From: Cenarchaeum sp.
GTDB taxonomy: Archaea; Thermoproteota; Nitrososphaeria; Nitrososphaerales; Nitrosopumilaceae
Direction of reading: 5' to 3'
Length of the DNA stretch: 64,000 nucleotides
NCBI GenBank assembly: GCA_963693095.2
Contig: OY843768.1
Span: 1,152,001 to 1,216,000 of the forward strand
How positions within the stretch are numbered: position 1 is the first letter of the stretch; each line of letters begins with the position of its first letter. A model generated the notes under the pieces. It made no database searches, had not been told where the DNA came from, and saw only the letters and a list, made by a program, of their open reading frames with translations. Below, piece after piece: positions 1 through 64,000 of the stretch. The translations under genes were made by a program, and so were the position numbers.

Positions 1-3000
1 GCTGACGGGGAGGCCACGCTGCCGTCATGCGTGAGGGCAAATGAGAGCGAGGCGGCAGCCGGCCTGAACGCGTCGGTGATCATCGTGACGTCGGCGTTGG
101 CGGCCAGGACGTTTGCTGGAGTCGCCCAGTCGCGTATGCGGCCCGCGTCATCAGCACCGGCGACATATGCGACTGTGAGCTCGGCGAGTGCGCCTGAGGA
201 GGGCGCGTGTGTGAGGAGCAGGCCGCGCCAGTCATCGACGATCGTGACGTCGCTGACTGCAAGTGGGGTGTCATCACTCGTCTCCGTCGTGCCGTGCGTC
301 TCGGTCACCGTCCAGTGGGCCGCGCGCATCTCCGGTGTGGACGCGTCATCAAGGCGTATCCTGTCAGTCACTGGATCAAGGCGCACAACTGTTCTGTCTG
401 TCGAGATTGCCACTGCCGTGTGCGGCCTCGGGGGAGTCGTGTCACCATGGCTTGTGAACAGCGTAGTCGGCTCAAACGGCACGCCGTTGGCGTCCGTCAC
501 CGAGGACGATATGGTGATGCGCACCTCGGGGTATTCGGGTGTCGGCACGGAGAGATCAGGTGACCCATCACCATCATCAAGGGAGTCACCATCAATGGCG
601 CGTAGGGAGTTTATCTCGATAATGTTGGCGCCTTCACTGTACGAAATTGTGGTGTAAAAACCACTTGTGCTAAAGCCCCCTATGCCAATACCAGCAAGGT
701 TGGTATCATCAACTGTGCTGACATCAAGCGGCTCACTCACCGATACGGCCAGCGTGTACCGGTCAGAAAAGACCACCTGCGAGGCAGTCGGCGGCGTGGC
801 GTCATATGTCGCAGTAGCCGGATCGGCAGGCACGTGGGCGTTGCCGCGCGCATCCTGCAGGACCGCAGTGGCACTCACGCTATAGACTGTCGTCTCCACG
901 GCATCGTCGGCCAGGCCAAGCGTGACTCGCCGCGAGTGCTGTGTGTACGAGACCGCATCAGAGGTGGCCAGAAGGTTGTCAGTAGAGCCAGGAGCCGTGA
1001 CGCTAAATGCGCCTCGTGTAGCCGTGGAGGCCTTTAGCGGCTCGTCAAACTCGGCATACAGCGTCCTCGGGCCGGTGAACGAGGCGCCGACGAGCTCCGG
1101 ACCGTCCGCGTCAGTCGCGCGCGTCACCGTTATCGGGTCAGTCGTCGGCGCGTTGCCGGCAGCATCGCGAATCTCGGGCGGGAGCGATAGCGTGTACGGG
1201 GCGCCTGCCACAAGATCACCGAGCAAAAAGAGGACCAGGCGGCTTTTAGGCGCGGTTCCCAGCTCAGTGCGCGCCGTGGGGTCGTCTGGCACCGCACCAG
1301 GCGAGTTGTCAACCTGCCGGAGATACACGGGAATCTCCAAGCCTCCCTCTGCGGTGAGTGTGAGGCCAGGGGCGTGGAGGTATGGAGGACGAGCGGTGTC
1401 AACAGAGAATGGCAGCAGATAACGTGTGGCCGTAAAGGCGTCAAGAACCTCGTCAAACCACACATGGATCTCGGCATGTACGGCGGACATGGTGGCAGTT
1501 CTGGGCACAAAGGCTGTAGCAGTGGTCGCCACGGCCGGCCCCACACCATCTACGGCCGACGATCCAGTATACGCAACGCTGTTGCCGCCAAAGTCCTCAA
1601 GTGAGCCGTCTCCCGTTGCCACGTATGACAAGGCCGGCGTTGCGCCGGGACCAGAGTTTGTGGCGTGCGTTATGGTTATGGTGGTGTCATCCGTTCCAGG
1701 CTTTATGGCAACAGAGCTCACGGCCCTGTCGGTGCCGTCAGTCACTGTCCACTTGTTCAGGCGGTCTGCTGCGTCTGAGCCCCTAAATCGCACGGGCTCG
1801 CTAAATGTCACGTCTATGGTGGTGCGCGATGTGGTGAGCGCAGACGCAAAGGTCGGAGTCGCGCCATCTGTGGCGATCGTCGTGTGCGCAGGCAGTGCGG
1901 TGTCGCTCGCACTCAGGCGGTTCGCGTCTGTGGAGGGCATATACGATACTGCCGGTGTGGCGCCCGTGGTTCCAAGATCACGGTGGATTAGCGTGATGGT
2001 CGTGGTCCCCTGCTCCAGGGTGGCAGTAGACTGCTCAGAGGAGCCATGCCTGATCAGGCTTGCCGGAGAGCCGTCCACTGTCCACTCTCCAGCAGACGTC
2101 GTCCCGCCCACTGCAGGACTGAACGTGACGGCCGTGCTCGCAGAAGTGGACGTCCTAGCCGTGAACGGCGCCGTGACTGCAGCATATGTTGAGGCTATTG
2201 GAGAGGCCGGTGCCGCATAGTGGACGCCATTGGCGTCGGTGACTGACGTGGCCACTGTCACCTCGTGGGACACAGCAGCGGCATCAGAGGCGAGGCTGAG
2301 CAGCACGGTTTGTGAGCCACGCGAGTGCGTCACGGCGTTTGATGCCGCAAGGAGGTTTGTCTCGCTTTCGGCCACGGTTACAGAGAAGGCGCCGGGAACA
2401 ATGGTGGGGAATGCCAGCGGCTCGCTAAACGTGAGGAGGAGGGCTCGCGGGCCAACAAACGTGGCGTCGCTGACCACCGGCGCAATCGCATCAGACGCAG
2501 GAATTCCAAGCGACTGGGGCAGCTCTTGTGCTCCAGAAAAGAGTCCGTTTGTTCCGCCCACGCCAAGAGATGGAATATAGTCGATCGCCAGCAGAGAGCC
2601 GCGCGATGCCAGTGTGGCCGCGTCTGGCGCGGCGGCATGGGTCAATGTCATGGAGTCCGTGCCGACGGGCACAAAGATGCGCCCCGTCGCAGTTATTGGC
2701 ACATTGTCCAGGCTCTGTATGCCCAGGGCAGGGGCGACCTCCACTGCCCACGCGCCAGCTGACGTGTACCCGCCAACAGGGCGGTCAAACTCGACAACAG
2801 TGGACGTCGAGGCGACTGACCTGGCCACAAATGACGGCGGCCGGACGTTTAGCACGGGCATGTCAGTGACTGCACCCAGCGCGTTGGGCGGGGATGCAAT
2901 GTCAGTGACATCCCCACCGTCGTCGCGCGGCGAGTACGAGACGCCAAGCGCCGAGAGCGGTGGCGCGGCCTCGTGCGTGAGGACAAGCGTCCTTCCAGCG

Positions 3001-6000
3001 TCCGGAGTGGAGAACACGGTTCCAGTATTGAGCGTTCTTGTGAGCGAGGGCAAGTCCACGCCAGTCACGCCAAGTGTCTGTCCAGGGACGGCCGACACTG
3101 TCCAGTGGGCAGGCCTCAGAGCCGTGCGCGAGAGGTCACTGAACGTAACGTCCTCGTCAAAGATGATCGCCGTAGTCGAGAGTGTGCGCGACTCGGCGCG
3201 CATGATGGTCGGCGCTGCCGTGTCCTCGTATGTGGCCGTGATGGCACTAGTGCGCAGCGGCTGACCGGTTCCGTCGTCTGAAAAGTGCGTGCCCACAGTG
3301 TCCGTCACAGACGACGGCACGATGACCAGGTATGCCTCACCGTCGACGGGGGTGCCCGTTACGCGAATTGTGAGGGTGGACTGGCCGGGCACGTATGACA
3401 CAACAGAGTCCCCGAGGCCGCGCACGTATATGCCGTCTAGCGTGGCCGGATCAAGGGCCTCGCTGACTACAAGGCGAACCTCGCCCTTGGAGGCAAACGC
3501 CGCACTAAGTATGGCCGGCGCCCGGCCATGCGTGACCGCTATAGTCTCGGCAGTTGACGCGTTTGTCCCGTCAGACACCGAGGGCACCGTTATCTCATAT
3601 CGTGCACCGTCAAGCAGGACGTGCGTGTCAAGATCCAGGCTGACCAGAGATCCTGCGTTGGCGGAATCATGTGATGGCGTGACGGCAAGTGCGCCGGATG
3701 CCCCAACGCGGCTGACGGCAAATCTGGTCAGGGTTGGATTGGAGAGATCCTCGTCAAAGTGGACGTCAAACCGGTTGTCCCCACGATGGACGATCCTTAC
3801 ATCCGTGACCTGCGGCGGGCTTGTGTCAGACGGGGCGTTGTACGTAACGTCGTGTGTGCGTGAAATTCCAGATCTTCCGTCATATGCGCGAATTGACGCA
3901 AGGAGGCGCACCTCATATGTCGAGCCGTCCACCGCCTCGTTCTCCGTATGCAGCGTCACAATGTTGGATCGCGGGACATAGTCGTGCGCTATTGCGCCAA
4001 GGTCGGCGACCATCACGCTCTCGACGGTTGTGGGGTCAATTGGCCTGTTGAGCGTCACAATTATGGTGTTTGGCGAGGAGAACGCCGCAGAGACGATGTT
4101 CGGGCGCCTGTCATCAGAACGCCTGACGTTCTCGATCGACAGGTCACCAGATATGGCCACGCCGTTGTCGCCCTTTATGAGGCCATGCAGGGTCACAGTA
4201 TAGGCAACACCACTGCGCAGTGTTGATGTGGGGGTTAGGTTTAGTGTGGTAGAGCCCACGTCGTAAGAATGTCTGGAAAAGAGGTTGGTGTCAGACGCAC
4301 TAGGTTCCACTATTGCAAACGAGCCACCATTTAGCGAGTCGGAATCCAGCGGTCTCGTGAGCAGGACGACCACACTGTCACCATTGCTGCTGATATATGC
4401 AGACAGCGCACGTGGTGGATCCACGTCTGCCGGAGTCACTGCGAGGCTACTGGTCTGAAACAGCAAGCCGGAATATCCGGCACCCGGAATCGTGGCAAAC
4501 CTCGCAAGATGGTTGCTAGATGGATCTGCTGGATCGGGCATGAACGTTAACCGTGTACCAGTGGGCAGGATAACAGAGTGTGCCGGTGGCGTGGTGTCCG
4601 GCGCGCGCATGGTATGAAGCGTGACCTCTGTTGAGCCCTCGTTGTATTCGGCCACAACGTCCCCCAGGGGCGGTGAGACTCCAATCGTGACTGCCCCACG
4701 AAATCCAGCTGTGCTTCCGGGGGAGCCCGGATCAAGTAATTGGGGCTGCATGTCAACAAATGGAAGCGGGCCGGCAGAGAAGTCCAGTGGGCGATCAACG
4801 GAGATGCGAATGGCACGATCGCCCACAAATGCCGCCTCTCCTACTCGGGGACTCGCCGTGACGCCCGAAAGCAAAACAGAGACCCCAGATGACCCTGTTG
4901 CCGGAATGGGCAGCTCTCCGGCAAGCTTGTTCGTGTTGGCGGCGTTGGGTGTGTATTCCACGCGTAGTGTCCTCGCAGTAGAGTCCAGCATATAGTCAGT
5001 CACCAGGATCATCTGCGTAAACGCGTCGGTGCGCGAGAACTGGCGTGCAAGGGCAGAGTCGTCAGCCCCGATAAGGCGTGGTGACGAGGACGCCACGACG
5101 GTGTTCGAGTCGTTGATCAAGGACACAGTCCACTCGGAGGCGCTTGTGCTTCCTGTTATGGCCTGCGAAAACGCGATCGAGAGACCCACATTGCCCGAGG
5201 AGTGGGGCATGACAGAGTCAGGCACGATGGAAAATGACGGAGCCGCAGCCGATGAGATCGACTGTGATAGTGTAAAGGTTGTCGGATTATACGCATTGCC
5301 GGCTCTGTCAGCGAGTGTGGAGGGTATCGCGAGCGTGTGCATCCCCTGCGCGGCCAGTGGATCCAGGGTCAGGATCACACGGGTCGAGTCTGGAGCATAT
5401 GACGGGGAGACTGTTGGCGCAGTTCCGGAGGCAGGCGTCACGGTGAACGCCGCACCAGAGACGGAGTTGCCATCAAGCGGCTCGTCAAACTCTAGGAGTA
5501 TCGAGTTGCGCGCCGTAAACGACGGCCTAGGCGGCGCGGGGGCAGTCGTGTCGACCACCACGTTGCCGCCTGAGGTTATGGACGCAGGCGTGTATTCCGC
5601 CCCCGCATCATGCACGCGAAACACCGCAGACCCTTCAGGTGTAGAGCTCGTGACGGCATATGTTGCGCGCCATGTCCTGCCAGTATCACCCACAGCAGAC
5701 ATCGGGGCAGGCGATCCCCCATAGAATGACGCTCTTGGGGGATCATCAGACACTGCAGATGCCAGGCCCAGGGTGACCACAATGGTCTGGCCTGCTGAGG
5801 CGAGGCGCGCGCCATCACCAGACTTTGGCGATCCGCCGTCGATCACGTGAACCGTCAGCGATGCTGGATACTTTGGGTATGAGGGAATTGTGTTTATGGC
5901 AAAAACCTCTCCCAGATCCGGATATCCTCGAGCCTCCCAGTCCTCCCTGAACTCGTGTATGGTCGATGCCGGAGGCTCTGATGACGCATCTGTGGATCCT

Positions 6001-7880
6001 CGGAGCGCGTCCCATATCATCTGCGTTGCGCCGCGTATGGTGTCACCGCTCTCCACAGTCGAGTCGTGCAGGTCCCAGAGCAGCGAGGAGATGCGCCCCT
6101 CCACAGCATCGCCGTGACCAAGTGGAAGTGTGGTCAAGCCATCACGTATTGTAGTTGAGGACTCGAGATCCCACGTTACCTCCGGCGACCTCACGGTTTG
6201 ATGCGTGCCATCCACGAGCGCAGGAACAAAATTTGCCCATCCCTCAAACCATGCGCATGTTTCAGAGGACGGAACGAAAAAGTAGTGGGGGCGACAGTAT
6301 GCCAAATTAGGCAGAGAGATCTGTCCGTAAACACTGTTATGCACATGATGGCCATATTCATGTAAAACCGTGCTGCGGATGCTCACACGGTCCATGGCAT
6401 CGTTAAGCGAGATCTGCCGAGCAGCTGCGCTATAAAACGCACCATCGCCCGTCGAGAAATATGCAAGTACACGCGGAACATTATATCCAAATGTGGACTC
6501 AAAGAAATCATGAGCTTCTGTGATTTCGTCAAGCGCCCAGAACGCCGTGTTGAACGGTTGGCCTGAAGCTATCGTGTGAGTCATAAGATTAAGCACTCCA
6601 GCAGGCGCATTCTCCTGAGTGGGAAGATCAAACATATACAGCACCAGGAAACCTTCTGATATATGACGCACGCTCGAAAAAGAGTTGAATGTAAGCACTC
6701 GAACCACTATGTCCGGGCCGCCATCTCCATCTGGATCAGTAGAAGACACGGCAGCAAAAAATAATCCATTAGAGTCCAAAATCCTGCAGACATCTATGTC
6801 AGAGTTACGGAGAAGCACGAGGTCATCATCTGAATTCCTGTCATATAGGCACGCAGCAGCGTTTGTTGCAGGAACTATATTTCCTGTCCTATCGTGAACT
6901 AGCACTCTTCCATACACTAACACCTGGTCAGCGGCACTTTGTCCGCTCGGACCAATGGCCGACTTGATAGTCTCGGGCAGGTCATTCTCTGCGAGAGGTG
7001 TCACGATAGGAGGCGGAAACACATACGTGTGCCGTAGTTCGGGCACGATTGTGGAAGCGCCGGCAGCTCCGCCCGCGCCGGCAGCTCCGCCCGCGCCGGC
7101 AGCTCCGCCCGCGCCGGCAGCTCCGCCCGCGCCGGCAGCTCCGCCGGCGGCCTGTGCTGCTGCCGCATACGCCGCAGGACTCGCTGCCGGAATCGGATTG
7201 TTCGCCAGGTCGTCCAGCTCATCGGCAAATGACCGCACCACAAGGGAGTCAGGATCAATGGACGGGTATTCCGTAGAGATTGTTGCCTTGCCATCTTGCG
7301 CATTGTTCACAAGCCACACGAGAGGCGCCGCATCTGCCCCAGAGAGGCCCAGATCCACGTACAGCTCTGTCCCACTGTACACCACGGGCTCGTTGAGAAC
7401 CACGTTAAACATCACATTGTGCGCGTCGGTGCCAGGCCGGTATGGAAGCAGTCCCGTATACTCGTACGTCGAGCGCCCGTTGCCGTCTATCCAGAGGAGC
7501 CTCTTTGTGAGATCCGTGGCGCCGAGGAGCTCAAACTCCTCGGGGAAGCGCAGCAGGATCTCACTACCCGTGTATCCCGCCGGAGGCGTGACTGCCCCAA
7601 ACTCGGCAGGCCACGCATAGTATCCTTCCGGAGGAGTCCTGTCAGATGCCGTGCCGATGGCCGCGTTGCCCGGCACCTCCTCCCACGCGTACCACCAGCT
7701 GACCGGAAACGGCACGCCGACTGTGATGGTCTCTGGTATCTCGCTGTGGGTTCCCATTGGCCACTGGCACTCAAAGTCGCACGGTATGGCCGAGGGCGTC
7801 GCGTGAGCTAGTGCGGCAGAGCCGGAGACTGCCAGCGCGGCGGCCACGATGAGCGCAAGCGCCAGTGTTCTAACCCCCAT
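1..7880 (-). CDS. Giant secreted/surface protein (>2,626 aa, 3' end outside window): signal peptide, Ala/Gly linker, gluzincin Zn-metalloprotease domain, many ~100-aa Ig-like beta-sandwich repeats
   Basis: ATG at 7880 gives MGVRTLALALIVAAALAVSGSAALAHA (signal peptide). Manual translation shows TVLHEYGHHVH (~6340-6370), then CAWFEGWANF, then repeated DTTAP/DTSPP...FDEPL-type modules. Absent from the ORF track, consistent with no stop before position 1. A continuous chain of + strand shadow ORFs in one frame (31-7620) matches the antisense pattern of a single long gene. Confidence 0.88.
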   Translation of the reverse strand, partial: MGVRTLALALIVAAALAVSGSAALAHATPSAIPCDFECQWPMGTHSEIPETITVGVPFPVSWWYAWEEVPGNAAIGTASDRTPPEGYYAWPAEFGAVTPPAGYTGSEILLRFPEEFELLGATDLTKRLLWIDGNGRSTYEYTGLLPYRPGTDAHNVMFNVVLNEPVVYSGTELYVDLGLSGADAAPLVWLVNNAQDGKATISTEYPSIDPDSLVVRSFADELDDLANNPIPAASPAAYAAAAQAAGGAAGAGGAAGAGGAAGAGGAAGAGGAAGASTIVPELRHTYVFPPPIVTPLAENDLPETIKSAIGPSGQSAADQVLVYGRVLVHDRTGNIVPATNAAACLYDRNSDDDLVLLRNSDIDVCRILDSNGLFFAAVSSTDPDGDGGPDIVVRVLTFNSFSSVRHISEGFLVLYMFDLPTQENAPAGVLNLMTHTIASGQPFNTAFWALDEITEAHDFFESTFGYNVPRVLAYFSTGDGAFYSAAARQISLNDAMDRVSIRSTVLHEYGHHVHNSVYGQISLPNLAYCRPHYFFVPSSETCAWFEGWANFVPALVDGTHQTVRSPEVTWDLESSTTIRDGLTTLPLGHGDAVEGRISSLLWDLHDSTVESGDTIRGATQMIWDALRGSTDASSEPPASTIHEFREDWEARGYPDLGEVFAINTIPSYPKYPASLTVHVIDGGSPKSGDGARLASAGQTIVVTLGLASAVSDDPPRASFYGGSPAPMSAVGDTGRTWRATYAVTSSTPEGSAVFRVHDAGAEYTPASITSGGNVVVDTTAPAPPRPSFTARNSILLEFDEPLDGNSVSGAAFTVTPASGTAPTVSPSYAPDSTRVILTLDPLAAQGMHTLAIPSTLADRAGNAYNPTTFTLSQSISSAAAPSFSIVPDSVMPHSSGNVGLSIAFSQAITGSTSASEWTVSLINDSNTVVASSSPRLIGADDSALARQFSRTDAFTQMILVTDYMLDSTARTLRVEYTPNAANTNKLAGELPIPATGSSGVSVLLSGVTASPRVGEAAFVGDRAIRISVDRPLDFSAGPLPFVDMQPQLLDPGSPGSTAGFRGAVTIGVSPPLGDVVAEYNEGSTEVTLHTMRAPDTTPPAHSVILPTGTRLTFMPDPADPSSNHLARFATIPGAGYSGLLFQTSSLAVTPADVDPPRALSAYISSNGDSVVVLLTRPLDSDSLNGGSFAIVEPSASDTNLFSRHSYDVGSTTLNLTPTSTLRSGVAYTVTLHGLIKGDNGVAISGDLSIENVRRSDDRRPNIVSAAFSSPNTIIVTLNRPIDPTTVESVMVADLGAIAHDYVPRSNIVTLHTENEAVDGSTYEVRLLASIRAYDGRSGISRTHDVTYNAPSDTSPPQVTDVRIVHRGDNRFDVHFDEDLSNPTLTRFAVSRVGASGALAVTPSHDSANAGSLVSLDLDTHVLLDGARYEITVPSVSDGTNASTAETIAVTHGRAPAILSAAFASKGEVRLVVSEALDPATLDGIYVRGLGDSVVSYVPGQSTLTIRVTGTPVDGEAYLVIVPSSVTDTVGTHFSDDGTGQPLRTSAITATYEDTAAPTIMRAESRTLSTTAIIFDEDVTFSDLSRTALRPAHWTVSAVPGQTLGVTGVDLPSLTRTLNTGTVFSTPDAGRTLVLTHEAAPPLSALGVSYSPRDDGGDVTDIASPPNALGAVTDMPVLNVRPPSFVARSVASTSTVVEFDRPVGGYTSAGAWAVEVAPALGIQSLDNVPITATGRIFVPVGTDSMTLTHAAAPDAATLASRGSLLAIDYIPSLGVGGTNGLFSGAQELPQSLGIPASDAIAPVVSDATFVGPRALLLTFSEPLAFPTIVPGAFSVTVAESETNLLAASNAVTHSRGSQTVLLSLASDAAAVSHEVTVATSVTDANGVHYAAPASPIASTYAAVTAPFTARTSTSASTAVTFSPAVGGTTSAGEWTVDGSPASLIRHGSSEQSTATLEQGTTTITLIHRDLGTTGATPAVSYMPSTDANRLSASDTALPAHTTIATDGATPTFASALTTSRTTIDVTFSEPVRFRGSDAADRLNKWTVTDGTDRAVSSVAIKPGTDDTTITITHATNSGPGATPALSYVATGDGSLEDFGGNSVAYTGSSAVDGVGPAVATTATAFVPRTATMSAVHAEIHVWFDEVLDAFTATRYLLPFSVDTARPPYLHAPGLTLTAEGGLEIPVYLRQVDNSPGAVPDDPTARTELGTAPKSRLVLFLLGDLVAGAPYTLSLPPEIRDAAGNAPTTDPITVTRATDADGPELVGASFTGPRTLYAEFDEPLKASTATRGAFSVTAPGSTDNLLATSDAVSYTQHSRRVTLGLADDAVETTVYSVSATAVLQDARGNAHVPADPATATYDATPPTASQVVFSDRYTLAVSVSEPLDVSTVDDTNLAGIGIGGFSTSGFYTTISYSEGANIIEINSLRAIDGDSLDDGDGSPDLSVPTPEYPEVRITISSSVTDANGVPFEPTTLFTSHGDTTPPRPHTAVAISTDRTVVRLDPVTDRIRLDDASTPEMRAAHWTVTETHGTTETSDDTPLAVSDVTIVDDWRGLLLTHAPSSGALAELTVAYVAGADDAGRIRDWATPANVLAANADVTMITDAFRPAAASLSFALTHDGSVASPS
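7057..7146. repeat. 18-bp tandem repeat x5 (GCGCCGGCAGCTCCGCCC), encoding a GGAAGA linker in the giant protein
   Basis: Directly visible: four perfect copies plus one near-perfect copy. Confidence 0.95.
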
Positions 7881-7901
7881 TACGACACGGATCGTCGAGG
7901 C

Positions 7902-7912
7902 CTTATATAATA
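7902..7912 (-). promoter_or_regulatory. Archaeal TATA box for the giant protein gene (probably leaderless)
   Basis: TTATATAA on the minus strand ~25 nt upstream of ATG 7880, in an otherwise GC-rich context. Confidence 0.65.
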
Positions 7913-8052
7913 AGAGATCTCGGAAAGCGACCCCGTTATCTCCAGAACCGACACGGCCACGGGCATCACCCCCAAGTGCGCCCCAAGTGCGCCCCAACCC
8001 ACGCGCAGGGCGGCCATGACGGGTTAAATACCGCATCCGCAAGGCGTGCGGC

Positions 8053-8153
8053 GCAGGGGTATCAAAGCCTGGCCAAATGAGGGGGACTCAAGACCACAGT
8101 GGGCAATCCCCTCCCTCAGGGGTTCGTGGGTTCGAATCCCGCCCCCTGCACCA
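8053..8153 (+). tRNA. tRNA-Leu(CAA) with a short (~13 nt) intron at 37/38 (~8093-8105) and encoded CCA
   Basis: GCAGGGG/CCCCTGC acceptor stem, GGGGA-CTCAAG-[intron]-A-TCCCC anticodon arm, long variable arm, GGTTCGAATCCC T-arm; TTAAATA promoter at ~8024-8030. Confidence 0.9.
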
Positions 8154-8215
8154 ACAATAGGCCGCAACGGCAAATCCTGAAACAGTGAAATACGCTCCGG
8201 GTCTGTGCGGCATGC

Positions 8216-10261
8216 ATGAACCGCCTTGCGGACCAGACGAGCCCCTACCTCCTCCAGCACGCGTCAAACCCCGTTGACTGGCACGCGTGGGGGCCGCACG
8301 CCCTCGAGCTCGCAAAGGAGAGGGATGTCCCCATATTCCTGAGCGTGGGGTATAGCGCGTGCCACTGGTGCCACGTCATGGCGCACGAGTCATTTGAGGA
8401 CGCCGGCATTGCCGAGTTTCTCAACGGGAACTATGTTAGCATAAAGGTCGACCGCGAGGAGCGGCCAGACATTGATGACATTTACCAGAGGGCGTGCATG
8501 GAGGCCACCGGCCAGGGCGGCTGGCCGCTCAGCGCGTTTCTCACGCCAGACCAGAGGCCGTTTTACATTGGCACATACTATCCGCCGCTTGACACTGCCG
8601 GCAGGCCGGGATTCTCCAGCCTCATAAGGCAGCTAGCGCAGACGTGGCGCGAGCAGAGGTCATCGGTCAATGACGGCGCAGAACGCTTTATGCGGCGCAT
8701 GGCCGAGCAGGGAGTAAAAGCCCCCGCGGGCGGCACGCCGCACGACACTGTCGAGCGCGCAGCAGACACGCTCATGTCAATGGCCGATATCACCAACGGT
8801 GGCTTTGGCCACGCGCCAAAGTTCCCAAATGCCGCATGCCTCACGTTCCTCCTCTGCCACTCTACGCTCGAGGGCCAAAGGCACACAGGCGCGCACGCGC
8901 TTCGCACGCTGCGCCGCATGGCAGCCGGCGGCATGTACGACCACGTCGGTGGCGGGTTTCACAGGTACTCGACTGACGCGCGATGGCTTGTGCCGCACTT
9001 TGAGAAAATGGCATACGACAATGCGCTAGTGCCGCCAGTCTATGCGGCCGCATACGCGCTCACGCGCGATCCCGAGTACCTGCGGCCGGCTACGCGGACC
9101 ATGGACTTTGCCCTTCGCGAGCTCGCCGACGGGGAGGGCGGGTTTGCCTCTGCGCTAGATGCCGACTCGGAGGGCGAGGAGGGCGCATACTATGTCTGGT
9201 CGGCGCGCGAGGTTCGCGACATCCTAGGCGGGGATGCGGACATGTTCTGCCTCTACTATGACGTGACTGACGGCGGCAACTGGGAGGGCAAGACCATACT
9301 GCGCAACAGCGTGCCCCTCTCGGCAGTCACGTTCAGGTTTGGGATCGACGAGGCCACCGCGCGCACGCGCCTTGATGCGGGCCTCAAGGCGCTCCTTGAG
9401 GCGCGATCATCGAGGGAGAGGCCTGGACTTGATGACAAGAGGATCGCCGCGTGGAACGCAATGATGGCAGTCAGCCTCTGCTCTGTTGGGGCCGCCGCGC
9501 AGGAGCCGTCGTACGTCGAGGCCGCGGCGCGCTGCGTGGAGTATATGCGCGATCGCCTCTGCTCGCGCGGCGAGCCCGCAGGCCTCCGGCGCTCACGGCG
9601 GGGATCGAGCGCCGGCGAGGTGCCCGCATACCTGGAAGACCACGCGTGGCATGCCGAGGCCCTAGTCGACGTGTTCTGCGCCGGTGGCGATCCTGCCCTC
9701 CTCGAGCGCGCCGAGGCAGTGGCCGACACTATGCTCGAGAGGTTTTATGACGGCGAGGGCGGCTTTTACATGACCGGCGAGGGGACCCACGAGACCCTCA
9801 TAGTCAGGCCGCGCAGCGTGCATGACCTCTCGGTCCCCTCAGGCGCATCAGTTGCGACACGCGCGCTGTGGAGAATAGGCCACCTCACCGGCAATGAAAA
9901 ACACATTGGCGCAGCAAGGCGCGCAATGGCCGCACGCGAGGCAGCGGCCACTGAGAACCCGTTTGCCGCCGGCGCAATGCTCTGCTCGATATTTGCGCGC
10001 GAGCGCGGGCCCGTGGAGGTGACACTCCTTGACGGGGGCGGCGCGTCTGGAATGCGCGCCGCACTCGAGACGCGCTTTGCACCAGAGGCAATATCCGTAA
10101 GGATAGGCGAGCGGCGCAATCTTGCCGCGCTGAAATCGCGCGCGTTCTTTGCGGGAAAAAAGTTCAATGATGGCGAGCAGGTCGCATATGTCTGCAAAAA
10201 CTCCACATGCTCGGCGCCAATATCGTCAGTCGACGCGCTAGTACAGCAGATGCGCACCTAG
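8216..10261 (+). CDS. Thioredoxin-domain protein, YyaL/SSP411 family
   Basis: MNRL..SPYLLQHA.NPVDW, CHWCHVM, KVDREERPDID, GQGGWPL, PHFEKM motifs. Confidence 0.93.
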   Translation: MNRLADQTSPYLLQHASNPVDWHAWGPHALELAKERDVPIFLSVGYSACHWCHVMAHESFEDAGIAEFLNGNYVSIKVDREERPDIDDIYQRACMEATGQGGWPLSAFLTPDQRPFYIGTYYPPLDTAGRPGFSSLIRQLAQTWREQRSSVNDGAERFMRRMAEQGVKAPAGGTPHDTVERAADTLMSMADITNGGFGHAPKFPNAACLTFLLCHSTLEGQRHTGAHALRTLRRMAAGGMYDHVGGGFHRYSTDARWLVPHFEKMAYDNALVPPVYAAAYALTRDPEYLRPATRTMDFALRELADGEGGFASALDADSEGEEGAYYVWSAREVRDILGGDADMFCLYYDVTDGGNWEGKTILRNSVPLSAVTFRFGIDEATARTRLDAGLKALLEARSSRERPGLDDKRIAAWNAMMAVSLCSVGAAAQEPSYVEAAARCVEYMRDRLCSRGEPAGLRRSRRGSSAGEVPAYLEDHAWHAEALVDVFCAGGDPALLERAEAVADTMLERFYDGEGGFYMTGEGTHETLIVRPRSVHDLSVPSGASVATRALWRIGHLTGNEKHIGAARRAMAAREAAATENPFAAGAMLCSIFARERGPVEVTLLDGGGASGMRAALETRFAPEAISVRIGERRNLAALKSRAFFAGKKFNDGEQVAYVCKNSTCSAPISSVDALVQQMRT

Positions 10262-10533
10262 CGCGGGCGCATCGCGCGGCGAATGTCCGGCACGCGCGCC
10301 CTGATGAGCGTGACTAGCTCGTTTATCTCGCCTAGCTCTGGCGATGTTCCGCCATCACGGCAGAGCTGCAGGAATGCCGAGTATATGCAGCCGACGATCA
10401 TGCCAACTGCCGTGTCCTCAACAGAGCCGCCGTCAGCGCACGACTCGGCGAGCTGGCGGTATGAGCGGGCCTCAGACACATAGTGCGCAATGAGGCCGTC
10501 CATATAGCTGCGCGTCTCCTCGGGTATCGCCAT
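10258..10533 (-). CDS. Small hypothetical protein (~91 aa)
   Basis: ORF starting MAIPEETRSYMD with host-like codon usage; AT-rich element upstream. Confidence 0.65.
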   Translation of the reverse strand: MAIPEETRSYMDGLIAHYVSEARSYRQLAESCADGGSVEDTAVGMIVGCIYSAFLQLCRDGGTSPELGEINELVTLIRARVPDIRRAMRPR

Positions 10534-10635
10534 CGGCACGGCGCGCAAAGCACTGTGATATTTGTGTGTCGTGTGCGCGTGGGCGCGCTGGCTTGAAGAG
10601 TCAAAAAAGGAGGCCACATGCGCGTCGCGCGAGGG

Positions 10636-10899
10636 TCAGGATTTGGAGGAGAGATCGTGCTTTCGTATGAAGGCCCAGATCTTTTTGTTCATGTCGCTTG
10701 GAGGAATTGGCCTTTTGCCAAACACCTGCTCTAGCGTCTCGCGCCTTCCGGAGAACGAGACGGCATAGCCGCCAAATGCCTTCCGTGCAGACTTGGGCTT
10801 TTTTGATGCCGCCTTTGCCTTGGGCTTTGCGCCAGGCTTTGAGCGAGCTGGCTTTCGTGCAGTCCTCTTGGTAACCTTGGGTTTCTTTGCCGCAACCAA
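10636..10899 (-). CDS. Small basic protein: Lys/Ala/Pro-rich tail plus partial SWIB/MDM2-like domain
   Basis: KKPKVTKRTARKPARSKPGAKPKAKAASKKPK followed by LEQVFGKRPIPPSDMNKKIWAFIRKHDL (SWIB-like L..V.G..P.......K.IW.YI..H.L); TATA at ~10924-10930. Confidence 0.75.
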   Translation of the reverse strand: MVAAKKPKVTKRTARKPARSKPGAKPKAKAASKKPKSARKAFGGYAVSFSGRRETLEQVFGKRPIPPSDMNKKIWAFIRKHDLSSKS

Positions 10900-10932
10900 T
10901 CTGCGGGAGCGCAGGCGTGTTGGTATAATAAC

Positions 10933-11589
10933 CTAGAGCTTGGAATAGCGCATGATAAGCTCGCCGGCGGACCTTGTGGCAGAAACGAGGCGCATCTGTG
11001 GCGAGGAGGCAACGCGCGCAAAGCCCTCACCGCCGAGCAGGCCGGGCGCGCCGAGTCCGCCGAGGAGCCTGGGGGCCACGCATATGGTCATCTCGTCGAT
11101 CAGGCCACGGCGTGCAAGATCCCAGTTGACTGCGCCCCCGCCCTCGACGAGCACAGAGCGCACTCGCAGTGACCACAGGCGAGAGAGGAGCGTGCGCACC
11201 GACACGCGAGTCGCGCCGGCGACGATAGTCTCGATTCCCATGTCGTGCAGCCTTGCGATGCGCCGCTTTGGCGCAGCGCGAGAGACGCCTAGTATTGTTC
11301 TAACCGAGGGGCACGTTTTAGCTATGCGCGATGTCAGCGGGAGCGAGGCGCGCGAGTCGAGTATGACGCGTATTGGGCTCGGGCCGCGCGCAAGTCGAAC
11401 GGTCAGGAGCGGGTCATCAAGGCGAACGGTGTTGATGCCGACAAGAATTGCGTCGTGGGCCGCGCGCATGCGATGCACGCGCCGCAGGTCACGGCGTGAT
11501 GACAGCGCAGAGTCGCCTGAGCGCGTCGCTATCTTGCCGTCAATTGACATTGCGGCGCTAAGCGTCACACGCGGCCTAGATGCGGCCAT
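10933..11589 (-). CDS. arfC: 2,5-diamino-6-ribosylamino-4(3H)-pyrimidinone 5'-phosphate reductase (RibD C-terminal/ArfC)
   Basis: AMSIDGKIA, DAILVGINTV..DDP.LT.R, VLVEGGG motifs; riboflavin operon context. Confidence 0.9.
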   Translation of the reverse strand: MAASRPRVTLSAAMSIDGKIATRSGDSALSSRRDLRRVHRMRAAHDAILVGINTVRLDDPLLTVRLARGPSPIRVILDSRASLPLTSRIAKTCPSVRTILGVSRAAPKRRIARLHDMGIETIVAGATRVSVRTLLSRLWSLRVRSVLVEGGGAVNWDLARRGLIDEMTICVAPRLLGGLGAPGLLGGEGFARVASSPQMRLVSATRSAGELIMRYSKL

Positions 11590-12760
11590 GGACAACCCTC
11601 CCTCCCACAATTACTGCGCGCACGGCACGCGGAGTCGTTCGCGCGACTATTGCCGCATGAACGTCATGCGCGGGATCTATGTCAATGTCTGACATGTCAA
11701 TTATTGCACAGTCAGCGGCCATACCGACAGAGATGGCGCCGATCCTGCGCCGTAGCATGCGTCCGGCGTTCACCGTTGCCATGCGCAGTATGGCAGACGG
11801 CCGGACCGCCGAGCGCGTGCGCGCCATCGTGGACTTCCACGCATAGTCCATCTCGGCGAGCATGTTCGGCGAGTTGAGCATGACGTTGTCCGTTCCGAGC
11901 GCAACGTTGCATCCGGCATCCATGAGGGCCGCAATGTCCGGTGAGCCCTCGGCGAGCGTCGCGTTGGCCCGTGGACACACGACGACGCCGCGGGTGCGGC
12001 GCGCCACGGCGCGCATCTGCGCACGCGTGGCCTGCGTCATGTGGACCACGATGTGGGGGCGCGCGAGGAGTGCCCTGGGAACCTCGGGCCGGCCCGTGAG
12101 GCGCCTCGAGAGGGCGTCTCCGGCGGCCGTCTCGGCGGCATGTATGGCGCGAATGCCCCTCGTGCGCGCATACGCGCAGAGCGCGGCGTCGCTGTTCTCA
12201 TTGGCCCCGCTCAGGCCAATCCCGTCAGACGAGGCCATGAGGCGCGCGAGGCGCGCCCTGCGCTCCCCTGGCGGCGGCGCGTTGGCGCGCACGCGCGCAG
12301 GCGAGTCATACTCCTCGAGGCGCCCGAGGGCGATCGCGCGGATGGGGACACGCGAGGTAGCGCGGCGCAGGAGCGCGACTCCGGCCTCTCCGCCCTCCCT
12401 AAAGTCGACGAATGTCGTCGTGCCGCAGCGCAGCATCGAGGCAGCCGAGCGGGCCATATAGCGCACAAGCGTTGCAGGCGGCGTCGACTCTAGTATGCGC
12501 CTCTTTGCGCCGCGCACGGGATGTATGCGCGATGCGGCATCGAGTCCGGCACCGGCATCCTTTGCGACCGAGTCGCCAATGTGAGTGTGCGCGTTGATGA
12601 GTCCGGGTATGGCGATCAGGCCATCGCAGTCAGCCGAGTTGCCGCGCGTGCCGTGCCGTGTCATAATCTCGGCGAACTCGCCATGCGCGATGCGTATGGA
12701 CACGCCGCGCGCGTGGCGCAGCGATGGGCCGACGAGCGCGTCAATGTTGCGAAGGATCAA
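11576..12760 (-). CDS. Amidohydrolase superfamily metal-dependent hydrolase/deaminase
   Basis: PGLINAHTH, HAAE, CPRAN, LGTDN motifs. Confidence 0.88.
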   Translation of the reverse strand: MILRNIDALVGPSLRHARGVSIRIAHGEFAEIMTRHGTRGNSADCDGLIAIPGLINAHTHIGDSVAKDAGAGLDAASRIHPVRGAKRRILESTPPATLVRYMARSAASMLRCGTTTFVDFREGGEAGVALLRRATSRVPIRAIALGRLEEYDSPARVRANAPPPGERRARLARLMASSDGIGLSGANENSDAALCAYARTRGIRAIHAAETAAGDALSRRLTGRPEVPRALLARPHIVVHMTQATRAQMRAVARRTRGVVVCPRANATLAEGSPDIAALMDAGCNVALGTDNVMLNSPNMLAEMDYAWKSTMARTRSAVRPSAILRMATVNAGRMLRRRIGAISVGMAADCAIIDMSDIDIDPAHDVHAAIVARTTPRAVRAVIVGGRVVHGRI

Positions 12761-13506
12761 GGTGCCTCGTAAACGCTTTCAGCCTCGCCTGCCTTGCGCA
12801 TGCGACGTATCTCATCGAGTGATCGCGTTGCGGCCGAGGCGGCCTTGCGCGCCGTCAGGCCACGGCCAATTCCGCAGTTGAGGCCAAGGTCGAGGCTGCG
12901 CGACACGTTGACAAAGTCCTGTGCGTCACTGCGAACCTTTTCAATGTCTGCGCCCGTGACGACCATAAAGTTGTCTCCTCCCATAAAGAACGACAACGCG
13001 CCGCGCGACATGAAGAACTTTGACATCTCGGCGTACAGCGAGTATATTGATGACGTAATCTCGTATGGCGAGCTCTCGCGTCGCCGGGATGACAGGCCGT
13101 CTACGTCCATGTGGAGTATTGTCGGCCCGCCTGCGCTGCTAGCGCATGTAGCGCCACAGACGAGCTCGTCCTGCGATGCAAGGAGCGAGAACTTGTGCGC
13201 AAGCCTGTTGGCCTCTAGCGCATCAGGGGAACAGGCAGTCGCAGCACGCAGGTCAATGTCGGCAAACTGCGCCGAGACTGCGCCGACGACCTCATCGTGG
13301 TCGGCAAGCGACATGCCGTTGGTCAGCGCAAAGAGCTCATCAGACCGGTTCTGAAAGACGAGCGCATCGCGAGACGAAAAGGCGTCTTGCAGCGAGGCAT
13401 AGAGCGAGGCCTGCAGTGACTGGAGGCGGTGCTCGCGATCGCTGCCTAGCTCCAGTGTCCACGGCCCGTATCCGGCAATCCTGACAATGCAGACCTGCAC
13501 GCTCAT
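12757..13506 (-). CDS. gch3: GTP cyclohydrolase III (IIa)
   Basis: GYGPWT.ELG.DREH.LQ.LQA and FFMGGDNF motifs. Confidence 0.9.
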   Translation of the reverse strand: MSVQVCIVRIAGYGPWTLELGSDREHRLQSLQASLYASLQDAFSSRDALVFQNRSDELFALTNGMSLADHDEVVGAVSAQFADIDLRAATACSPDALEANRLAHKFSLLASQDELVCGATCASSAGGPTILHMDVDGLSSRRRESSPYEITSSIYSLYAEMSKFFMSRGALSFFMGGDNFMVVTGADIEKVRSDAQDFVNVSRSLDLGLNCGIGRGLTARKAASAATRSLDEIRRMRKAGEAESVYEAP

Positions 13507-13919
13507 CTCGAAACCCTCGCAAGCTCGCCATGTGACTTGATCGCAGCATCGACTGCGTGCTCGGCGACAGGCCGAATCCTCGCGTACGCCTGCCGCTCGC
13601 GCATCGCCGGCCCCGATATTCCCAGCGAGACAGGCTTTGAGCGCGCGATCGATATGGCAAGGAGTGCTGAGGCCGTCGCGTGCGATATGACCTCATCATG
13701 CTTTGTCTGTCCCTTGATGACTGCCCCGAGCGCAATAACTGCATCAACGTCATCGCGCGCAAGGAGCGCATCGGCGACAGTCGGTATGTCAAATGTCCCG
13801 GACACGCTGCTCTCATGGACTATTGTCACGTCTCGCAGGCGCGCGCGCTCGCGCGCGACATCGAGCATTCGAGACGATATCTCCGGATAGAACGTCGCGC
13901 TGACTATGGCGATCCTCAT
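13503..13919 (-). CDS. ribH: 6,7-dimethyl-8-ribityllumazine synthase
   Basis: IAIVSATF, VSGTFDIP, ALGAVIKGQTKHDEVI. Confidence 0.93.
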   Translation of the reverse strand: MRIAIVSATFYPEISSRMLDVARERARLRDVTIVHESSVSGTFDIPTVADALLARDDVDAVIALGAVIKGQTKHDEVISHATASALLAISIARSKPVSLGISGPAMRERQAYARIRPVAEHAVDAAIKSHGELARVSR

Positions 13920-14590
13920 GCGTGATGCACCTCGGCGTGCGCGAGCAGGTCACGCGCATCAACGAACGGAATGGACTCGCGTCGGGCCAGGCGGCGCGCG
14001 CCGTCAGACGAGAGCGCAGCGTGCGTTCCAGAGTCCATCATCTCGCATATCGCCGCAGCCGGCGCCAGTCCGGCAAGTTGGGCAAGGTACACGGACATCT
14101 CTGTGTGGCCACGGCGCGCCGAGAGGAGTGCGGCATCCGCAATTAGGAGATGGACGTGGCCTGGCGCTCGAAACTCGGAGACAAACTCGCGTTGCGGCTC
14201 GGCGCTGTCGTACAGGCGCGCAAACTCGCGAATCGTGCAGGCCCTGTCCGTGTCGGTGATTCCCGTGTACGTCTTGCGATGATTCACCGATAGTGAAAAT
14301 GACGGGCGGTCACCATATGGCGAGGACTCGGCGACCATTCCGAGCGTGTCATCATCTAACGAGGAGCGCAATATATCGTGCATAAAGCGCAGCCCGAGCC
14401 GGCCGGCCATCTGCGCGTCGAGCGCAAGGCAGATGAGCCCGCCGGCGCGCTCGCGCATCGTCGCCACGTGGTCTGCGTTTGCGTGGGCGGCGGCTACGAC
14501 CATGTCAACCTCATCCTCGCGCCCCTCCGAGTCGTGCAGGAGCACAAACCCGCCGCGGCGAAGCGATTCGAGCGCATCGCCCAGATCCAT
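13916..14590 (-). CDS. ribB: 3,4-dihydroxy-2-butanone-4-phosphate synthase
   Basis: D..GREDE.D, GLIC, PGHVHLL, RRGHTE, ICEM motifs. Confidence 0.93.
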   Translation of the reverse strand: MDLGDALESLRRGGFVLLHDSEGREDEVDMVVAAAHANADHVATMRERAGGLICLALDAQMAGRLGLRFMHDILRSSLDDDTLGMVAESSPYGDRPSFSLSVNHRKTYTGITDTDRACTIREFARLYDSAEPQREFVSEFRAPGHVHLLIADAALLSARRGHTEMSVYLAQLAGLAPAAAICEMMDSGTHAALSSDGARRLARRESIPFVDARDLLAHAEVHHA

Positions 14591-14647
14591 TGCGCGCGCC
14601 TGCGCGATGAGGGTATTTCAAGCTTACCAAGATTTCGGTTATTACCA

Positions 14648-15250
14648 CTATTTCGGTAGGTGTCGCGCAAGCGCGTACTTTGCGAGCACGTCAGTCTCGA
14701 CGTTGACTGCGTCTCCGACCTCTAGGGAGCCGAGGTTTGTGATCTCTAGCGTGTGCGGTATGACATGGACGCGTATCCTCGTGCGGCCCCTGTGCGCAAC
14801 AGTCATGCTCACGCCGTTTATTGCAACAGAGCCCCTAGTCGGAAGCTCACGCGCCATGCGGGCCGGCACGTCAATTGACAGTATGGACTCATCATCGCGC
14901 CTCTCTATGCGCGCAAGCGTTCCGCGTCCGTCAACGTGGCCAAGGACAAAGTGACCCTCGACTCGCGCACCGGCACGCATGCTGCGCTCGACGTTTAGCG
15001 AGTCACCGGCCTTTATGCGGCCCAGCGACGTCAGTCGCGCAGTCTGGCCGATGACGTCAAAGGCGCACTTGCCGCCTGCGAGTCGGCTCGTGACGGTGAG
15101 GCACACGCCGTCGAGCGCAACGCTCTGGCCCGTGGAAAGGCCAGAGGCCCGCCGTCCCAGCTTTACTACCATCCGGAGCGCCTTGCCGTCACCCTTGCCC
15201 TTTGAGACAGAGGCCACCTTGGCCGTCCCTTCGACGATACCTGTGAACAT
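14648..15250 (-). CDS. ribE: Riboflavin synthase (bacterial-type alpha chain)
   Basis: Canonical MFTGIVE start at 15250; GVCLTV, GHFVLGHVDG, IPHTLE.TNL, VNVETD. Confidence 0.93.
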   Translation of the reverse strand: MFTGIVEGTAKVASVSKGKGDGKALRMVVKLGRRASGLSTGQSVALDGVCLTVTSRLAGGKCAFDVIGQTARLTSLGRIKAGDSLNVERSMRAGARVEGHFVLGHVDGRGTLARIERRDDESILSIDVPARMARELPTRGSVAINGVSMTVAHRGRTRIRVHVIPHTLEITNLGSLEVGDAVNVETDVLAKYALARHLPK

Positions 15251-15436
15251 GGAACAGGGCAGATACACGCGTGTATAAAATGATTTGGTGGTTGCAGGCG
15301 TCGGGGGACGATCTTGATGAGTCAGAACCAATGTTGGCACTAGTCCATGGCAGGCCAACACGTGAGAACAAATGAATCTCAATCTGCCGGGCTTGCTCAA
15401 CGACACAATCTCAGGTTTTACGCATTTGAAACGGAA

Positions 15437-16936
15437 TCATTTTTCAAGATAATTATCAATTGCCAGATCCTCTTCATACATTATCTCTGTAACACGGTTA
15501 AATTCATCTTGCGCTATGCCATACTCATCAGAGTGTTCGATTTCACCAATAGTATAGCTGCCACTAGAATCAGGTTTAAAAACATAAGGAGCCACACAAT
15601 CATCCACGATATAGTCATGCAGCCCATATCCGAGCTTTTTACGTTGTGCAGGTTTTAATTTGTTCATTTTTACAAACATGCTGAGTTGTTCAAGAAAAAA
15701 CACACTATGCGTGATCAAAAGCACATACACTCCACTATTGACTAATCTAACAATATATTTAGCTAGTTTGGTTTGGTTTGCAGGATGCAAATGCGCTTCA
15801 GGTTCTTCAATAATTAGCAGATCAGAGCGACGAATTTGTTTCTGAATAAAAAGCTGGATAGGGGCAGTTTCGGTTATTCCCGATGATGAACGGTTTATTG
15901 GAATGCTTTTGCCCATGAATTTAAAGAATATTTGCGGTATGCCCACATCCGGCTTTGTCACATATATTTGACCACCAAACATTTCATTGATCATGGTATG
16001 TTCACTTTGTGAAGTATCAAGATCGTGATTTCCAGACATTCCAACAAGCGACTCTATAAAATCTGACACAACCCCGTCAAATGGGGTAATTGCTCCATGT
16101 TTAGCGTTGTTAATAATACTCGATACAATATTACTATAAGAAGATAATATGCCAGCACGCGCTGCGGGAATATAGTAAGATCTATGCAAGGAAGAAATAA
16201 ACGAGTGTGACATGCGCGACATAAGAGACAGCAAGGCGTGTAGACCAGGCTTCTTGTCCAATGAGAGAGTAGAGGAAAAGAAACGCATATCGTCATAGAC
16301 CAATTGGTTCAGCATACCTGTGTGTTTTTTTGATGTGTCATTATGATCGTGTGGTTCGGCGATTGGGAGTGATCCAGGCACATTTTGAATAACATAGCGG
16401 TCATTGTGCGGACTGAATTTTATTATAGGGGATTTGGTCTTAAATATAGAAATGTTTACGCCTATAGGATGCGTTATTTTGATGTTGGATGAAACAGAGC
16501 CAATACGCACAAGATCAGACAGTGCAGAGCTGAAATTGGCATTGAGTGTTTTAAAGAGATTGTCGCCAAATGCACGCTTGAGTGCAAGATCATGAATTTT
16601 GTTGGAATAGTCAATGGGCACGTCATAAAAGACACTAGAACCCACAGCAGAGGCTACCATCTTGCCCATAAGAGCGACCAACTTTTGAAATTGTTTATTT
16701 TTGGATTGTTTGTGAACCCAATCTGCAGATTCCCACAAAATGGGGCTTTGGGTGCCCGAGCTAAGAATTGAGTGGGCCAGCATGGCAGCATATGTCTTGC
16801 CCGAGTTGTTCGGACCCACAAATATGGTCAGTGGCTTTATCGTGAACTTGCCCCGGGATATAGGGCCAAAGTTGGTGAGCTCGACTTCTATGGGCACGTG
16901 CGGTCGCGCAGGCGCTGATGACGTTTTCTTGGCCAT
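15437..16936 (-). CDS. ABC-type AAA ATPase (AAA_15/AAA_21-like, defence-associated type), AT-rich
   Basis: NFGPI, Walker A GPNNSGKT, SSG signature, Walker B LIIEEPEAHLHP, ITHS H-loop; visibly lower GC than flanks. Confidence 0.85.
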   Translation of the reverse strand: MAKKTSSAPARPHVPIEVELTNFGPISRGKFTIKPLTIFVGPNNSGKTYAAMLAHSILSSGTQSPILWESADWVHKQSKNKQFQKLVALMGKMVASAVGSSVFYDVPIDYSNKIHDLALKRAFGDNLFKTLNANFSSALSDLVRIGSVSSNIKITHPIGVNISIFKTKSPIIKFSPHNDRYVIQNVPGSLPIAEPHDHNDTSKKHTGMLNQLVYDDMRFFSSTLSLDKKPGLHALLSLMSRMSHSFISSLHRSYYIPAARAGILSSYSNIVSSIINNAKHGAITPFDGVVSDFIESLVGMSGNHDLDTSQSEHTMINEMFGGQIYVTKPDVGIPQIFFKFMGKSIPINRSSSGITETAPIQLFIQKQIRRSDLLIIEEPEAHLHPANQTKLAKYIVRLVNSGVYVLLITHSVFFLEQLSMFVKMNKLKPAQRKKLGYGLHDYIVDDCVAPYVFKPDSSGSYTIGEIEHSDEYGIAQDEFNRVTEIMYEEDLAIDNYLEK

Positions 16937-17047
16937 GCCACAACGGACGCAGCGGGGACGTTTATGAATTTGCCACGATCTGCCACGCCTAGCGCCCCCC
17001 ACGCTAGGCAAGTTAGAAATAGGTGAGGCACGAAGGCGCGGATCATC

Positions 17048-18076
17048 ATGGAAAACATGCGCGCGATGGTACTCAACAAGTGCGCCCCCATCGAGACCAA
17101 CCCGCTAGAGCTGACCGAGATATCACGCCACCGCGTGAATAGGCCCGGCGACGTCCTTGTAAAGATAGATGCGTGCGGCGTGTGCCACTCGCAGCTCCAC
17201 AGCATAGAGGGTGACTGGAAGGACCTGGGCATACCGCCAAGGCTCCCGACGGTGCCGGGTCACGAGGTCGTCGGGACTGTCGTGGAGACGGGCAACGACG
17301 TGGCAGCAATTGCAGTGGGCGACAGGGTCGGCATATCGCCGCTCCTCGAGTCGTGCCTGGCGTGCCGCTACTGCAACGAGGGCAAGGAGCAGCTCTGCGA
17401 GTCGATGAAGGTCCTCGGCGAGTCGATGAACGGTGGGTATGCCGAGTATGTCACAGTCTCCGAAAGGTTTGCCACGCGCGTCCCGCAGACCATGAAGCCC
17501 TCGTATGCGGCACCGCTCTTTTGCGCCGGCGTGACTGCGTACGGCGCAGTCAGGGCGTGCGACGCAAAGGAGGGCGACAAGGTCGGCATATTCGGGATTG
17601 GCGGCGTTGGCCACATGGCAGTCCAGTTCGCAAAGAGTGATGGCCTCGAGGTCACGGCAGTCTCGCGCAACGCCGGACACCTCACCGTGGCATCAAGACT
17701 CGGCGCCGACAGAACAGTCGGGTACTCGGGGAGGGATGCGACATCAACAGAGGTCGCCTCTCGCGGACACCTTGATTCTGCCATGGTCTTTGCGCCCAAT
17801 GACGACGTCACGCGCGAGGCGCTCGCGTCGATAAAGAGGGGAGGAACACTCGTAGTCGCCACCGTGGGCGGCATTCCGGACTTTGTGGCCTTTGAGGAAA
17901 AGACGGTGCGCGGCACGCTCATCGGATCGAGGGCAGACATGGCCAACGTTGTCAGGATTGCGCAAGAGGACCACATCGAAGTCGTCCACGAGACGTTCCC
18001 CCTAGAGAGCGCAAACGAGGCGCTCCAAAAGCTAAAGAACTCTAGACTCGAGGCGAGGGCAGTCCTTGTCCCATAA
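17048..18076 (+). CDS. Zn-dependent alcohol dehydrogenase (MDR family)
   Basis: CGVCHS, GHEVVG, C..CRYC..G.EQLC, GIGGVG motifs. Confidence 0.92.
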   Translation: MENMRAMVLNKCAPIETNPLELTEISRHRVNRPGDVLVKIDACGVCHSQLHSIEGDWKDLGIPPRLPTVPGHEVVGTVVETGNDVAAIAVGDRVGISPLLESCLACRYCNEGKEQLCESMKVLGESMNGGYAEYVTVSERFATRVPQTMKPSYAAPLFCAGVTAYGAVRACDAKEGDKVGIFGIGGVGHMAVQFAKSDGLEVTAVSRNAGHLTVASRLGADRTVGYSGRDATSTEVASRGHLDSAMVFAPNDDVTREALASIKRGGTLVVATVGGIPDFVAFEEKTVRGTLIGSRADMANVVRIAQEDHIEVVHETFPLESANEALQKLKNSRLEARAVLVP

Positions 18077-18305
18077 GCCAGCGCGCGGCTCGCCGGCCGA
18101 GCGAATGCGCGAGGAGCTCGAGGCGGTGCGCTCAAAGGCCAACGCGCTAGAGGCAGTGGCCACTGACGAGTTCCAGCTAGGCGTCGCGCGCGCGATTCGC
18201 GCGCTCGCCGAGCAGCAGATCCACACGCTAGAGGAGAGCGAGCACCTCAAGAAGGCCATGGACCTGCTCCTAGAGCAGATCTTCAAGGCGCAGCGCAGGG
18301 ACTAG
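18066..18305 (+). CDS. Small helical hypothetical protein
   Basis: ORF coupled to the ADH gene, amphipathic helical pattern, host-like codon usage. Confidence 0.65.
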   Translation: MSHKPARGSPAERMREELEAVRSKANALEAVATDEFQLGVARAIRALAEQQIHTLEESEHLKKAMDLLLEQIFKAQRRD

Positions 18306-18309
18306 TGCG

Positions 18310-18759
18310 CTACCCGTGTATGTTTACCGTGACAGAGGCCCGTGCGGCCTCGCCGTCCCCCGATGCGCCCTCTGAGACTATGCGGTACGTTCCCGGATGA
18401 ACCGGCGTTCCATCAGGGCGCCCCTGATCCCAGGTAAACTCTACAGAGTCGCGCGGCCCTAGTGGGCCGGCCGTGTCTTGCGGTGGCGCGGCATACACTG
18501 TCGTGCCATCAAGGAGCATCACCTCTAGGCCATAGTGCGTCCCGTCGGCAAACTCGACGGCCACGCTTCCCGTGTTTATGAGCCTGGCATGGATATCCTC
18601 GCCGAGGCCATGGTCGGCGCCCTCCACTAGGAGCGACAGCGAGACGCCCTCGACGTACACCGGTGCGGCATCGCGCGCATATGGCGACATTATCACACCG
18701 AGTGCGGCCGCGACTGCGACACCGGCGGCCGTTGCGATCGCTAGTCCGCGCGGTATCAC
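18310..18759 (-). CDS. Membrane-anchored/exported Ig-like protein (BsuPI-like domain)
   Basis: N-terminal hydrophobic helix; L.NTG...V.F, FTWDQ..DG..V.PGTY.I pattern; 4-nt overlap with cbf5 stop. Confidence 0.65.
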   Translation of the reverse strand: MIPRGLAIATAAGVAVAAALGVIMSPYARDAAPVYVEGVSLSLLVEGADHGLGEDIHARLINTGSVAVEFADGTHYGLEVMLLDGTTVYAAPPQDTAGPLGPRDSVEFTWDQGRPDGTPVHPGTYRIVSEGASGDGEAARASVTVNIHG

Positions 18760-20144
18760 GTGGTGGCGCCTCCGGCCTCGGCGGCAGGCTCGCGCGCGCC
18801 GGCCGGCTCGCCGTCCCCTGTGCTATCCGGTGCGCCGTCCCCTGTGCTATCCGGTGCGCCGTCCCCTGTGCTATCCGGTGCGCCGTCCCCTGTGCTATCC
18901 GGTGCGCCGTCCCCTGTGCTATCCGGTGCGCCGTCCCCTGTGCTATCCGGTGCGCCGTCCCCTGTGCTATCCGGTGCGCCGTCCCCTGTGCTATCCGGTG
19001 CGCCGTCCCCTGTGCTATCCGGTGCGCCGTCCCCTGTGCTATCCGGTGCGCCGTCCCCTGTGCTATCCGGTGCGCCGTCCCCTGTGCTATCCGGTGCGCC
19101 GTCCCCTGTGCTATCCGGTGCGCCGTCACTTGGGCTGGTCGGCTTGCCGTCCTCGTACGTCGTGCGCGTGCGCCACTGCTTGGGGTACGTGCCGGGCTTC
19201 ATTATGATCCTGTTTGTGCGAAACGCGTTTCCGTGCGAGGCATCGGCAATCTCACGCGCTCCAAGCTCGGCAGAGGCGAGGGCGACGACCTCGCCCTTTT
19301 GCGTGTACACTCCCACCGTGTCCCCCGCGTTGAGGTCAGATGAGACGCGCAGGACCCCGGGAACCGCAAGCTGCGCGCCATGGCACAGCGCGTCGACTGC
19401 CGAGTCGCGAATGACGACGGACTTTAGGCCCTCAAAGGTGTCCTCGACCGGACGGATCATGCGCACGAGTCGCTCAGAGTCGCCACTCTCCTTCCACCTC
19501 GCGTGCGCGTCGGCGAGCTCGTTCATTGTGACGAGGCCGCACGTGCGCTCCTCAAAGTGGTCCACGCGAGTGCGGCGCAGCTCTATCATTGTCGCACCGG
19601 GACCCATGAGCTCGCCCATGTCATAGAATAGCTTGCGTATGTACGTGCCGGCCTCGCACACGACGCGCAGCAGCGCAAGCTGGCCGCGCCGCTCGAGGAG
19701 GTCCATCTCGTGGATCGTGCGCGTGCGCGTGCGCCTGCTCACCGCAGAGCGTTGCGGCGGCTTTTGGTATATCTCGCCGGTGAACAGTGCCATCGTCTCC
19801 TCAAGGGAGTGCTTTGACTCGCCGTGGATGCGCCCTAGCGCATGGTACTCCTTTGGCCCGAGGAGGAGGACGCCGAGGGCCTTTGTCGCCTCGCCGAGGC
19901 CCAGCGGCAGGACGCCAGAGACCTGCGGATCCAGCGTGCCGCTGTGGCCGATCTTTGGCAGGTCGAGCATGCGCTTTGTCCACGCGACGACCTCGTGGCT
20001 AGTCGGCCCCGGTGGCTTGTCAAGGAGTATGAGGCCATAGTCGAGCATCTGCTCGACTGTCCTTGACTCTGGCCTCGTCCCGTACGATTCGTCCGTCTCG
20101 TCCTCGTCGATGACCATGAGGCCCTCGAGGCGCGACGGGCTCAA
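18756..20144 (-). CDS. cbf5: H/ACA RNA-guided pseudouridine synthase Cbf5 with a repeat-expanded acidic C-terminal tail
   Basis: LDKPPGPTSHEV, GHSGTLDP, CEAGTYIRKL, PUA domain; tail (GAPDSTGD)x13. Confidence 0.95.
   Translation of the reverse strand: MSPSRLEGLMVIDEDETDESYGTRPESRTVEQMLDYGLILLDKPPGPTSHEVVAWTKRMLDLPKIGHSGTLDPQVSGVLPLGLGEATKALGVLLLGPKEYHALGRIHGESKHSLEETMALFTGEIYQKPPQRSAVSRRTRTRTIHEMDLLERRGQLALLRVVCEAGTYIRKLFYDMGELMGPGATMIELRRTRVDHFEERTCGLVTMNELADAHARWKESGDSERLVRMIRPVEDTFEGLKSVVIRDSAVDALCHGAQLAVPGVLRVSSDLNAGDTVGVYTQKGEVVALASAELGAREIADASHGNAFRTNRIIMKPGTYPKQWRTRTTYEDGKPTSPSDGAPDSTGDGAPDSTGDGAPDSTGDGAPDSTGDGAPDSTGDGAPDSTGDGAPDSTGDGAPDSTGDGAPDSTGDGAPDSTGDGAPDSTGDGAPDSTGDGAPDSTGDGEPAGAREPAAEAGGATT
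18811..19127. repeat. Perfect 24-bp tandem repeat x13 (CCGTCCCCTGTGCTATCCGGTGCG) inside cbf5
   Basis: Counted directly: 18811-19122 = 13 identical units, plus a partial unit. Confidence 0.97.
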
Positions 20145-20698
20145 GCGTGCGCCTCCACTGCGCGCACGGCCGCCTTGATGACTGCGTCGGCGTCAAGTGA
20201 GTCAGTCTGTATCACGCTGTCAAAGACTGACAGGTCCTCCCCAAAGTCAAACCCATAGAGGCGCTTGTAGAGGGCGACGTTGGACCTGTAGCGCCTCTGC
20301 GTGACGGCGAGGGCCTCGTCGTGGTCCATGCTGTCGCGCGTTCGCATGCGCCTAGCGCTGCTCTCATGCGAGCCGGCAAGCCATATCTTTGTCCCGTCCT
20401 TTACGAGCCAGGGGAGCGTATAGCTAGTGATGACTGCGCCGCCGGCATCAAATATCTCGGCGAGCCGGCCGTCGACCTCGCGGTCAAACTTGTCATCGTG
20501 CATGCGCTGCTCGAGAAACGCCATTCCCTCTGGCCTGTCCCACCAGTCATCGCCGCCGCCAGTCGAGCCGCTGCGCTGCGCTATCTCCTTGAGGACATCG
20601 CCGCCGCTCACGTGGCGCATGCCAAACTTGCTTGCGAGGGCGAGGGCAACTGTGGTCTTTCCGACAGCGGGCGGGCCGGAAATCACTATGGATCTCAT
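20141..20698 (-). CDS. cmk: Cytidylate kinase (archaeal type)
   Basis: ISGPPAVGKTT P-loop; conserved position adk-DUF106-cmk-cbf5. Confidence 0.88.
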   Translation of the reverse strand: MRSIVISGPPAVGKTTVALALASKFGMRHVSGGDVLKEIAQRSGSTGGGDDWWDRPEGMAFLEQRMHDDKFDREVDGRLAEIFDAGGAVITSYTLPWLVKDGTKIWLAGSHESSARRMRTRDSMDHDEALAVTQRRYRSNVALYKRLYGFDFGEDLSVFDSVIQTDSLDADAVIKAAVRAVEAHA

Positions 20699-21321
20699 CA
20701 GCCCATTTCCATCGACGTCTTTGTCAACTTCATGATAATGCCGCTAAAGGCGACAGATGACAAAAAGTACCACGCCCAGAAATAGACGGCGTTCTCCTCC
20801 TCACAGACGTGTTCTGGATCGGTGGCCTGTTCGGCGGTGCACGTGAGCTGGAAGAAATCGCCCGGTATGACGTTTAGCGGTATTGGCGAGAGCGCGACTG
20901 TATATGAGAAGAGCGGCGGGAGGACAAAGTAGAATATGAGGATGAGCGGGACAAACGTTATCATCATTGGGCGCATGTTCATCTGCATCATCTCCATGTT
21001 GAGCTTGCTCATGTAAGAGGACTTTTTTGAGAGGTCTGCGAGCTTTTTCTCGTCCTTTGCGCGAAAGGCCGCCATGCGCTCCTTTTGCCATGCGCGCGTC
21101 TCGCGCATTATCCGCTTTAGCTTTGACTGGTCAACGAGCTTTCTGCGTATGAACGCGTTGAACATGTTTAGCATGATCGCAAAGCCGAGTATGCCGCCCA
21201 TCGAGGCCACCGTGCCGCGAATGAGCGGATCCGCACTGCCGAGGGGCCCGCCCGAAGAGACGCCAAAGAGATCCCCCTGGAGCGCAAAGTGCGAGAGGGC
21301 CATGATGACTCCCTCTAGCAT
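20698..21321 (-). CDS. EMC3/TMCO1 family membrane protein (DUF106)
   Basis: TM-coiled coil-TM layout, MRPM.ITFVP, WAWYFLSS; conserved context. Confidence 0.88.
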   Translation of the reverse strand: MLEGVIMALSHFALQGDLFGVSSGGPLGSADPLIRGTVASMGGILGFAIMLNMFNAFIRRKLVDQSKLKRIMRETRAWQKERMAAFRAKDEKKLADLSKKSSYMSKLNMEMMQMNMRPMMITFVPLILIFYFVLPPLFSYTVALSPIPLNVIPGDFFQLTCTAEQATDPEHVCEEENAVYFWAWYFLSSVAFSGIIMKLTKTSMEMG

Positions 21322-21899
21322 AGCAGACCCACGCTCCTGAGGATCGCCTCGGCGGCCTCGGCGGCCTTGCCGTCGGCGTTAAAGACGGGCATCACCGGCG
21401 AGCCCGAATGGACCGAGCATGCCGAGAGCATGGCGTCCTGTATGGCAAGCTCGCGCTTTATGCCCGATATCGAGTTCCGGTCGCGCGTGCGCGACGTGTC
21501 GCTCTCGCGCCGGCTGAATATCCTCTCCGGCCTTGCAGTCAGCGAGATGAGGTGCGTGGGCCGCACAATGTCGAGGATCGGCGAGGGGAGGCCAGGATAG
21601 TAGCCCGATGGCGTGGCGATAAACGCGTGCGTGTCTATGACGACTACCTCGGAGGCTATGCGCGATATCGACTTTGCGGCCTCGCGCTGCAGGAGCTCCT
21701 GCTCGTCGCGGCCCTCCTTGCGAAGCTCGTCACGGTCGTCGATTCCGCGCTTTTGCGCCTGCTCTAGCATCTCGGTCCCAAAGCTCACAACGCGCACGTC
21801 CTTGTCCATGCTCTTAAGAATCCTGACGACGTGCTCGACTACGGTGGTCTTGCCCACGCCTGGTATACCCACGATCACCACGCGCCTAGTGCCGTCCAA
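21315..21899 (-). CDS. adk: Adenylate kinase (archaeal type)
   Basis: VGIPGVGKTT, RDELRK, IDTHA..TP.GY.PGLP; likely TTG start at 21899. Confidence 0.92.
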   Translation of the reverse strand: MDGTRRVVIVGIPGVGKTTVVEHVVRILKSMDKDVRVVSFGTEMLEQAQKRGIDDRDELRKEGRDEQELLQREAAKSISRIASEVVVIDTHAFIATPSGYYPGLPSPILDIVRPTHLISLTARPERIFSRRESDTSRTRDRNSISGIKRELAIQDAMLSACSVHSGSPVMPVFNADGKAAEAAEAILRSVGLLC

Positions 21900-23316
21900 G
21901 TATAGCACCGAGCCTTGGCATGACAACCTCGACTTGTTCGCGGACGAGCTGGTTGTAATAGTTGATGAGAATGTCGACCATGAGGAGCACGCCGATTCCG
22001 GATCCAAACACGCCAAGAACGTCAGATATGCCGGCGAGGAGCCCGAGTATGACAGAGCCGAGTATGGTGACTGACGGGATGTACTTGTTCAATAGCGCCT
22101 CCACTGGCTTGTTTGAGCGGCGGAATCCCGGTATCTGCACGTCGGCATCAAGGAGGTTCTTGGCCGCGCTGCGCGGCGAGAGGCCGCCGAGCTCGACCCA
22201 GAGGCGGCCAAATATGACGACAATGCCGACCATAAAGAGCACATAGAGCACGGCGCGCGACGGGTCAAGGGCCGCAATGTCCAGGCCTCGTGGCGGCGTG
22301 ACATAGTAGACCAGTCCCCCGATCGGCGTTGACGGGTTTGTCGGGTCAAACTGCGCAAGGAGGTTCATAAACACATTATTGTTGAGGGGGTTGGCGTTTG
22401 CCCATAATATCTGCCCGATAAACACGGCGTTTGCCGTAAGCGCAGAGGCGAGTATTACAGGGATGTTTGAGACGTACATTAGCTTTATCGGGTAGACTGC
22501 CGAAAAGCCCCTGTACTTTGTCGAGACGATGGGGATCTCGACCTTCATGCCCTGCGTGTAGACAAGTATGAGCAGGACGATTCCGGTGAGAATGAGGCCA
22601 AATATGCTTGGCAACTGGTTTGATCTAAAGAAGACATCAGAGAGGTCGCCGGCGGCAATTGACTGACCGAGAAACGGTATGATTCCGATAGTACCGCCGT
22701 CGCCGGCAGGCAGCGGGCTGAACAGGCTCCAGAGTATCTGCTGGGCGACTCCGGCCATGATAAAGAGGCTGATTCCGCTTCCAAGACCCCATCCCTTCTG
22801 GATGAGCTCGTCAAGAAACATGATGATCACCGAGGCCGCCATTAGCTGTCCCACTAGGATATAGAGGACGTTGGGGTCAGTTATGCCTGGACCATACACG
22901 GCAATGCCGTACACTATGGACTCGGCTACGATAACAACATAGGTCACAAGCTTTGTGGCAGTCTGAAAGACACCACGCTCCTCGGGTTTTTTAAAGTTGA
23001 ACTTTATGATCTCTGATCCGCGCAATAGCTGCATGAGCAGGCCGGCCGTGACTATGGGGCCGATGCCAAGCTCGACGAGTGTGCCCTGCTGCGACGCAAA
23101 TATCACGCGCGCAAACGCCAAAAAGTCAAACTCGGGCGTCGTCGCGCCAAAGAGCGGCGTCTGCGCCATGACCATGTAGATGAGGAGCGCAAGGCCTGAC
23201 CACATGAGCCTCGACTGGAGCGGGAGCTTGCGCTTTGGCTTTGGAACCTGCGGCAGGTACGGCTCGGCGACTGCCACGACGCGGTATATTGCGGAGGTGA
23301 GTGACCCCTCAGCCAT
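21886..23316 (-). CDS. secY: Preprotein translocase subunit SecY
   Basis: ELGIGPIVTAGL, KGWGLGSGISLFI, YPIKLMYVSNIP, GSGIGVLLMV. Confidence 0.97.
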   Translation of the reverse strand: MAEGSLTSAIYRVVAVAEPYLPQVPKPKRKLPLQSRLMWSGLALLIYMVMAQTPLFGATTPEFDFLAFARVIFASQQGTLVELGIGPIVTAGLLMQLLRGSEIIKFNFKKPEERGVFQTATKLVTYVVIVAESIVYGIAVYGPGITDPNVLYILVGQLMAASVIIMFLDELIQKGWGLGSGISLFIMAGVAQQILWSLFSPLPAGDGGTIGIIPFLGQSIAAGDLSDVFFRSNQLPSIFGLILTGIVLLILVYTQGMKVEIPIVSTKYRGFSAVYPIKLMYVSNIPVILASALTANAVFIGQILWANANPLNNNVFMNLLAQFDPTNPSTPIGGLVYYVTPPRGLDIAALDPSRAVLYVLFMVGIVVIFGRLWVELGGLSPRSAAKNLLDADVQIPGFRRSNKPVEALLNKYIPSVTILGSVILGLLAGISDVLGVFGSGIGVLLMVDILINYYNQLVREQVEVVMPRLGAILGRH

Positions 23317-23770
23317 TCTCGTCCACCGTGCCGCCGGATTTTGCCCCCTTGGCCTGCGAGACAATCTCGCCGCCGGCGTCGCTGACCTTTTTGGCCGCAG
23401 ACGGCGTAAACCTGTCGACGATGACGGCGTACGCTCCCTGGACAGAACCGCCGCCTAGGAGCTTTTCATATCCGCCGGCGCGCAGGTCGACTATGCGCTT
23501 GCCGCCCTCCTCGCGGCCATGGTGCGCATAGAGATCCCCGAGATCCCGCACGGATGCCCACTTTTTGGCGTCATTCGAGTATGGGGGGTGCGTCGAGTCA
23601 TGGCCAAAGTGGTCTGGATCGTCGCGCAGCATCGAGCTAAAGTGGTGCTTTAGCTGCCCTGATGCGCCAAGGCCGCCCTTGTGGCCGCTGGCCCTGTGCT
23701 GGCCAACCTGGCCCCAACCGTGCGTGCGCGACCCCCGAAGCTTTCTTGTCTTGCGCATCCTTGTGGCCAT
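23309..23770 (-). CDS. rpl15: 50S ribosomal protein uL15
   Basis: RKLRGSRTHGWG...HR..G..GG.G, GYEKLLG.G. Confidence 0.95.
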   Translation of the reverse strand: MATRMRKTRKLRGSRTHGWGQVGQHRASGHKGGLGASGQLKHHFSSMLRDDPDHFGHDSTHPPYSNDAKKWASVRDLGDLYAHHGREEGGKRIVDLRAGGYEKLLGGGSVQGAYAVIVDRFTPSAAKKVSDAGGEIVSQAKGAKSGGTVDENG

Positions 23771-23772
23771 GT

Positions 23773-24240
23773 CTATCCCATCATCCTCCGCACAATCTCC
23801 TCGAGGTCAGGATTCTTGCCGAGTATGCCGTTCTGGCCGCGCATCTTTTTTGTGCTCCGCCTAAACCCATGGCGCGGCGGGGCCAGCGCAAACCACGGCT
23901 TGAGGCCCTTGACGTTGCGCATGGACACGCTTCCGGAGGCGAGGGACTCGGCGAGCTCTGTGGTGCTCGTGTACCCCTCGGGCATTGGCCCGCCCTCGAG
24001 TCGGCGGTAGCCGCTCGTGTGGCCGCGCGAGTCGAGGAGCTCGCGCGTGAGATCCGCATTTGCGTCGGTCCAGGAGACATAGTGCTTTACCTTGTTTAGC
24101 ATGCCTAGCGTGTTCTCGCGTGCCGGAATTATGGTCGCGCGGAACTTTTTCTCGAGGCGGAGGAGCTCGAGCGTGCGCGAGGCCCAGTGCGGCACGTCGG
24201 CCTGCCCCTTTATTCTAACCACGAGATACGCTCCTGTCAC
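23773..24240 (-). CDS. rpl30: 50S ribosomal protein uL30
   Basis: YLVVRIKG, TLELLRL, GML.KVKHYVSW, LAPPRHGF. Confidence 0.95.
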   Translation of the reverse strand: MTGAYLVVRIKGQADVPHWASRTLELLRLEKKFRATIIPARENTLGMLNKVKHYVSWTDANADLTRELLDSRGHTSGYRRLEGGPMPEGYTSTTELAESLASGSVSMRNVKGLKPWFALAPPRHGFRRSTKKMRGQNGILGKNPDLEEIVRRMMG

Positions 24241-24247
24241 TGCACCA

Positions 24248-24874
24248 TCAACCCTGGCTGAACGTCTGCCTAAGGCACGCGAGGAGCGCCTTTGACGTTG
24301 ACGTCATTGTTGTAGTTGAGCCCTTTGCCGATGTCCACGCATCCTTTAGGCCAGCGAGCTCGAGTAGTCGGCGCATCTTGCCGCCTGCGACGAGGCCAAG
24401 ACCGCGCGGTGCGGGAAATATCTCGATAGTCACGCTGCCCCCGCGGCCGCGCACCTTGAATGGTATCGAGTGGTTCTGGTCGCACCTGCACTCCCAGCTC
24501 CCGCATCCCAGCCTTATTGGGCTGACATTGAGGTACGCGTGGCTCGTCGCCTTTTCTATGGCGACGCGTATCTGCTTTGACTTGCCCTGGCCTATTCCGA
24601 GCCAGCCGTTGGAGTTGCCGGCGGCGACGATTGCCTTGAAGCGCGTTGACTGGCCGTTGGCAGTCATCTTTTGTATGATTCCGACATCGACGACCTCGGT
24701 CTCAAGGTCTGGGAGTAGCTTTTTGATAATGCCGGCCTCCTGTATGCGCAGGCCAGACTCGAGTATCTCCTCCATCGACGTGACCTCGCCGGCGGCCACG
24801 CGCTTTCCAAGCGAGGTCTTTGGAACCCATGGCTCCTCCTCCTCGCGCGAGCGCCTCTGCTGTGGGCGATTCAG
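24248..24874 (-). CDS. rps5: 30S ribosomal protein uS5 (apparent CTG start)
   Basis: WVPKT.LG..V..GE and GCGSWEC.C motifs. The conserved N-terminus lies upstream of the first GTG (24799); CTG at 24874 overlaps the rpl18 TGA and follows a GAGGTG Shine-Dalgarno. Confidence 0.93.
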   Translation of the reverse strand: MNRPQQRRSREEEEPWVPKTSLGKRVAAGEVTSMEEILESGLRIQEAGIIKKLLPDLETEVVDVGIIQKMTANGQSTRFKAIVAAGNSNGWLGIGQGKSKQIRVAIEKATSHAYLNVSPIRLGCGSWECRCDQNHSIPFKVRGRGGSVTIEIFPAPRGLGLVAGGKMRRLLELAGLKDAWTSAKGSTTTMTSTSKALLACLRQTFSQG

Positions 24875-25359
24875 GATGATGGCACCTCGGAGTCTATGGC
24901 CGACTTTATCGCCGCAACGTCGTTCTTTACGCGAAGGTGCGCTCCCTCGAGGCGCTCCTGCGGGGGGAACGAGTCAGCCGAAGACGGCACGTCAAGGCCC
25001 GCATCGACTAGGCCCTTTAGGGCCGCGGCCATGCGCTGCGTGTAGCGACGCGTGCCGCTATAGAGTATCGCAGTGGCCGTGCCTCCTGCAGCGGCCCTCT
25101 TGCCGGCGAGGTAGCCGGTCATGTAGGCTGCCGGAATGCTCTTGCGCGAGCCCTTCCAGCCCTTGCCGAGGAGAAAGCGCGAGTGGGCCGAGGCGACTAC
25201 GAGGTCACCGGTCATGCCCGCCTTTAGAACCTGCACCTGCGCGTTCTCGTTGGATATGTGAACCGTCACAAAGGGCCTCTTGCCCATGAGCATGGCCCTG
25301 CGCTTGCGATAGTTTGTCTTCTCCTCACGAAGCCTTCGAAGTATCCTGGCGTGGGCCAT
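24871..25359 (-). CDS. rpl18: 50S ribosomal protein uL18
   Basis: RR.REEKTNYRKR, AAY.TGYLAG, AALKG..DAGL.VP; own TATA (TTAAAAA, ~25387-25393). Confidence 0.95.
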   Translation of the reverse strand: MAHARILRRLREEKTNYRKRRAMLMGKRPFVTVHISNENAQVQVLKAGMTGDLVVASAHSRFLLGKGWKGSRKSIPAAYMTGYLAGKRAAAGGTATAILYSGTRRYTQRMAAALKGLVDAGLDVPSSADSFPPQERLEGAHLRVKNDVAAIKSAIDSEVPSS

Positions 25360-25573
25360 TCCGAGACGCGCGCGCCTAATCTGCTCTTTTTAAGCCTACC
25401 CCGCCATGGGGGCTCAACGCCCATGGAGACGGCCAGACAGGCACAGTCCGGCCCTGTCCGGCCCTGCCACGCCATGCCCGCAGTGCCCAAACCGCAGTGC
25501 CCGGACCGCACCCCCCGCAGTCGACCAGTGCGCCCCGGAGCCCCCCGTCCGGGCCTCTTCCCCACAGGGCCCG

Positions 25574-25978
25574 TCAGGGCACTCGCGAGACGTGCATGTG
25601 GGCGACCTTCCAGGAGCCCTCCCTGATGAGCACAAACGTTGCGCGCGAGACTGTCCTGACGTGCTCGCCGCTAAACGTCTTGTTGTCGACTAGCATCCCG
25701 CTCTGCTCGAGCTCAAAGGCGGCCACGGCCATGTCCCCTCGGGCAATGACGCGCTCGTCGCGCACGCGATAGTCATAGTCTGATATGGCCGCCAGGCGCA
25801 TCTCGGCGAGCACCGAGGTCGTCTCGGCGTCATGCATGCCATACGGCGGCACGTCAGCAAAGCTCGAGAATGCCGGATCGCCGGCGTGCATGAGGCGCAT
25901 CGCCGCAAAGTCCCTCGACTTGCCCGCATCAAGGTACGCGCGCACGGCGTCCATGACGGCGCCCTCTCCTGTGACCAT
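25574..25978 (-). CDS. NTF2/SnoaL-like fold protein
   Basis: C-terminal RATFVL...GSWKVAHMHVS typical of the SnoaL/DUF4440 family. Confidence 0.8.
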   Translation of the reverse strand: MVTGEGAVMDAVRAYLDAGKSRDFAAMRLMHAGDPAFSSFADVPPYGMHDAETTSVLAEMRLAAISDYDYRVRDERVIARGDMAVAAFELEQSGMLVDNKTFSGEHVRTVSRATFVLIREGSWKVAHMHVSRVP

Positions 25979-26076
25979 GCCCCGCGTGGTGAGCCATCAT
26001 GGTTAAATCTCTAGCTTGCGCCCCACGCCCAGTGCGCGCGTTGGGTTAAATAGTTGCGCGGGCCGGTGGCGAATCC

Positions 26077-27231
26077 ATGAGGCATGACATAGTCGTCGCC
26101 GGCGGGAGCATTGCCGGCCTCTTGTGCGCAAGGGAGGTGGCGCGCCAGGGCCACAGCGTCATGGTCATAGAGCGTCACGGCGAGATAGGGGCGCCTGACC
26201 ACTGTGGCGGGCTCGTCAGCGCCGATGCGCTCGACTCCCTCGGCGTTGGCGGCAGGCAAGAGTATGTCGGCAACGCAATAGAGCGCGCAGTGGTCTGCTC
26301 GCCAGGCGGGCAGAGCTTTGATATCCGCGTCGGCAGCAGTGTTGTGGAGCTTAGCCGGCGCGCCCTTGACAGGAGGATCGCGCGCGAGGCGCAGGACTGT
26401 GGTGCGCACATACGCACGTCGGTGCGCTGCACTGGAACAGGTGACGGTGTCGTCCACACGAGCGCAGGGGACATTGCGTGCAGGATTGTCGTGGACGCCA
26501 CGGGCATTGCGTCGCTCGTCTCCAGGGGAATGCGCGAGGGCGTCGTCGCCTCGGCGCAGGCCGAGGTTCTTGCCCCGTGGATAGAGCGCGGGGGCGTAGA
26601 GGTCATGCTTGATGCGGCGAGGTATCCCGGATTTTTTGCGTGGGTCATAGCATCAGAGGACGGGCGCGGCAAGGTCGGAGTCGCCGGCTCGGGAATCGAC
26701 GCTGCCGGCGCGCTGCGCGCGCTGCTTGACTCTAGGGGGACGCACTCGGAGCTCAGAACGGTCAGCGCGCCCATATGGGTTGGCGGACACGCCGGAGAGT
26801 TTGTCGACGGGCAGACCGTGTACGCAGGCGATGCCGCAGGCCAGACAAAGCCGACGACTGCCGGCGGGATACTCTCTGGCGGCATGGGCGGCATAATGGC
26901 CGGTGCTGCGATATCCTCGTTCCTCGAGTCCGGCGACCCCTCAGACCTTGGCGCATATCGCACTGCGTGGGAGGCCATGTTTGGGGCCGAGTTTGGCAGG
27001 CAGCTCCTCGCGCGCCGTCTCCTGGCAGCCCTGGACAACGCCACCATTGACGCGCTCGTGGGAGCCGTGACGCCAGAGGTCGCGGCGCGAGTCGCCGAGG
27101 GCGGCAGCTTTGACTTTCATGCCGGCTCCATAGCCAGGATCCTTGGCGCCAGGGGCGCAATAGGCCTGCTTCGGCGGCTGCCGGCAGCAGACGTGGCTCG
27201 CCTCATGGCCGCGATGGCCGGCAAACTATAA
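26077..27231 (+). CDS. FAD-dependent oxidoreductase, geranylgeranyl reductase family
   Basis: VAGGSIAG, HCGG, GFFAWVI, GDAAGQTKPTTAGGI. Confidence 0.88.
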   Translation: MRHDIVVAGGSIAGLLCAREVARQGHSVMVIERHGEIGAPDHCGGLVSADALDSLGVGGRQEYVGNAIERAVVCSPGGQSFDIRVGSSVVELSRRALDRRIAREAQDCGAHIRTSVRCTGTGDGVVHTSAGDIACRIVVDATGIASLVSRGMREGVVASAQAEVLAPWIERGGVEVMLDAARYPGFFAWVIASEDGRGKVGVAGSGIDAAGALRALLDSRGTHSELRTVSAPIWVGGHAGEFVDGQTVYAGDAAGQTKPTTAGGILSGGMGGIMAGAAISSFLESGDPSDLGAYRTAWEAMFGAEFGRQLLARRLLAALDNATIDALVGAVTPEVAARVAEGGSFDFHAGSIARILGARGAIGLLRRLPAADVARLMAAMAGKL

Positions 27232-27256
27232 ATCTCCATGCTCGCGGGGCGCGACC

Positions 27257-27439
27257 ATGTCGTCGCTGTCGCTGCCCGTATGCAGTTGCTGCCATAGGCA
27301 CATCATGCCAAATGACAAGTGCGTAAAGTTTAGCTGCCCCGAGTGCGGAAATGAGGCCTCTATGATCTGGCGCTGCCAGAGCTGCCGAGAGGCGGCCACG
27401 TCGTACAAGTGCACAGCGTGCGGCTTTGAGGGACCCTGA
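27257..27439 (+). CDS. Zn-ribbon RNA-binding protein (DUF1610 family)
   Basis: F.CPECG...IWRC..CR.....YKC..CGFEGP; upstream of EF-1beta. Confidence 0.9.
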   Translation: MSSLSLPVCSCCHRHIMPNDKCVKFSCPECGNEASMIWRCQSCREAATSYKCTACGFEGP

Positions 27440-27445
27440 GGAGCC

Positions 27446-27727
27446 ATGGCAAAGCTGGTCATAGCCGCAAAGATACTCCCGACTGACATAGATGTCGACC
27501 TCGACGGCATGGCCGCCGGCATAGGCGGTGCGCTCAAGGACGGCATAACGATGAAGAGGCACGTAAAGGAGCCGATCGCCTTTGGCCTGTTTGCGCTAAA
27601 GGCCGAGTTTGTCTGCGAGGACAAAGAGGGCCAGATGGACTCACTCGAGTCATCCGTGAGGTCAGTCAAGGGAGTGAGCGAGTTTGAGGTCCTAAACATG
27701 AGCCGCTCCTCAGTGGAGATGAAGTAG
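27446..27727 (+). CDS. ef1b: Translation elongation factor aEF-1beta
   Basis: KILP...DVDL, EPIAFGL.AL. Confidence 0.92.
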
Positions 27728-27737
27728 GGTTTCTGCA

Positions 27738-29912
27738 TTGGCACGCAAGCCCAGCGAGCCGCTGTCCATGAAGATAGGCGAGGCAAAGCAGCGAGATGTT
27801 GGAAAAAAACGCGCGCGCATAGGGCCTGACGCAATGGACTACCTTGGCGTCACGCCAGGGGACGTCATCGAGATATCTGGCACAAAGTCGAGCTGTGCTG
27901 TGGTGTGGCCCGCAGACGAGGACGAGCGCTCCCCGGAGATCATCAGGGTTGACGGCCAGATGCGTAATAACATTGGCGCAGCGCACAGCGAGATGGTTCG
28001 TGTCATCAGGGGAACCGCAAAAGCGGCGCGCGTGGTGGAGATTATGCCGGTCAGTGACGAGATAACAGTTGATGCCGAGTTTAACGAGTTTGTCAAGGGT
28101 CGCATAGCCGGAATGCCGGTGATCCAGGGAGACGAGGTGTCCGTGATGGTCCTAGGCAACACGATAGCATTCAAGATCAGCAAGGTCACGCCAAAGGGCA
28201 TAGTGGAGATCGGCAAGACGACTACGATAAACGTGCTCACAGAGACTGCACAAGAAAGAAGGCCGCACGTCACGTACGAGGAGGTCGGCGGGCTTGGCGC
28301 CGAGATAAAGGCGATGCGCGAGATAGTCGAGCTTCCGCTGCGCCATCCCGAACTCTTTGCGAGGCTCGGCGTGGAGGCCAACAGCGGCGTGCTCCTCTAT
28401 GGGCCGCCGGGATGCGGCAAGACGCTGATCGCAAAGGTCCTAGCAAGCGAGTCAGATGCCAACATGTACCTCATAAACGGGCCGGAGATTATGAACAAGT
28501 ACTATGGCGAGACTGAGGCGCGCCTGCGCGACATATTCAAGGACGCAAAGGCCAACGCGCCGAGCATAATATTCATCGACGAGATCGACGCCATTGCGCC
28601 AAAGCGCGAGGACGTCTATGGCGACGTCGAAAAGCGCGTCGTCGCGCAGCTCCTGGCCCTCATGGACGGCCTGACTGACAGGGGCAACGTGATAGTCCTT
28701 GGCGCAACGAACAGGCAGGACAGCGTGGATCCCGCACTGAGGCGCCCCGGCAGGTTTGACCGCGAGGTCGAGATATCCGTTCCCAACGAGGACGGTCGCC
28801 TCGAGATACTCCAGATACACACGCGCGGCATGCCTGTTGACGCAGAATTTGACATAAAGGAGTTGGCATCTGCGCTCCACGGCTACACGGGGGCCGACAT
28901 AAAGTCGCTGTGCAGGGAGACGGCCATAAAGGCGATAAGGAGGTACCTCCCTGACATTGACCTCGAGACCGAGCAGATACCATCAAGTATCCTCCAGGCA
29001 ATGCGCATAAAGACAGTTGACTTTTACGATGCGATGCGCGAGGTGGTTCCCACGGCGATGCGCGAGTTTTACGTCGAGCGGCCAAAGGTGTGGTGGGTCG
29101 ACGTGGGCGGACTAGGGGACGCAAAGCACACACTGCAGGAGAACGTCATGCGCGCAATGCGCGATCCTGAAAAGTTCACGAGCATGGGCGTCAGTCCACC
29201 GCATGGCGTGCTCATATACGGGCCGCCGGGCTGTGGCAAGACAATGCTCGCGCGTGCGCTAGCCGCCGAGAGCGGCGCGAACATGATAGTCGTAAAGGGC
29301 CCGGAGGTACTCTCAAAGTGGATCGGCGAGTCCGAAAAGGCAATACGCGAGATATTTCGAAAGGCCGTAGCCTCGGCGCCATGCGTGATCATACTCGACG
29401 AGCTCGACGCGCTAGCGCGCCACAGGGACGGGGGCGACGGCGGCTATGGCGACACAGTCCTAAGCCAGCTCCTCACGGAGATAGAGGACAGCCCGACTGC
29501 AAGCGTCGTGGTAGTCGGAATCACCAGCAGGCCGGATCTCCTTGACGGCTCGCTTTTGAGAACCGGCCGCCTCGACCTCTCCGTGTACACCCCGCCGCCA
29601 GACGAGGCCGGAAGGCTAGAGATCATGGAGATCCTCTCGCGAAAGATGCCCCTCAATGATGACGTCAGCCTCAGCGAGGTGTCCATGATCACCAAGGGAT
29701 GCTCGGGCGCTGACCTCGCCGCACTCTGCAGGGAGGCCGCCGTGGCTGCGATCCAGCGCGACTCCAAAAAGATCGGCGGGCAGGACATCACGGCCGGACT
29801 AAAGCGCATAAGCCCCTCAATAACCGGAGACGTCGACAAGTGGTACCAGTCAATAAGGGAAAAGATCACCAACGCCGTGCCAAACACGCATGACAGGGAG
29901 ATATACGGATAG
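27738..29912 (+). CDS. cdc48: CDC48/VCP family AAA+ ATPase
   Basis: N-domain plus two AAA modules (GPPGCGKT x2, DEID/DELD, RPGRFDRE). Confidence 0.95.
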   Translation: MARKPSEPLSMKIGEAKQRDVGKKRARIGPDAMDYLGVTPGDVIEISGTKSSCAVVWPADEDERSPEIIRVDGQMRNNIGAAHSEMVRVIRGTAKAARVVEIMPVSDEITVDAEFNEFVKGRIAGMPVIQGDEVSVMVLGNTIAFKISKVTPKGIVEIGKTTTINVLTETAQERRPHVTYEEVGGLGAEIKAMREIVELPLRHPELFARLGVEANSGVLLYGPPGCGKTLIAKVLASESDANMYLINGPEIMNKYYGETEARLRDIFKDAKANAPSIIFIDEIDAIAPKREDVYGDVEKRVVAQLLALMDGLTDRGNVIVLGATNRQDSVDPALRRPGRFDREVEISVPNEDGRLEILQIHTRGMPVDAEFDIKELASALHGYTGADIKSLCRETAIKAIRRYLPDIDLETEQIPSSILQAMRIKTVDFYDAMREVVPTAMREFYVERPKVWWVDVGGLGDAKHTLQENVMRAMRDPEKFTSMGVSPPHGVLIYGPPGCGKTMLARALAAESGANMIVVKGPEVLSKWIGESEKAIREIFRKAVASAPCVIILDELDALARHRDGGDGGYGDTVLSQLLTEIEDSPTASVVVVGITSRPDLLDGSLLRTGRLDLSVYTPPPDEAGRLEIMEILSRKMPLNDDVSLSEVSMITKGCSGADLAALCREAAVAAIQRDSKKIGGQDITAGLKRISPSITGDVDKWYQSIREKITNAVPNTHDREIYG

Positions 29913-29914
29913 TC

Positions 29915-30199
29915 ATGGCCATTCCCCTGCGAAACACCATACTCGAAAAGGTCACCTCACACGGCACGCTGACTGACTCGGAGCTCACAAAGATGCTTGC
30001 AAAGGACGACATAGACTTTACGCCTGCCACGATCGAAAAGGCGCTTCTTGACCTAGAGATACTCGGTCTCATATCCGTCTCCGTGCTCGCAAAGGGCACG
30101 AGGAGGATAGAGGCAATAGTCGCCGAGGATGACGCAGTGGAGGACGAGTCCACGCGAGAGCATGACTATGAGGCAAGCTTTCCAAACGTCGAGGGCTAG
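29915..30199 (+). CDS. Small winged-helix hypothetical protein
   Basis: wHTH-like pattern (KALLDLEILGLISV), coupled to cdc48. Confidence 0.7.
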   Translation: MAIPLRNTILEKVTSHGTLTDSELTKMLAKDDIDFTPATIEKALLDLEILGLISVSVLAKGTRRIEAIVAEDDAVEDESTREHDYEASFPNVEG

Positions 30200-31074
30200 A
30201 ACCTAAAGTGGAACGCGGCGTCCAGGGCGACGGCGACGAATATTATTGTGAGGTATGGCGCAGTCACCTTGTATGCCTTCCACGCAAACTCTGGGGTCGG
30301 ATCGCGCGTAAGTCGATAGTGGTACGCAAGCATTAGGCCGCCAGAGGCCGCAGCTATGGCCATGTAGACAAGGCCGAGTCCGGCCGCATACAGCGCAAGC
30401 GAGTAGGGCAGGAGTATTGCCGTGTTGACAAGTATGTACCGTGATGTCCTGTGCATGCCGATGGCAACAGGGAGCATCGGGACGCGCGCGGCGGCATACT
30501 CGTCCCTTATCTTCATCGCAAGGCACCAAAAGTGCGATGGCGTCCACACAAACACCAAAAACCCGACGAGAAACCCCAACAGGTCCATCGAGCCAGTCGC
30601 GCCTGCCCATCCGGCCATCGCAGCGCAGCTTCCGGCAAACCCGCCAATGACAATGTTGCTAGAGTTTAGGCGCTTTAGCCATATCGTGTATATGACAACG
30701 TAAAAGAATATGCCAAGTGCGACAAAGAGGGCAGATGCGACATTGAGCGCAATGGCCGCATAGATGACAGAGAAAGAGCTTGTCGCCAGGCCGTACACGA
30801 GTGCCACGTTGGCGCCGATCCGCCCTGACGGTATGGGCCGTGATTTCGTGCGGCCCATCAGCGGGTCAATGTCACGGTCGTAATAGTGGTTTAGCGCGCT
30901 AGAGCCGGCGGATGCGAGCGCGCCGGCGACGATGATGTGGACGTATAGCCACATGCCCGGCTCGGACGCAGGCGTGCCCAGGACGCCTCCGGCATACATC
31001 GAGGTGACTGCAGTGATCACCAAGAGGACGACTATGCGCGGCTTTGATATCTCGTAAATCTCCCTGAGGGCCAA
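30196..31074 (-). CDS. cyoE: Protoheme IX farnesyltransferase (heme o synthase)
   Basis: KPRIV.LL..T, N.YYDRDID..M.RT..RPIPSG, WTPSHF, DEY....VPMLP; start approximate (TTG 31074, TATA at ~31102-31109). Confidence 0.92.
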   Translation of the reverse strand: MALREIYEISKPRIVVLLVITAVTSMYAGGVLGTPASEPGMWLYVHIIVAGALASAGSSALNHYYDRDIDPLMGRTKSRPIPSGRIGANVALVYGLATSSFSVIYAAIALNVASALFVALGIFFYVVIYTIWLKRLNSSNIVIGGFAGSCAAMAGWAGATGSMDLLGFLVGFLVFVWTPSHFWCLAMKIRDEYAAARVPMLPVAIGMHRTSRYILVNTAILLPYSLALYAAGLGLVYMAIAAASGGLMLAYHYRLTRDPTPEFAWKAYKVTAPYLTIIFVAVALDAAFHFRF

Positions 31075-31248
31075 TTCTGGCAGGGCGTGCGCGCGCGTCT
31101 GATTTAATACCTTTGGCGCGCCGGCGATATACGGCAGCAGGACCGGCGTTCTGGCGATTCGGCCCGCCGCAGGCCACGCCCCGGCGCGCACCATGGCCCG
31201 CGTGCCTACAAAAGGATTAAGTACGCTGCTCAGGCGGCCACGGCGCAG

Positions 31249-32061
31249 ATGAGCAACTGGGATCTCATGATGCCGGGTATGGGGCTCACGTCGATCGGCC
31301 TTGCAGGCGTCACGGTCTCCTATTCGGGCATAGCCCACACCTTTATCGACGGCATGCATGCGCTGACTGGCCTGACGATGTTCATCGGCCTCATATTCCT
31401 CGCCGCAGGCATACTCGAGGGGGGCGTCTCGACGAGCAACAGGGCAAAGGCGACGGTTCTCGTCGTCGCCTCGATATCCCTGGCATTTGGCATGTTTGCC
31501 TTTACGCTAAACACAGTGAGCACGACGGCGACGTTTGCCGGCATACTCGTCGGCATTGCGTTTCCGGCGATCATGCTCGCATACGTGATCACAAAGATGC
31601 CAATGTATGCGAGGCCCGTGGGCACGATATTTGGGCTGGCAGCCGCCACCGGGATAATCGCATTTGTCGCCTTTGGCCTCGTCTCGCCAGACACGTACCT
31701 CATCAACGAGGAGGAGGACGCAGCAGAGCCTGACGTGATGGATGCTGCGCCTGCACTGCCTGATGCGCCAATTGTGGACATTTCCATATTGGAGGGCTCG
31801 GCAGTCTCGGGAACGCCAGACTATGATCCTGACTCGATAGACGTCGAGCGCGGCAGTGTCATACGCTGGACAAACGATGACTCTATGCTGCACACCGTGA
31901 CGAGTGACGGTGACTTTGGCGAGACGTTTGACTCTAGCCTCATGAACGCCGGAGAGGAGTTTATCCTCAACACTGCCACACTAGAGCCCGGAGCGTATGA
32001 GTATATCTGCGTGGTCCATCCGTGGATGCAGTCAAGCTTTGCCATAGTTGAAGGCAGCTAG
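31249..32061 (+). CDS. Multi-TM protein with C-terminal cupredoxin (plastocyanin/azurin-like) domain
   Basis: ~5 hydrophobic helices, then WTNDDSMLHTVT and YICVVHPWM type-1 Cu ligands. Confidence 0.9.
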   Translation: MSNWDLMMPGMGLTSIGLAGVTVSYSGIAHTFIDGMHALTGLTMFIGLIFLAAGILEGGVSTSNRAKATVLVVASISLAFGMFAFTLNTVSTTATFAGILVGIAFPAIMLAYVITKMPMYARPVGTIFGLAAATGIIAFVAFGLVSPDTYLINEEEDAAEPDVMDAAPALPDAPIVDISILEGSAVSGTPDYDPDSIDVERGSVIRWTNDDSMLHTVTSDGDFGETFDSSLMNAGEEFILNTATLEPGAYEYICVVHPWMQSSFAIVEGS

Positions 32062-32219
32062 CCAGGGCACCCGGCCACCGCAGAACAGGCGCGCATCTCA
32101 CCGCGCATATGGAATTGTATAGGGCTGTGTGCGCGCATGTCGTGCCCTGTGTGCGGCACATTCAGGCCAAACGCGCCGCATGGATAAAATAAAAGCACAC
32201 TGGCGCCAGAGGCAGAGAC

Positions 32220-32642
32220 TTGAAACCCGGTGGAACCATCATACTGACCGCAGAGCAGTTCGACGAGCTTGCCGACCATGCGGCAAGCTGTATGCCCAAT
32301 GAGTCATGCGCGCTCTTGATCGGGCGATATGTTGCAAGAGACTCCATGGTCGAAAAGGTCGAAGTCGTGAAAAACATTGACGCAAGTCCAGAGAGGCAGT
32401 TTAGCGTGGGAGTCGAGGAGCTCATCGGCCATTATAGAAAGGCAGAGAGCCGCGGAGCCGAGGTGGTCGGCATATTTCACAGCCATCCCACCTCTGGCAC
32501 GCATCCCTCGCCCACAGACGAGCGCTACATGGCGGCAAACCCCGTCGCGTGGGTCATATACTCGGTCCGCGATGACGACTTTTGCGCGTATGCCATGGAC
32601 GGCCATGGCAAGAGCGTCGAGGTCGACATCGGCATGGCCTAG
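32220..32642 (+). CDS. JAB/MPN (M67) metalloprotease
   Basis: PNESCALL.G and FHSHP.....PS..D JAMM motif. Confidence 0.9.
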   Translation: MKPGGTIILTAEQFDELADHAASCMPNESCALLIGRYVARDSMVEKVEVVKNIDASPERQFSVGVEELIGHYRKAESRGAEVVGIFHSHPTSGTHPSPTDERYMAANPVAWVIYSVRDDDFCAYAMDGHGKSVEVDIGMA

Positions 32643-32796
32643 CGCAGTACCAGCAACGGCAGTGTGTCCGGCGCGACTAGTGGCGCCGATGGCCATTGCG
32701 GCCCCCTACACGAACATGGGATCCGCCACACAGGGAGTCCATTCTTCTGAAATTCCCGATCCAAGATATATAGCCCCATTTTTGGCAATGCGCGCA

Positions 32797-33057
32797 ATGG
32801 AAATCCACGTGTATGACACGTACGTCAAGGCTGCAGATGGACACACAATGCACTTTGACGTCATAACCAAGGAAAAGAACCACGACAAGGCAATCGAGTA
32901 CGCCAAGGAGTGGCTCTCAGCCGTTGGCGAGGGCGACTCAAAGGTGACCACCGAAGAGTGCAGCTTTTGCCACTCGCAGGGAGCCCCCGAGCCCGTAGAG
33001 AAGGCCATAGAGGAAAAGGGGTACTTTATCCAAAAGATGGAAGGCTGCCCGCAATAG
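32797..33057 (+). CDS. DUF2024 family protein
   Basis: MEIHVYDTYV...DGHTMHFDV, EECSFCHSQ; TATA at ~32767-32772. Confidence 0.85.
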   Translation: MEIHVYDTYVKAADGHTMHFDVITKEKNHDKAIEYAKEWLSAVGEGDSKVTTEECSFCHSQGAPEPVEKAIEEKGYFIQKMEGCPQ

Positions 33058-33079
33058 GCGCCTCCACACACATTTTTTC

Positions 33080-35125
33080 CTATATTGCCGGAAGCGGCAC
33101 GATGGCCACAAACGTGGAGACGAAGACTATTGCTATCGTGTTTAGGAGCTTTATGACCGTGTTTAGCGCCGGACCGGCAGTGTCCTTGTAGGGATCGCCG
33201 ATAACGTCACCGACCACGGCGACCTTGTGCTCCTCGCTGCCCTTTTGGCCGTTCATCTCGACGAGCTTTTTGGCATTGTCCCATGCCCCGCCCGTGTTTG
33301 CGAGGTGGTACGCAAGCACTATACCGGTGACGACAGAGCCCATGAGGAGGCCGGCGACGGCCGTGGGTCCGAGGAGCACGCCGAGGGCGATCGGCGCGAC
33401 TATGGCTATTACGGCAGTCTTCCAGAGCTCCTTTAGCGAGGCGACAGTCGCAATGTCGACGCATCGCGCATAGTTTGGCTTTGACGTGCCGGCCAGTATG
33501 CCCGCATCGGCCTTGAACTGGCTTCGAACCTCGTCGACCATGCGAAATGCCGCGCGCGAGACGCCGCTGATGAGCTGTCCCGTGATGAGAAACGGCAAGA
33601 GGCCGCCGACGAGAAGTCCGATGATCACCGTTGGGCTAGTCAGCGTGTAGTTTAGCGCCGTGTGGAACACCTCGGCGGCCTCGAACTGGAACGCCTGTAT
33701 CATGGCGAGTGCGGCGAGGCCGGCGCTGGCGATCGCAAATCCCTTGGTCACGGCCTTTGTGGTGTTGCCGACTGCGTCGATCTTGTCTGTCACCTTGCGG
33801 CGCTCCTCGCTCATGCCAGTCATCTCCACGATTCCCCCCGCATTGTCAGCTATCGGCCCAAAGGCGTCAATGCTGAGCACGATTCCGGCAAGGCTCAGCA
33901 TCGACATTGCCGTGAGCGACGTGCCAAATATCCCATAGAGGAGCGCGCTCTCGGCATCGGGGGCCGCAGAGGCCGACACGGCAAACGACAGGATGATCGC
34001 CACGATGAGCGCAATCATGAACGGTCCGGTTGACTTCATTCCCTTGATTATTCCCATTAGTATGAGTGACGCATATCCCCACTTGGCAGACTCGGCTATC
34101 TCCCTCACTGCGCCATAGCGATAGCTCGTATAGCTGTCAGTTATCTTTTGTATGACGGGCACTAGCGCGACACCGATGATGGTAGACGCAAAGAGCGCCA
34201 TCGAGGCGTCCGAGTCCCCAAGAAACATCGACGTGATCACATAGTTTAGCGCGACGGCCACGCCCGCTGACACATAGAATGCCCTGTTGAGCGGCCCCAT
34301 GACGTCATCCATTCCGCCCTTTGCGCGAATTGTCGCAACGCCGACCATCGAGGCGAGCATTCCAGACGCGCCAATGAGTATCGGGTACAGCGCATACTCT
34401 GTCAGGCCGATGAGCGCGGCGATCAGTATGGAGGCGAGCATTGTCACAATGTACGACTCGTAAATGTCCGATCCCATGCCGGCCGCATCGCCGACGTTGT
34501 CGCCGACATTGTCCGCAATGGTCGCAGGATTTCGCGGGTCATCCTCGGGAATGTTGGCCTCGACCTTGCCGACGAGGTCTGCTCCCATGTCAGCGGCCTT
34601 TGTGTATATGCCGCCGCCAATCCTCATAAACAGCGCAATGAGGCTAGCGCCGATGCCGACTCCGGCAATCGTTATGGGGTCAGGATAGACATAGTACAGG
34701 AGCGCCATGGCGAGCAGGGCCATCGCCGGCACTGCTAGGCCGACTGTGGCGCCCCCGCGAAACGCGAGGACGAATGTCTTGCCCAGGCCGCCCTCTGTGG
34801 CGTTGGCTGAGCGCACGGCGGCCTTTACCGTTATCTTTAGCGATATGAGGCCAGAGACTGCCGAGAGCGTCGCGCCGACGGCAAAGGCGATCCCGTTGGA
34901 TGCCCCGATAAAGTAGCCGATTATGACGGCCATGCCTATCGATATAGGCACGATTATCTTCATCTCACGCCTAAGAAAGGCCGAAGCGCCGACGCGCACG
35001 GCCTCGGATATCTCCATCATCTCCTTTGTGCCGGCCTTTTGCTTCACGACCCACGCGGCAAAGCCGGCTGCCATGGCAAACGACGCCACCGCTGCGATGA
35101 CGGGTAGGAGCTCGTGGGCGTCCAT
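33080..35125 (-). CDS. hppA: Membrane-bound pyrophosphatase, predicted K+-independent H+-PPase
   Basis: GGGIYTKAADMGADLVGKVE, DDPRNPA.IADNVGDNVGD, GD..GDPYKDT; GNTTK (Lys) marks the K+-independent subfamily. Confidence 0.95.
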   Translation of the reverse strand: MDAHELLPVIAAVASFAMAAGFAAWVVKQKAGTKEMMEISEAVRVGASAFLRREMKIIVPISIGMAVIIGYFIGASNGIAFAVGATLSAVSGLISLKITVKAAVRSANATEGGLGKTFVLAFRGGATVGLAVPAMALLAMALLYYVYPDPITIAGVGIGASLIALFMRIGGGIYTKAADMGADLVGKVEANIPEDDPRNPATIADNVGDNVGDAAGMGSDIYESYIVTMLASILIAALIGLTEYALYPILIGASGMLASMVGVATIRAKGGMDDVMGPLNRAFYVSAGVAVALNYVITSMFLGDSDASMALFASTIIGVALVPVIQKITDSYTSYRYGAVREIAESAKWGYASLILMGIIKGMKSTGPFMIALIVAIILSFAVSASAAPDAESALLYGIFGTSLTAMSMLSLAGIVLSIDAFGPIADNAGGIVEMTGMSEERRKVTDKIDAVGNTTKAVTKGFAIASAGLAALAMIQAFQFEAAEVFHTALNYTLTSPTVIIGLLVGGLLPFLITGQLISGVSRAAFRMVDEVRSQFKADAGILAGTSKPNYARCVDIATVASLKELWKTAVIAIVAPIALGVLLGPTAVAGLLMGSVVTGIVLAYHLANTGGAWDNAKKLVEMNGQKGSEEHKVAVVGDVIGDPYKDTAGPALNTVIKLLNTIAIVFVSTFVAIVPLPAI

Positions 35126-35162
35126 TAATGCGCGCACGCCTCTTACGCATGAATATAAACCA

Positions 35163-35540
35163 TCAATCGCCGGCGGCACGCGTGCGCCGCCGGTAGGGTA
35201 AGAAGCGCTTTCCGGCTAGCCCGCGGCGCACGAGGCGGTTAAAGCGCCTCCCGTGCGACAGGTACGGGAACCTCATGTGGACCAGCTCGTGGACTATGGT
35301 GTTCTCGAGGGTCTTCTCGTCGGGGATCTTGCGCACGTTGATGAAGACTAGGTTCTGCTCTAGGTACGAGACGCCATAGTACTTGTAGGCCGTCGTGCGC
35401 CTCCCGTCGGTGATCTCGCGCGGCATGGAGAGGACCTCGCGCGAGGTGAGCAGGACGACAGGGGCGGGAATCGAAAAGCGGGCCGAGTATATGCCGACCT
35501 TTTCAAGAATCGCTAGACGGAGGTCTTCATCAAGCCTCAT
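35163..35540 (-). CDS. Small zincin-like metallopeptidase (SprT/YgjP-like)
   Basis: IVHELVH...HG..F motif. Confidence 0.75.
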   Translation of the reverse strand: MRLDEDLRLAILEKVGIYSARFSIPAPVVLLTSREVLSMPREITDGRRTTAYKYYGVSYLEQNLVFINVRKIPDEKTLENTIVHELVHMRFPYLSHGRRFNRLVRRGLAGKRFLPYRRRTRAAGD

Positions 35541-35667
35541 GGCAGGCAATGCGCGTACGAGTGTATATCATCGTGGGTCAGCTCTTGCTAGTTAGCGAGT
35601 CGAGCAATGTTGAACGCAGTTCCCGTGTTAAGTTATTATACGCGTGGGGCACCGCACGCAGAATAGC

Positions 35668-35744
35668 GCGAAGTTAGTATAGCCTGGTGGTACACCAGCT
35701 TCCCAAGCTGGGAGTCGCGGGTTCGAATCCCGCACTTCGCACCA
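35668..35744 (+). tRNA. tRNA-Gly(CCC), CCA encoded
   Basis: GCGAAGT/ACTTCGC acceptor stem, CCAGC-TTCCCAA-GCTGG anticodon arm, GGTTCGAATCCC. Confidence 0.93.
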
Positions 35745-35784
35745 TTCACATGCATTTAAACCCCCGCACGTTTTGGGCCTGGAC

Positions 35785-36321
35785 ATGGACGAATGGGAGG
35801 CGCGCGTGGTCGTCAAGCACCTGGCCGATGAAGAGGAACGCAAGGTCGGCTCGCTCCTGCTGGACATGGGACTAGAGCTCGTCGCGGCACATGCTCCGGT
35901 TTCGCTAAATGACCAGAGAGACGACAGGGATGGAGAGGTTGATCTGCTCTTCAGGCTGGGGGACACGGCTATAATCGCAGAGGTGAGCGTGCAAAAGAAA
36001 AAGGGTGCCAAACTAAAACAATTGTTCGAGGTGTTTAACAATGAAGATGTGTTGAACAAGTTAAAAAATGACCACAAGGAGATAAAAGATGCGCACAGTT
36101 TTAAACGGATTTATTTTGATATGCAGCATCCCTATAAAATGAATGAGTTTGGTCAAATTGAGAAGCCCCTCACACAGGAGGGGAACTTTATCGTGTTCAA
36201 GGACGAGTTTGACACCATAAAAGAGTGGGTCGACAGGCGCAAGATAGCTCCAATACAGCAGCTCTTTGACGTCATGGTGTCAAGAAGCGGCAATGAGGCC
36301 ATATCGTGCCCCAAGGCCTAG
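35785..36321 (+). CDS. Hypothetical protein, PD-(D/E)xK nuclease-like, AT-rich 3' half
   Basis: E..V...L, GEVDLLF...IIAEVS pattern; TTTAAA 25 nt upstream; directly downstream of tRNA-Gly. Confidence 0.6.
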   Translation: MDEWEARVVVKHLADEEERKVGSLLLDMGLELVAAHAPVSLNDQRDDRDGEVDLLFRLGDTAIIAEVSVQKKKGAKLKQLFEVFNNEDVLNKLKNDHKEIKDAHSFKRIYFDMQHPYKMNEFGQIEKPLTQEGNFIVFKDEFDTIKEWVDRRKIAPIQQLFDVMVSRSGNEAISCPKA

Positions 36322-36369
36322 GACGTCGGCAAGATGGTCACAGTCAGAAATTGGTAGCAAATCACTGGA

Positions 36370-36894
36370 TCATTCAGCCACCGGTTCATCATCCCTGCGT
36401 TCCATCGAGCCCATTATGCGGCGCGCTTTATCCCTTGCTCCGGCGCCCACGACCACGATCACCATGCCCTCACCGGGCTGCCCATAGGCCACAACAGAGC
36501 CGTCATCGCACATGTCACACAGCGGAACCGCGAGGAGATCCTCCTCGCCATCAACGGTGATGCGCACAGGCTGCGGTGCGCCGAGTGCCGTGCGCAGCGC
36601 GCAGAGCGCGCCGTCTGATATGGTGCCTGCGGCATTTGCGCATGACAGTGACGTTGCCGGCGAGCCGTCCGGATACGCGCGCGAGGCGCGCCTCTCGTGG
36701 CCATCGACGACCTGCACGCCGGCCTCCATGCCAAGCTGCGCAAGGCGACCCGTGGTCGCATCGCCGACTGCAACGACTAGTGCGCCGTCGGGAATCTCAG
36801 AGCGCACCCTGGCTGCCGTGATCTCGTGATCCGGAACAAGGACGCCAAGCGGCTCCTTTAGCGTGGCGCGCAGCGCCTCTGGAAGGATGAGCAT
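36370..36894 (-). CDS. GTP-dependent dephospho-CoA kinase (DUF359)
   Basis: LR..LKEPLG, VGDATT, VDGEEDLLA.P, YGQP.EG. Confidence 0.9.
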   Translation of the reverse strand: MLILPEALRATLKEPLGVLVPDHEITAARVRSEIPDGALVVAVGDATTGRLAQLGMEAGVQVVDGHERRASRAYPDGSPATSLSCANAAGTISDGALCALRTALGAPQPVRITVDGEEDLLAVPLCDMCDDGSVVAYGQPGEGMVIVVVGAGARDKARRIMGSMERRDDEPVAE

Positions 36895-36904
36895 TGTGGC
36901 GCAC

Positions 36905-38062
36905 CTAGGGCGAGGCCGCCGTTCCTAGTGCCTGCCCCGCCTGCTGTGGCTGGGCGACTGGCTCGGGCTCGGCGGGCTCGGCGCCAGAAACATCCTCGCC
37001 GGCTGCAAGGCGCGCGGCAATGATGCTGCACTGTGCGGCGACATTCTTGGCGGCAGCCTCAAACGCGCGTGCGCTAGGCGATTCGGGATCAGTCAGCATG
37101 ACAGGTTTGCCCGTGTCCGAGCCGGCCATTATCCCCGAGTTGAGCGGTATGTCCCCAAGGTTTGGTATCTTGAACTGCTCGCTTATCCTCTCGGCCCCGC
37201 CGGTCCCGAACACGCGATGGCGCTCCCCGCACTTTGTGCACTCGAATGCGCTCATGTTCTCTATAATCCCGAGTATTGGCACATTGAGCTTTGTGAACAT
37301 GCCAAGGGCCTTTACGGCAACGCTGCTAGCCACCTGCTGTGGCGTGGTCACCACGAGAATTCCCGTTATCGGTATTGTCTGGGCCAGCGTGAGCGGAATG
37401 TCCCCTGTGCCAGGCGGCAGGTCCACGATAAGATAGTCAAGATCGCTCCAGTCAGTGTCCACGAGAAACTGGCGCAGTATACCAGAGATTATCGGGCCCC
37501 TGTATATGGCCGCCTGGTGCTCCTGCTCGCCAAAGAACCCAAATGACACAACATCTATCCCGTTGGACCTTGTGGGGCGCAGCTTGTGCTTTTCCTCGTC
37601 GACCTCCATGAACCCCTCTGTGATCCCGAGCATGAGCGGTATGGACGGGCCGTAAATGTCAGCATCAAGAAGGCCAACCTTGGCGCCGGTTCGCGAGAGC
37701 GCCAGTGCGAGGTTTAGCGCAACTGTGGACTTGCCTACGCCGCCCTTGCCGCTAGCCACGCCAATGATGTTCTTTACTGTCTTCATGCCCATGTCATCCT
37801 CAAGTGAGCGGCCCTCCATGACCTTTGCAGTCACGTTCAGGTCGAGCTTTGAGACTCCCTCGATCTCCGAGATGGCGTTGCGCACGTCACGCTCAATGTC
37901 ATCATTGAACGGGCATGCCGGAGTCGTAAGCTCTAGCGTAAACTTTAGGTTTCCCGCGTCGATCTCCAGATCCTTTATCATCCCCATCGAGACGATATCC
38001 TTTTTCAGATCAGGGTCTATCACGGTTGCGAGCTTTTCGAGCACCTGATCAACGCCAACCAT
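36905..38062 (-). CDS. mrp: Mrp/NBP35 Fe-S cluster carrier ATPase
   Basis: LTTPACP, SGKGGVGKST, DADIYGPSIP, DLPPGTGD, ENMS.F.C..C. Confidence 0.94.
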   Translation of the reverse strand: MVGVDQVLEKLATVIDPDLKKDIVSMGMIKDLEIDAGNLKFTLELTTPACPFNDDIERDVRNAISEIEGVSKLDLNVTAKVMEGRSLEDDMGMKTVKNIIGVASGKGGVGKSTVALNLALALSRTGAKVGLLDADIYGPSIPLMLGITEGFMEVDEEKHKLRPTRSNGIDVVSFGFFGEQEHQAAIYRGPIISGILRQFLVDTDWSDLDYLIVDLPPGTGDIPLTLAQTIPITGILVVTTPQQVASSVAVKALGMFTKLNVPILGIIENMSAFECTKCGERHRVFGTGGAERISEQFKIPNLGDIPLNSGIMAGSDTGKPVMLTDPESPSARAFEAAAKNVAAQCSIIAARLAAGEDVSGAEPAEPEPVAQPQQAGQALGTAASP

Positions 38063-38260
38063 GAGCAAAACCGCCGACGCACATTATTTAAAGATAGACG
38101 GGTTTTCCCCACCGTTGCGCGCCGCCGGACTGCGCGGGCCATGACGCCCATGGTGCGCCATTGTACCGTACACGGGGATGGCACCCTTTGCCAAAGGCCC
38201 CATTTTGCGCCTAGGGTGGCAAACGTTCATAAACTTTGGATCGTGCGTCGGCACAACAAG

Positions 38261-38899
38261 TTGTTCTCCATATCGAGCCTAGTCGATGTCGTGCGCATAC
38301 CTCCAAACCTCTTTGGAACGACGATGAAAAAGGCCGCCATGAACATACTCAAGGAGAAGTACGAGAGCATGATAAACGCCGAGCTCGGGTATATCATCAT
38401 GATCCTCGACGTAAAGGTCGAGGAGATGGGAAGGCTAATCGCCGGTGACGGCGGGACGTTTCACAGGGTCGAGTTCGACGCGCTCACGTTCTATCCAAAG
38501 CTGCAAGAGATCGTCCGCGGCGAGATCGTCGACATCACTGACTTTGGCGCCTTTGTGAGGATAGGCCCGACTGATGCCCTCCTGCACCTCTCGCAGGTCA
38601 TGGACGACTATCTAAAGAGCGACGTAAAGGCCGGCACGATATTTGCAAACCAGAGCGAGCGGACACTAAAGGTCGGCTCGACATTGCGAACCAGGATAAC
38701 TGCCGTGTCCCTCGGCAAGGCCGCATCCATGGGCAAGATCGGAATAACGTGCAGGCAGCCGTTCCTTGGCGCCGATGAGTGGGTCGCCGAGGAGGTAAAG
38801 GGCTCAGCTGGAGGCGCAAAGTCCAAAAAGCCCGAGGGCAAAAAGGCAGAGGCCGCAGCCCCCAAGGCCAAGGCCAAAGCCAAGGCGGGATCAAAGTAG
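38261..38899 (+). CDS. rpoE1: DNA-directed RNA polymerase subunit E' (Rpo7)
   Basis: DVVRIPP, GDGG..H.V.F, S1 domain FGAFVRIGP.DALLH.SQ; TTG start at 38261. Confidence 0.95.
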   Translation: MFSISSLVDVVRIPPNLFGTTMKKAAMNILKEKYESMINAELGYIIMILDVKVEEMGRLIAGDGGTFHRVEFDALTFYPKLQEIVRGEIVDITDFGAFVRIGPTDALLHLSQVMDDYLKSDVKAGTIFANQSERTLKVGSTLRTRITAVSLGKAASMGKIGITCRQPFLGADEWVAEEVKGSAGGAKSKKPEGKKAEAAAPKAKAKAKAGSK

Positions 38900-38901
38900 A
38901 C

Positions 38902-39090
38902 ATGGCCCGCGAGATGGCGTGCCGAAAGTGCAAGTTTGTGACGACAGGCAAGGTCTGTCCCAGCTGCAAGTCATCTGACCTTACGCCGGACTGGAACGGC
39001 ATAGTGCTCGTCGTGGATCCCGAGACCTCCAACATTGCCCACACGCTAGGCATAACTGGAAAGGGCAAGTATGCCCTAAAGGTAACATGA
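38902..39090 (+). CDS. spt4: Transcription elongation factor Spt4 (RpoE'')
   Basis: ACRKC......CPSC.S..L..DW.G, G.YALKV. Confidence 0.93.
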   Translation: MAREMACRKCKFVTTGKVCPSCKSSDLTPDWNGIVLVVDPETSNIAHTLGITGKGKYALKVT

Positions 39091-39091
39091 G

Positions 39092-39928
39092 TTGCCGCAA
39101 AGCCCAAGGGGCCAGATTGCGCGATTTCTAGCCGAGGACATTGGCAAGGGCGACATTACCAGTGCGCTCCTTGCGCGTACGCGACTTGATGCCACACTAA
39201 TCACAAGGGAGCCATGCGTGGTTGCCGGCGCAAAGTGGGCGCGCGTGGCCTTTGAGCTTCGCGGGTGCACCGTGCGCGCGTGCGCGCGTGACGGCCGGCG
39301 CGCTCGCGCGGGCCAGGCCATAATGGACGTGCGCGGCACGGCCCAGGGCGTGCTCTCTGCTGAGAGGACTGCGCTCAACGTCCTCTCGCGCATGAGCGGA
39401 ATTGCAACGCAGACGCGCGCGCTCACGGCCATGCTGCGCGGGACGCGCGCGCGCGTCTATGCGACGCGCAAGACAGCGCCGGGCATGGGATTCTTTGACA
39501 AGGAGGCTGTCGCCGCCGGCGGCGGGGCGAGGCACAGGATGAACCTAGGCGAGGCGGTCCTCATAAAGGACAACCACATACTTGCAGCAGCGGCCTCGGG
39601 AATCGGCATGGCAGAGCTCGTGGAGCGCGCCGTGCGTAGGCACAAGAGCGTAGAGGTCGAAGTCGAGGGCGTGCGCGATGCGCTAGTCGCAGCGCGTGCC
39701 GGCGCGCACACCATAATGCTTGACAACTTTACGCCGGCGCGCGCTAGGCGTGCCGTGGAGGCCATCAGGCGCGAGGGCCTTCGCAGGCGCGTGAGGCTAG
39801 AGGCGTCTGGCGGCATTGGCGCGCGCAACATTGCGGCGTACGCAAGGGCCGGCGTTGACATGATATCGGTGGGCTCGATAACGTCATCTGTGCGCTCCAT
39901 AGACATGAGCCTCGAGGCGCGCGTCTAG
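39092..39928 (+). CDS. nadC: Nicotinate-nucleotide diphosphorylase (quinolinate phosphoribosyltransferase)
   Basis: ED...GDIT, TRKT.PG, HR..L..AVLIKDNH, EASGGI. Confidence 0.95.
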   Translation: MPQSPRGQIARFLAEDIGKGDITSALLARTRLDATLITREPCVVAGAKWARVAFELRGCTVRACARDGRRARAGQAIMDVRGTAQGVLSAERTALNVLSRMSGIATQTRALTAMLRGTRARVYATRKTAPGMGFFDKEAVAAGGGARHRMNLGEAVLIKDNHILAAAASGIGMAELVERAVRRHKSVEVEVEGVRDALVAARAGAHTIMLDNFTPARARRAVEAIRREGLRRRVRLEASGGIGARNIAAYARAGVDMISVGSITSSVRSIDMSLEARV

Positions 39929-40884
39929 CCTATCGCGAGCATGCGCTGGATGGCGCGCCGCGCGCGCTCGGCGGTTCGTGCTGGAACCCTCACCTCGTGC
40001 TGCGAGTGGAGGAGCGAGTCACGAACCTTTTCGAGCGTTATCATCTTCATGTACCGGCATTCAGCAGTGTCAGAGGCGGCGACAAATCGCTTGCCGGGAT
40101 TTTGGCGCGCGAGGCGGTACATCATGCCAGTTTCTGTCGCGACGACAAAGCTGCTCGAGTCAGACTCGGCGGCGCGCCTCATCATGCCCTCCGTGGACAG
40201 GATGCTTGCGCGAATGTCCCCGTATCCGCCCGTGGCGACATCGTGGAGTATGGGAGTTGTGCAGCTGCATTCGGGATGCACAAGAAACTCGGCATCACGC
40301 ATGGAATCCATCTTTTTGGCGACATCCTCTGGCCGTATGCCGGCGTGGACATGGCACTCACCTGCCCAGATTCGCATGTTCTTTCGTCCCGTCATCTTTG
40401 CGACGTATGCGCCAAGGAACATGTCAGGGAGGAACAGGATCTCGCGCGAGGGGGGAATCGCGTTGACCACCGCAACTGCATTGGATGACGTGCAGCAATA
40501 GTCGAGCTCGGCCTTTATCGCCGCCGTCGTGTTGACATATCCCACGGCAACGGCGCCCTCGTGCCGTGCCTTCCACGCCCTGAGATCATCTACTGTTATC
40601 GAGTCAGACAGTGAGCATCCCGCATCAAGATCCGGTATCAGGACGCGCTTTTGGGGCGATATTATGGCCGCAGTCTCGGCCATAAAGTGGACGCCGCAGA
40701 ACAGTATGGTCGAGTGCGGCGTTTGCGCCGCCTGCCTTGCGAGCCCAAGTGAGTCGCCGACATAGTCGGCCACGTCCTGCACGCCGGGAACCTGGTAGTT
40801 GTGGGCCAGGATGACCGTGTCCGTCTCGGCCTTTAGGCGCATGACCTCCTCTGTGAGCGCCCGTGGAGCCGCATTGCCGACCAT
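39925..40884 (-). CDS. nadA: Quinolinate synthase
   Basis: ILAHNYQ, GDSL.L, FCGVHFMAE, YVNT, CTSSNA, HPEC. Confidence 0.95.
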   Translation of the reverse strand: MVGNAAPRALTEEVMRLKAETDTVILAHNYQVPGVQDVADYVGDSLGLARQAAQTPHSTILFCGVHFMAETAAIISPQKRVLIPDLDAGCSLSDSITVDDLRAWKARHEGAVAVGYVNTTAAIKAELDYCCTSSNAVAVVNAIPPSREILFLPDMFLGAYVAKMTGRKNMRIWAGECHVHAGIRPEDVAKKMDSMRDAEFLVHPECSCTTPILHDVATGGYGDIRASILSTEGMMRRAAESDSSSFVVATETGMMYRLARQNPGKRFVAASDTAECRYMKMITLEKVRDSLLHSQHEVRVPARTAERARRAIQRMLAIG

Positions 40885-40975
40885 TGCGCAGGGTAGTGCC
40901 GCGTCCCGCATTTAAAGAGTGGCGAGACGGCATTTTGTGCGCAATGCTGCGCACAATGTGGCAATTATTGCCCGT

Positions 40976-41785
40976 TCAGGCGCCCAGTCGAACCGAGCCG
41001 CGCGTGGCGCACACGCGCGCGAGCAGGTCAAGGGCAGAGAGTGCGGCCAGGCGGCTCGTCCGCGGGTTTGAGGCATCCGGCACGTTGGAGACGGTGATAT
41101 CCATGGAGCCAAACGCGCCGTGGGCCTCGATCTTGTGCGTGTTGGAGGAGGCAGCACAGTCGGCGACGATGCGCACCCTCGTCTTGTGCGCGCCCAGCGT
41201 CGCCAGGCTCAAGAGTGCGGCAACGTTGATGTTTTGCGGGAATCCCAGGACGGCATCAAGGGCGCTGCCCGAAAAGATCTCAGCCGAGCCAGACGTGGGC
41301 AGCCCGCTTGCCCCCGGCGCGCCGCGCAGCGAGTCAGGGTGCTTTGTGGTCGTCAGCGTGACTGCATCAAGCTCGTTGCGCACCGCACGCAGCGCGTCAA
41401 GGCCGGCGATGGCGCCTGATGGCAGGTAGATGAACCGGTCAAACTCGGCGCACGCCTCGGAGAGGACCTCAAGGACGGCCTCGTCTAGCAGTGCGCCGGC
41501 GCTCATGACCACAAGGTCACGCCTGTTCTGCAGAACGCTCAGCGCATAGTCGCGCACGGCATCCTGCGAGGCGGCCTCGACGACCATGTCGACCGGATAC
41601 GAGGAGAGCATGTGCGCGTTCTCTGCGATGATCGGAGGCGAGGAGAGGGCCGAGGCGAGCCGTGCGGAGGCCTCTGGAACCTCGTCATACACGTGCGTGA
41701 GGCGCGCATCTATTGCGCCCGAGTCGATTGCGCGCGCGATCTGGCTCCCGATTGCGCCGCACCCAAGGAGTGCCACTCGCTTCAT
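40976..41785 (-). CDS. nadX: L-aspartate dehydrogenase
   Basis: GCGAIG, EAASQ, PSGAI.GLD, FPQNINVAA, NPRTS.LA. Confidence 0.93.
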   Translation of the reverse strand: MKRVALLGCGAIGSQIARAIDSGAIDARLTHVYDEVPEASARLASALSSPPIIAENAHMLSSYPVDMVVEAASQDAVRDYALSVLQNRRDLVVMSAGALLDEAVLEVLSEACAEFDRFIYLPSGAIAGLDALRAVRNELDAVTLTTTKHPDSLRGAPGASGLPTSGSAEIFSGSALDAVLGFPQNINVAALLSLATLGAHKTRVRIVADCAASSNTHKIEAHGAFGSMDITVSNVPDASNPRTSRLAALSALDLLARVCATRGSVRLGA

Positions 41786-41916
41786 GCTCGGAGCGCCGCC
41801 GGCGTGGCGCAATTAACCCTACGCATTGCGGCAACCCATGCCACACATGGCGCGTGCGTCGGCAATGGTGATGTGGGCAAACGCCTTTTTATTGTGGGCC
41901 TCCCTGTAGGGGCGGG

Positions 41917-42756
41917 ATGCTCAACGAGGTGTATCGGCACGCCATGGAGAACAGGGAGAGGCTAGTCGGCTCGCTGGGCAACTATGGCGACATTGTGGAT
42001 GAGGCAAGGCGCCGCTGGACATGCCACGAGGCGCCGCGCAGGGAGCGTCCCGAGACGCTCGGCGTGGACGGAAGCTGCAACAGGATATCGTACCAGGGCT
42101 TGGAGATCTGGGTGTCCACCGCAGTGGCCGCATCGCCAGACGGCCGGATTGTGGAAGGCATGACGCCGAGGATGGGCATAGGGCGCAACACGAAACTGCA
42201 TGACACGATGCGCCAGATGGAGGCCGACGCGTGCGCCAAGGCGTCGGACCTCGCCGAGATCGTCCTCGTGGACGGCTCGCTGCGCACAGTCTTTATCGCC
42301 GATGACGAGGGCTCAAGGAACGACCTCTTGCGCCTCCTGCGCGGCAACGAGACGCGGATCATATTTGTCTCAAAGACATCCGAGGTCGACTTTGAGTTTG
42401 GCGACATGGGCGCAATTGCCGGCGACATTTACTATTACGGGCTGGCAAGCTGCGAGCCGGGGTTTAGCGACATTCTAGTAAAGGAGGCGCCGCGCACAAG
42501 CATGCCGATATCCTCGACATATGCGCGCCTTGCGCGCTCGGCACCGCTCATGAAGGTCGAGATGCTCGGCGACGGCATAGGAGAGGGTGACGTTCGCGGC
42601 CTCCTCGCGCAGCTGGGAGCGCAGTGCGCAGGAGGGTACCCGCAGGCGCTGCGGCAGGCCCACAACGAGTGCACGATCACCAACGACACGATGGACGCGA
42701 TTGCCGGAATATTTGGAATCAGCGGCGCAGTTGGCTCGAGGGCGATCCTGCAATGA
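41917..42756 (+). CDS. nurA: DNA double-strand-break repair nuclease NurA
   Basis: GVDGS, LVDGSL, SKTS, GYP.AL..AH; first gene of nurA-herA-mre11-rad50. Confidence 0.88.
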   Translation: MLNEVYRHAMENRERLVGSLGNYGDIVDEARRRWTCHEAPRRERPETLGVDGSCNRISYQGLEIWVSTAVAASPDGRIVEGMTPRMGIGRNTKLHDTMRQMEADACAKASDLAEIVLVDGSLRTVFIADDEGSRNDLLRLLRGNETRIIFVSKTSEVDFEFGDMGAIAGDIYYYGLASCEPGFSDILVKEAPRTSMPISSTYARLARSAPLMKVEMLGDGIGEGDVRGLLAQLGAQCAGGYPQALRQAHNECTITNDTMDAIAGIFGISGAVGSRAILQ

Positions 42757-44306
42757 GCGACGAGCGCCGCGGATTTGTGACTGGCGAGCCGATCTCATCA
42801 AAGGTCGAGGCCATAACGTCAAGGCCGTTTGCAGTGGGCGAGTATGTCATAATTGAGCTCGAGAAGACAAAGGTCCTCGGCATGGTCGAGGAGTCAGTCG
42901 TTCGCAGCGCGACGCTCTCGGACGTGCCAAATTTCGAGTATGCCGAGGAGCTAGTCGACATTGTGCGCGCCAACACGCGCGACAAGCGCCACACGGCGTC
43001 AATATCCATCATCGGCTCACTAGAGGCGATCCGGCGAGGGCGGCCAGAGATACCCGCAATCCCGCCGCTGCCGGGCAGCAGCGTCTCCATAGCCAGTGCG
43101 AAGAGCCTGACGGAGGTCTTTGCGCCAGGGGGGAGCCAGTGGGCCAGGGTCGGCACGCTCATGCGCAACTCCGACGTGGACGTAAAGGTAAACCTGGACA
43201 AGGCAGTCTCTAGGCATGTCGCAATACTGGCAATGACCGGCATGGGCAAGAGCAACACGGTCTCGCTGCTGACGCGCGAGATGGCCTCGCGCGGCGGAAC
43301 CGTGGTGATATTTGACTATCATGGAGAGTACGCCTCGCTGCGCATACCCGGCATAAACTCACTAGACGCAAAGATAAACCCGCGCCGCCTCGGCGCCGAG
43401 GAGCTCGCCGACATGCTAGACTTTAGGGCCAACGCCGACAAGCAGCGCGCCGTCCTGTCCAGGGCGCTCACGTCAGACGTCAGGAAGGCCAAGGATTTTT
43501 GGAACGCGCTCATCGACTCGATACAGGTGAGCGCCGAGGACTCCAAATCAAAGCATGTCGTCCACAGGGTCATCGAGAAGGTCGAGTATGCGGTAAAGAA
43601 GATGGGCGACATACTCGATCCGGAGATAGACGACCCCATGGCCCTCATAAAGCCAGGGCGCGCCAACGTTCTTGGCACGTCCGAGTTTGGCGAAAAGCAG
43701 GCCAACACCGCACTTGCGTTCTATATGAGAAACATACTTGATGACAGAAAGGAGGCCACGATTGCGGGCAGGCATGGAAGGGGCGCGGACGTCAGGTTTA
43801 CGTCCCCCGTGTTTATTGTCATAGAGGAGGCACACGTGTTCGTCCCCAGGGATCGCGACACGGGCGCAAAGGACATGGCCGCAAAGATAGCGCGCGAGGG
43901 CCGCAAGTTTGGAGTCGGAATGTGCATAGTGTCGCAAAGGCCACGCGCGCTGGATCTTGCGGTCCTGAGCCAGATGAGCTCGTTTGCCGTCATGCGCATG
44001 ATACAGCAGGACGACCAGAGGCAAGTCGAGACCGCATCCGAGTCGGCCGGAAAGGCACTCATCGCGCAGCTCTCCACGCTCAACGTCGGCGAGGCTGTCC
44101 TGACGGGCCAGTGGACTCCCCTCAACGCCATGGTTCGCATTGACGAGATAAGCGAAAAGATTTCCGGCGCAGACCAGAGCGCAACGACTGACTGGGCCAC
44201 AGAGTCAAAAAAGCAGGGTGCCGGAGTCGAGAGGGTGAGCGAGATGATCCAGACGGACAAGCTAAGGCCGCGTGAGCAGGGCGGGGCAGGGCAGAGGCGG
44301 GCATGA
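42753..44306 (+). CDS. herA: Bipolar helicase/translocase HerA
   Basis: HAS barrel, RH.AILAMTGMGKSN, FDYHGEY, IEEAH, IAREGRKFGVG...VSQRP. Confidence 0.93.
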   Translation: MSDERRGFVTGEPISSKVEAITSRPFAVGEYVIIELEKTKVLGMVEESVVRSATLSDVPNFEYAEELVDIVRANTRDKRHTASISIIGSLEAIRRGRPEIPAIPPLPGSSVSIASAKSLTEVFAPGGSQWARVGTLMRNSDVDVKVNLDKAVSRHVAILAMTGMGKSNTVSLLTREMASRGGTVVIFDYHGEYASLRIPGINSLDAKINPRRLGAEELADMLDFRANADKQRAVLSRALTSDVRKAKDFWNALIDSIQVSAEDSKSKHVVHRVIEKVEYAVKKMGDILDPEIDDPMALIKPGRANVLGTSEFGEKQANTALAFYMRNILDDRKEATIAGRHGRGADVRFTSPVFIVIEEAHVFVPRDRDTGAKDMAAKIAREGRKFGVGMCIVSQRPRALDLAVLSQMSSFAVMRMIQQDDQRQVETASESAGKALIAQLSTLNVGEAVLTGQWTPLNAMVRIDEISEKISGADQSATTDWATESKKQGAGVERVSEMIQTDKLRPREQGGAGQRRA

Positions 44307-45451
44307 GATTTGCGCACATATCTGACATGCACCTGGGCCAGACACAGTACGGCAGGGCAGAGCGCGAGGATGACATGTATGACGCCTTTGATGAGGCAGT
44401 GGACATCTCGATCAAGGACAGGGTCGACTTTGCCGTACTCGCCGGCGACCTGTTTGACAAGCCGGTTCCAAGCGGCCGTGCCATAGTCTCCCTTGGCAAC
44501 TCGCTCAAGAGGCTAAGTGACGCCGACATAAAGGCGTACTTTATACTCGGCGAGCACGACGTCAGCAGGGTCAGGGCAACGCCGGTCGCACAAGTGTACC
44601 ACAACCTCGAGGTCGCCGATTACATTGGCCACGGCACGCCAGTGATGCACAAGGACACGCTTCTAGTCGGCATGGACAAGAAGCGCCGTGATGAGATGCC
44701 CGAGCATGCCGAGGTCATGGCCAGGGCCGATGCGGCCGCAAGGGCGCACACCGGTCGCAGCGTGCTAGTCATGCACCAGGGACTCATGGAGGTCAACAAG
44801 TTTGCCGGCGAGATCGCCGTCTCGGAGATGCCAAAGTCGTTCTCCTACTATGCGATGGGCCACCTGCACGACAGGCACGAAAGGCGCTTTGAGTCCCTCG
44901 GCGGCCCCCTTGCGTATCCCGGCTCGACGGAGGTGAGCTCGATGGAGGGCATACGCGGCACGAAAAAGGGGTTCTATGAGGTCGACATCTCCGGCGAGGA
45001 GGCGTCCATGGACTGGATCGCCCTAGACACGCGCCCACACGTCTCATTTGACGCCGAGTACGACGCCATGGGCTCGCGCGTCGCCGAGATCGTCGCCGAG
45101 ATAAGGCGGCTAAAAAAGAGCCCTGTCGTCAGGCTCAACGTGAGTGGCCCAAAGGTCGACGTGGGAGCGGCACACGAGCAGGCCGTGCCGATTCGCGAGG
45201 CTGCCCTCCACCTGCAGGTCAACGCAAGCCACACGGAGGGTAGCGAGGGCGCAGGGGAGGTCATGGTCGAGAGGCCCGTGCACATGGACGACGAGCGTGC
45301 GCGCCTGGCCGAGAAGGCCCTGGGCGACGGGTCGCTCTCGAATCTTGCGCTAAAGGCGCTCCTGCCCCTCCTCTCTGCTGGCAGAATGGACGAGGCACTA
45401 AAGGTGGTCATGGACGACTATGAGAGTTTCAGGAAGGGGCGTACAAAATGA
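44303..45451 (+). CDS. mre11: DNA repair nuclease Mre11
   Basis: HISD.HLG, AGDLFD, GEHD, MHQ, YYAMGHLH, YPGS. Confidence 0.93.
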   Translation: MRFAHISDMHLGQTQYGRAEREDDMYDAFDEAVDISIKDRVDFAVLAGDLFDKPVPSGRAIVSLGNSLKRLSDADIKAYFILGEHDVSRVRATPVAQVYHNLEVADYIGHGTPVMHKDTLLVGMDKKRRDEMPEHAEVMARADAAARAHTGRSVLVMHQGLMEVNKFAGEIAVSEMPKSFSYYAMGHLHDRHERRFESLGGPLAYPGSTEVSSMEGIRGTKKGFYEVDISGEEASMDWIALDTRPHVSFDAEYDAMGSRVAEIVAEIRRLKKSPVVRLNVSGPKVDVGAAHEQAVPIREAALHLQVNASHTEGSEGAGEVMVERPVHMDDERARLAEKALGDGSLSNLALKALLPLLSAGRMDEALKVVMDDYESFRKGRTK

Positions 45452-48400
45452 TTATCGAAGTCGAGCTCGTGGACTTTTTGTCGCATGGCACAACAAGCGT
45501 AAAATTTGGTCCCGGAATGAACGTCATAGTCGGGCCCAACGGTGCCGGCAAGTCAAGCATTGTTGATGCAATAACGTTCGCGTTCTTTGGCAAGCACACG
45601 CGCAAGGTGAACAAGCTGCTCATACGCCACGGTGCCACGTCAGGATACGCAACGGTGATCTTTGAGGTTGGAGACAGGCGATTCATGGCCACAAGAAAGC
45701 TAAAGACGGGTGGTGCCGCAACGCCCACGCTGTACGAATGGTCAGACAAGACATGGGTCAATGTGGCCGCAGGCGAACGAAGGCAGATGGACGAGTCAAC
45801 GACGCGCGTGATTGAGGACATTGTCGGTATGGACTTTGAAAAGATGCAGATAGCGTCAATAATAAGGCAGGGCGAGCTGGCCGACATAGTGCGCGAGTCG
45901 CCCAAGGAGTTCAAGACGCGCATCAACGACATTATCGGGAACAGTGACCTTGATGTGGCCGATGGAATGATGGCCGACCTGCTTGCGGGGTTCCGCAACA
46001 GCATTCGTGACAGGCTTGGGCATGATGACCTGCACCTGCCCACGATCACCGCCGAACTCGAGGATGACAGGGCCGAGTCCCAAAAGGCCGGCGCCGAGAT
46101 GCGAGCGCTAGCCGCCGAGCGCGCAGAGGCCGAGGCTGGGATAAAGGCGCTGGAGGACGAGGCCTCGCGCGCCGAGGAAGGCGCGAGGGCCAGGGGAGAG
46201 CTCGAGGCAAGGAGCGCCGAGCTCGCAAAGTATGCGAGTGAGGCGGGCCGCGAGGCCGCAGCCGACAGGGACAGGATCGCCGGCGAGGCCGCCGAGTGCC
46301 GCAGGCGCCTCGGCGAGTGCGAGGCCGGCGGTGGCGGCGGCGCTGATGCCATGAGGTCGCGCGCGGCCGCTATCGAGGCCGAGCTCGCACGCGCCGAGGA
46401 GGGCTCGAGGGCCAGGGGAGAGCTCGAGGCAAGGGGTGCCGAGCTCGCAAAGTATGCGAGTGAGGCGGGCCGCGAGGCCGCAGGCGACAGGGACAGGATC
46501 GCCGGCGAGGCCGCCGAGTGCCGCAGGCGCCTCGGCGAGTGCGAGGCCGGCGGTGGCGGCGGCGCTGATGCCATGAGGTCGCGCGCGGCCGCCGTCGAGG
46601 CCGAGCTCACACGCGCCGAGGAAGGCGCGAGGGCCAGTGGCGAGCTAGATGTGAGGAGAAAGGAGCTCGCCGGACATGCGAAGCAGAGGGGTCGCGAGGC
46701 CGCCGCCGACAGGGACAGGATCGCTGGCGTGGCCGCCGAGTGCCGCAGTCTCCTTGATGTTGCCCGGACCGCCGGAGAGGTGGCCACAAGGCTCGAGGAG
46801 GCGCGGCATGAGTTGGAGGCCGAGGCAGAGCTTGTGACCTCCGATGAAAAAAAGACGGCAGCTCTGGAGGAACAGACTGTTATTGCAGGCAGGCTCACAC
46901 TAAAAGACGGCAAGTGTCCCGTATGCGACTCGCGCGTGAGCAGCCTAAACCCACTGTTCGCAATAGAGCACATCAAGGACGAGATGGAGCGCACCCTGGC
47001 AGACACAAGGGTTCACAAGGAGGCCGTGAAACGACACACCTCTAGGATTGACGAGCTCACAGTGCAGGAGAGGCAGGCAATGAAGGCAAAGAGCGCACTC
47101 GATGCGCACAATGTGAGCAGTGTCGATGACATTGAGGCCATGTCCAAAAGGGCCGTCGCGCTAGAAGAGACGATCAGCATGGCCGAGGCGTGCGCGCGCG
47201 GCGACTGGCAGGCCGGCGCGGGCATCGACTCGCAGGCCAGGGCGCATTGCGAGGCCATCGCGTCTCTGGAGGAGACGGCAGGGCGCGCCGGCGCGCGGCC
47301 AGTCGAGGAGCTCGAGTCCGAGCTCACAGCAGTGCGCCATGCGATCGACGCAGTGACGTTCCTAGAGGCCCACTCGGTGGGCGGCGCGGCTGACATTGAC
47401 GCAATGGAGCGTAGGGCCGAGGCGCTCGGAGCAGTGGCCGAGATGGCCGAGGCGTGTGCGCGCGGCGACTGGCAGGCCGGCGCGGGCATCGACTCGCAGG
47501 CCAGGGCGCACTGCGAGGCCATCGCGGCCCTGGAGGAGAGGGTCGCCGGCGCCGGCGGGCGGCCAGCAGGGGAGATCAGGGCCGAGCTCGAGGCCGTGCG
47601 GCGCGCGATCGACGCAGCAACGTTCCTGGAGGCGCACTCGGTGGGCGGCGCGGCAGACATCGAGGACATGGAGCGCAAGGCCGAGGGGCTAGACGCCGTG
47701 GTGGGCATGGCCGAGGCGTGCGCGCGCGGCGACTGGCAGGCCGGCGCGGGCATCGACTCGCAGGCCAGGGCGCACTGCGAGGCCATCGCGGCCCTGGAGG
47801 AGACGGCAGGACGCGCCGGCGGGAGGGGCGTCGCCGAGATCACCGCAGAGCTCAAGGACGCAAAGGCCGCCCTAGACGGCGTAAACCGGAGGCACGGCGG
47901 CGCCGAACAGCGCGCAAGGGCGCTCGCCGACAGCATCTCAAAGAACGGCAGGCTCTCTGCGGAGCTCGAGACGGTCAGCGCGTATGTCAGGAGGCTAGAC
48001 TCGATCAGGGACGTCTTTAGGCGCGACGGGCCGGTGGCGACTAGCATGAGATCATGGGCACTAGACGAGATAGCAAGGGGAAGCACCGAGCACCTGGGCC
48101 TGCTTGACACGAGAATAAACAGGATTACGCTCTCAGAGAAGGACAGAAACGTGACAGTAACATGCCATGCCGGAGTCACCACAAGCGGCGTCTACTCGCT
48201 GAGCGGCGGCGAGCAGGTCTGCGTGGCGCTGGCCCTACGCCTCGGAATGGCAAGGCTACTCGGGCCTAGTGGGCCAAGATACGTCATACTCGACGAGCCG
48301 ACTGCGCACCTTGACGAGGAGCGCAGAAAGGCGCTAGCGCACGTGCTCACAAACCTGTCCGGAGCATCTGAGGGAAGGGCGCCCATGCAGTTTATCATGA

Positions 48401-48507
48401 TAACGCATGATGCCGAGATATTTGGCGAGGCGCCAGTGGAGAGGTGCTATAGGTTTGAGCCCGGCGAGCGCGGGACCGTTGTGTCAGAGCTTGGCCGCGG
48501 CGACTAG
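45448..48507 (+). CDS. rad50: Rad50 ATPase with internally triplicated coiled-coil arms
   Basis: GPNGAGKSS, Q-loop RQGE, zinc hook CPVC (~46915), LSGGE, LDEPT, THD. Confidence 0.93.
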   Translation: MIIEVELVDFLSHGTTSVKFGPGMNVIVGPNGAGKSSIVDAITFAFFGKHTRKVNKLLIRHGATSGYATVIFEVGDRRFMATRKLKTGGAATPTLYEWSDKTWVNVAAGERRQMDESTTRVIEDIVGMDFEKMQIASIIRQGELADIVRESPKEFKTRINDIIGNSDLDVADGMMADLLAGFRNSIRDRLGHDDLHLPTITAELEDDRAESQKAGAEMRALAAERAEAEAGIKALEDEASRAEEGARARGELEARSAELAKYASEAGREAAADRDRIAGEAAECRRRLGECEAGGGGGADAMRSRAAAIEAELARAEEGSRARGELEARGAELAKYASEAGREAAGDRDRIAGEAAECRRRLGECEAGGGGGADAMRSRAAAVEAELTRAEEGARASGELDVRRKELAGHAKQRGREAAADRDRIAGVAAECRSLLDVARTAGEVATRLEEARHELEAEAELVTSDEKKTAALEEQTVIAGRLTLKDGKCPVCDSRVSSLNPLFAIEHIKDEMERTLADTRVHKEAVKRHTSRIDELTVQERQAMKAKSALDAHNVSSVDDIEAMSKRAVALEETISMAEACARGDWQAGAGIDSQARAHCEAIASLEETAGRAGARPVEELESELTAVRHAIDAVTFLEAHSVGGAADIDAMERRAEALGAVAEMAEACARGDWQAGAGIDSQARAHCEAIAALEERVAGAGGRPAGEIRAELEAVRRAIDAATFLEAHSVGGAADIEDMERKAEGLDAVVGMAEACARGDWQAGAGIDSQARAHCEAIAALEETAGRAGGRGVAEITAELKDAKAALDGVNRRHGGAEQRARALADSISKNGRLSAELETVSAYVRRLDSIRDVFRRDGPVATSMRSWALDEIARGSTEHLGLLDTRINRITLSEKDRNVTVTCHAGVTTSGVYSLSGGEQVCVALALRLGMARLLGPSGPRYVILDEPTAHLDEERRKALAHVLTNLSGASEGRAPMQFIMITHDAEIFGEAPVERCYRFEPGERGTVVSELGRGD
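46168..46750. repeat. 222-bp (74-aa) tandem repeat, ~2.6-3 copies, N-terminal arm of Rad50
   Basis: CGCGCCGAGGA.GGC recurs at 46168, 46390 and 46612; copies 1 and 2 nearly identical. Confidence 0.92.
47090..47850. repeat. 264-bp (88-aa) tandem repeat x3, C-terminal arm of Rad50
   Basis: ATGGCCGAGGCGTG.GCGCGCGGCGACTGGCAGGCC recurs at 47179, 47443 and 47707. Confidence 0.92.
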
Positions 48508-48992
48508 CCGCCTGTGAGCTTTGCAAATTTTGGGTTCTTGCTCAGGTTTTCCATGAACTCAATGTTGGATAGCGCGACTATTGCAGAGTCGACTACTGGC
48601 TTGTCAGCATCGCCTAGGGCAGACTCTAGGGCCTTGCGCGACTCGGGTGAGCCGATCACCCCAAGCGCAATGGCGGCCTCGTGGCGCACAAACATGCTAG
48701 AGTCCCCAAGGGTTGCGTCTGCTAGCGGCGCCACGCATGACGAGTAGCACATCTGACCTAGCGAAAAGGCCGCCTCGTGGCGCACGAGCTCGTTTGGGTC
48801 ATCCTTGAGCACGCGCGCAATGTGGGGAACCTTGTCCTCGCCCCCAAAGTCCACGAGGATGCAGGTTGCGCGCGTGCGAACCACATAGTCATTGTGGTCT
48901 AGAAGAGCCACAAAATAGCCCGTGTCCTTGGCCTCATACCGTGACTCCATCTCGGCGAACGTGCGCATCCTCTCCTCGGTTACTGCCTGCAA
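48504..48992 (-). CDS. HEAT/PBS-lyase repeat protein (DOHH-like)
   Basis: Two VRHEAA motifs; TTG start at 48992, TATA at ~49018-49025. Confidence 0.85.
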   Translation of the reverse strand: MQAVTEERMRTFAEMESRYEAKDTGYFVALLDHNDYVVRTRATCILVDFGGEDKVPHIARVLKDDPNELVRHEAAFSLGQMCYSSCVAPLADATLGDSSMFVRHEAAIALGVIGSPESRKALESALGDADKPVVDSAIVALSNIEFMENLSKNPKFAKLTGG

Positions 48993-49437
48993 CGGCGCGC
49001 GTCGTCTAGCGCCCCGTATTATACATTGGCAGGCCCGCGTCCAAAACACCCGTGCAGTGCAGATCGATCCATCTTGCAACGATCCTGCCGCAGCAGCCAC
49101 TGCCACGGTGGCGCGCATGGCGACATCTCGTGCCGTGTCAGCCTCCCGCCCGTGTGCTGCCACCTCCCACAATTGCCAACTAGCGGATCATCAACGTTGT
49201 GTCACGAGTGTGCCCTGAGGAGATCGCATGGGCATTGGCGTCAGGGGAGCCAATGTGCCAAGCGCTGCTAGCCATGGTATGCCACGCTGACAGGCCAGAG
49301 CGGCATTTCCAAATTGGTCTAGCGCACCACCTGCCAGACAGCACACATGTGATGACACAGGGGCAACTGTTGTCCAACGAGTCTTCAATGAATTCCTAAA
49401 CCAGTCAGGCGCCTTTGTGATTTTAGCAGCACGTTGG

Positions 49438-49959
49438 CTATGACGCAACAGAGGGCAATCCCATACGCGAGATAGTCATGTCCCTAACCTCGTCAAACCG
49501 CCCGTCAAGATGAGCCTGACCCTTTTCAATATTCACAAGTCTAGAATCAACCACCTGCATTTGATCTGCCCGTTCCTTTCGATCTTGCGCACGCTCGTCC
49601 TGGCGATCCTTGAGATCCTGCGCACGCTCGGCCTGGCGCGCCTTGAGATCCGCCTCACGTTCGTCCTTGTGTGCCTTGAGATCCTTCTCGCGCTCGGCCT
49701 GGCGATCCTTGAGATCCTGCGCACGCTCGGCCTGGCGATCCTTGAGATCCTTCTCGTGCATGACATTTCTGTTCGCGATCTCGCCGTCGAGCTTGTCGCA
49801 CATCTTGTTGATCGCCCCAAGGAACTCCTTCCGGTCTTCCTCACGGTCTTTCTTGCGCTGCTGTTCTGTTGCGCGAGCCCACTTTCGCGTCTCTATTGCG
49901 ACGTACATGATGACTCCGAACAGCGACAGCGCTATTGTGAGGAATGTTGCCTCGATCAC
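49438..49959 (-). CDS. Membrane-anchored coiled-coil protein with 11-aa repeats
   Basis: Hydrophobic N-terminus FLTIALSLFGVIMYVAI; DLKDRQAERAQ-type repeats x5; TATA-like TTATATTGAAAA upstream. Confidence 0.75.
   Translation of the reverse strand: MIEATFLTIALSLFGVIMYVAIETRKWARATEQQRKKDREEDRKEFLGAINKMCDKLDGEIANRNVMHEKDLKDRQAERAQDLKDRQAEREKDLKAHKDEREADLKARQAERAQDLKDRQDERAQDRKERADQMQVVDSRLVNIEKGQAHLDGRFDEVRDMTISRMGLPSVAS
49585..49755. repeat. Imperfect 33-bp tandem repeat x~5
   Basis: CCTTGAGATCC recurs with a 33-bp period. Confidence 0.85.
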
Positions 49960-50202
49960 GTCAAGCCTTGAGCAATTTTCAATATAAGCATATCCGGGGC
50001 ATCAGGCGTGGACTCGCAGAATATCGGCAGGCGGCAGGAAATATCCCAATCTTGCCCATGGGGCGCCCCGTGGCAGCCACGCCCACGCACGCCATGATCC
50101 CCGCTAGGCAGGCGCCCCCACACAGACTGCCAGTCACACAAGGGGGGAATAGGATTTGACCCGTTAAATTTATCAACGAATAGGTTGTGAGACAGGGCAG
50201 GC

Positions 50203-51012
50203 ATGGACACGCACATGGAGTCCCACGTAGGCGCCGCAGGGCAGCACCCACAGACGAGGGATGCCAAGTGCGTCTATCATGGGACAAGGTGCCTAGTTCC
50301 ATGCGACGGCGAGATTGTGTGCAGACTGTTTGGCAATGTCGTGGGCAGGGTGGAGGAGTCAGACATTGCCCACAGCGATTCGCACGAGTTCCCCTCGGCC
50401 AGGTTTGGCGCGGGTGCAGTTTCTGAGTCCCTGGGAACCGCAAGCCCAAAGATCGGGGGCAAGGCTCGAAAAGTCTACACGAAATACGATGGAGACCGCA
50501 TTTGGAGATATAGGATAGGCCATATCGCCGACCATTTTGGCATAGGAAGATCAGTCAGGAGCGAGATAGAGTTTGTCTTTTCTCAACTCAGGCGCAAGAC
50601 CAACCGCAGGCCATCGCACATACTATTTTTCGCAGTTTACAACACGTGCAGGGAAAGAGGGGCATGTGTGGTGAGTGAGCACGAGTTGCGCAAGGTAATG
50701 TGCCATTGCTGCAACCTTCAAAGCATGCACAGCGCATTGAAGATATACGGGATGTTTGCCGTGGAAGCACGGAGGCTTGGGCTGTACAGTGGACACAACA
50801 CGTCTGGATTTTACTTTAACACATTCCTCAACACGACTGCCAGGGCACTTGACCTAGACGAGTCAGACAGGCAGGCCCTGTGGAGAAAGGCCCACCAGCG
50901 ATACTTGCTCCTTCCTGCATCCATGAGTGAAAAGTACCGCACGAGAAGCACGTTTCGCGCAGTGCTAGGAAAGCGCGTGTTTGAGTCCATAAAGGGCGAG
51001 GTGAAATACTGA
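50203..51012 (+). CDS. Divergent, truncated transcription factor B (TFB/TFIIB)-like protein
   Basis: CVYH...CLVPCDGEIVCRLFGNVV resembles the TFB Zn ribbon (CxxC...D..GE.VCxxCG.V); IGHIADHFGI..SVR.E...VF and FFAVYNTCRERG resemble cyclin repeat 1; only the start of repeat 2 is present. Confidence 0.65.
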   Translation: MDTHMESHVGAAGQHPQTRDAKCVYHGTRCLVPCDGEIVCRLFGNVVGRVEESDIAHSDSHEFPSARFGAGAVSESLGTASPKIGGKARKVYTKYDGDRIWRYRIGHIADHFGIGRSVRSEIEFVFSQLRRKTNRRPSHILFFAVYNTCRERGACVVSEHELRKVMCHCCNLQSMHSALKIYGMFAVEARRLGLYSGHNTSGFYFNTFLNTTARALDLDESDRQALWRKAHQRYLLLPASMSEKYRTRSTFRAVLGKRVFESIKGEVKY

Positions 51013-52136
51013 TGAAAAAGGCAGGCATTGAGAGTGGCAAGATACACATGTTGAGGATAGATGATCTAATTCACGCGCCGGTGCCCATACACGTGCATTC
51101 ACAAAAGCAGATGAACCACATTTCAGCCAAAATGCTCAAGGATGAGCAAGAAAAGACCATACTAGTTGCGGCCCTAGGCGATCAAATGTACATAATAGAC
51201 GGGCACCTAATGGCCGAGGTTTACCGCAGAAATGGCAGGAAGGCCATAGCGGCGAGGGTCTGCACCGCCAAAAACGAGCAGGAAGTCATCGCCATGCACA
51301 TACGCCATAACATGAGCAACCCTCCCAACCCCGTACAGCTCCTCGAGGCAATAATGTACATGAGGGAACGCAGTGAGACTGACGAGGAGATATGCGACAG
51401 CCTAAACATGAACAAGGGCACAGCGGGGATACTCAAGCTGAGCGTCAATGCGGATGCGCTAAACGAGATGAGGGGGGTTATCGAGGACGTCTCAACGGTC
51501 TACTATTCGATCCACCACACATTTCCCATGTATCTCCTAGAATGGGTCTTCAAGCAGCACATAGAGCGCCAGCACGATGCCGCAACTGCGCTACGGCAGG
51601 TAGTCGCAGATTCCTGCAAGGGCCTTGAGCACAAGTTTGTCTGGCCCACAATAATGGAGGTGCGCATCAGGCAGAGCTACAACGGTGATGACAAGGATGC
51701 AGACGCCGGACCAGTTGGAATACCCCTGAGGGTCCATAGCGACGGAGCCAGGGGGAGGCCTTTGGGGAGCAGCAGCGCATCTGACGTCATAAAGGAGGCG
51801 CCCGGCACAAGCGAGTTGAGCCACATAAACGACAACACCCCCACATCGCGCAGGAGGGTGGTGTTCAAGTGCCCGCACGGCTCGGTGATGTATGTCGACG
51901 GCAAGTCGCGCGCGTACCATTTGGACGATGAGGGCGCCGACAATGTCACCTACATGCGGCGCCTAGACGACGAGGAGGGCGTGTACCAGATATCCGGCAG
52001 AACGCTGAGGTTTCTGCGCGCAAAAAATGGCAAGGTATGCCTCAAGGAGTGCACGCCGACGCAGCTTGCAAAGCTGGTCACAAAGATCAAGAAGGGGCGG
52101 ATAAATGTCTGCATTCTTTCCTCAGAGAACCTTTGA
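51012..52136 (+). CDS. ParB/Srx N-terminal domain protein with HTH, degenerate CTP-binding box
   Basis: L.IDDL, TILV.......YIIDGH, A.HI.HN...NPV, EEICDSLNM (HTH); start overlaps the upstream stop (TGATG). Confidence 0.72.
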   Translation: MKKAGIESGKIHMLRIDDLIHAPVPIHVHSQKQMNHISAKMLKDEQEKTILVAALGDQMYIIDGHLMAEVYRRNGRKAIAARVCTAKNEQEVIAMHIRHNMSNPPNPVQLLEAIMYMRERSETDEEICDSLNMNKGTAGILKLSVNADALNEMRGVIEDVSTVYYSIHHTFPMYLLEWVFKQHIERQHDAATALRQVVADSCKGLEHKFVWPTIMEVRIRQSYNGDDKDADAGPVGIPLRVHSDGARGRPLGSSSASDVIKEAPGTSELSHINDNTPTSRRRVVFKCPHGSVMYVDGKSRAYHLDDEGADNVTYMRRLDDEEGVYQISGRTLRFLRAKNGKVCLKECTPTQLAKLVTKIKKGRINVCILSSENL

Positions 52137-52953
52137 TAGCGGGATATTCGCCCCACAGGGGCAATGCCGCAGCGTGGCCGATCAGGCAAACGTGCTTGTG
52201 AACCTGCGGGCGATCAAGCGCAATGGCCGGATGCACAACCTGCTCTGCCTTTTGCATCTCGCAAACGAGCACTCTTGGGGGCCAAGTGTGGTCATATCTC
52301 CGGGGGACGTGCGAAATTTTAGGAATTTTCGCGGTCTAGCGCACTCGACGAGCCTAGTGGACGTAAGGCTGTGCGCCACGGAGGGTGCGGCCCCATACGG
52401 GTTTACGCGCCTCACGGACACGCGTGGAGACGGGATTGTCGCATCAGACACAGGCGGGCGATTTGTCTGCATGCGGCTCACAACCATCGGGCGCTGGATG
52501 GCATTTGGCCTGTTGTGGGACATGAGCCCATTTGCGATGTGTGTGGCAGCAGTAATCAACGTGGCCATTACGCAAAGTGGGAAAAACTGGACAATCTGCA
52601 AGGACTCTTGCACGTGCCATGGCACACGGATAATCGGAGTGCATGAAAAGAGAAACTGGAACCCGAGCCCGTTAACGGCACTAATGTGCTCACGAAAGTT
52701 TCCCGAATGCAGCAAAACCAAGATTATGCGCGCGCTGAGGGAACTTGAGAATTGCGGGATGATCACAATTAGCAAGAAAATGCGCTGCGCCATCATAAGG
52801 TCAAACCCCGATCATCCCCTATTGTCCTGCCATGCGCACATACTTGCCAGGCTAGCAACGGTCATTAACGACCAGGACACCCTAGAGAACGCAACACGGC
52901 ACGTAAAGTTTGTGCAGCCGACGCCGAGGAGATCGAGTTGTCAGAGATCATAG
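52105..52953 (+). CDS. Hypothetical protein with C-terminal winged HTH
   Basis: SKTKIMRALRELENCGMITI wHTH signature; overlaps both neighbours; start uncertain. Confidence 0.55.
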   Translation: MSAFFPQRTFDSGIFAPQGQCRSVADQANVLVNLRAIKRNGRMHNLLCLLHLANEHSWGPSVVISPGDVRNFRNFRGLAHSTSLVDVRLCATEGAAPYGFTRLTDTRGDGIVASDTGGRFVCMRLTTIGRWMAFGLLWDMSPFAMCVAAVINVAITQSGKNWTICKDSCTCHGTRIIGVHEKRNWNPSPLTALMCSRKFPECSKTKIMRALRELENCGMITISKKMRCAIIRSNPDHPLLSCHAHILARLATVINDQDTLENATRHVKFVQPTPRRSSCQRS

Positions 52954-53615
52954 CCGATGCGGCAGGTGCCATCCTGTCAGCCGGAATGGTCGGCTCGGCA
53001 GCATGGTTTGACCTGCGCGAAAGGGGCATCCCGTACGGCATGTTAGCAGTCATCGGCATTGCGGCGGCAGTGTTTATGGCAGTCCGATGGATCGCGCTAG
53101 GCATGTGGCCATCAGGCCATGACATTGTGTGGATGGCCATCGCGTGTGCCGTGTCCCTCACAATGCTCTTTCGCGGCACGCTAGTTGCGCGTGGCGACGC
53201 GCTGATGATCATGATAACAGGCACACTAGTTCCGAGCATAGTCGGGATTCCGGCCCTTCCCATGGCAATGGGAATCGCCCTAGGAGTGGCCATCGTGGCG
53301 CACATTGCAGGCACCATAGTGCCAAACTTGGCAGAGCTAGCGCGAACCGGCCGCGTGTTTGCTGGTGTGGACGAGTCGGCGATCCGCAAGGCCGCAGCGT
53401 TTCTTGTGGTGCACAGGAGAAGGAGCGGCGAGAGGTTTTGCTTTGCGGCCGAGGCGACTAGTGGCGGGCGCAGGAGGCTCGTGCTCCTGCCCGGCTCCCT
53501 CGATGACGCCGACATTGGCGCGCAGACCGTGTACGTGATCTCCGCAATACCGTTCATGGTTCCGTATCTTGTCGGCGCAATCGCCGTCGCCGCGCTCGCC
53601 ATTGTCGCCATTTGA
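52938..53615 (+). CDS. Type IV prepilin/preflagellin peptidase (A24 family)
   Basis: First TM ends in WFDLRER.IP (Asp1), ARGDA (GxGD-like Asp2), multi-TM, C-terminal IPFMVPY as in FlaK/PibD-type peptidases. Confidence 0.75.
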   Translation: MSEIIADAAGAILSAGMVGSAAWFDLRERGIPYGMLAVIGIAAAVFMAVRWIALGMWPSGHDIVWMAIACAVSLTMLFRGTLVARGDALMIMITGTLVPSIVGIPALPMAMGIALGVAIVAHIAGTIVPNLAELARTGRVFAGVDESAIRKAAAFLVVHRRRSGERFCFAAEATSGGRRRLVLLPGSLDDADIGAQTVYVISAIPFMVPYLVGAIAVAALAIVAI

Positions 53616-54623
53616 GTCAGTGCAATTTAGCTCATGCGCAGTGGTGAGTATTAGCTCGAGCACGTCACCTACCCTGTCTAGCACGGCCATTGCGAGTCGA
53701 AGCACTGCGCGATCATCAGACCCCTTGGTGTACCGGCGAATATAGTCACGCGTGAATGCCCTAGTGGATCCCGTGCCATACATCTCAGACAGGACACATG
53801 AGGAAAGCTGTGCCACTGCCTCCTGTATTGGATCCTGGCAAGCCTTTAGCCGTTTGCCAGAGCGCGCTAGCACCATATTGTCAGCTGCGTGGCTTATCTC
53901 GTGAAAGAACACTCCTGGGTCTTCGGTTCCCAGGCGTATGACATGCAAGTTTGTGTCATAGCTTCCCATGGTCGTTTCACTGGGATCCACCTGGTAGCGT
54001 ATGGGGATTCCCCATTTTTGGGCCACATTGGAGAGTGGCGGTGCCTGTGCGGGCATGTACTCGGGCAATGATGCGCCCACCGTGTCCTCCACTCGAAACT
54101 CTGGCTGGCAGCCAAACCCCCGAATGGTGCGAGTCACACGGGATTCTGGTTCGCGCCCAATCGCGCCCGGTGAAAGGGAGAGGCCGCACATGCTGCAAAC
54201 AAACTCGCGTGTGGCCTTTTTGTACCAAAGGCGCACCTTGTGCGTCGTCTTGTCAGAACATTTTTTGCACGAGTACGAATATAGCGGCTTTATGATATAG
54301 ATCGCCGATCTGCGCGAAATGATCTTTCTGTCTACACGGTTCCACTGGGAAATGTTGCGCGCGTCAAACGTTCCCTGTCCCACCATAAGAACACGGTTCT
54401 TGAGTGACCATTTCATGCACGGACGATCGTCCTTCGGATCCCCGATAAAGCTGATTTTGCTGATCGTCTCCGTTATTTTGCCGCTCTTGAACTCATCGAC
54501 GATCCTTTGGAGGATAAGGTCAGCGCGTTCGGTGTTGCCCGAGCGCCGTCCACCTGCGCGCGCACTGTTGCGCCGTGCGCCCTTTGCTCCCCTTGCCCCA
54601 TCAGCGATCCCGCTCACGCCCAA
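53337..54623 (-). CDS. ArdC-like protein: ssDNA-binding N-domain, Zn-finger insert, zincin (MPTase) domain
   Basis: WSLKNRVLM..Q...DAR...QWN...RKI......IYIIKP (ArdC-N), CKKC...CSMC, FFHEISH, QEAVAQLSS..L...YG...YI..Y; the last ~90 codons overlap the peptidase gene antisense. Confidence 0.75.
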   Translation of the reverse strand: MGVSGIADGARGAKGARRNSARAGGRRSGNTERADLILQRIVDEFKSGKITETISKISFIGDPKDDRPCMKWSLKNRVLMVGQGTFDARNISQWNRVDRKIISRRSAIYIIKPLYSYSCKKCSDKTTHKVRLWYKKATREFVCSMCGLSLSPGAIGREPESRVTRTIRGFGCQPEFRVEDTVGASLPEYMPAQAPPLSNVAQKWGIPIRYQVDPSETTMGSYDTNLHVIRLGTEDPGVFFHEISHAADNMVLARSGKRLKACQDPIQEAVAQLSSCVLSEMYGTGSTRAFTRDYIRRYTKGSDDRAVLRLAMAVLDRVGDVLELILTTAHELNCTDSNGDNGERGDGDCADKIRNHERYCGDHVHGLRANVGVIEGAGQEHEPPAPATSRLGRKAKPLAAPSPVHHKKRCGLADRRLVHTSKHAAGSR

Positions 54624-54776
54624 AGAGGGGCAATTTTTGATTTAAGGAGGCACAGGCCCTGCAGGTCAGGCCGGCCATGAACACGGTCACGGGGCCGGCA
54701 TGGCCAAGCCGCACCGGCCATAGTCGCGCGCCCGTGCGATCAGTTTTATAATTCCCAAATCGGTGTCTGATTCACC

Positions 54777-55808
54777 ATGAAAAAGGGGTCCATTGCAAAA
54801 AGGCTGTGGTCGGGGAGAAGGCGCTCCAAGGAGGATCACGCGTCTGATGAGCGCAAAGTCGAGGAGATCAACGGCAAGAATTTTGTGTGGATAGACCTCC
54901 AGAATCCCGACAGGGAGAACGTCGAAAACCTTGCCTCAAAGTACAAATTTAACACGCTAAACGTGGAGGACTGCCTGACAAAGTTTGAGCTTCCCAAGCT
55001 CGATGCGTATAACGACCACATGTTCCTGATATTGCACTTTCCCCCGCTTGTGGCCAGGCAGGCAATTCCAAAGCACAACCAGCTCTCGATATTTGTGGGA
55101 AAGGACTTTCTCATAACTGTCCACCAGGGAAACCTAAAGCCGCTCGTTGACCTAGTCAAGACGTGCAAGACCGGAATTGATCCTGAAAGGCGAGATCGAC
55201 TCATGTCAAGCTCCACTGCAGTCCTGCTCCATGAGATAATTGACGTGCTAGTTGATGACCTGCTCCATACGCTCAGGCGCGTCATGGCAAATCTTGATGA
55301 CATTGAGGATGATGTCTTTGATGAGAGCAAGTCTGTCGCAAAGAACATCCACGTGTTGAGGCGCGAGATCACCGTACTGCGCAGGATAGCTAGCCCACTA
55401 AAGCGCATAGTGCTCGGCGCGGCCAAGAACATAGCAAGCTATTCGCCAGAGGAGGATCTGACGCTATACTTTGATGACGTGATCGACCACATAGACAAGG
55501 CCATAGACACGCTAGAGGAGTCAAAGGAGACCATGGAGATATACAAGGACACAGACTTTGTGCTAAGCACCGAAAAGGCCAGCAAGGTTCTAGCTGTCCT
55601 GACGATCATATTCACGCTTGCAATACCGGCCACGGTGATAGGAACCTTTTACGGCATGAACGTCAGCCTTCCCGGAGGCATTGGCGATGCGGGCGGAACG
55701 TCCGCTGACGGATCATACAACACGTTCTTTGCCGTCATTCTAGCCTCCATAGTGCCTGCGAGCATCATGTACCTCTACTTTAGAAAGCTCGGATGGATGA
55801 GCGGCTAG
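54777..55808 (+). CDS. corA: CorA family Mg2+ transporter
   Basis: WIDL.NP, YF.DV.DH, YGMNV signature, two C-terminal TMs; TTTTATA promoter at ~54744-54750. Confidence 0.93.
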   Translation: MKKGSIAKRLWSGRRRSKEDHASDERKVEEINGKNFVWIDLQNPDRENVENLASKYKFNTLNVEDCLTKFELPKLDAYNDHMFLILHFPPLVARQAIPKHNQLSIFVGKDFLITVHQGNLKPLVDLVKTCKTGIDPERRDRLMSSSTAVLLHEIIDVLVDDLLHTLRRVMANLDDIEDDVFDESKSVAKNIHVLRREITVLRRIASPLKRIVLGAAKNIASYSPEEDLTLYFDDVIDHIDKAIDTLEESKETMEIYKDTDFVLSTEKASKVLAVLTIIFTLAIPATVIGTFYGMNVSLPGGIGDAGGTSADGSYNTFFAVILASIVPASIMYLYFRKLGWMSG

Positions 55809-55907
55809 CCGCCGGGGCAGCCTTCCAGGCCAGAGACGCCGTTGCGATCCTCGGGCACAGTCGGGCATTGTGCGCATCTATTCTAGAGGGTTAGTACGTG
55901 TGAACTG

Positions 55908-58694
55908 CTAGCGGTCAGGGCAGCCGTCAAGGTCAGCGACGCCGTCACGATCCTCTGGCGCAGTCGGGCACATGTCAGCCGTGTCCGGTATGCCATCAGA
56001 GTCCGTGTCTAGGGAGTGCCTAGACTGCTCTGGGGTGGTGTCCGGACACCCGTCATGGTCACGGTACTTGTTCCACGTTTCAGGCGCAGCGGGGCAGAGA
56101 TCCACAATATCGGCAATGTTGTCATTGTCAATGTCCGATCTTGACGACTCGAGTGGCCCCTCTGGAATCTCGTCAGGGCAGCCGTCCGAGTCAAGATAGC
56201 CGTTGAACGTCTCAGGCGAGATGATGCACTGGTCGAGCCTGTCGTCGATTCCGTCACTGTCGGTGTCAGGGTACGAATAGCCCGTTCGCTCCGTGACCAC
56301 CGTGTCCGGGCAGCCGTCAGAATCCTCAAACCTGTTGTAGGTCTCGGGCTCTAGGACGCACTCGTCGTCTGCATCAGGCACGCCGTCAGAGTCCGTGTCA
56401 GGCTGCGGAGCCACGCCGTCGGGGCAGCCGTCACCGTCGTCTATGCCGTTGACGGTTTCGCGCACCGTGGGGCACACGTCAGCAACGTCAATTATGCCAT
56501 CACCGTCAGTGTCGGGTATCGAATTTCCGCTTAGGATCACATCTGGGCAGCCGTCATCGTCCTCGTGCATGTTGTACGTCTCAAACTGGTCAGGGCACGC
56601 GTCGGCCGTGTCAGGTATGCCATCACCGTCAGAGTCTAGGGTTGTGGACGGAGAGCGGATAATGATGTCAGGGCAGCCGTCCTGGTCGTAAAACCCGTTG
56701 TATCTCTCGCCGGCAGTGGGGCACTTGTCCTCGTGGTCAGGTATGCCGTCATTGTCAGTGTCAAGCGTTGGCAGTGTGCGCTCGAGCGCCGTGTCCGGGC
56801 AGCCGTCCCAGTCAAGGTAGCCGTTGGTCGTCTCGAGCTCTTCAGGGCACTGGTCACGCACGTCAGGTACGCCATCCCCGTCAGAGTCAGACGGCACGTA
56901 TTCGGTAACCTGCACGATCGAGTCGCCGTCCGGACAGCCGTCGGTGTCGTCTATTGCGTTGTATGTCTCAAATGTTGTGGGACACTCATCAGACACGTCA
57001 TCTATCCCGTCACCGTCAGTGTCCGCAGATATCGCATCAGAGTCCGGACAGCCGTCGGTGTCGAGTATGCCGTTTACCGTCTCGGCCCTAGTGGGGCACG
57101 AGTCCATCGCGTCAAGTATGCCATCACCGTCAGTGTCAGGGGCGACAAACTCGATCTCCACGCCGTCAGGACACCCGTCATCGTCGTTTATCCGGTTGAA
57201 CGTCTCGCGCTCCTCAGGACACTCGTCAACGTGGTCCAGGACGCCGTCAAAGTCAGAGTCCCCGCTGTGCGCAACCTGCGGAATGTCAGGGCAGCCGTCG
57301 CTGTCCATAAACCCGTTGTAGCGCTCCCCGACGCCGGGGCACAGGTCATCGCTGTCAGGCACGCCGTCATAGTCCGAGTCAGGCGCCGTGCTCTGCGTGT
57401 CGTACCCCTCGGTGTCAGGGCAGCCGTCCCAGTCAAGGTATCCGTTGGCGTTCTCTGGCTCGGCGGGGCACTGGTCCCACCTGTCCTCTATGCCGTCATT
57501 GTCCGAGTCGGGGAACTCAAATGTGACCGTGGGAGCCACGACGGCATCAGGGCAGCCGTCGGTATCCTCAAACCTGTTGTACGTCTCGGGCTGCGTCGGG
57601 CACAGGTCATCAGGGTCGATGATGCCATCGGCGTCGCGATCGCCGGCCACGCGATCCGTGTCAGGGCATCCGTCAGTGTCCATGTACCCGTTTACCGTCT
57701 CGGGCGTTATCGGGCACACGTCAACAATGTCAAATATCCCGTCACCGTCAGAGTCCGGCGTGACTGAGCCGATCGTCACTATGTCCGGGCACCCGTCCTC
57801 GTCATCAACCATGTTGTAAACCTCGCGGCTTAGCGGGCAGAGATCCACATTGTCCGGAACGCCGTCACGGTCAATGTCGCCGGTGAGCTCGATGGCGATC
57901 TCGTCGGGACATCCGTCAGAGTCCATGAGCTTGTTAAAGATCTCGCGCTCTTGTGGGCAGTGATCCTCTGTGTCCGGAATGCTGTCATAGTCAGAGTCGA
58001 CGGCGCCTCTTGAGGTGACGCCCGGCCTGTCAACGCAGCCGTCCCAGTCAAGATAGTCGTTGCGGTTCTCGGCCTCCTCGGGGCACTGATCCCACCTGTC
58101 GTCAATCCCGTCACCGTCAGTGTCCGGAAACTCGTATGCGACGCGCGTCTCCTCGACCTCATCAGGGCAGCCGTCAGCATCCATGAACCTGTTGTACGTC
58201 TCCTGCTCAAAGGGGCACAGGTCGACGCTGTCAGGAACCGCATCCTTGTCGTTGTCGGTGATCGGGATATAGTCATCAGGGCAGCCGTCACGATCGAGAA
58301 CTCCGTTTGGAGTCTCAGGCTCGTCAGGGCACGAGTCTAGGCTGTCAATAAACCCGTCACCATCCGAGTCCTCAAGGATCACGCGATCCCTCTCCACGAC
58401 AACATCAGGGCAGCCGTCCTCGTCGAGGTGCCTGTTGTAGCGCTCCTTTACAGTTGGGCAGAGATCCAGGCGATCTTCAATGCCGTCATTGTCCGTGTCG
58501 TACCACGGCACAAAGTCCGACGGGCAGCCGTCGATCTCGCCCACGTTGTCCTCGCGCACGTAGGGGCACTCGTCGATCGAGTTGGGGACGCCATCAGAGT
58601 CGATGTCGATGTCAGGAACCTGCGCCATCGCGCCGGCGGGCAGTGACACTAGCAGCGTCGCGGCCATGGCCATAATCGCCCAATACTTGCCCAT
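55908..58694 (-). CDS. Secreted thrombospondin type 3 (TSP3)-like Ca-binding repeat protein, 22 units
   Basis: Signal peptide MGKYWAIMAMAATLLVSLPAGAMA; DxDxDG(I/V)xDxxDxCP...E..N...DxDGCP units counted by eye. Confidence 0.9.
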   Translation of the reverse strand: MGKYWAIMAMAATLLVSLPAGAMAQVPDIDIDSDGVPNSIDECPYVREDNVGEIDGCPSDFVPWYDTDNDGIEDRLDLCPTVKERYNRHLDEDGCPDVVVERDRVILEDSDGDGFIDSLDSCPDEPETPNGVLDRDGCPDDYIPITDNDKDAVPDSVDLCPFEQETYNRFMDADGCPDEVEETRVAYEFPDTDGDGIDDRWDQCPEEAENRNDYLDWDGCVDRPGVTSRGAVDSDYDSIPDTEDHCPQEREIFNKLMDSDGCPDEIAIELTGDIDRDGVPDNVDLCPLSREVYNMVDDEDGCPDIVTIGSVTPDSDGDGIFDIVDVCPITPETVNGYMDTDGCPDTDRVAGDRDADGIIDPDDLCPTQPETYNRFEDTDGCPDAVVAPTVTFEFPDSDNDGIEDRWDQCPAEPENANGYLDWDGCPDTEGYDTQSTAPDSDYDGVPDSDDLCPGVGERYNGFMDSDGCPDIPQVAHSGDSDFDGVLDHVDECPEERETFNRINDDDGCPDGVEIEFVAPDTDGDGILDAMDSCPTRAETVNGILDTDGCPDSDAISADTDGDGIDDVSDECPTTFETYNAIDDTDGCPDGDSIVQVTEYVPSDSDGDGVPDVRDQCPEELETTNGYLDWDGCPDTALERTLPTLDTDNDGIPDHEDKCPTAGERYNGFYDQDGCPDIIIRSPSTTLDSDGDGIPDTADACPDQFETYNMHEDDDGCPDVILSGNSIPDTDGDGIIDVADVCPTVRETVNGIDDGDGCPDGVAPQPDTDSDGVPDADDECVLEPETYNRFEDSDGCPDTVVTERTGYSYPDTDSDGIDDRLDQCIISPETFNGYLDSDGCPDEIPEGPLESSRSDIDNDNIADIVDLCPAAPETWNKYRDHDGCPDTTPEQSRHSLDTDSDGIPDTADMCPTAPEDRDGVADLDGCPDR

Positions 58695-58714
58695 TACCAA
58701 CGATCTGCGAATGC

Positions 58715-58736
58715 GCGTCTTTATTAAACTACGCGG
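58715..58736 (-). promoter_or_regulatory. Promoter block containing TTTAATAAA, identical to 60591-60612
   Basis: 22-bp GCGTCTTTATTAAACTACGCGG, starting 21 nt from the ATG in both genes. Confidence 0.8.
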
Positions 58737-58812
58737 CGAGGCCACGAGAAACGCAGGGGCCGGATGCGGCATGGTGGCACCGGGGCAGGCGGCTCGGGAT
58801 TGCATCACACAG

Positions 58813-60570
58813 CTACCCTACCGGAAACGAGTCTGGGCACCCGTCCATGTCGTCAAACTTGTTCCATGTCTCGGGCTCATTGGGGCACTCATCGTTGGCA
58901 TCACGCAGGCCGTCATTGTCAGAGTCGGCGTGCTCGGCCGAGAGGACGAGCTTGTCAGGGCAGCCGTCAGAATCCATGTACCCGTTGCGCGTCTCGGCAA
59001 GCTCGGGACACGCATCCGAGGCGTCAGGCACGCCGTCATGGTCCGAATCAGGCGGTGGCTGCACGTCAGGGCAGCCGTCAGTGTCAAGGTAGCCATTGTA
59101 CGTCTCGGCGTCAAGGGAGCACTTGTCGATTATGTCCTGTATGCCATCGCCGTCAGCGTCGTTGACGCCTGTTGTGAGCACCACGTCAGGGCAGCCGTCA
59201 GTGTCATCGACCATGTTGAACGTCTCGATCTGCGTCGGGCACTCGTCTAGCGCGTCTGGAATGCCATCGCCATCGGCATCAGGAACCGTTCCCCTGTCTG
59301 GGCAACCGTCAGTGTCGAGTATGCCGTTGATCGTTTCGGGGACTGACGGGCACAGGTCGAGGCGGTCAGGCAGCCCGTCGCCATCAGAGTCCGGGTTTAG
59401 GTCACGCGAGTCGGCGACAAAGTCAGGGCAGCCGTCATCGTCCATGTACCTGTTGTACGTCTCTGGATCCATCGGACACTCGTCCACGGTGTCAAGCACA
59501 CCGTCAGAGTCGGCATCTCCCACGATCGGATCCGAGTCTGGGCAACCGTCAGTGTCGAGGACTCCGTTTATTGTCTCTGGCGTTATGGGACACGTGTCAA
59601 CGGCGTCAAATATGCCGTCGCCATCAGAGTCTGGCGTGTTTAGCCCATATGGCGCAATGTCGGGGCACCCATCGGTGTCATCTACCATGTTGTAGACCTC
59701 TGGTAGCAGGACGCACAAGTCCTCGCTGTCGATTATTCCGTCAAGATCAGTGTCGGCGATTGTGGAGAGAACTAGCATGTCGGGGCAGCCGTCATCGTCA
59801 AGGTAGCGGTTAAAGTTCTCACGCTCCTGCGGACAGACATCCCTGTCGTCTGGAATGCTGTCATAGTCAGAGTCGATTACGCCATTGACCGTGACGCCGG
59901 GCTCGTCCTCACACCCGTCCCAGTCAAGATAGTCGTTGAGGTTTTCGGCCTCATTGGGGCACTGATCCCACCTGTCGTCTATGCCATCGCCGTCGGTGTC
60001 TGGAAACTCGTACGCTGTGCGCTCGGCCTGAACGTCATCGGGGCAGCCGTCAGCGTCCATGAACCGGTTGTACGTCTCCTGCTCAAAGGGGCACAGGTCG
60101 ACGCTGTCAGGAACCGCATCCTCGTCATTGTCGGCGATCGGGATATAGTCATCAGGGCAGCCGTCACGATCGAGCATGCCGTTAAATGTCTCAGGCGACG
60201 TGGGGCACACGTCTAGGATGTCAATGATCCCGTCGCCGTCTGTGTCGACTATGACTGAGCGTCCGGTGCCCGCAACGGTGTCAGGGCAGCCGTCCTCGTC
60301 CATGTACCTGTTATAGTTCTCCTTTACTGCGGGGCAGTTGTCGAGCCTGTCCTCTATGCCGTCAGAGTCTGAGTCATACCACTGGACAAAGTCCGACGGG
60401 CAGCCGTCGATCTCCCCCTCAAAGTCCTCGCGCACGTGTGGGCACTCGTCCATCGCGTTGGGCACGCCATCAGAGTCGATGTCAGTATCGCCATATTGCG
60501 CAAGGGCAGAGGCCGGAGTTGCGACTAGTAGCGTCGAGGCCATGACCATGAACGCCCAATAACTGCGCAT
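58813..60570 (-). CDS. Secreted TSP3-like repeat protein, 14 units (hybrid of its two neighbours)
   Basis: Signal peptide MRSYWAFMVMASTLLVATPASALA; same repeat unit. Confidence 0.9.
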   Translation of the reverse strand: MRSYWAFMVMASTLLVATPASALAQYGDTDIDSDGVPNAMDECPHVREDFEGEIDGCPSDFVQWYDSDSDGIEDRLDNCPAVKENYNRYMDEDGCPDTVAGTGRSVIVDTDGDGIIDILDVCPTSPETFNGMLDRDGCPDDYIPIADNDEDAVPDSVDLCPFEQETYNRFMDADGCPDDVQAERTAYEFPDTDGDGIDDRWDQCPNEAENLNDYLDWDGCEDEPGVTVNGVIDSDYDSIPDDRDVCPQERENFNRYLDDDGCPDMLVLSTIADTDLDGIIDSEDLCVLLPEVYNMVDDTDGCPDIAPYGLNTPDSDGDGIFDAVDTCPITPETINGVLDTDGCPDSDPIVGDADSDGVLDTVDECPMDPETYNRYMDDDGCPDFVADSRDLNPDSDGDGLPDRLDLCPSVPETINGILDTDGCPDRGTVPDADGDGIPDALDECPTQIETFNMVDDTDGCPDVVLTTGVNDADGDGIQDIIDKCSLDAETYNGYLDTDGCPDVQPPPDSDHDGVPDASDACPELAETRNGYMDSDGCPDKLVLSAEHADSDNDGLRDANDECPNEPETWNKFDDMDGCPDSFPVG

Positions 60571-60590
60571 TACTGTCGATCGCGCAGTAT

Positions 60591-60612
60591 GCGTCTTTAT
60601 TAAACTACGCGG
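60591..60612 (-). promoter_or_regulatory. Duplicated promoter block (copy 2)
   Basis: Identical 22-mer to 58715-58736. Confidence 0.8.
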
Positions 60613-60680
60613 TGGATCCTAGACCGGCACGCCGCACGAATCACGCCCGACAGGCTGATCGCAGGGGTCGTGCCGGAGGC

Positions 60681-63620
60681 CTATTGGCCAGGCAGCGTGT
60701 CAGGGCAGCCATCGGCGTCCATGTACCTGTTGACCGTCTCGGCCTCAGTCGGGCACGAGTCGACGCTGTCAGGCACGCCGTCGCGATCAGAGTCCGGCGG
60801 TCCGGCCTCGTCAGGGCAGCCGTCATAGTCACGATCACCGTCATAGTCCTCTGGCTCAGTCACGCACGAGTCCTGCGCGTCGACGATGCCATCAGAATCG
60901 GTGTCCACCGTTGGTGGGCCGGCCTGCTCGATGCCGTCAGGGCAGCCGTCCTGGTCGCGTATGCGGTTGAACGTCTCCTCCTGCAGCGGGCACAGGTCAC
61001 GTGAGTTAGGTATGCCGTCGCCGTCGGTGTCATCAACAGTAGAGCGCGAGTCCGGGCAGCCGTCCTGGTCGTTGATTCCGTTAAACGTCTCAGGTCGCGT
61101 TGGGCACGTGTCTATCGAGTCAGGCAGGCCGTCGTCATCCGAGTCCACAGCGCCCCTCTCGTCTAGCACAGAGTCCGGACAGCCGTCCTCGTCCTCAAAC
61201 CCGTTGTAGCGCTCAGGCTGGAATGGGCACGCATCAGCGATGTCTGGAATCCTGTCAAAGTCAGTGTCCCTGGCGGTGATCGACTCTACCGTGTCGGGGC
61301 AGCCGTCGTCGTCCTGGAAGTTGTTAAAGACCTCGCGAATCTCGGGGCACTCGTCTATGGTATCCGGTATGCCGTCATAGTCGGCATCGTACGTTCTGCG
61401 CTCATCTGGGCAGCCGTCAGAGTCAAGGTAGCGGTTCCACGTCTCGGCCTCATCAGGGCACATGTCGAGCTTGTCAGGCACGCCGTCAGAGTCAGAGTCC
61501 GGGGCGGGTATCGCATCAGGGCAGCCGTCGCCGTCCTCGTATCCGTTGGGCGTCTCGGGCTCAAGCGGGCACGTGTCGACAAGGTCGTTAAAGCCGTCAG
61601 CATCAGCATCGTTGACGCCGCCAGGATCTGCCTCCTCGGGGCAGCCGTCGGTGTCACGCACAAGGTTGAACGTCTCTGGCTCGTTTGGACACTCGTCAAC
61701 TGCGTTGGGCACGCCGTCACCGTCAGTGTCGGCCGTGACTCCCCTGTCGGGGCAGCCGTCGTTGTCCATGTAGCCATTGAACGTCTCTGGAATTGACGGG
61801 CAGAGGTCGAGGCGGTCAGGCAGCCCGTCGCCATCAGAGTCCGGGTTTTGGACTCGCGAGTCGGCCACAAAGTCTGGGCAGCCGTCGTCGTCCTCGAACT
61901 GGTTGTACGTCTCGGCCACGTTGGGGCAGGCGTCAGCCGAGTTTGGTATTCCGTCGCTGTCAGTGTCAGTGATCGTGCTGGCAGTCGGAAGCTCGTCAGG
62001 GCAGCCGTCAGTGTCGAGGTATCCGTTTATGATCTCGGCCTCCGTGGGGCAGATGTCTAGGCGGTCAGGGAGGCCGTCAGAGTCCGCATCGAGCATGACA
62101 GTCGTGTCCGGGCAGCCGTCAAGGACGCCGCGTATTCCGTATGTCTCGGCCTGGTCGGGGCACGTGTCCATCTCGTCATGTATGCCATCAGAGTCCGCAT
62201 CGGCAAACGGCACGTCATCAGGGCAGCCGTCATCGTCCTCAAACCCGTTGCGCGTCTCGGCCGATAGCGCACAGCGGTCAGAGATGTCAGGGATGCCATC
62301 AGCGTCGGCATCGCGCGGGGAGAGGATGGGAACCACGTCAGGGCAGCCGTCATCGTCATCGATGTGGTTGTACGTCTCAAACTCCGTGGGGCACGCATCG
62401 AGTCTATCCTCCACGCCGTCGCCGTCAGTGTCAATCTTTAGCGTGCTCTCCTTGTCGGGGCATCCGTCAAGTGACCCGCCAGTGGCAGTCTCGGCCTGGT
62501 TGGGGCACAGGTCCAAAAGGTCAACAATTCCGTCATTATCAGAGTCATGGACAACGCTCTGCGTGCCGACAAAGTCGGGGCACCCGTCATCGTCCATGAA
62601 CCTGTTGTACGTCTCTGGCGAGCTAATGCACGCGTCATCAGAGTCAAGGATACCATCAGAGTCGCTGTCGGTGTTGGTCAGGTACGGCGGTATGTCAGGG
62701 CATCCGTCAGCGTCCTCAAACCCGTTGTAGCGCTCCGGCTCCTCTGGGCACGAGTCCATGTCATCTGCTATGCGATCACCGTCAGAGTCTATGCCTATGC
62801 GCGAGGTTGTCGCTGGCCGCACGTCAGGACACCCGTCGTTGTCAAGAAACCGGTTGTATGTCTCGGCGTCATCAGGGCACGCGTCGATCTCGTCATGCAC
62901 GCCGTCACCGTCAGAGTCAGGAAGCGCATCGGCCGGCGTGTCGGGGCACCCGTCAAAGTCCATAAACCCGTTGCGCGTCTCGGCTGCAAGTATGCACTGG
63001 TCGTTCACGTCGAGAATGCCGTCACCATCAGAGTCAGGAGCCGACGTCCGCTCAAATCTGCCGGATTCCTCGGGGCACCCGTCATCATCATCAACCCTGT
63101 TGAACGTCTCCTCGGCTAGCGGACACTCGTCGAGCGCATTTGGTATGCCGTCACCGTCAGTGTCATGGTCGCGCTCCATCTCGTCTGGACAGCCGTCAGT
63201 GTCCATGTACCCGTTGGGCGTCTCAGCGCGCGTTGGGCACGTGTCGATCCCGTCAGGTATGCCATCATTGTCAGAGTCCGCTGGCGTTGCCGGTCCGGCA
63301 TTGTCACTAGCGCTGTCAGGACACCCGTCAGAGTCGTCTATTCCGTTGTAGACCTCTACGGAGAACGGGCACTCGTCGTCCACATCTGCTATCCCGTCGC
63401 GATCAGTGTCATGCCACTGAACCCTCGGGGACGGACACCCGTCATTGGCGTCGCCACGGTGATCCTCGGGCAGGTTGGGGCACATGTCTAGGACGTCAGG
63501 CACGCCGTCACGGTCAATGTCTGATGCTACCTGCGCGTGCGCCGGAAGGTATGCCGACGCGCTAGCCATCACGGATAGCAGCAGGATCACTATGCCTAGC
63601 CTGTGGCGCACTCCTGACAT
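60681..63620 (-). CDS. Secreted TSP3-like repeat protein, 24 units
   Basis: Signal peptide ...LGIVILLLSVMASASAYLPAHA; same repeat unit; TTTAATAA at ~63646-63653. Confidence 0.9.
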   Translation of the reverse strand: MSGVRHRLGIVILLLSVMASASAYLPAHAQVASDIDRDGVPDVLDMCPNLPEDHRGDANDGCPSPRVQWHDTDRDGIADVDDECPFSVEVYNGIDDSDGCPDSASDNAGPATPADSDNDGIPDGIDTCPTRAETPNGYMDTDGCPDEMERDHDTDGDGIPNALDECPLAEETFNRVDDDDGCPEESGRFERTSAPDSDGDGILDVNDQCILAAETRNGFMDFDGCPDTPADALPDSDGDGVHDEIDACPDDAETYNRFLDNDGCPDVRPATTSRIGIDSDGDRIADDMDSCPEEPERYNGFEDADGCPDIPPYLTNTDSDSDGILDSDDACISSPETYNRFMDDDGCPDFVGTQSVVHDSDNDGIVDLLDLCPNQAETATGGSLDGCPDKESTLKIDTDGDGVEDRLDACPTEFETYNHIDDDDGCPDVVPILSPRDADADGIPDISDRCALSAETRNGFEDDDGCPDDVPFADADSDGIHDEMDTCPDQAETYGIRGVLDGCPDTTVMLDADSDGLPDRLDICPTEAEIINGYLDTDGCPDELPTASTITDTDSDGIPNSADACPNVAETYNQFEDDDGCPDFVADSRVQNPDSDGDGLPDRLDLCPSIPETFNGYMDNDGCPDRGVTADTDGDGVPNAVDECPNEPETFNLVRDTDGCPEEADPGGVNDADADGFNDLVDTCPLEPETPNGYEDGDGCPDAIPAPDSDSDGVPDKLDMCPDEAETWNRYLDSDGCPDERRTYDADYDGIPDTIDECPEIREVFNNFQDDDGCPDTVESITARDTDFDRIPDIADACPFQPERYNGFEDEDGCPDSVLDERGAVDSDDDGLPDSIDTCPTRPETFNGINDQDGCPDSRSTVDDTDGDGIPNSRDLCPLQEETFNRIRDQDGCPDGIEQAGPPTVDTDSDGIVDAQDSCVTEPEDYDGDRDYDGCPDEAGPPDSDRDGVPDSVDSCPTEAETVNRYMDADGCPDTLPGQ

Positions 63621-63730
63621 TCAGGAGGAGCGCCGACAATTGGGTTATTAAACTTAATACCGCATTCAGGCGTGAGATCGGCCATGCGGCACGATAGGTT
63701 AAATTGAAGCGATCCGACTGCGGCGAATCC

Positions 63731-64000
63731 TTGAGCTGCTCTGGGGAGACAGTGGAGCCTGACGGCATAATCCAGATCGACGCTCTCAAGGCGGCGAGCC
63801 TGAAGCGGGCAAAGTACGGCATATCAGACCACGGGACCGTCGGCATCTGCCACTGGACCAAGAGGTCCTTTAGGCACCGCGGGACGTGCTACAAGCACTC
63901 GTTCTATGGCATATCGACGCACAGGTGCATGGAGTTCTCGCCGGCCGGAATGCACTGCCAGAACAGGTGCGTCTATTGCTGGCGGCCAGTGGAGTTTTAC
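63731..64000 (+). CDS. taw1: 4-demethylwyosine synthase TYW1/Taw1 (radical SAM), partial
   Basis: TTG start, MSCSGE...CHWTK......CYK..FYGI.THRCMEFSP..HCQNRCVYCWRP; runs off the right edge. Confidence 0.92.
   Translation, partial: MSCSGETVEPDGIIQIDALKAASLKRAKYGISDHGTVGICHWTKRSFRHRGTCYKHSFYGISTHRCMEFSPAGMHCQNRCVYCWRPVEFY

Follow-up and report, generated by a model that had tools for sequence, protein, structure and literature searches.

The rad50 locus and its repeat arrays

The analysed window, a stretch of DNA 64,000 nt long, carries a gene cluster in the order nurA-herA-mre11-rad50, in which the partner nuclease Mre11 is encoded next to rad50 (Table 1). The start of the herA reading frame as listed probably lies too far upstream. 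The rad50 product, P0001, is covered by Pfam SMC_N from aa 2 to aa 1004, and its ATPase motifs are split by a long insert. In addition to the motifs in Table 1, the protein contained the Q-loop residue Q141 and the H-loop motif ITHD (aa 985–988). Among solved structures, P0001 came closest to archaeal Rad50 chains, with 3aux first (1.5e-29), and also matched the Rad50 chains 5f3w (2.9e-29) and 3qku (2.9e-19), whereas SMC heads were far weaker relatives (about 1e-7). A Foldseek search aligned the whole P0001 model to full-length SMC5/6, condensin and Chaetomium Rad50 (E about 1e-20). Residues C490, P491 and C493 were invariant among 70 aligned sequences, and on sequence grounds we identified CPVC as the mid-insert CxxC zinc hook. 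The genome, which was 99.55% complete, contained an archaeal AmoA and yielded no MCR alpha in our search; a methanogen host was thereby ruled out.

Table 1. Positions in the window of the gene cluster, the Rad50 motifs, the repeat units and the predicted breaks between helices.
Feature	Coordinates	Strand	Remarks
nurA	41917..42756	+	279 aa; Pfam NurA 3.8e-10
herA	42624..44306	+	Pfam DUF87/HerA 1e-38 and HAS-barrel
mre11	44303..45451	+	382 aa; 4-nt overlap with rad50 start; Pfam Metallophos 2.4e-12
rad50 ORF	45448..48507	+	P0001, 1019 aa; Pfam SMC_N, AAA_23, SbcC_Walker_B
Walker A GPNGAGKS	45532..45555	+	aa 29–36; invariant in alignments A3 and A4
N unit copy 1	46153..46374	+	222 nt, 74 aa
N-strand break GGGGG	46327..46341	+	aa 294–298; non-helical in AlphaFold2 model
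N unit copy 2	46375..46596	+	95% identity to copy 1
N-strand break GGGGG	46549..46563	+	aa 368–372; non-helical in AlphaFold2 model
N unit copy 3	46597..46818	+	'last-type'; 68% to copy 1; tail diverged
Zinc-hook motif CPVC	46915..46926	+	aa 490–493; between N and C arrays
C unit copy 1	47179..47442	+	264 nt, 88 aa
C-strand break HSVGG	47371..47385	+	aa 642–646; predicted beside N break aa 368–372
C unit copy 2	47443..47706	+	middle copy
C-strand break HSVGG	47635..47649	+	aa 730–734; predicted beside N break aa 294–298
C unit copy 3	47707..47970	+	'last-type'; first ~150 nt resemble other copies, tail diverged
ABC signature motif LSGGE	48199..48213	+	aa 918–922
Walker B VILDEP	48283..48300	+	aa 946–951

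A first-pass annotation, made from the sequence alone, had described a 74-aa unit in about three copies before the hook and an unrelated 88-aa unit in three copies after it. Repeat finding confirmed two separate arrays, one per strand of the arm: a 222-nt unit repeated three times at 46153–46818, and a 264-nt unit, unrelated to the first, repeated three times at 47179–47970. Tandem Repeats Finder reported the N array as period 222 × 2.6 copies (46168–46748, 89% matches, score 938) and the C array as period 264 × 2.6 copies (47177–47857, 84% matches, score 977). Each period is divisible by 3 and keeps the reading frame, and removal of two copies of each unit leaves 1019 − 148 − 176 = 695 aa, the length that the annotation had estimated. 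The best off-diagonal scores in self-comparison were 617 and 520 for P0001 and 247 and 226 for the orthologue in genome G004; in the 14 other orthologues, which served as a chance control, every such score was 67 or lower. The units are of low complexity (A 27%, E 17%, R 16%, G 13%), and QAGAG is present in every C unit. The annotation's high DNA identity between copies was found in places: N units 1 and 2 are near-identical beyond the first ~60 nt, and the three C copies share a core of ~100 nt at ~100% identity. Over their full lengths, however, the copies are mosaics rather than uniformly alike; C units 2 and 3 share 83% and 66% identity with C unit 1, the flanks of the C core fall to 50–90%, and the last N copy is similarly diverged.

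Read support and copy number in relatives

Tandem repeats of 222–264 nt with near-identical cores are difficult to assemble, and related strains are present in the samples, visible as loose ends at 46331. We therefore considered whether the assembler had made the copies. In read sets X2 and X3, in which other strains are rare and which may be the assembly's own source, the C core had a depth of 225.4 against 75.4 in the flank (X2) and 976.6 against 326.6 (X3), a ratio of 3.0× in both. The part common to N units 1 and 2 had depths of 125 against 70–73 and 600 against 310–319, respectively. X2 bins at 47286–47439 were without cover, to which we attach no weight. Unitigs crossed three of the four internal junctions (N1/N2, 46341–46467; N2/N3 through the hook into C1, 46563–47206; C2/C3, 47510–47734), and only the C1/C2 junction (47442/47443) was bridged by none of the listed pieces. 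No joint that skips a copy was found in the contigs of four runs, although contigs lose rare variants. The copies can be told apart at many sites, and the architecture recurs elsewhere, as three plus three units in protein P0002 and as two plus two in the one-contig genome G004. We concluded from k-mer depth and unitigs that the three copies in each array are real, in agreement with the copy number first annotated; an origin in assembly is extremely improbable.

Comparison with related Rad50 proteins, as the annotation had proposed, revealed an ordered series of short, medium and long arms. Eight genus-level proteins were typed by anchor motifs: two had three N and three C units (1019 and 1023 aa), three had two of each (859, 853 and 855 aa), one had a single unit of each (687 aa), and two were unbalanced, with 3N+2C (928 aa) and 2N+1C (767 aa). 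P0002 and P0004–P0007 were compared as protein sequences, and the branching of P0001, P0002 and P0003 was not resolved in the tree. The distances from head to first unit, from last unit to hook, from hook to first C unit and from last C unit to the end were constant in all eight. Unit length varied between species (N, 73, 74 or 77 aa; C, 87 or 88 aa), and the differences fell in the predicted breaks. The family baseline comprised 61 proteins of 679–705 aa; full-length orthologues in the family outside the genus were about 690 aa long and had no repeats. A scan of 201 family genomes gave a match in 141, and every end-to-end match outside the genus was one collinear piece of 2031–2085 nt; split matches occurred in G000 and G004 only. 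A homologue search with the arm of P0006 returned six proteins, all already in the set, and thus no further variant. A metagenome scan with over-general patterns gave 43 loci, with no close relative among them. The Rad50 arm in one genus of ammonia-oxidising archaea has been extended stepwise by repeating one segment per strand.

The similarity among copies pointed to how the arrays arose. In joint-to-joint phase, N unit 2 of P0001 resembles N unit 3 at its start (0.97) and N unit 1 elsewhere (0.97–1.0), and chimeras of this kind are also seen in P0005 (its middle N copy) and P0007 (its only C copy). Middle copies that are chimeric of their neighbours point to unequal crossing-over. The two copies in G004 have cores with 100% identity, and the C core of G000 is ~100% identical in its three copies, whereas orthologous parts of G000 and G004 are 83–87% identical (third positions 71–78%), which points to gene conversion. 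Within each clade, copies of the first type are orthologous from species to species, as are those of the last type, so the state of two plus two predates the species. The description of the arm as recently extended therefore suits only the third copies, since the two-unit state is older than the species and part of the identity is due to gene conversion, as in the G004 cores. In G000 the middle copy matches its parent copies less well in the C array (0.70–0.90) than in the N array (0.93–1.0); thus the third copies seem not to have arisen simultaneously, unless conversion blurs the picture. Dating the third N against the third C duplication by divergence was rejected as unreliable, because gene conversion is evident.

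Predicted structure and strand pairing

The insert of P0001 is predicted to form an intramolecular antiparallel coiled-coil arm. In the AlphaFold2 models of the three-plus-three and one-plus-one proteins the arms are helical, and the same sequence motifs mark the breaks in both (arm boundaries throughout were set by AlphaFold2 secondary structure). A hydrophobic 3.5-residue periodicity rose only modestly above shuffles (mean power mostly 10–30, null median 6.4); this weak support was left out of the argument. We used complex prediction to compare N unit 2 (aa 294–372) with C unit 2 (aa 642–734), the kind of test that the annotation had suggested. The pair scored an ipSAE of 0.64, against 0.01 for the best of three controls. 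Among solved complexes 51 of 78 attained this mark, compared with 2 of 108 for mismatched pairs; being the model's own confidence, the score may mirror likeness to solved antiparallel coiled coils. Runs shared at least 95% of contacts, and partner pLDDT was 86. The predicted contacts were antiparallel over the full length, with N residues 298–362 against C residues 645–728 (for example 355:653, 348:660, 337:670 and 326:695), although such a prediction is blind to which C copy partners which N copy. The glycine-rich breaks, GGGGG in the N strand (one of the hinges of the earlier description) and HSVGG in the C strand, are predicted to face each other across the two strands (Table 1).

The same models allow for a rod that has not been lengthened, in which a unit, or an N and C pair, folds up next to a short arm as a compact bundle of helices or a flexible knob. 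The C unit consists of predicted helices of about 25, 24 and 23 residues, which could form a three-helix bundle, and the full-length model has low pLDDT in the middle module (53–71 at aa 290–370; 48–74 at aa 610–710) and adds an extra break at aa 318–325. In contrast, N unit 3 is modelled as a single continuous helix of 68 residues (pLDDT 80–91), the contacts between N unit 2 and C unit 2 run along 65 N-strand and 84 C-strand residues rather than compactly, and in the one-plus-one protein the same segments build most of the arm (arm pLDDT 81–92). We consider a bundle or knob quite improbable.

A zinc or disulfide clasp between the N-unit Cys and the two C-unit Cys was also considered. It was dropped because their distances from the joints do not match and because other genera have a CxxC in the N strand and no Cys in the C strand.

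A probable repeatable two-strand module and its comparison with known arms

We think it probable that P0001 is a genuine Rad50 with an antiparallel coiled-coil arm composed of a repeatable two-strand module, with balance between the strands favoured. The N side of the module would be ~69 helical residues plus a glycine-rich break (73–77 aa), paired with a C side of three shorter helices and loops (87–88 aa); one module would account for about 10 nm of the rod and be bounded on both sides by facing breaks. The ancestral family protein would have had about 690 aa and a single module. Part of one genus would then have gained a second and later a third module as each half-module was duplicated in tandem and in frame, probably through unequal crossing-over or slippage and with two separate events per step, with gene conversion maintaining the likeness among copies. 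A one-unit imbalance would arise as a variant and then either disappear or be evened out by a second event. The resulting arm would be about 21, 32 or 43 nm long, with one, two or three flexible joints.

The case for balance rests on how N and C copy numbers go together. The difference between them was 0 or 1 in all eight genus-level proteins and 0 in six, and the gene is present in three genome assemblies of the genus (G003, G004 and G000), all of them balanced, at one plus one, two plus two and three plus three. The need of the strands to pair would explain these equal numbers. The two unbalanced proteins, out of seven expanded ones, have intact reading frames and both come from metagenomes. 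One of them, P0005 (three N and two C units), is identical outside the repeats to P0006 (two of each), both being known as proteins from metagenome assemblies; unless the metagenome assemblies are wrong here, imbalance is therefore at least not rapidly lethal. Relatives with unequal arms, which the annotation had regarded as contrary to its proposal if they remain functional, thus exist as metagenomic sequence. Its suggestion that the two duplications were co-selected agrees with the balanced genome assemblies, but is weakened by the unbalanced reading frames and by the small number of independent events (about two matched and two single steps). We read the series as one in which balanced arms are favoured and a one-step imbalance is tolerated.

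A handful of events could also come from neutral repeat instability, in which recombination drives drift in copy number, the arm accepts Ala/Glu/Arg-rich helical insertions on either strand, and equality reflects inheritance and chance. The unbalanced reading frames, the low complexity of the units and the difference in apparent age between the two third copies of G000 all suit such drift, and the flexible linkers that flank the units could let an unpaired unit loop out. Drift nevertheless has to reproduce the near-equality of counts described above, even though every upward step takes two separate events at two places, and the predicted full-length pairing means that an unpaired unit would expose ~65 interface residues. 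We regard neutral drift as unlikely, and the balanced module remains our preferred reading.

The annotation had called this locus a natural experiment on arm length, and the graded series bears that out, since module number is nearly all that separates these closely related proteins, unbalanced forms included, which supply short, medium and long arms. The arm length that Rad50 and SMC proteins require, and whether function is confined to particular lengths, is known from engineered Smc; for Rad50, PMC5344682 calls this, and the relevance of periodic elements, unclear. Proteins of 687, 767, 855, 928 and 1019 aa are ready-made constructs that would gauge how arm length, strand balance and flexible joints bear on rod formation, ATPase-nuclease coupling and DNA tethering, where functional consequences may lie. 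Unequal crossing-over and gene conversion at two coupled arrays would also provide a genetic route by which a fold-back coiled coil changes its length.

P0001 shares with the archaeal Rad50 proteins of Methanocaldococcus jannaschii and Pyrococcus furiosus (3aux, 3av0, 3qku, 1ii8) a split ABC ATPase head, an intramolecular antiparallel coiled coil with a CxxC zinc hook at its tip, and a gene position next to mre11 in a cluster with herA and nurA. Two things set it apart: an unusually short family baseline (about 690 aa, with unequal raw strand lengths of 139 aa for N and 177 aa for C in the one-plus-one protein) and the renewed lengthening of the arm in this genus, through tandem copies of one module on each strand. 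Arms of ~300 Å in archaea, 250 Å in bacteria, 100 Å in phage and 600 Å in eukaryotes are given in a review (PMC7752040). A full-text search of a limited literature collection returned no report of tandem duplications matched between the two strands of a Rad50 or SMC arm. The matched truncations of yeast Rad50 (Hohl et al. 2011, as cited in PMC5344682) likewise altered both strands together and showed that length matters, but those laboratory deletions impair function, whereas the natural extensions persist in genomes.

A close parallel is the arm-length rule for SMC proteins. According to PMC5344682 (Buermann et al. 2017), engineered Smc is functional only at arm lengths with a 91-aa period, and natural SMC arms have modes at 163, 238, 341, 423 and 515 aa. 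Our series is similar in moving by discrete steps on both strands together. The mean strand lengths were about 158, 240 and 319 aa, a step of 81–82 aa (the mean of 73–77 and 87–88; about 65–72 in helical residues) that is near but not equal to the SMC period of about 91. That rule concerns Smc, and the boundaries here are AlphaFold2-based, so only the step size is comparable; moreover, the Gly-rich joints of our series may be flexible and could thereby relax a rule of superhelical phase. With these differences in mind, we offer as a speculative and rather doubtful proposal that Rad50 arms follow a quantised-length rule of the Smc type. The quantum would be a two-strand module of ~81 aa (~10 nm) with facing joints, whose number changes by alternating one-strand steps (1+1, 2+1, 2+2, 3+2, 3+3); the unbalanced metagenome forms would be intermediates caught on the way, and the three mean strand lengths would fall on the first three SMC modes.

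The rad50 gene and its two repeat arrays

Every feature tested identifies the protein under study, P0001, as a Rad50. Its gene closes a nurA-herA-mre11-rad50 cluster (table below). Among solved structures the protein is closest in sequence to archaeal Rad50 chains (3aux, 1.5e-29), and its AlphaFold2 model (pLDDT 81.1, pTM 0.42) matches full-length SMC5/6, condensin and Chaetomium Rad50 over its whole length (E ~1e-20). Archaeal AmoA is present in the genome (completeness 99.55%) and MCR alpha, looked for in the same genome, is absent; hence the window comes from an ammonia-oxidising archaeon. The listed GTG start of herA creates an overlap with nurA of ~130 nt (42624–42756), and the true start is probably a downstream ATG giving MSDERRGF.

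Features of the rad50 region (nt in the window; aa in P0001)
Feature	Position	Strand	Remarks
nurA	41917–42756	+	Pfam match
herA	42624–44306	+	Pfam match
mre11	44303–45451	+	Pfam match
rad50	45448–48507	+	ORF, 1019 aa; final gene of nurA-herA-mre11-rad50 cluster
N array	46153–46818	+	three in-register 222-nt copies (repeat finder)
C array	47179–47970	+	three in-register 264-nt copies (repeat finder)
Walker A GPNGAGKS	aa 29–36
Q141	aa 141		Rad50 hallmark
CPVC hook	aa 490–493
Signature LSGGE	aa 918–922
Walker B VILDEP	aa 946–951
ITHD	aa 985–988
HEAT-repeat protein	48504–49172	−	HEAT_2 2.1e-22; converges on rad50 stop codon
173-aa ORF	49438–49959	−	33-nt tandem repeat x5.4 at 49574–49751, giving an 11-aa repeat of DLKDRQAERAQ type; Pfam search without match

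The first-pass annotation had proposed two unrelated units, one in about three copies before the hook and one in three copies after it, and this was borne out. Both arrays are in frame, the N unit (before the hook) and C unit (after it) are unrelated to each other, and Tandem Repeats Finder returned identical periods with scores of 938 (222 nt) and 977 (264 nt). The best off-diagonal self-comparison scores were 617 and 520 in P0001 vs at most 67 in all 14 repeat-free orthologues, and with two copies of each unit taken out the protein would be 695 aa long, as had been stated. Identity between copies is a mosaic in both arrays: N1 agrees with N2 at 95% in the phase set by the repeat finder and a ~100-nt core is common to C1–C3 at ~100%, whereas N3 matches the other N copies over its first ~150 nt only and the remainder of the C copies is 50–90% identical.

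Could the arrays be an assembly artefact, as the first-pass annotation had itself considered? The stretch was present as contigs in four runs of one study. Unitigs from read sets X2 and X3, which may be the source of the assembly itself, spanned without difference the N1/N2 junction (46341–46467), the segment from N2/N3 through the hook into C1 (46563–47206) and the C2/C3 junction (47510–47734); the C1/C2 junction was bridged by no listed piece. Depth over the shared C core was 3.0 times that of the unique flank (225.4 vs 75.4 in one set, 976.6 vs 326.6 in the other), and the part common to N1 and N2 lay at ~1.7–1.9 times the flank. No copy-skipping contig occurred among the contigs of the runs examined, from which rare variants drop out. 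With the spanning unitigs and core depth against it, an artefact is extremely improbable.

Related strains are present in the same samples: linkers of a 77-aa unit, as in P0003 and P0002, were seen in loose ends at 46331, and X1 holds a second variant contig of similar depth with 20 differences (observations at 46331 and 47960–48194, runs X1–X3 and X5). Species with 2+2 and 3+3 arms (N + C copies) may therefore co-occur.

Copy numbers among relatives

A Rad50 match was found in 141 of 201 family genomes scanned. Every end-to-end match outside the genus was a single collinear piece of 2031–2085 nt, a statement independent of two genomes in the set that are marked unpublished (G108, G109), and insertions split the match only in the window's genome (G000) and in G004. 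The protein database held 61 family proteins of 679–705 aa and eight genus-level proteins, whose copies were counted with EC as anchor motif of the N unit and GDW as that of the C unit.

Unit copies in genus-level Rad50 proteins
Protein	Length (aa)	N copies	C copies
P0001	1019	3 (74 aa)	3 (88 aa)
P0002	1023	3 (77 aa)	3 (87 aa)
P0003 (genome G004)	859	2	2
P0004	853	2	2
P0006	855	2	2
P0005	928	3	2
P0007	767	2	1
P0008 (genome G003)	687	1	1

Elsewhere the eight are constant in spacing: between head and first unit, between last unit and hook, between hook and first C unit, and from the last C unit to the end. With the query used, no Rad50 was found in two further genus genomes (72% and 84% complete).

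Relatives that remain functional with unequal copy numbers had been named as refuting evidence, and unequal forms exist: P0005 and P0007 are intact ORFs on contigs of 58.9 and 14.4 kb from metagenomes, and apart from its repeats P0005 is the same as the balanced P0006. Assembler collapse or expansion may lie behind these two proteins, known as metagenome ORFs only. In P0005 the additional N copy and its neighbour differ at several residues, and the single C copy of P0007 has its crossover within ~17 residues identical between the parent copies, which argues against a trivial artefact. Numbers are balanced in six of the eight proteins and in 3/3 genus assemblies with rad50, and the difference never exceeds one. 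Neutral drift of copy numbers, for which the unbalanced pair speaks, is an unlikely account of such a series.

Another two-sided arm extension was seen outside this series. The more distant Rad50 P0070 (826 aa, 38% identity) has insertions of ~67 and ~65 aa directly beside the hook on both sides (protein alignment A3, columns ~505–680), at another position than the N and C units and without tandem repeats of their kind. Arm length also varies between families of the order, as in an 821-aa Rad50 of another family (L015, genome G032) in which no internal repeat is clear (off-diagonal score 67 at best).

Predicted structure and pairing of the module

In the AlphaFold2 model of the 3+3 protein the N strand comprises helices 194–293, 299–317, 326–367, 373–440 and 442–480, with breaks at two GGGGG runs and at TAG (~aa 441). 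The C strand has a helix at 506–553, then helices of ~25, 6+18 and 23 residues per unit, set apart by a GDW loop, a Gly/Arg loop and an HSVGG break. The model of the 1+1 protein (62 sequences, arm pLDDT 81–92) breaks at identical motifs, so the joints pre-exist in the baseline form; unit-length differences between species fall in the predicted breaks.

We predicted the complex of N unit 2 (aa 294–372) and C unit 2 (aa 642–734). The ipSAE was 0.64 vs 0.01 for the best of three controls; 51 of 78 solved complexes attain that mark, as do 2 of 108 mismatched pairs. Runs agreed in at least 95% of contacts (partner pLDDT 86). The predicted contacts are antiparallel, N 298–362 against C 645–728 (355:653, 351:657, 348:660, 344:664, 337:670, 326:695), and would thus set each GGGGG break beside an HSVGG break. 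Their register (N+C ~1008) lies near the ~1014 obtained for N2:C2 by counting helices outward from the hook, and far from N2:C1 or N2:C3 (±88). This prediction supports the proposed pairing of N and C units, its score being one that a close paralogue would pass too, in a fold class (antiparallel coiled coils) well represented in solved structures. Folding of the repeats as something other than a rod, for which the low confidence of the middle module leaves room, appears quite improbable beside these contacts.

At the textbook helix rise of 1.48 Å per residue, one module, adding ~65–69 N-strand residues, would lengthen the arm by about 10 nm. In the models the 1+1 form has an N strand of 139 aa and a C strand of 177 aa, against 287 and 351 aa for the 3+3 form, and arms of one, two and three modules would reach roughly 21, 32 and 43 nm.

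Orthologues of other genera in the family (L004, L006–L010, L012, L013) have, in addition to the hook CPVC, a CxxC (ECKPCF) ~58 aa ahead of it (A3 columns ~446–455). The genus of P0001 keeps EC only at this site and has two Cys per C unit around a conserved GDW...ID loop; no support was found for a metal clasp of N-unit and C-unit Cys.

Origin of the copies and comparison with known arms

In the tree of non-repeat parts the 1+1 protein is the sister of the expanded Rad50s as a whole, which form two clades: (P0001, P0002, P0003), with internal branching order not settled, and (P0004, (P0007, (P0005 = P0006))). In unit trees, first-type and last-type copies were orthologous across species within each clade (N-first and N-last copies of the P0004–7 clade, support 95/98 and 85/82; C-first copies of P0001–3, 94/100; P0001_C3 with P0003_C2, 80/75), indicating that the 2+2 state predates those species. 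Shared junction motifs suggest that it arose once, before the clade split, a point the tree does not settle. Each third copy is a chimera of the copies next to it, matching the prediction of unequal crossing-over in a two-copy array; N2 of G000 starts N3-like (0.97) and continues N1-like (0.97–1.0).

Orthologous parts of G000 and G004 are 83–87% identical (third positions 71–78%). The cores of the two old N copies of G004 are 100% identical, as are those of its old C copies, and the C core of G000 is identical in all three copies. From these sequences gene conversion between copies is evident, so that high copy identity does not date the duplications; for the same reason the seeming gap in age between the third copies of G000, of which the C copy stands at 0.70–0.90 to its parent copies and the N copy at 0.93–1.0, is not trustworthy. 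The extension had been called recent, which fits the third copies only, and the unbalanced 3+2 and 2+1 forms go part of the way towards the refuting case; the two separate arrays, the balanced genome assemblies and the predicted pairing support the remainder of the first-pass interpretation.

We consider it fairly probable that the arm is built from a repeatable two-strand module. Unequal crossing-over at each of the two arrays would alter unit number, gene conversion would homogenise the copies, and the strands' need to pair would keep N and C numbers balanced, though an imbalance of one step would be tolerated, for a while at least.

Full-text searches of one literature library listed no account of tandem duplications matched between the two strands of a Rad50 or SMC arm; new here are the modular, stepwise, within-genus arm extension and the existence of unbalanced forms. 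Arms differ in length between the domains of life, and a review puts them at ~100 Å in phage, 250 Å in bacteria, 300 Å in archaea and 600 Å in eukaryotes (PMC7752040). Buermann et al. (2017, PMC5344682) showed that Smc works only when its arm length obeys a 91-aa period; they give modes of 163, 238, 341, 423 and 515 aa for the multimodal lengths of natural arms, and state the relevance of periodic elements to Rad50 as unclear. Our mean strand lengths of ~158, 240 and 319 aa resemble the first three of those modes. Our boundaries are defined differently, so that the step of 81–82 aa alone is comparable; it is near but not equal to the Smc period given there.

Follow-up and report, generated by a model that had tools for sequence, protein, structure and literature searches.

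A chromosomal TFB-ParB-prepilin peptidase block in Cenarchaeum sp. as a putative captured core of a thaumarchaeal conjugative element

A gene block in the 64,000-nucleotide stretch of Cenarchaeum sp. DNA analysed here (the window) is probably the core of a thaumarchaeal conjugative element, comprising its regulatory and pilin-maturation genes, which became fixed chromosomally in the genus ancestor and has been kept since; we put the probability of this reading at roughly 0.6. The window genome (G000) was compared with four more of the genus (G001-G004) and with an order-wide set of 251 genomes. As the first-pass annotation had described, four overlapping co-oriented genes stand with one convergent and one divergent gene, a layout confirmed by the ORF coordinates (Table 1); the four plus-strand ORFs overlap, in order, by 1, 32 and 16 nt. 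The five core genes are not chance ORFs, since each is intact in G001-G004 as far as the contigs extend. The A/T-rich box upstream of the TFB-like gene is a candidate promoter, its core AATTTA being invariant in four species of the genus while the surrounding GC-rich upstream region has diverged. The GC dip noted earlier is real (0.547-0.563 at 49001-53000 and 0.536-0.553 at 54001-56000, genome mean 0.604), but it is small and also covers the housekeeping CorA gene.

Table 1. Features in and beside the block (window positions)
Feature	Position	Strand	Remarks
NurA candidate	41917-42756		
HEAT-repeat gene	48504-49172		between Rad50 and block
Coiled-coil gene, divergent	49438-49959	-	N-terminal hydrophobic segment; six 33-nt tandem repeats
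TATA-like box, A/T-rich	50164-50175	+	~28-38 nt upstream of TFB-like start codon; read from sequence
TFB-like gene	50203-51012	+	269 aa
ParB-like gene	51012-52136	+	374 aa
Gene X ('wHTH' of the first-pass annotation)	52105-52953	+	282 aa
A24 peptidase gene (putative)	52938-53615	+	225 aa, polytopic
ArdC-like gene, convergent	53337-54623	-	428 aa

None of the five core proteins matched Pfam or NCBIfam at E<=0.1, and relaxing the threshold to E<=10 brought up zinc-ribbon and TrmB fragments and nothing else. The family assignments are transitive or fold-based, with middling model confidence (AF2 pLDDT 67.5 for the TFB-like and 60.7 for the ParB-like protein). By such remote methods the earlier TFB, ParB, A24 and ArdC labels were recovered; the wHTH label was not.

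The first product is predicted to be TFB/TFIIB-like, with a ribbon-like hairpin, a disordered linker and two cyclin-fold repeats. Its sequence had no match in Pfam, NCBIfam or the PDB. The best Foldseek matches of its model were all TFIIB/TFB (7nvu_M, E 3e-4; 1d3u_B, 180 columns), and VIA aligned 157 residues over 97-269 with 1ais_B (Z 11.4). Supporting this assignment, hhalign paired it with element-borne TFB-like proteins at 96.4% probability (E 1.4e-9, 213 columns). Its dN/dS was 0.08-0.26. Counting against the reading, the four-Cys ribbon canonical for TFB is incomplete. TFB3 is without the cyclin core, and the earlier description of a TFB3-like 'truncated TFB' does not hold, since both cyclin repeats are present in the model together with the ribbon-like hairpin.

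The second product is modelled as ParB-like, with a ParB/Srx N-domain and an HTH domain at ~10-225; the model is good across ~10-220. Foldseek retrieved ParB/Noc/KorB/Spo0J structures, aligned over ~225 columns (E 5e-7 to 3e-5), as well as the N-domain of pNOB8 ParB (E 6e-4), and PHROG gave weak ParB-like matches (E 0.002-0.12). The dN/dS was 0.34-0.48. ParB is expected to carry an arginine-rich CTP motif, which is not evident here, where the stretch reads D-G-H-L-M-A-E. By fold, the protein shares the N-domain and following HTH with chromosomal and plasmid ParB, KorB and Noc; it differs from them in having no Pfam ParB_N match, no evident arginine motif, a conserved C-terminal part of ~150 residues with no fold assigned, no ParA partner seen, and translational coupling to the TFB-like gene. 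Gene X follows. Its wHTH label is tentative, with sub-threshold fragments only (TrmB, E 0.29; PHROG replication-initiator wHTH, E 0.055). It had no match in the PDB, its Atlas matches are hypothetical proteins, and its five database homologues are all close. It is the fastest-evolving gene of the operon (dN/dS 0.30-0.62). In three other genera the slot after ParB holds a gene of 185-209 aa, which hhalign related to X at a probability of only 11.6%.

The fourth product appears to be a divergent archaeal A24 (class III signal/prepilin) peptidase. The window protein itself had no Pfam match. A profile search of 1.84 billion representatives yielded 66 matches at E<=1e-3, 45 of which were aligned with the window protein. 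Among these 46 sequences, 40 matched Pfam Peptidase_A24 and 17 Arc_PepC_II, and the catalytic Asp residues D25 and D87 were invariant (46/46). Consistently, the top Atlas clusters were archaeal A24 (score 0.95), and the G002 and G001 orthologues reached 24.1 and 21.9 bits against Pfam A24, just below the cut-off of 26.5. One other A24 match, a weak one, was found across the five genus genomes (G001, C139, E 0.016), and G000 had no further Pfam A24 match.

The convergent gene probably encodes an ArdC-like protein comprising an ArdC-N-like domain, a CxxC...CxxC insert and an HExxH domain. The window protein matched nothing in Pfam beyond a weak zinc ribbon and had no sequence match among solved structures. 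In its family, 14 of 20 members matched ArdcN (best E 8.8e-7) and 1/20 MPTase-PolyVal, and W72-S73, N76, G84-T85-x-D87, W94 and H241-E242-x-x-H245 were invariant in the family alignments. The two-domain order is like that of ArdC from bacterial conjugative plasmids (ArdcN + MPTase-PolyVal), whereas the present protein is archaeal, falls below every threshold in its window form, and carries the zinc-ribbon insert between the domains, seen in this genus only. Its dN/dS was 0.14-0.34. The last ~85 aa are antisense to the A24 gene; this 85-aa tail results from a shifted stop codon in G000 and G004, whereas the G001-G003 orthologues end at 343-357 aa.

The first-pass annotation had reported no VirB4 or pilin gene, which is correct within the window, but a cluster with such genes starts 11 kb downstream of the ArdC-like gene (G000:C1:1217929). 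This putative apparatus cluster contains a VirB4-like ATPase gene (E 1e-26) adjoining a FlaI-like ATPase gene (E 8e-60) in one co-directional gene string, together with genes for pilin-like proteins, a polytopic membrane protein and large secreted proteins. The VirB4-like gene is the best conserved of the region: G001-G004 all have it, 76-98% identical, and in G001 it shares a contig with ArdC. Its protein matches CedB below threshold (E 6e-8). Four of the five genus genomes (G000, G004, G001 and G002) preserve the pilin-like N-terminus RLAS-EI(I/V)GFAMLFGIV; in G003 the hydrophobic core alone aligns because the ORF as called starts inside the N-terminus.

These genes could instead belong to a type IV pilus under host control that serves adhesion or contact (with host or partner cells, say) and has no role in DNA transfer; the TFB-like protein, the ParB-like protein and X would then be mere regulators and the A24 protein a signal peptidase. 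The FlaI-like ATPase, pilin-like N-termini and secreted proteins would suit such a pilus, as would nearby weak matches to T2SSF (double; E 0.03, 0.07) and Pilin_N (E 0.3), the large Ca-binding-repeat surface proteins encoded by neighbouring genes, and the TFIIB homologues that the portion of PMC4858521 drawn on here names as the commonest predicted regulators of archaeal type IV pilus loci. Yet a VirB4-family conjugation ATPase lies in the same gene string, the ArdC-like gene sits beside the module in all five genomes where the contig reaches, and the homologous operons of other genera adjoin VirB4-like or TraG-like genes. We regard an adhesion pilus as possible but unlikely.

The operon recurs in three further genera in the form TFB-ParB-X(-A24 or -VirB4). 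G017 carries TFB-like, ParB-like and 189-aa genes followed by an A24 peptidase gene (Pfam 28.3 bits, over the cut-off), with a 4-nt overlap at every junction. G235 has TFB-like, ParB-like and 209-aa genes; in G032 a TFB zinc ribbon precedes a ParB-like gene and one of 185 aa, with a VirB4-like gene next in line. An ArdC homologue of G033 comes two genes after those for a TraG/VirD4-like protein and a TFIIB-repeat protein. Among the 251 genomes, 22 carry the ParB-like, 20 the ArdC-like and 46 the VirB4-like gene, the last also being present in 20/22 ParB-like and 17/20 ArdC-like genomes; these figures are counts rather than tests, because related genomes are not independent. In 12 genomes no more than 4 kb separates the ParB-like from the VirB4-like gene. 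Several observations count against our reading. The distance from module to VirB4-like gene is 25 kb here versus 1-4 kb in those 12 genomes, and ArdC outside the genus is not tightly linked to TFB-ParB. Only 6/251 genomes hold ParB-like, ArdC-like and VirB4-like genes together; family f9 has the ParB-like gene in 10/11 genomes and the ArdC-like gene in 0/11, and family f10 has them in 0/57 and 11/57, respectively. Overall, co-occurrence, decay and structure searches, on which the first-pass annotation had staked its refutation, favour the module for TFB, ParB and ArdC.

The module genes are under purifying selection, with dN/dS < 1 in 17/17 comparisons of the five genes (0.08-0.62; CorA 0.07). 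This argues against a decaying remnant of an old element, kept by chance and linkage without present function, as does the persistence of five intact ORFs despite up to ~50-70% protein divergence, the invariant catalytic Asp pair and HExxH, and the conserved upstream TATA-like box. A remnant would explain why evolution is faster in the module (31-67% identity) than in the housekeeping genes next to it (64-85%), why divergence is so strong that curated models miss the sequences, the moved ArdC stop, and the lack of an integrase or att sites nearby. It would also explain the erosion of a VirD4-like gene 635 kb away, whose conservation across the genus is poor: one copy at 69% has an internal stop, two others reach 37% and 34%, and in one case none was found. 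On balance we consider decay improbable.

Synteny bears on whether the element is still mobile. The order TFB-ParB-X-A24-ArdC-CorA-repeat proteins is the same in G004, G002 and G003, and in G001 up to the contig end. Module and apparatus cluster flank housekeeping genes, with the Taw-Ham1-RIO trio between them. An active large ICE spanning ~1.20-1.24 Mb, with CorA, the repeat proteins and Taw-Ham1-RIO as cargo, or with its borders missed, seems very unlikely: five other genera conserve the trio in one copy and in synteny while having neither module nor apparatus, the arrangement is the same in each species of the genus examined, the genome's single tyrosine recombinase lies at a distance of 630 kb, and a search of 1.10-1.30 Mb turned up no repeat of the nearest tRNA gene. 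In its favour, the passages of PMC6563490 used here describe thaumarchaeal ICEs as large (median 64 kb) and cargo-carrying, with short att repeats in Thaumarchaeota, and the families are patchily distributed across the order. No serine recombinase was found in the genome, no att-like repeats near the module, and no paralogues.

The block resembles the thaumarchaeal ICEs in other respects, as far as the accounts drawn on here describe them (Krupovic et al. 2019, PMC6563490; Abby et al. 2018, PMC5797428). All of these encode TFIIB, for the most part with ParB immediately following it, and their conserved parts include prepilin peptidase and pilins (PMC6563490); the present TFB-like and ParB-like genes likewise adjoin in a single operon, and VirB4-like and FlaI-like ATPases, the absence of a relaxase and patchiness across the order are also shared. 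The combination, which the first-pass annotation did not recognise as a named system, thus carries a thaumarchaeal ICE hallmark. The present system differs in having no integrase or att site found nearby, conserved housekeeping genes between module and apparatus, a uniform arrangement across the whole genus, an eroding VirD4-like gene elsewhere, and proteins too divergent for curated models. It also has an ArdC-like gene, whereas ArdC is mentioned in the main text of neither PMC6563490 nor PMC5797428.

The proposed link to double-strand break repair was not supported. Mre11 and HerA near the block matched solved structures (E 2e-28 and 7e-74), and the NurA candidate did not; the HEAT-repeat and coiled-coil genes make two genes, not one, between the block and Rad50. 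In G002 and G003, no match to NurA, HerA, Mre11, Rad50, HEAT or coiled-coil genes was found within 16-19 kb upstream of the TFB-like gene. A TFB3-like, DNA-damage-responsive module coupled to nurA-herA-mre11-rad50 for DNA uptake and repair, suggested by this proximity in G000 and G004 and by analogy with Ups/Ced induction in Sulfolobales (PMC9905601, in part), is highly improbable given the two cyclin repeats, the two unrelated intervening genes and the lack of repair-gene matches in those upstream regions.

Another parallel is offered by Ced (Sulfolobales) and Ted (Thermoproteales), domesticated type IV secretion DNA importers that, in the sections of Beltran et al. 2023 (PMC9905601) cited here, are chromosomal, integrase-less and vertically kept, as here, and are likewise conjugation-machine derivatives built round a VirB4-family ATPase. 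Homologues of their VirB6-like pore and VirB2-like pilin were not identified in the present system, which adds a FlaI-like ATPase, an A24 peptidase, its own TFB/ParB pair and an ArdC-like protein, in Nitrososphaerota rather than hyperthermophilic orders.

Of the two readings offered by the first-pass annotation, the domesticated core of a conjugative element with its own transcription factor is favoured: in other genera the operon lies beside VirB4-like genes or within element-like regions, and here it is syntenic, integrase-less and under purifying selection. Expression, targets, direction of transfer and DNA as cargo are predictions. We propose that the conserved, putative TATA-type promoter would drive one operon, whose divergent TFB-like factor would steer RNA polymerase towards promoters belonging to the system. 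The ParB-like protein on element DNA may act as TFB partner, silencer or partition factor, with X as a third component. The A24 peptidase would process the pilin-like proteins of the apparatus cluster by cutting off their class III signal peptides, and the ArdC-like protein, with its putative zinc-protease domain, would bind transferred single-stranded DNA. Together, the parts would build a pilus-plus-VirB4 machine moving DNA between cells. Since the block has no integrase and is inherited across the whole genus, the host may have captured a conjugation system here and passed it on vertically.

All six open reading frames (ORFs) that the first-pass annotation had listed for the block are present and arranged as claimed. 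The TFB-like, ParB-like, X and A24-like genes form a string with overlaps of 1, 32 and 16 nt, and together with the ArdC-like gene they are referred to here as the module. In the genome of the window (G000) and in G004, one of four other genomes of the genus (G001-G004), the ArdC-like ORF overlaps the A24 gene at its 3' side in antisense for 279 nt, a stretch that adds about 85 residues; its orthologues have a TAG stop after 343-345 aa in G001 and G002 and end at 357 aa in G003. The sixth ORF, encoding a coiled coil, differs in repeat copy number in G004. Since it was not found beside the module in G002 or G003, it is probably not a module member.

Features of the region; positions refer to the window, or to its contig C1 where marked G000:C1
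Feature	Position	Orientation	Remark
Long ORF	3-8042		at least 2680 aa, continuing past the window start
GC trough	15001-17000		GC 0.45-0.46 (genome 0.60)
Rad50	45448-48507		long internal repeats in the coiled coil; GC 0.70 at 46001-48000
Membrane-anchored coiled coil	49438-49959	divergent	ORF with six 33-nt (11-aa) tandem repeats
(C/G)TTAAAT box region	50164-50175		
TFB-like	50203-51012	co-oriented with the next three genes	ORF
ParB-like	51012-52136	co-oriented with TFB-like, X and A24-like	ORF
Gene X	52105-52953	co-oriented with TFB-like, ParB-like and A24-like	ORF
A24-like	52938-53615	co-oriented with TFB-like, ParB-like and X	ORF
ArdC-like	53337-54623	convergent to A24-like	ORF; antisense stretch 53337-53615
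(C/G)TTAAAT box region	54624-54776		
Acidic-repeat genes	55908-63620	minus strand	three in tandem, 966, 585 and 979 aa, with D-x-D-x-D-G...C-P repeats
Apparatus cluster	G000:C1:1217929-1236652	minus strand	twelve co-directional genes
Extended gene string (L028, L060, L063)	G000:C1:1217929-1242530		conserved in the genus
Copy of VirD4/TrwB-like gene end	G000:C1:1592803-1593314		87% identical to the last 68 residues
Restriction-modification locus (L029)	G000:C1:1826000-1846000		type I; two specificity genes flank an integrase and a DDE transposase

The low GC content remarked on at first pass holds for the block (0.55-0.56; genome 0.604) but also spans the housekeeping gene CorA and is thus weak evidence for a foreign origin. 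The block had further been placed one gene from Rad50 and linked to double-strand break (DSB) repair. Two genes, encoding a HEAT-repeat and a coiled-coil protein, in fact lie between them. Mre11 and HerA were confirmed in the neighboring repair operon, but the NurA candidate was not. The Rad50/HEAT/coiled-coil neighborhood of the module was seen only in G000 and G004, and a tie to DSB repair has little support. The Rad50 orthologue of G004 aligns only over residues 1-360 and 630-1019. On the other side of the module, the acidic-repeat genes show synteny and multiplication across the genus; their repeats may be thrombospondin type-3-like.

None of the five module proteins reached a Pfam or NCBIfam model, PHROGs likewise gave nothing usable, and the TFB-like protein showed no match to Pfam TFIIB at E<=10. 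Every family assignment given below is indirect, and the predicted structures reach only middling confidence. Its AlphaFold2 (AF2) model, built with 13 homologues as input (pLDDT 67.5), contains nine helices across residues 94-264. All top Foldseek ranks were TFIIB/TFB chains (7nvu_M, E 3e-4), and the alignment to the Pyrococcus woesei TFB core (1d3u_B) covered 180 columns with a TM score of 0.50. Consistently, the independent aligner VIA recognized a cyclin fold (Z 10-12.7), with TFB, TFIIB and Brf chains spanning both repeats; 157 residues aligned to 1ais_B over positions 97-269 (Z 11.4, rmsd 4.1) and 167 to 5iy6_M over positions 90-269. Homology was detected only profile-to-profile, against an alignment of four TFB-like proteins carried by elements in other genera (hhalign probability 96.4%, E 1.4e-9, 213 columns). 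The comparison with a single TFIIB protein from G033, a genome of another genus, was not significant (BLASTP E 0.077; hhalign probability 0.5%).

The putative zinc ribbon of the TFB-like protein lacks one canonical Cys: C40 shows no variation and H26 and C30 almost none, while the second CxxC reads C-R-L-F. Residues 31-49 form three short strands of low model confidence. The element-borne relatives, which retain the ribbon, match Zn_Ribbon_TF at E 1e-4 to 7e-4. TFB3 of Sulfolobales is a truncated form without the cyclin core. The 'truncated TFB' label had suggested a protein of this kind, but both cyclin-fold repeats were found by Foldseek and VIA, ruling out a TFB3-like truncation. Because of the TFIIB/TFB fold matches, the two cyclin repeats and the profile homology to element-borne relatives, the protein is predicted to be a TFB paralogue that is complete despite its compact size. 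A genome scan with PF00382 recovered just three canonical TFB genes, all at other sites.

The ParB assignment was likewise upheld by structure comparison. In the predicted model, residues 10-225 of the ParB-like protein adopt the fold of a ParB N-domain plus helix-turn-helix, and its Foldseek matches to ParB, Noc, KorB and Spo0J ranged from E 5e-7 to 3e-5 (probability 1.00, 196-236 columns); residues 225-374 are conserved and poorly modeled. The sequence itself gave no match to Pfam ParB_N, and a homologue from another genus (G032) reached E 8e-4, under the cut-off. The arginine-rich nucleotide-binding motif of ParB/Srx proteins is GxxRxxA. The stretch that appears to align with it reads I-I-D-G-H-L-x-x-E, with D63, G64, H65 and E69 invariant and without the arginines. 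No relation was detected by hhalign between the ParB-like alignment and the 170-aa gene that follows TFIIB in G033. Gene X was assigned to no family by Atlas or database searches, by Pfam over eight homologues or by hhalign to its positional equivalents; the backing for its winged-helix (wHTH) label is a sub-threshold match of 25 residues. Sequence-profile searches of the PDB, run with the alignments for TFB-like, ParB-like, X and ArdC-like, gave no match at all, not even an ArdC, ParB or TFB entry.

Searching 1.84 billion representative sequences with a profile of five A24-like orthologues gave 66 proteins, 45 of which were aligned with the window protein. A24 peptidases have two catalytic aspartates within membrane segments, and the second belongs to a GxGD-like motif. 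Both, here D25 (DLRERGIP) and D87 (ARGD), are invariant in these 46 sequences, which include 40 with a Pfam match to Peptidase_A24 (PF01478) and 17 with one to Arc_PepC_II. The window protein has no Pfam match; its orthologues in G002 and G001, at 24.1 and 21.9 bits, fall just short of the 26.5-bit cut-off, which the operon homologue of G017, from another genus, exceeds (28.3 bits). No further A24 match was found in G000 even at E<=1, and the five genus genomes hold only one other, weak match (G001, contig C139, E 0.016).

The ArdC assignment is putative and made at the level of the family; the window protein has no ArdC-N match of its own. ArdC proteins pair an N-terminal, single-stranded-DNA-binding ArdC-N domain with a C-terminal HExxH metalloprotease domain, and they bind and protect incoming DNA. 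ArdC-N (PF08401) was matched by 14 of 20 aligned members (best E 8.8e-7), and the motif columns are invariant, the window protein included. The ArdC-like protein of locus L013 scored 26.2 bits, with the cut-off at 22.6. H241-E242-x-x-H245 is invariant in all 20 sequences, only one of which matches the ArdC protease domain, MPTase-PolyVal (E 0.0014). Homologues from three other genera share 33-35% identity, and the proteins of this genus carry an extra CxxC...CxxC segment that separates the two domains.

The operon genes do co-occur elsewhere. The same operon is present in three other genera, and TFB-ParB-X spans at least four genera in all. G017 encodes TFB-like and ParB-like proteins, a 189-aa protein and an A24 peptidase, with a 4-nt overlap at every junction; G235 carries TFB-like, ParB-like and 209-aa genes; and G032 carries genes for a TFB ribbon protein, a ParB-like protein, a 185-aa protein and then a VirB4-like protein. 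In G033, an ArdC homologue follows TraG/VirD4-like and TFIIB-repeat genes, with restriction/defense genes adjoining. Among 251 genomes of the order, ParB-like genes occur in 22 (20 of them with VirB4-like), ArdC-like genes in 20 (17 with VirB4-like), VirB4-like genes in 46 and all three together in 6, and in 12 genomes no more than 4 kb separates ParB-like from VirB4-like; as related genomes are not independent, these counts are purely descriptive. One family has ParB-like genes in 10 of 11 genomes and no ArdC-like gene, and another shows the reverse; ArdC and TFB-ParB are thus not obligate partners.

The first-pass annotation had not recognized this combination as a named system. According to the main text of Krupovic et al. 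2019 (PMC6563490), thaumarchaeal integrative-conjugative elements (ICEs) all encode TFIIB, mostly directly upstream of a ParB-like gene; the pair is probably one operon, and the coupling appears specific to these elements. The conserved parts listed there are a prepilin peptidase, pilins, VirB4, VirD4, VirB6, TadC and FlaI, with no relaxase found. As the TFIIB-ParB coupling and the prepilin peptidase are published, the combination had already been described, ArdC excepted; that main text does not mention ArdC, nor does it name an element from the sponge-symbiont genome analyzed there. In archaeal type IV pilus loci, TFIIB homologues are described as the commonest predicted regulators (Makarova et al. 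2016, PMC4858521). VirB4 and VirD4 are the signature ATPases of ICEs. Here, 25 kb separates the VirB4-like gene from the ParB-like gene; the VirD4/TrwB-like gene, 635 kb away and next to a type I restriction-modification system and an integrase, shows poor conservation across the genus and is eroding. The latter gene (1011 aa) belongs to locus L029, and a copy of its end adjoins a small ParB_N ORF 245 kb away; locus and copy are probably remains of other elements.

The VirB4-like gene belongs to an apparatus cluster 11 kb downstream of the ArdC-like gene. Its ATPase matched NCBIfam VirB4-like (E 1e-26) and CedB (E 6e-8), all below trusted cut-offs, and a FlaI-like ATPase was found at E 8e-60. 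The cluster also encodes large secreted proteins, a 547-aa polytopic membrane protein and two small proteins (163 and 166 aa) with a hydrophobic N-terminal helix; neither the 547-aa protein nor the two small ones gave a family match, and these three are candidates for a VirB6-like pore and VirB2-like pilins, respectively. One of the small proteins conserves RLAS-EI(I/V)GFAMLFGIV in G000, G004, G001 and G002, and its G003 copy aligns only over the hydrophobic core. Weak T2SSF and Pilin_N matches lie a few kb past the cluster. The extended gene string includes four large secreted or anchored proteins (499-1080 aa) without family and a 706-aa ORF that matched T2SSF twice, each time weakly. The main rival reading is a pure adhesion pilus. 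Against it stand two protein families, VirB4 and ArdC, and the element setting in which relatives occur, from which we infer that the machine may transport DNA.

Both parts of the locus are fixed in the genus. The order TFB-ParB-X-A24-ArdC-CorA-repeat protein is kept in G004, G002 and G003, and in G001 as far as its contig reaches. All four other genomes carry the VirB4-like gene (identity 76-98%); synteny around it holds in G001, G002 and G004, and the G001 copy lies on one contig with ArdC. Between module and apparatus sits a CorA ... Taw-Ham1-RIO block; Taw-Ham1-RIO occurs in five other genera without module or apparatus beside it. The module and apparatus genes have no paralogues. Ced/Ted-type domesticated type IV secretion systems likewise have a chromosomal, vertically inherited VirB4 without mobility genes.

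An inert remnant is less likely. Although the VirD4-like gene is eroding, dN/dS (Nei-Gojobori) between G000 and G004 was lowest in the module for TFB-like (0.08), followed by A24-like (0.17), ArdC-like (0.27), X (0.30) and ParB-like (0.34), compared with 0.07 for CorA. Including deeper pairs (0.14-0.62, synonymous sites near saturation), the module genes span 0.08-0.62, with no sign of neutral decay. A still-mobile ICE is also less likely: as the first-pass annotation had observed, no integrase is at hand, the single tyrosine recombinase of the genome (PF00589) being 630 kb away; no serine recombinase (PF00239) was matched in the genome, no tRNA-Gly repeat serving as att was found within 1.10-1.30 Mb, and repeats flanking the block were at chance level, none att-like.

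Upstream of the TFB-like gene, a TATA-like box at 50164-50175 has an AATTTA core invariant in four species, and no 9-mer of this promoter recurred upstream of 14 other genes in the region. A (C/G)TTAAAT box, found post hoc and therefore a lead only, precedes the TFB-like, ArdC-like, VirB4-like and 363-aa genes by 20-38 nt, the last two being apparatus genes outside the window, and is absent upstream of the CorA, coiled-coil and cupredoxin genes. CTTAAAT occurs 73 times in contig C1, both strands counted, and the VirB4-like copy of the box overlaps the upstream stop codon.

Collectively, the module and apparatus are best read as an element-derived system retained by the genus. TFB, ParB and X would form its dedicated regulatory set, the A24-like protein is the sole candidate for a class III signal peptidase in the cell, and these proteins and the ArdC-like protein would serve the pilus-plus-VirB4 machine encoded nearby. 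More tentatively, at a probability of roughly 0.3, a genus of Nitrososphaerota may have captured a conjugation machine with its own TFB-ParB switch, signal peptidase and ArdC-like single-stranded DNA protein, and may now use it to exchange chromosomal DNA between cells.

The TFB-ParB-X operon recurs with a third gene outside assigned families, and curated models miss the fast-evolving module proteins, so that routine annotation will overlook such systems. The regulatory operon is compact, and the parts can be expressed and assayed singly: the TFB paralogue with the ParB-like protein to which it is coupled, the ArdC-like protein, and an A24 peptidase that stands alone and has obvious substrates. 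Beltran et al. (PMC9905601) write that they know of no report, beyond Ced and Ted, of a conjugative apparatus being domesticated to transfer DNA. The locus is a concrete, testable candidate for such a domestication in a very different archaeal lineage and, if the proposal is true, would represent a third archaeal domestication of type IV secretion, wired differently.
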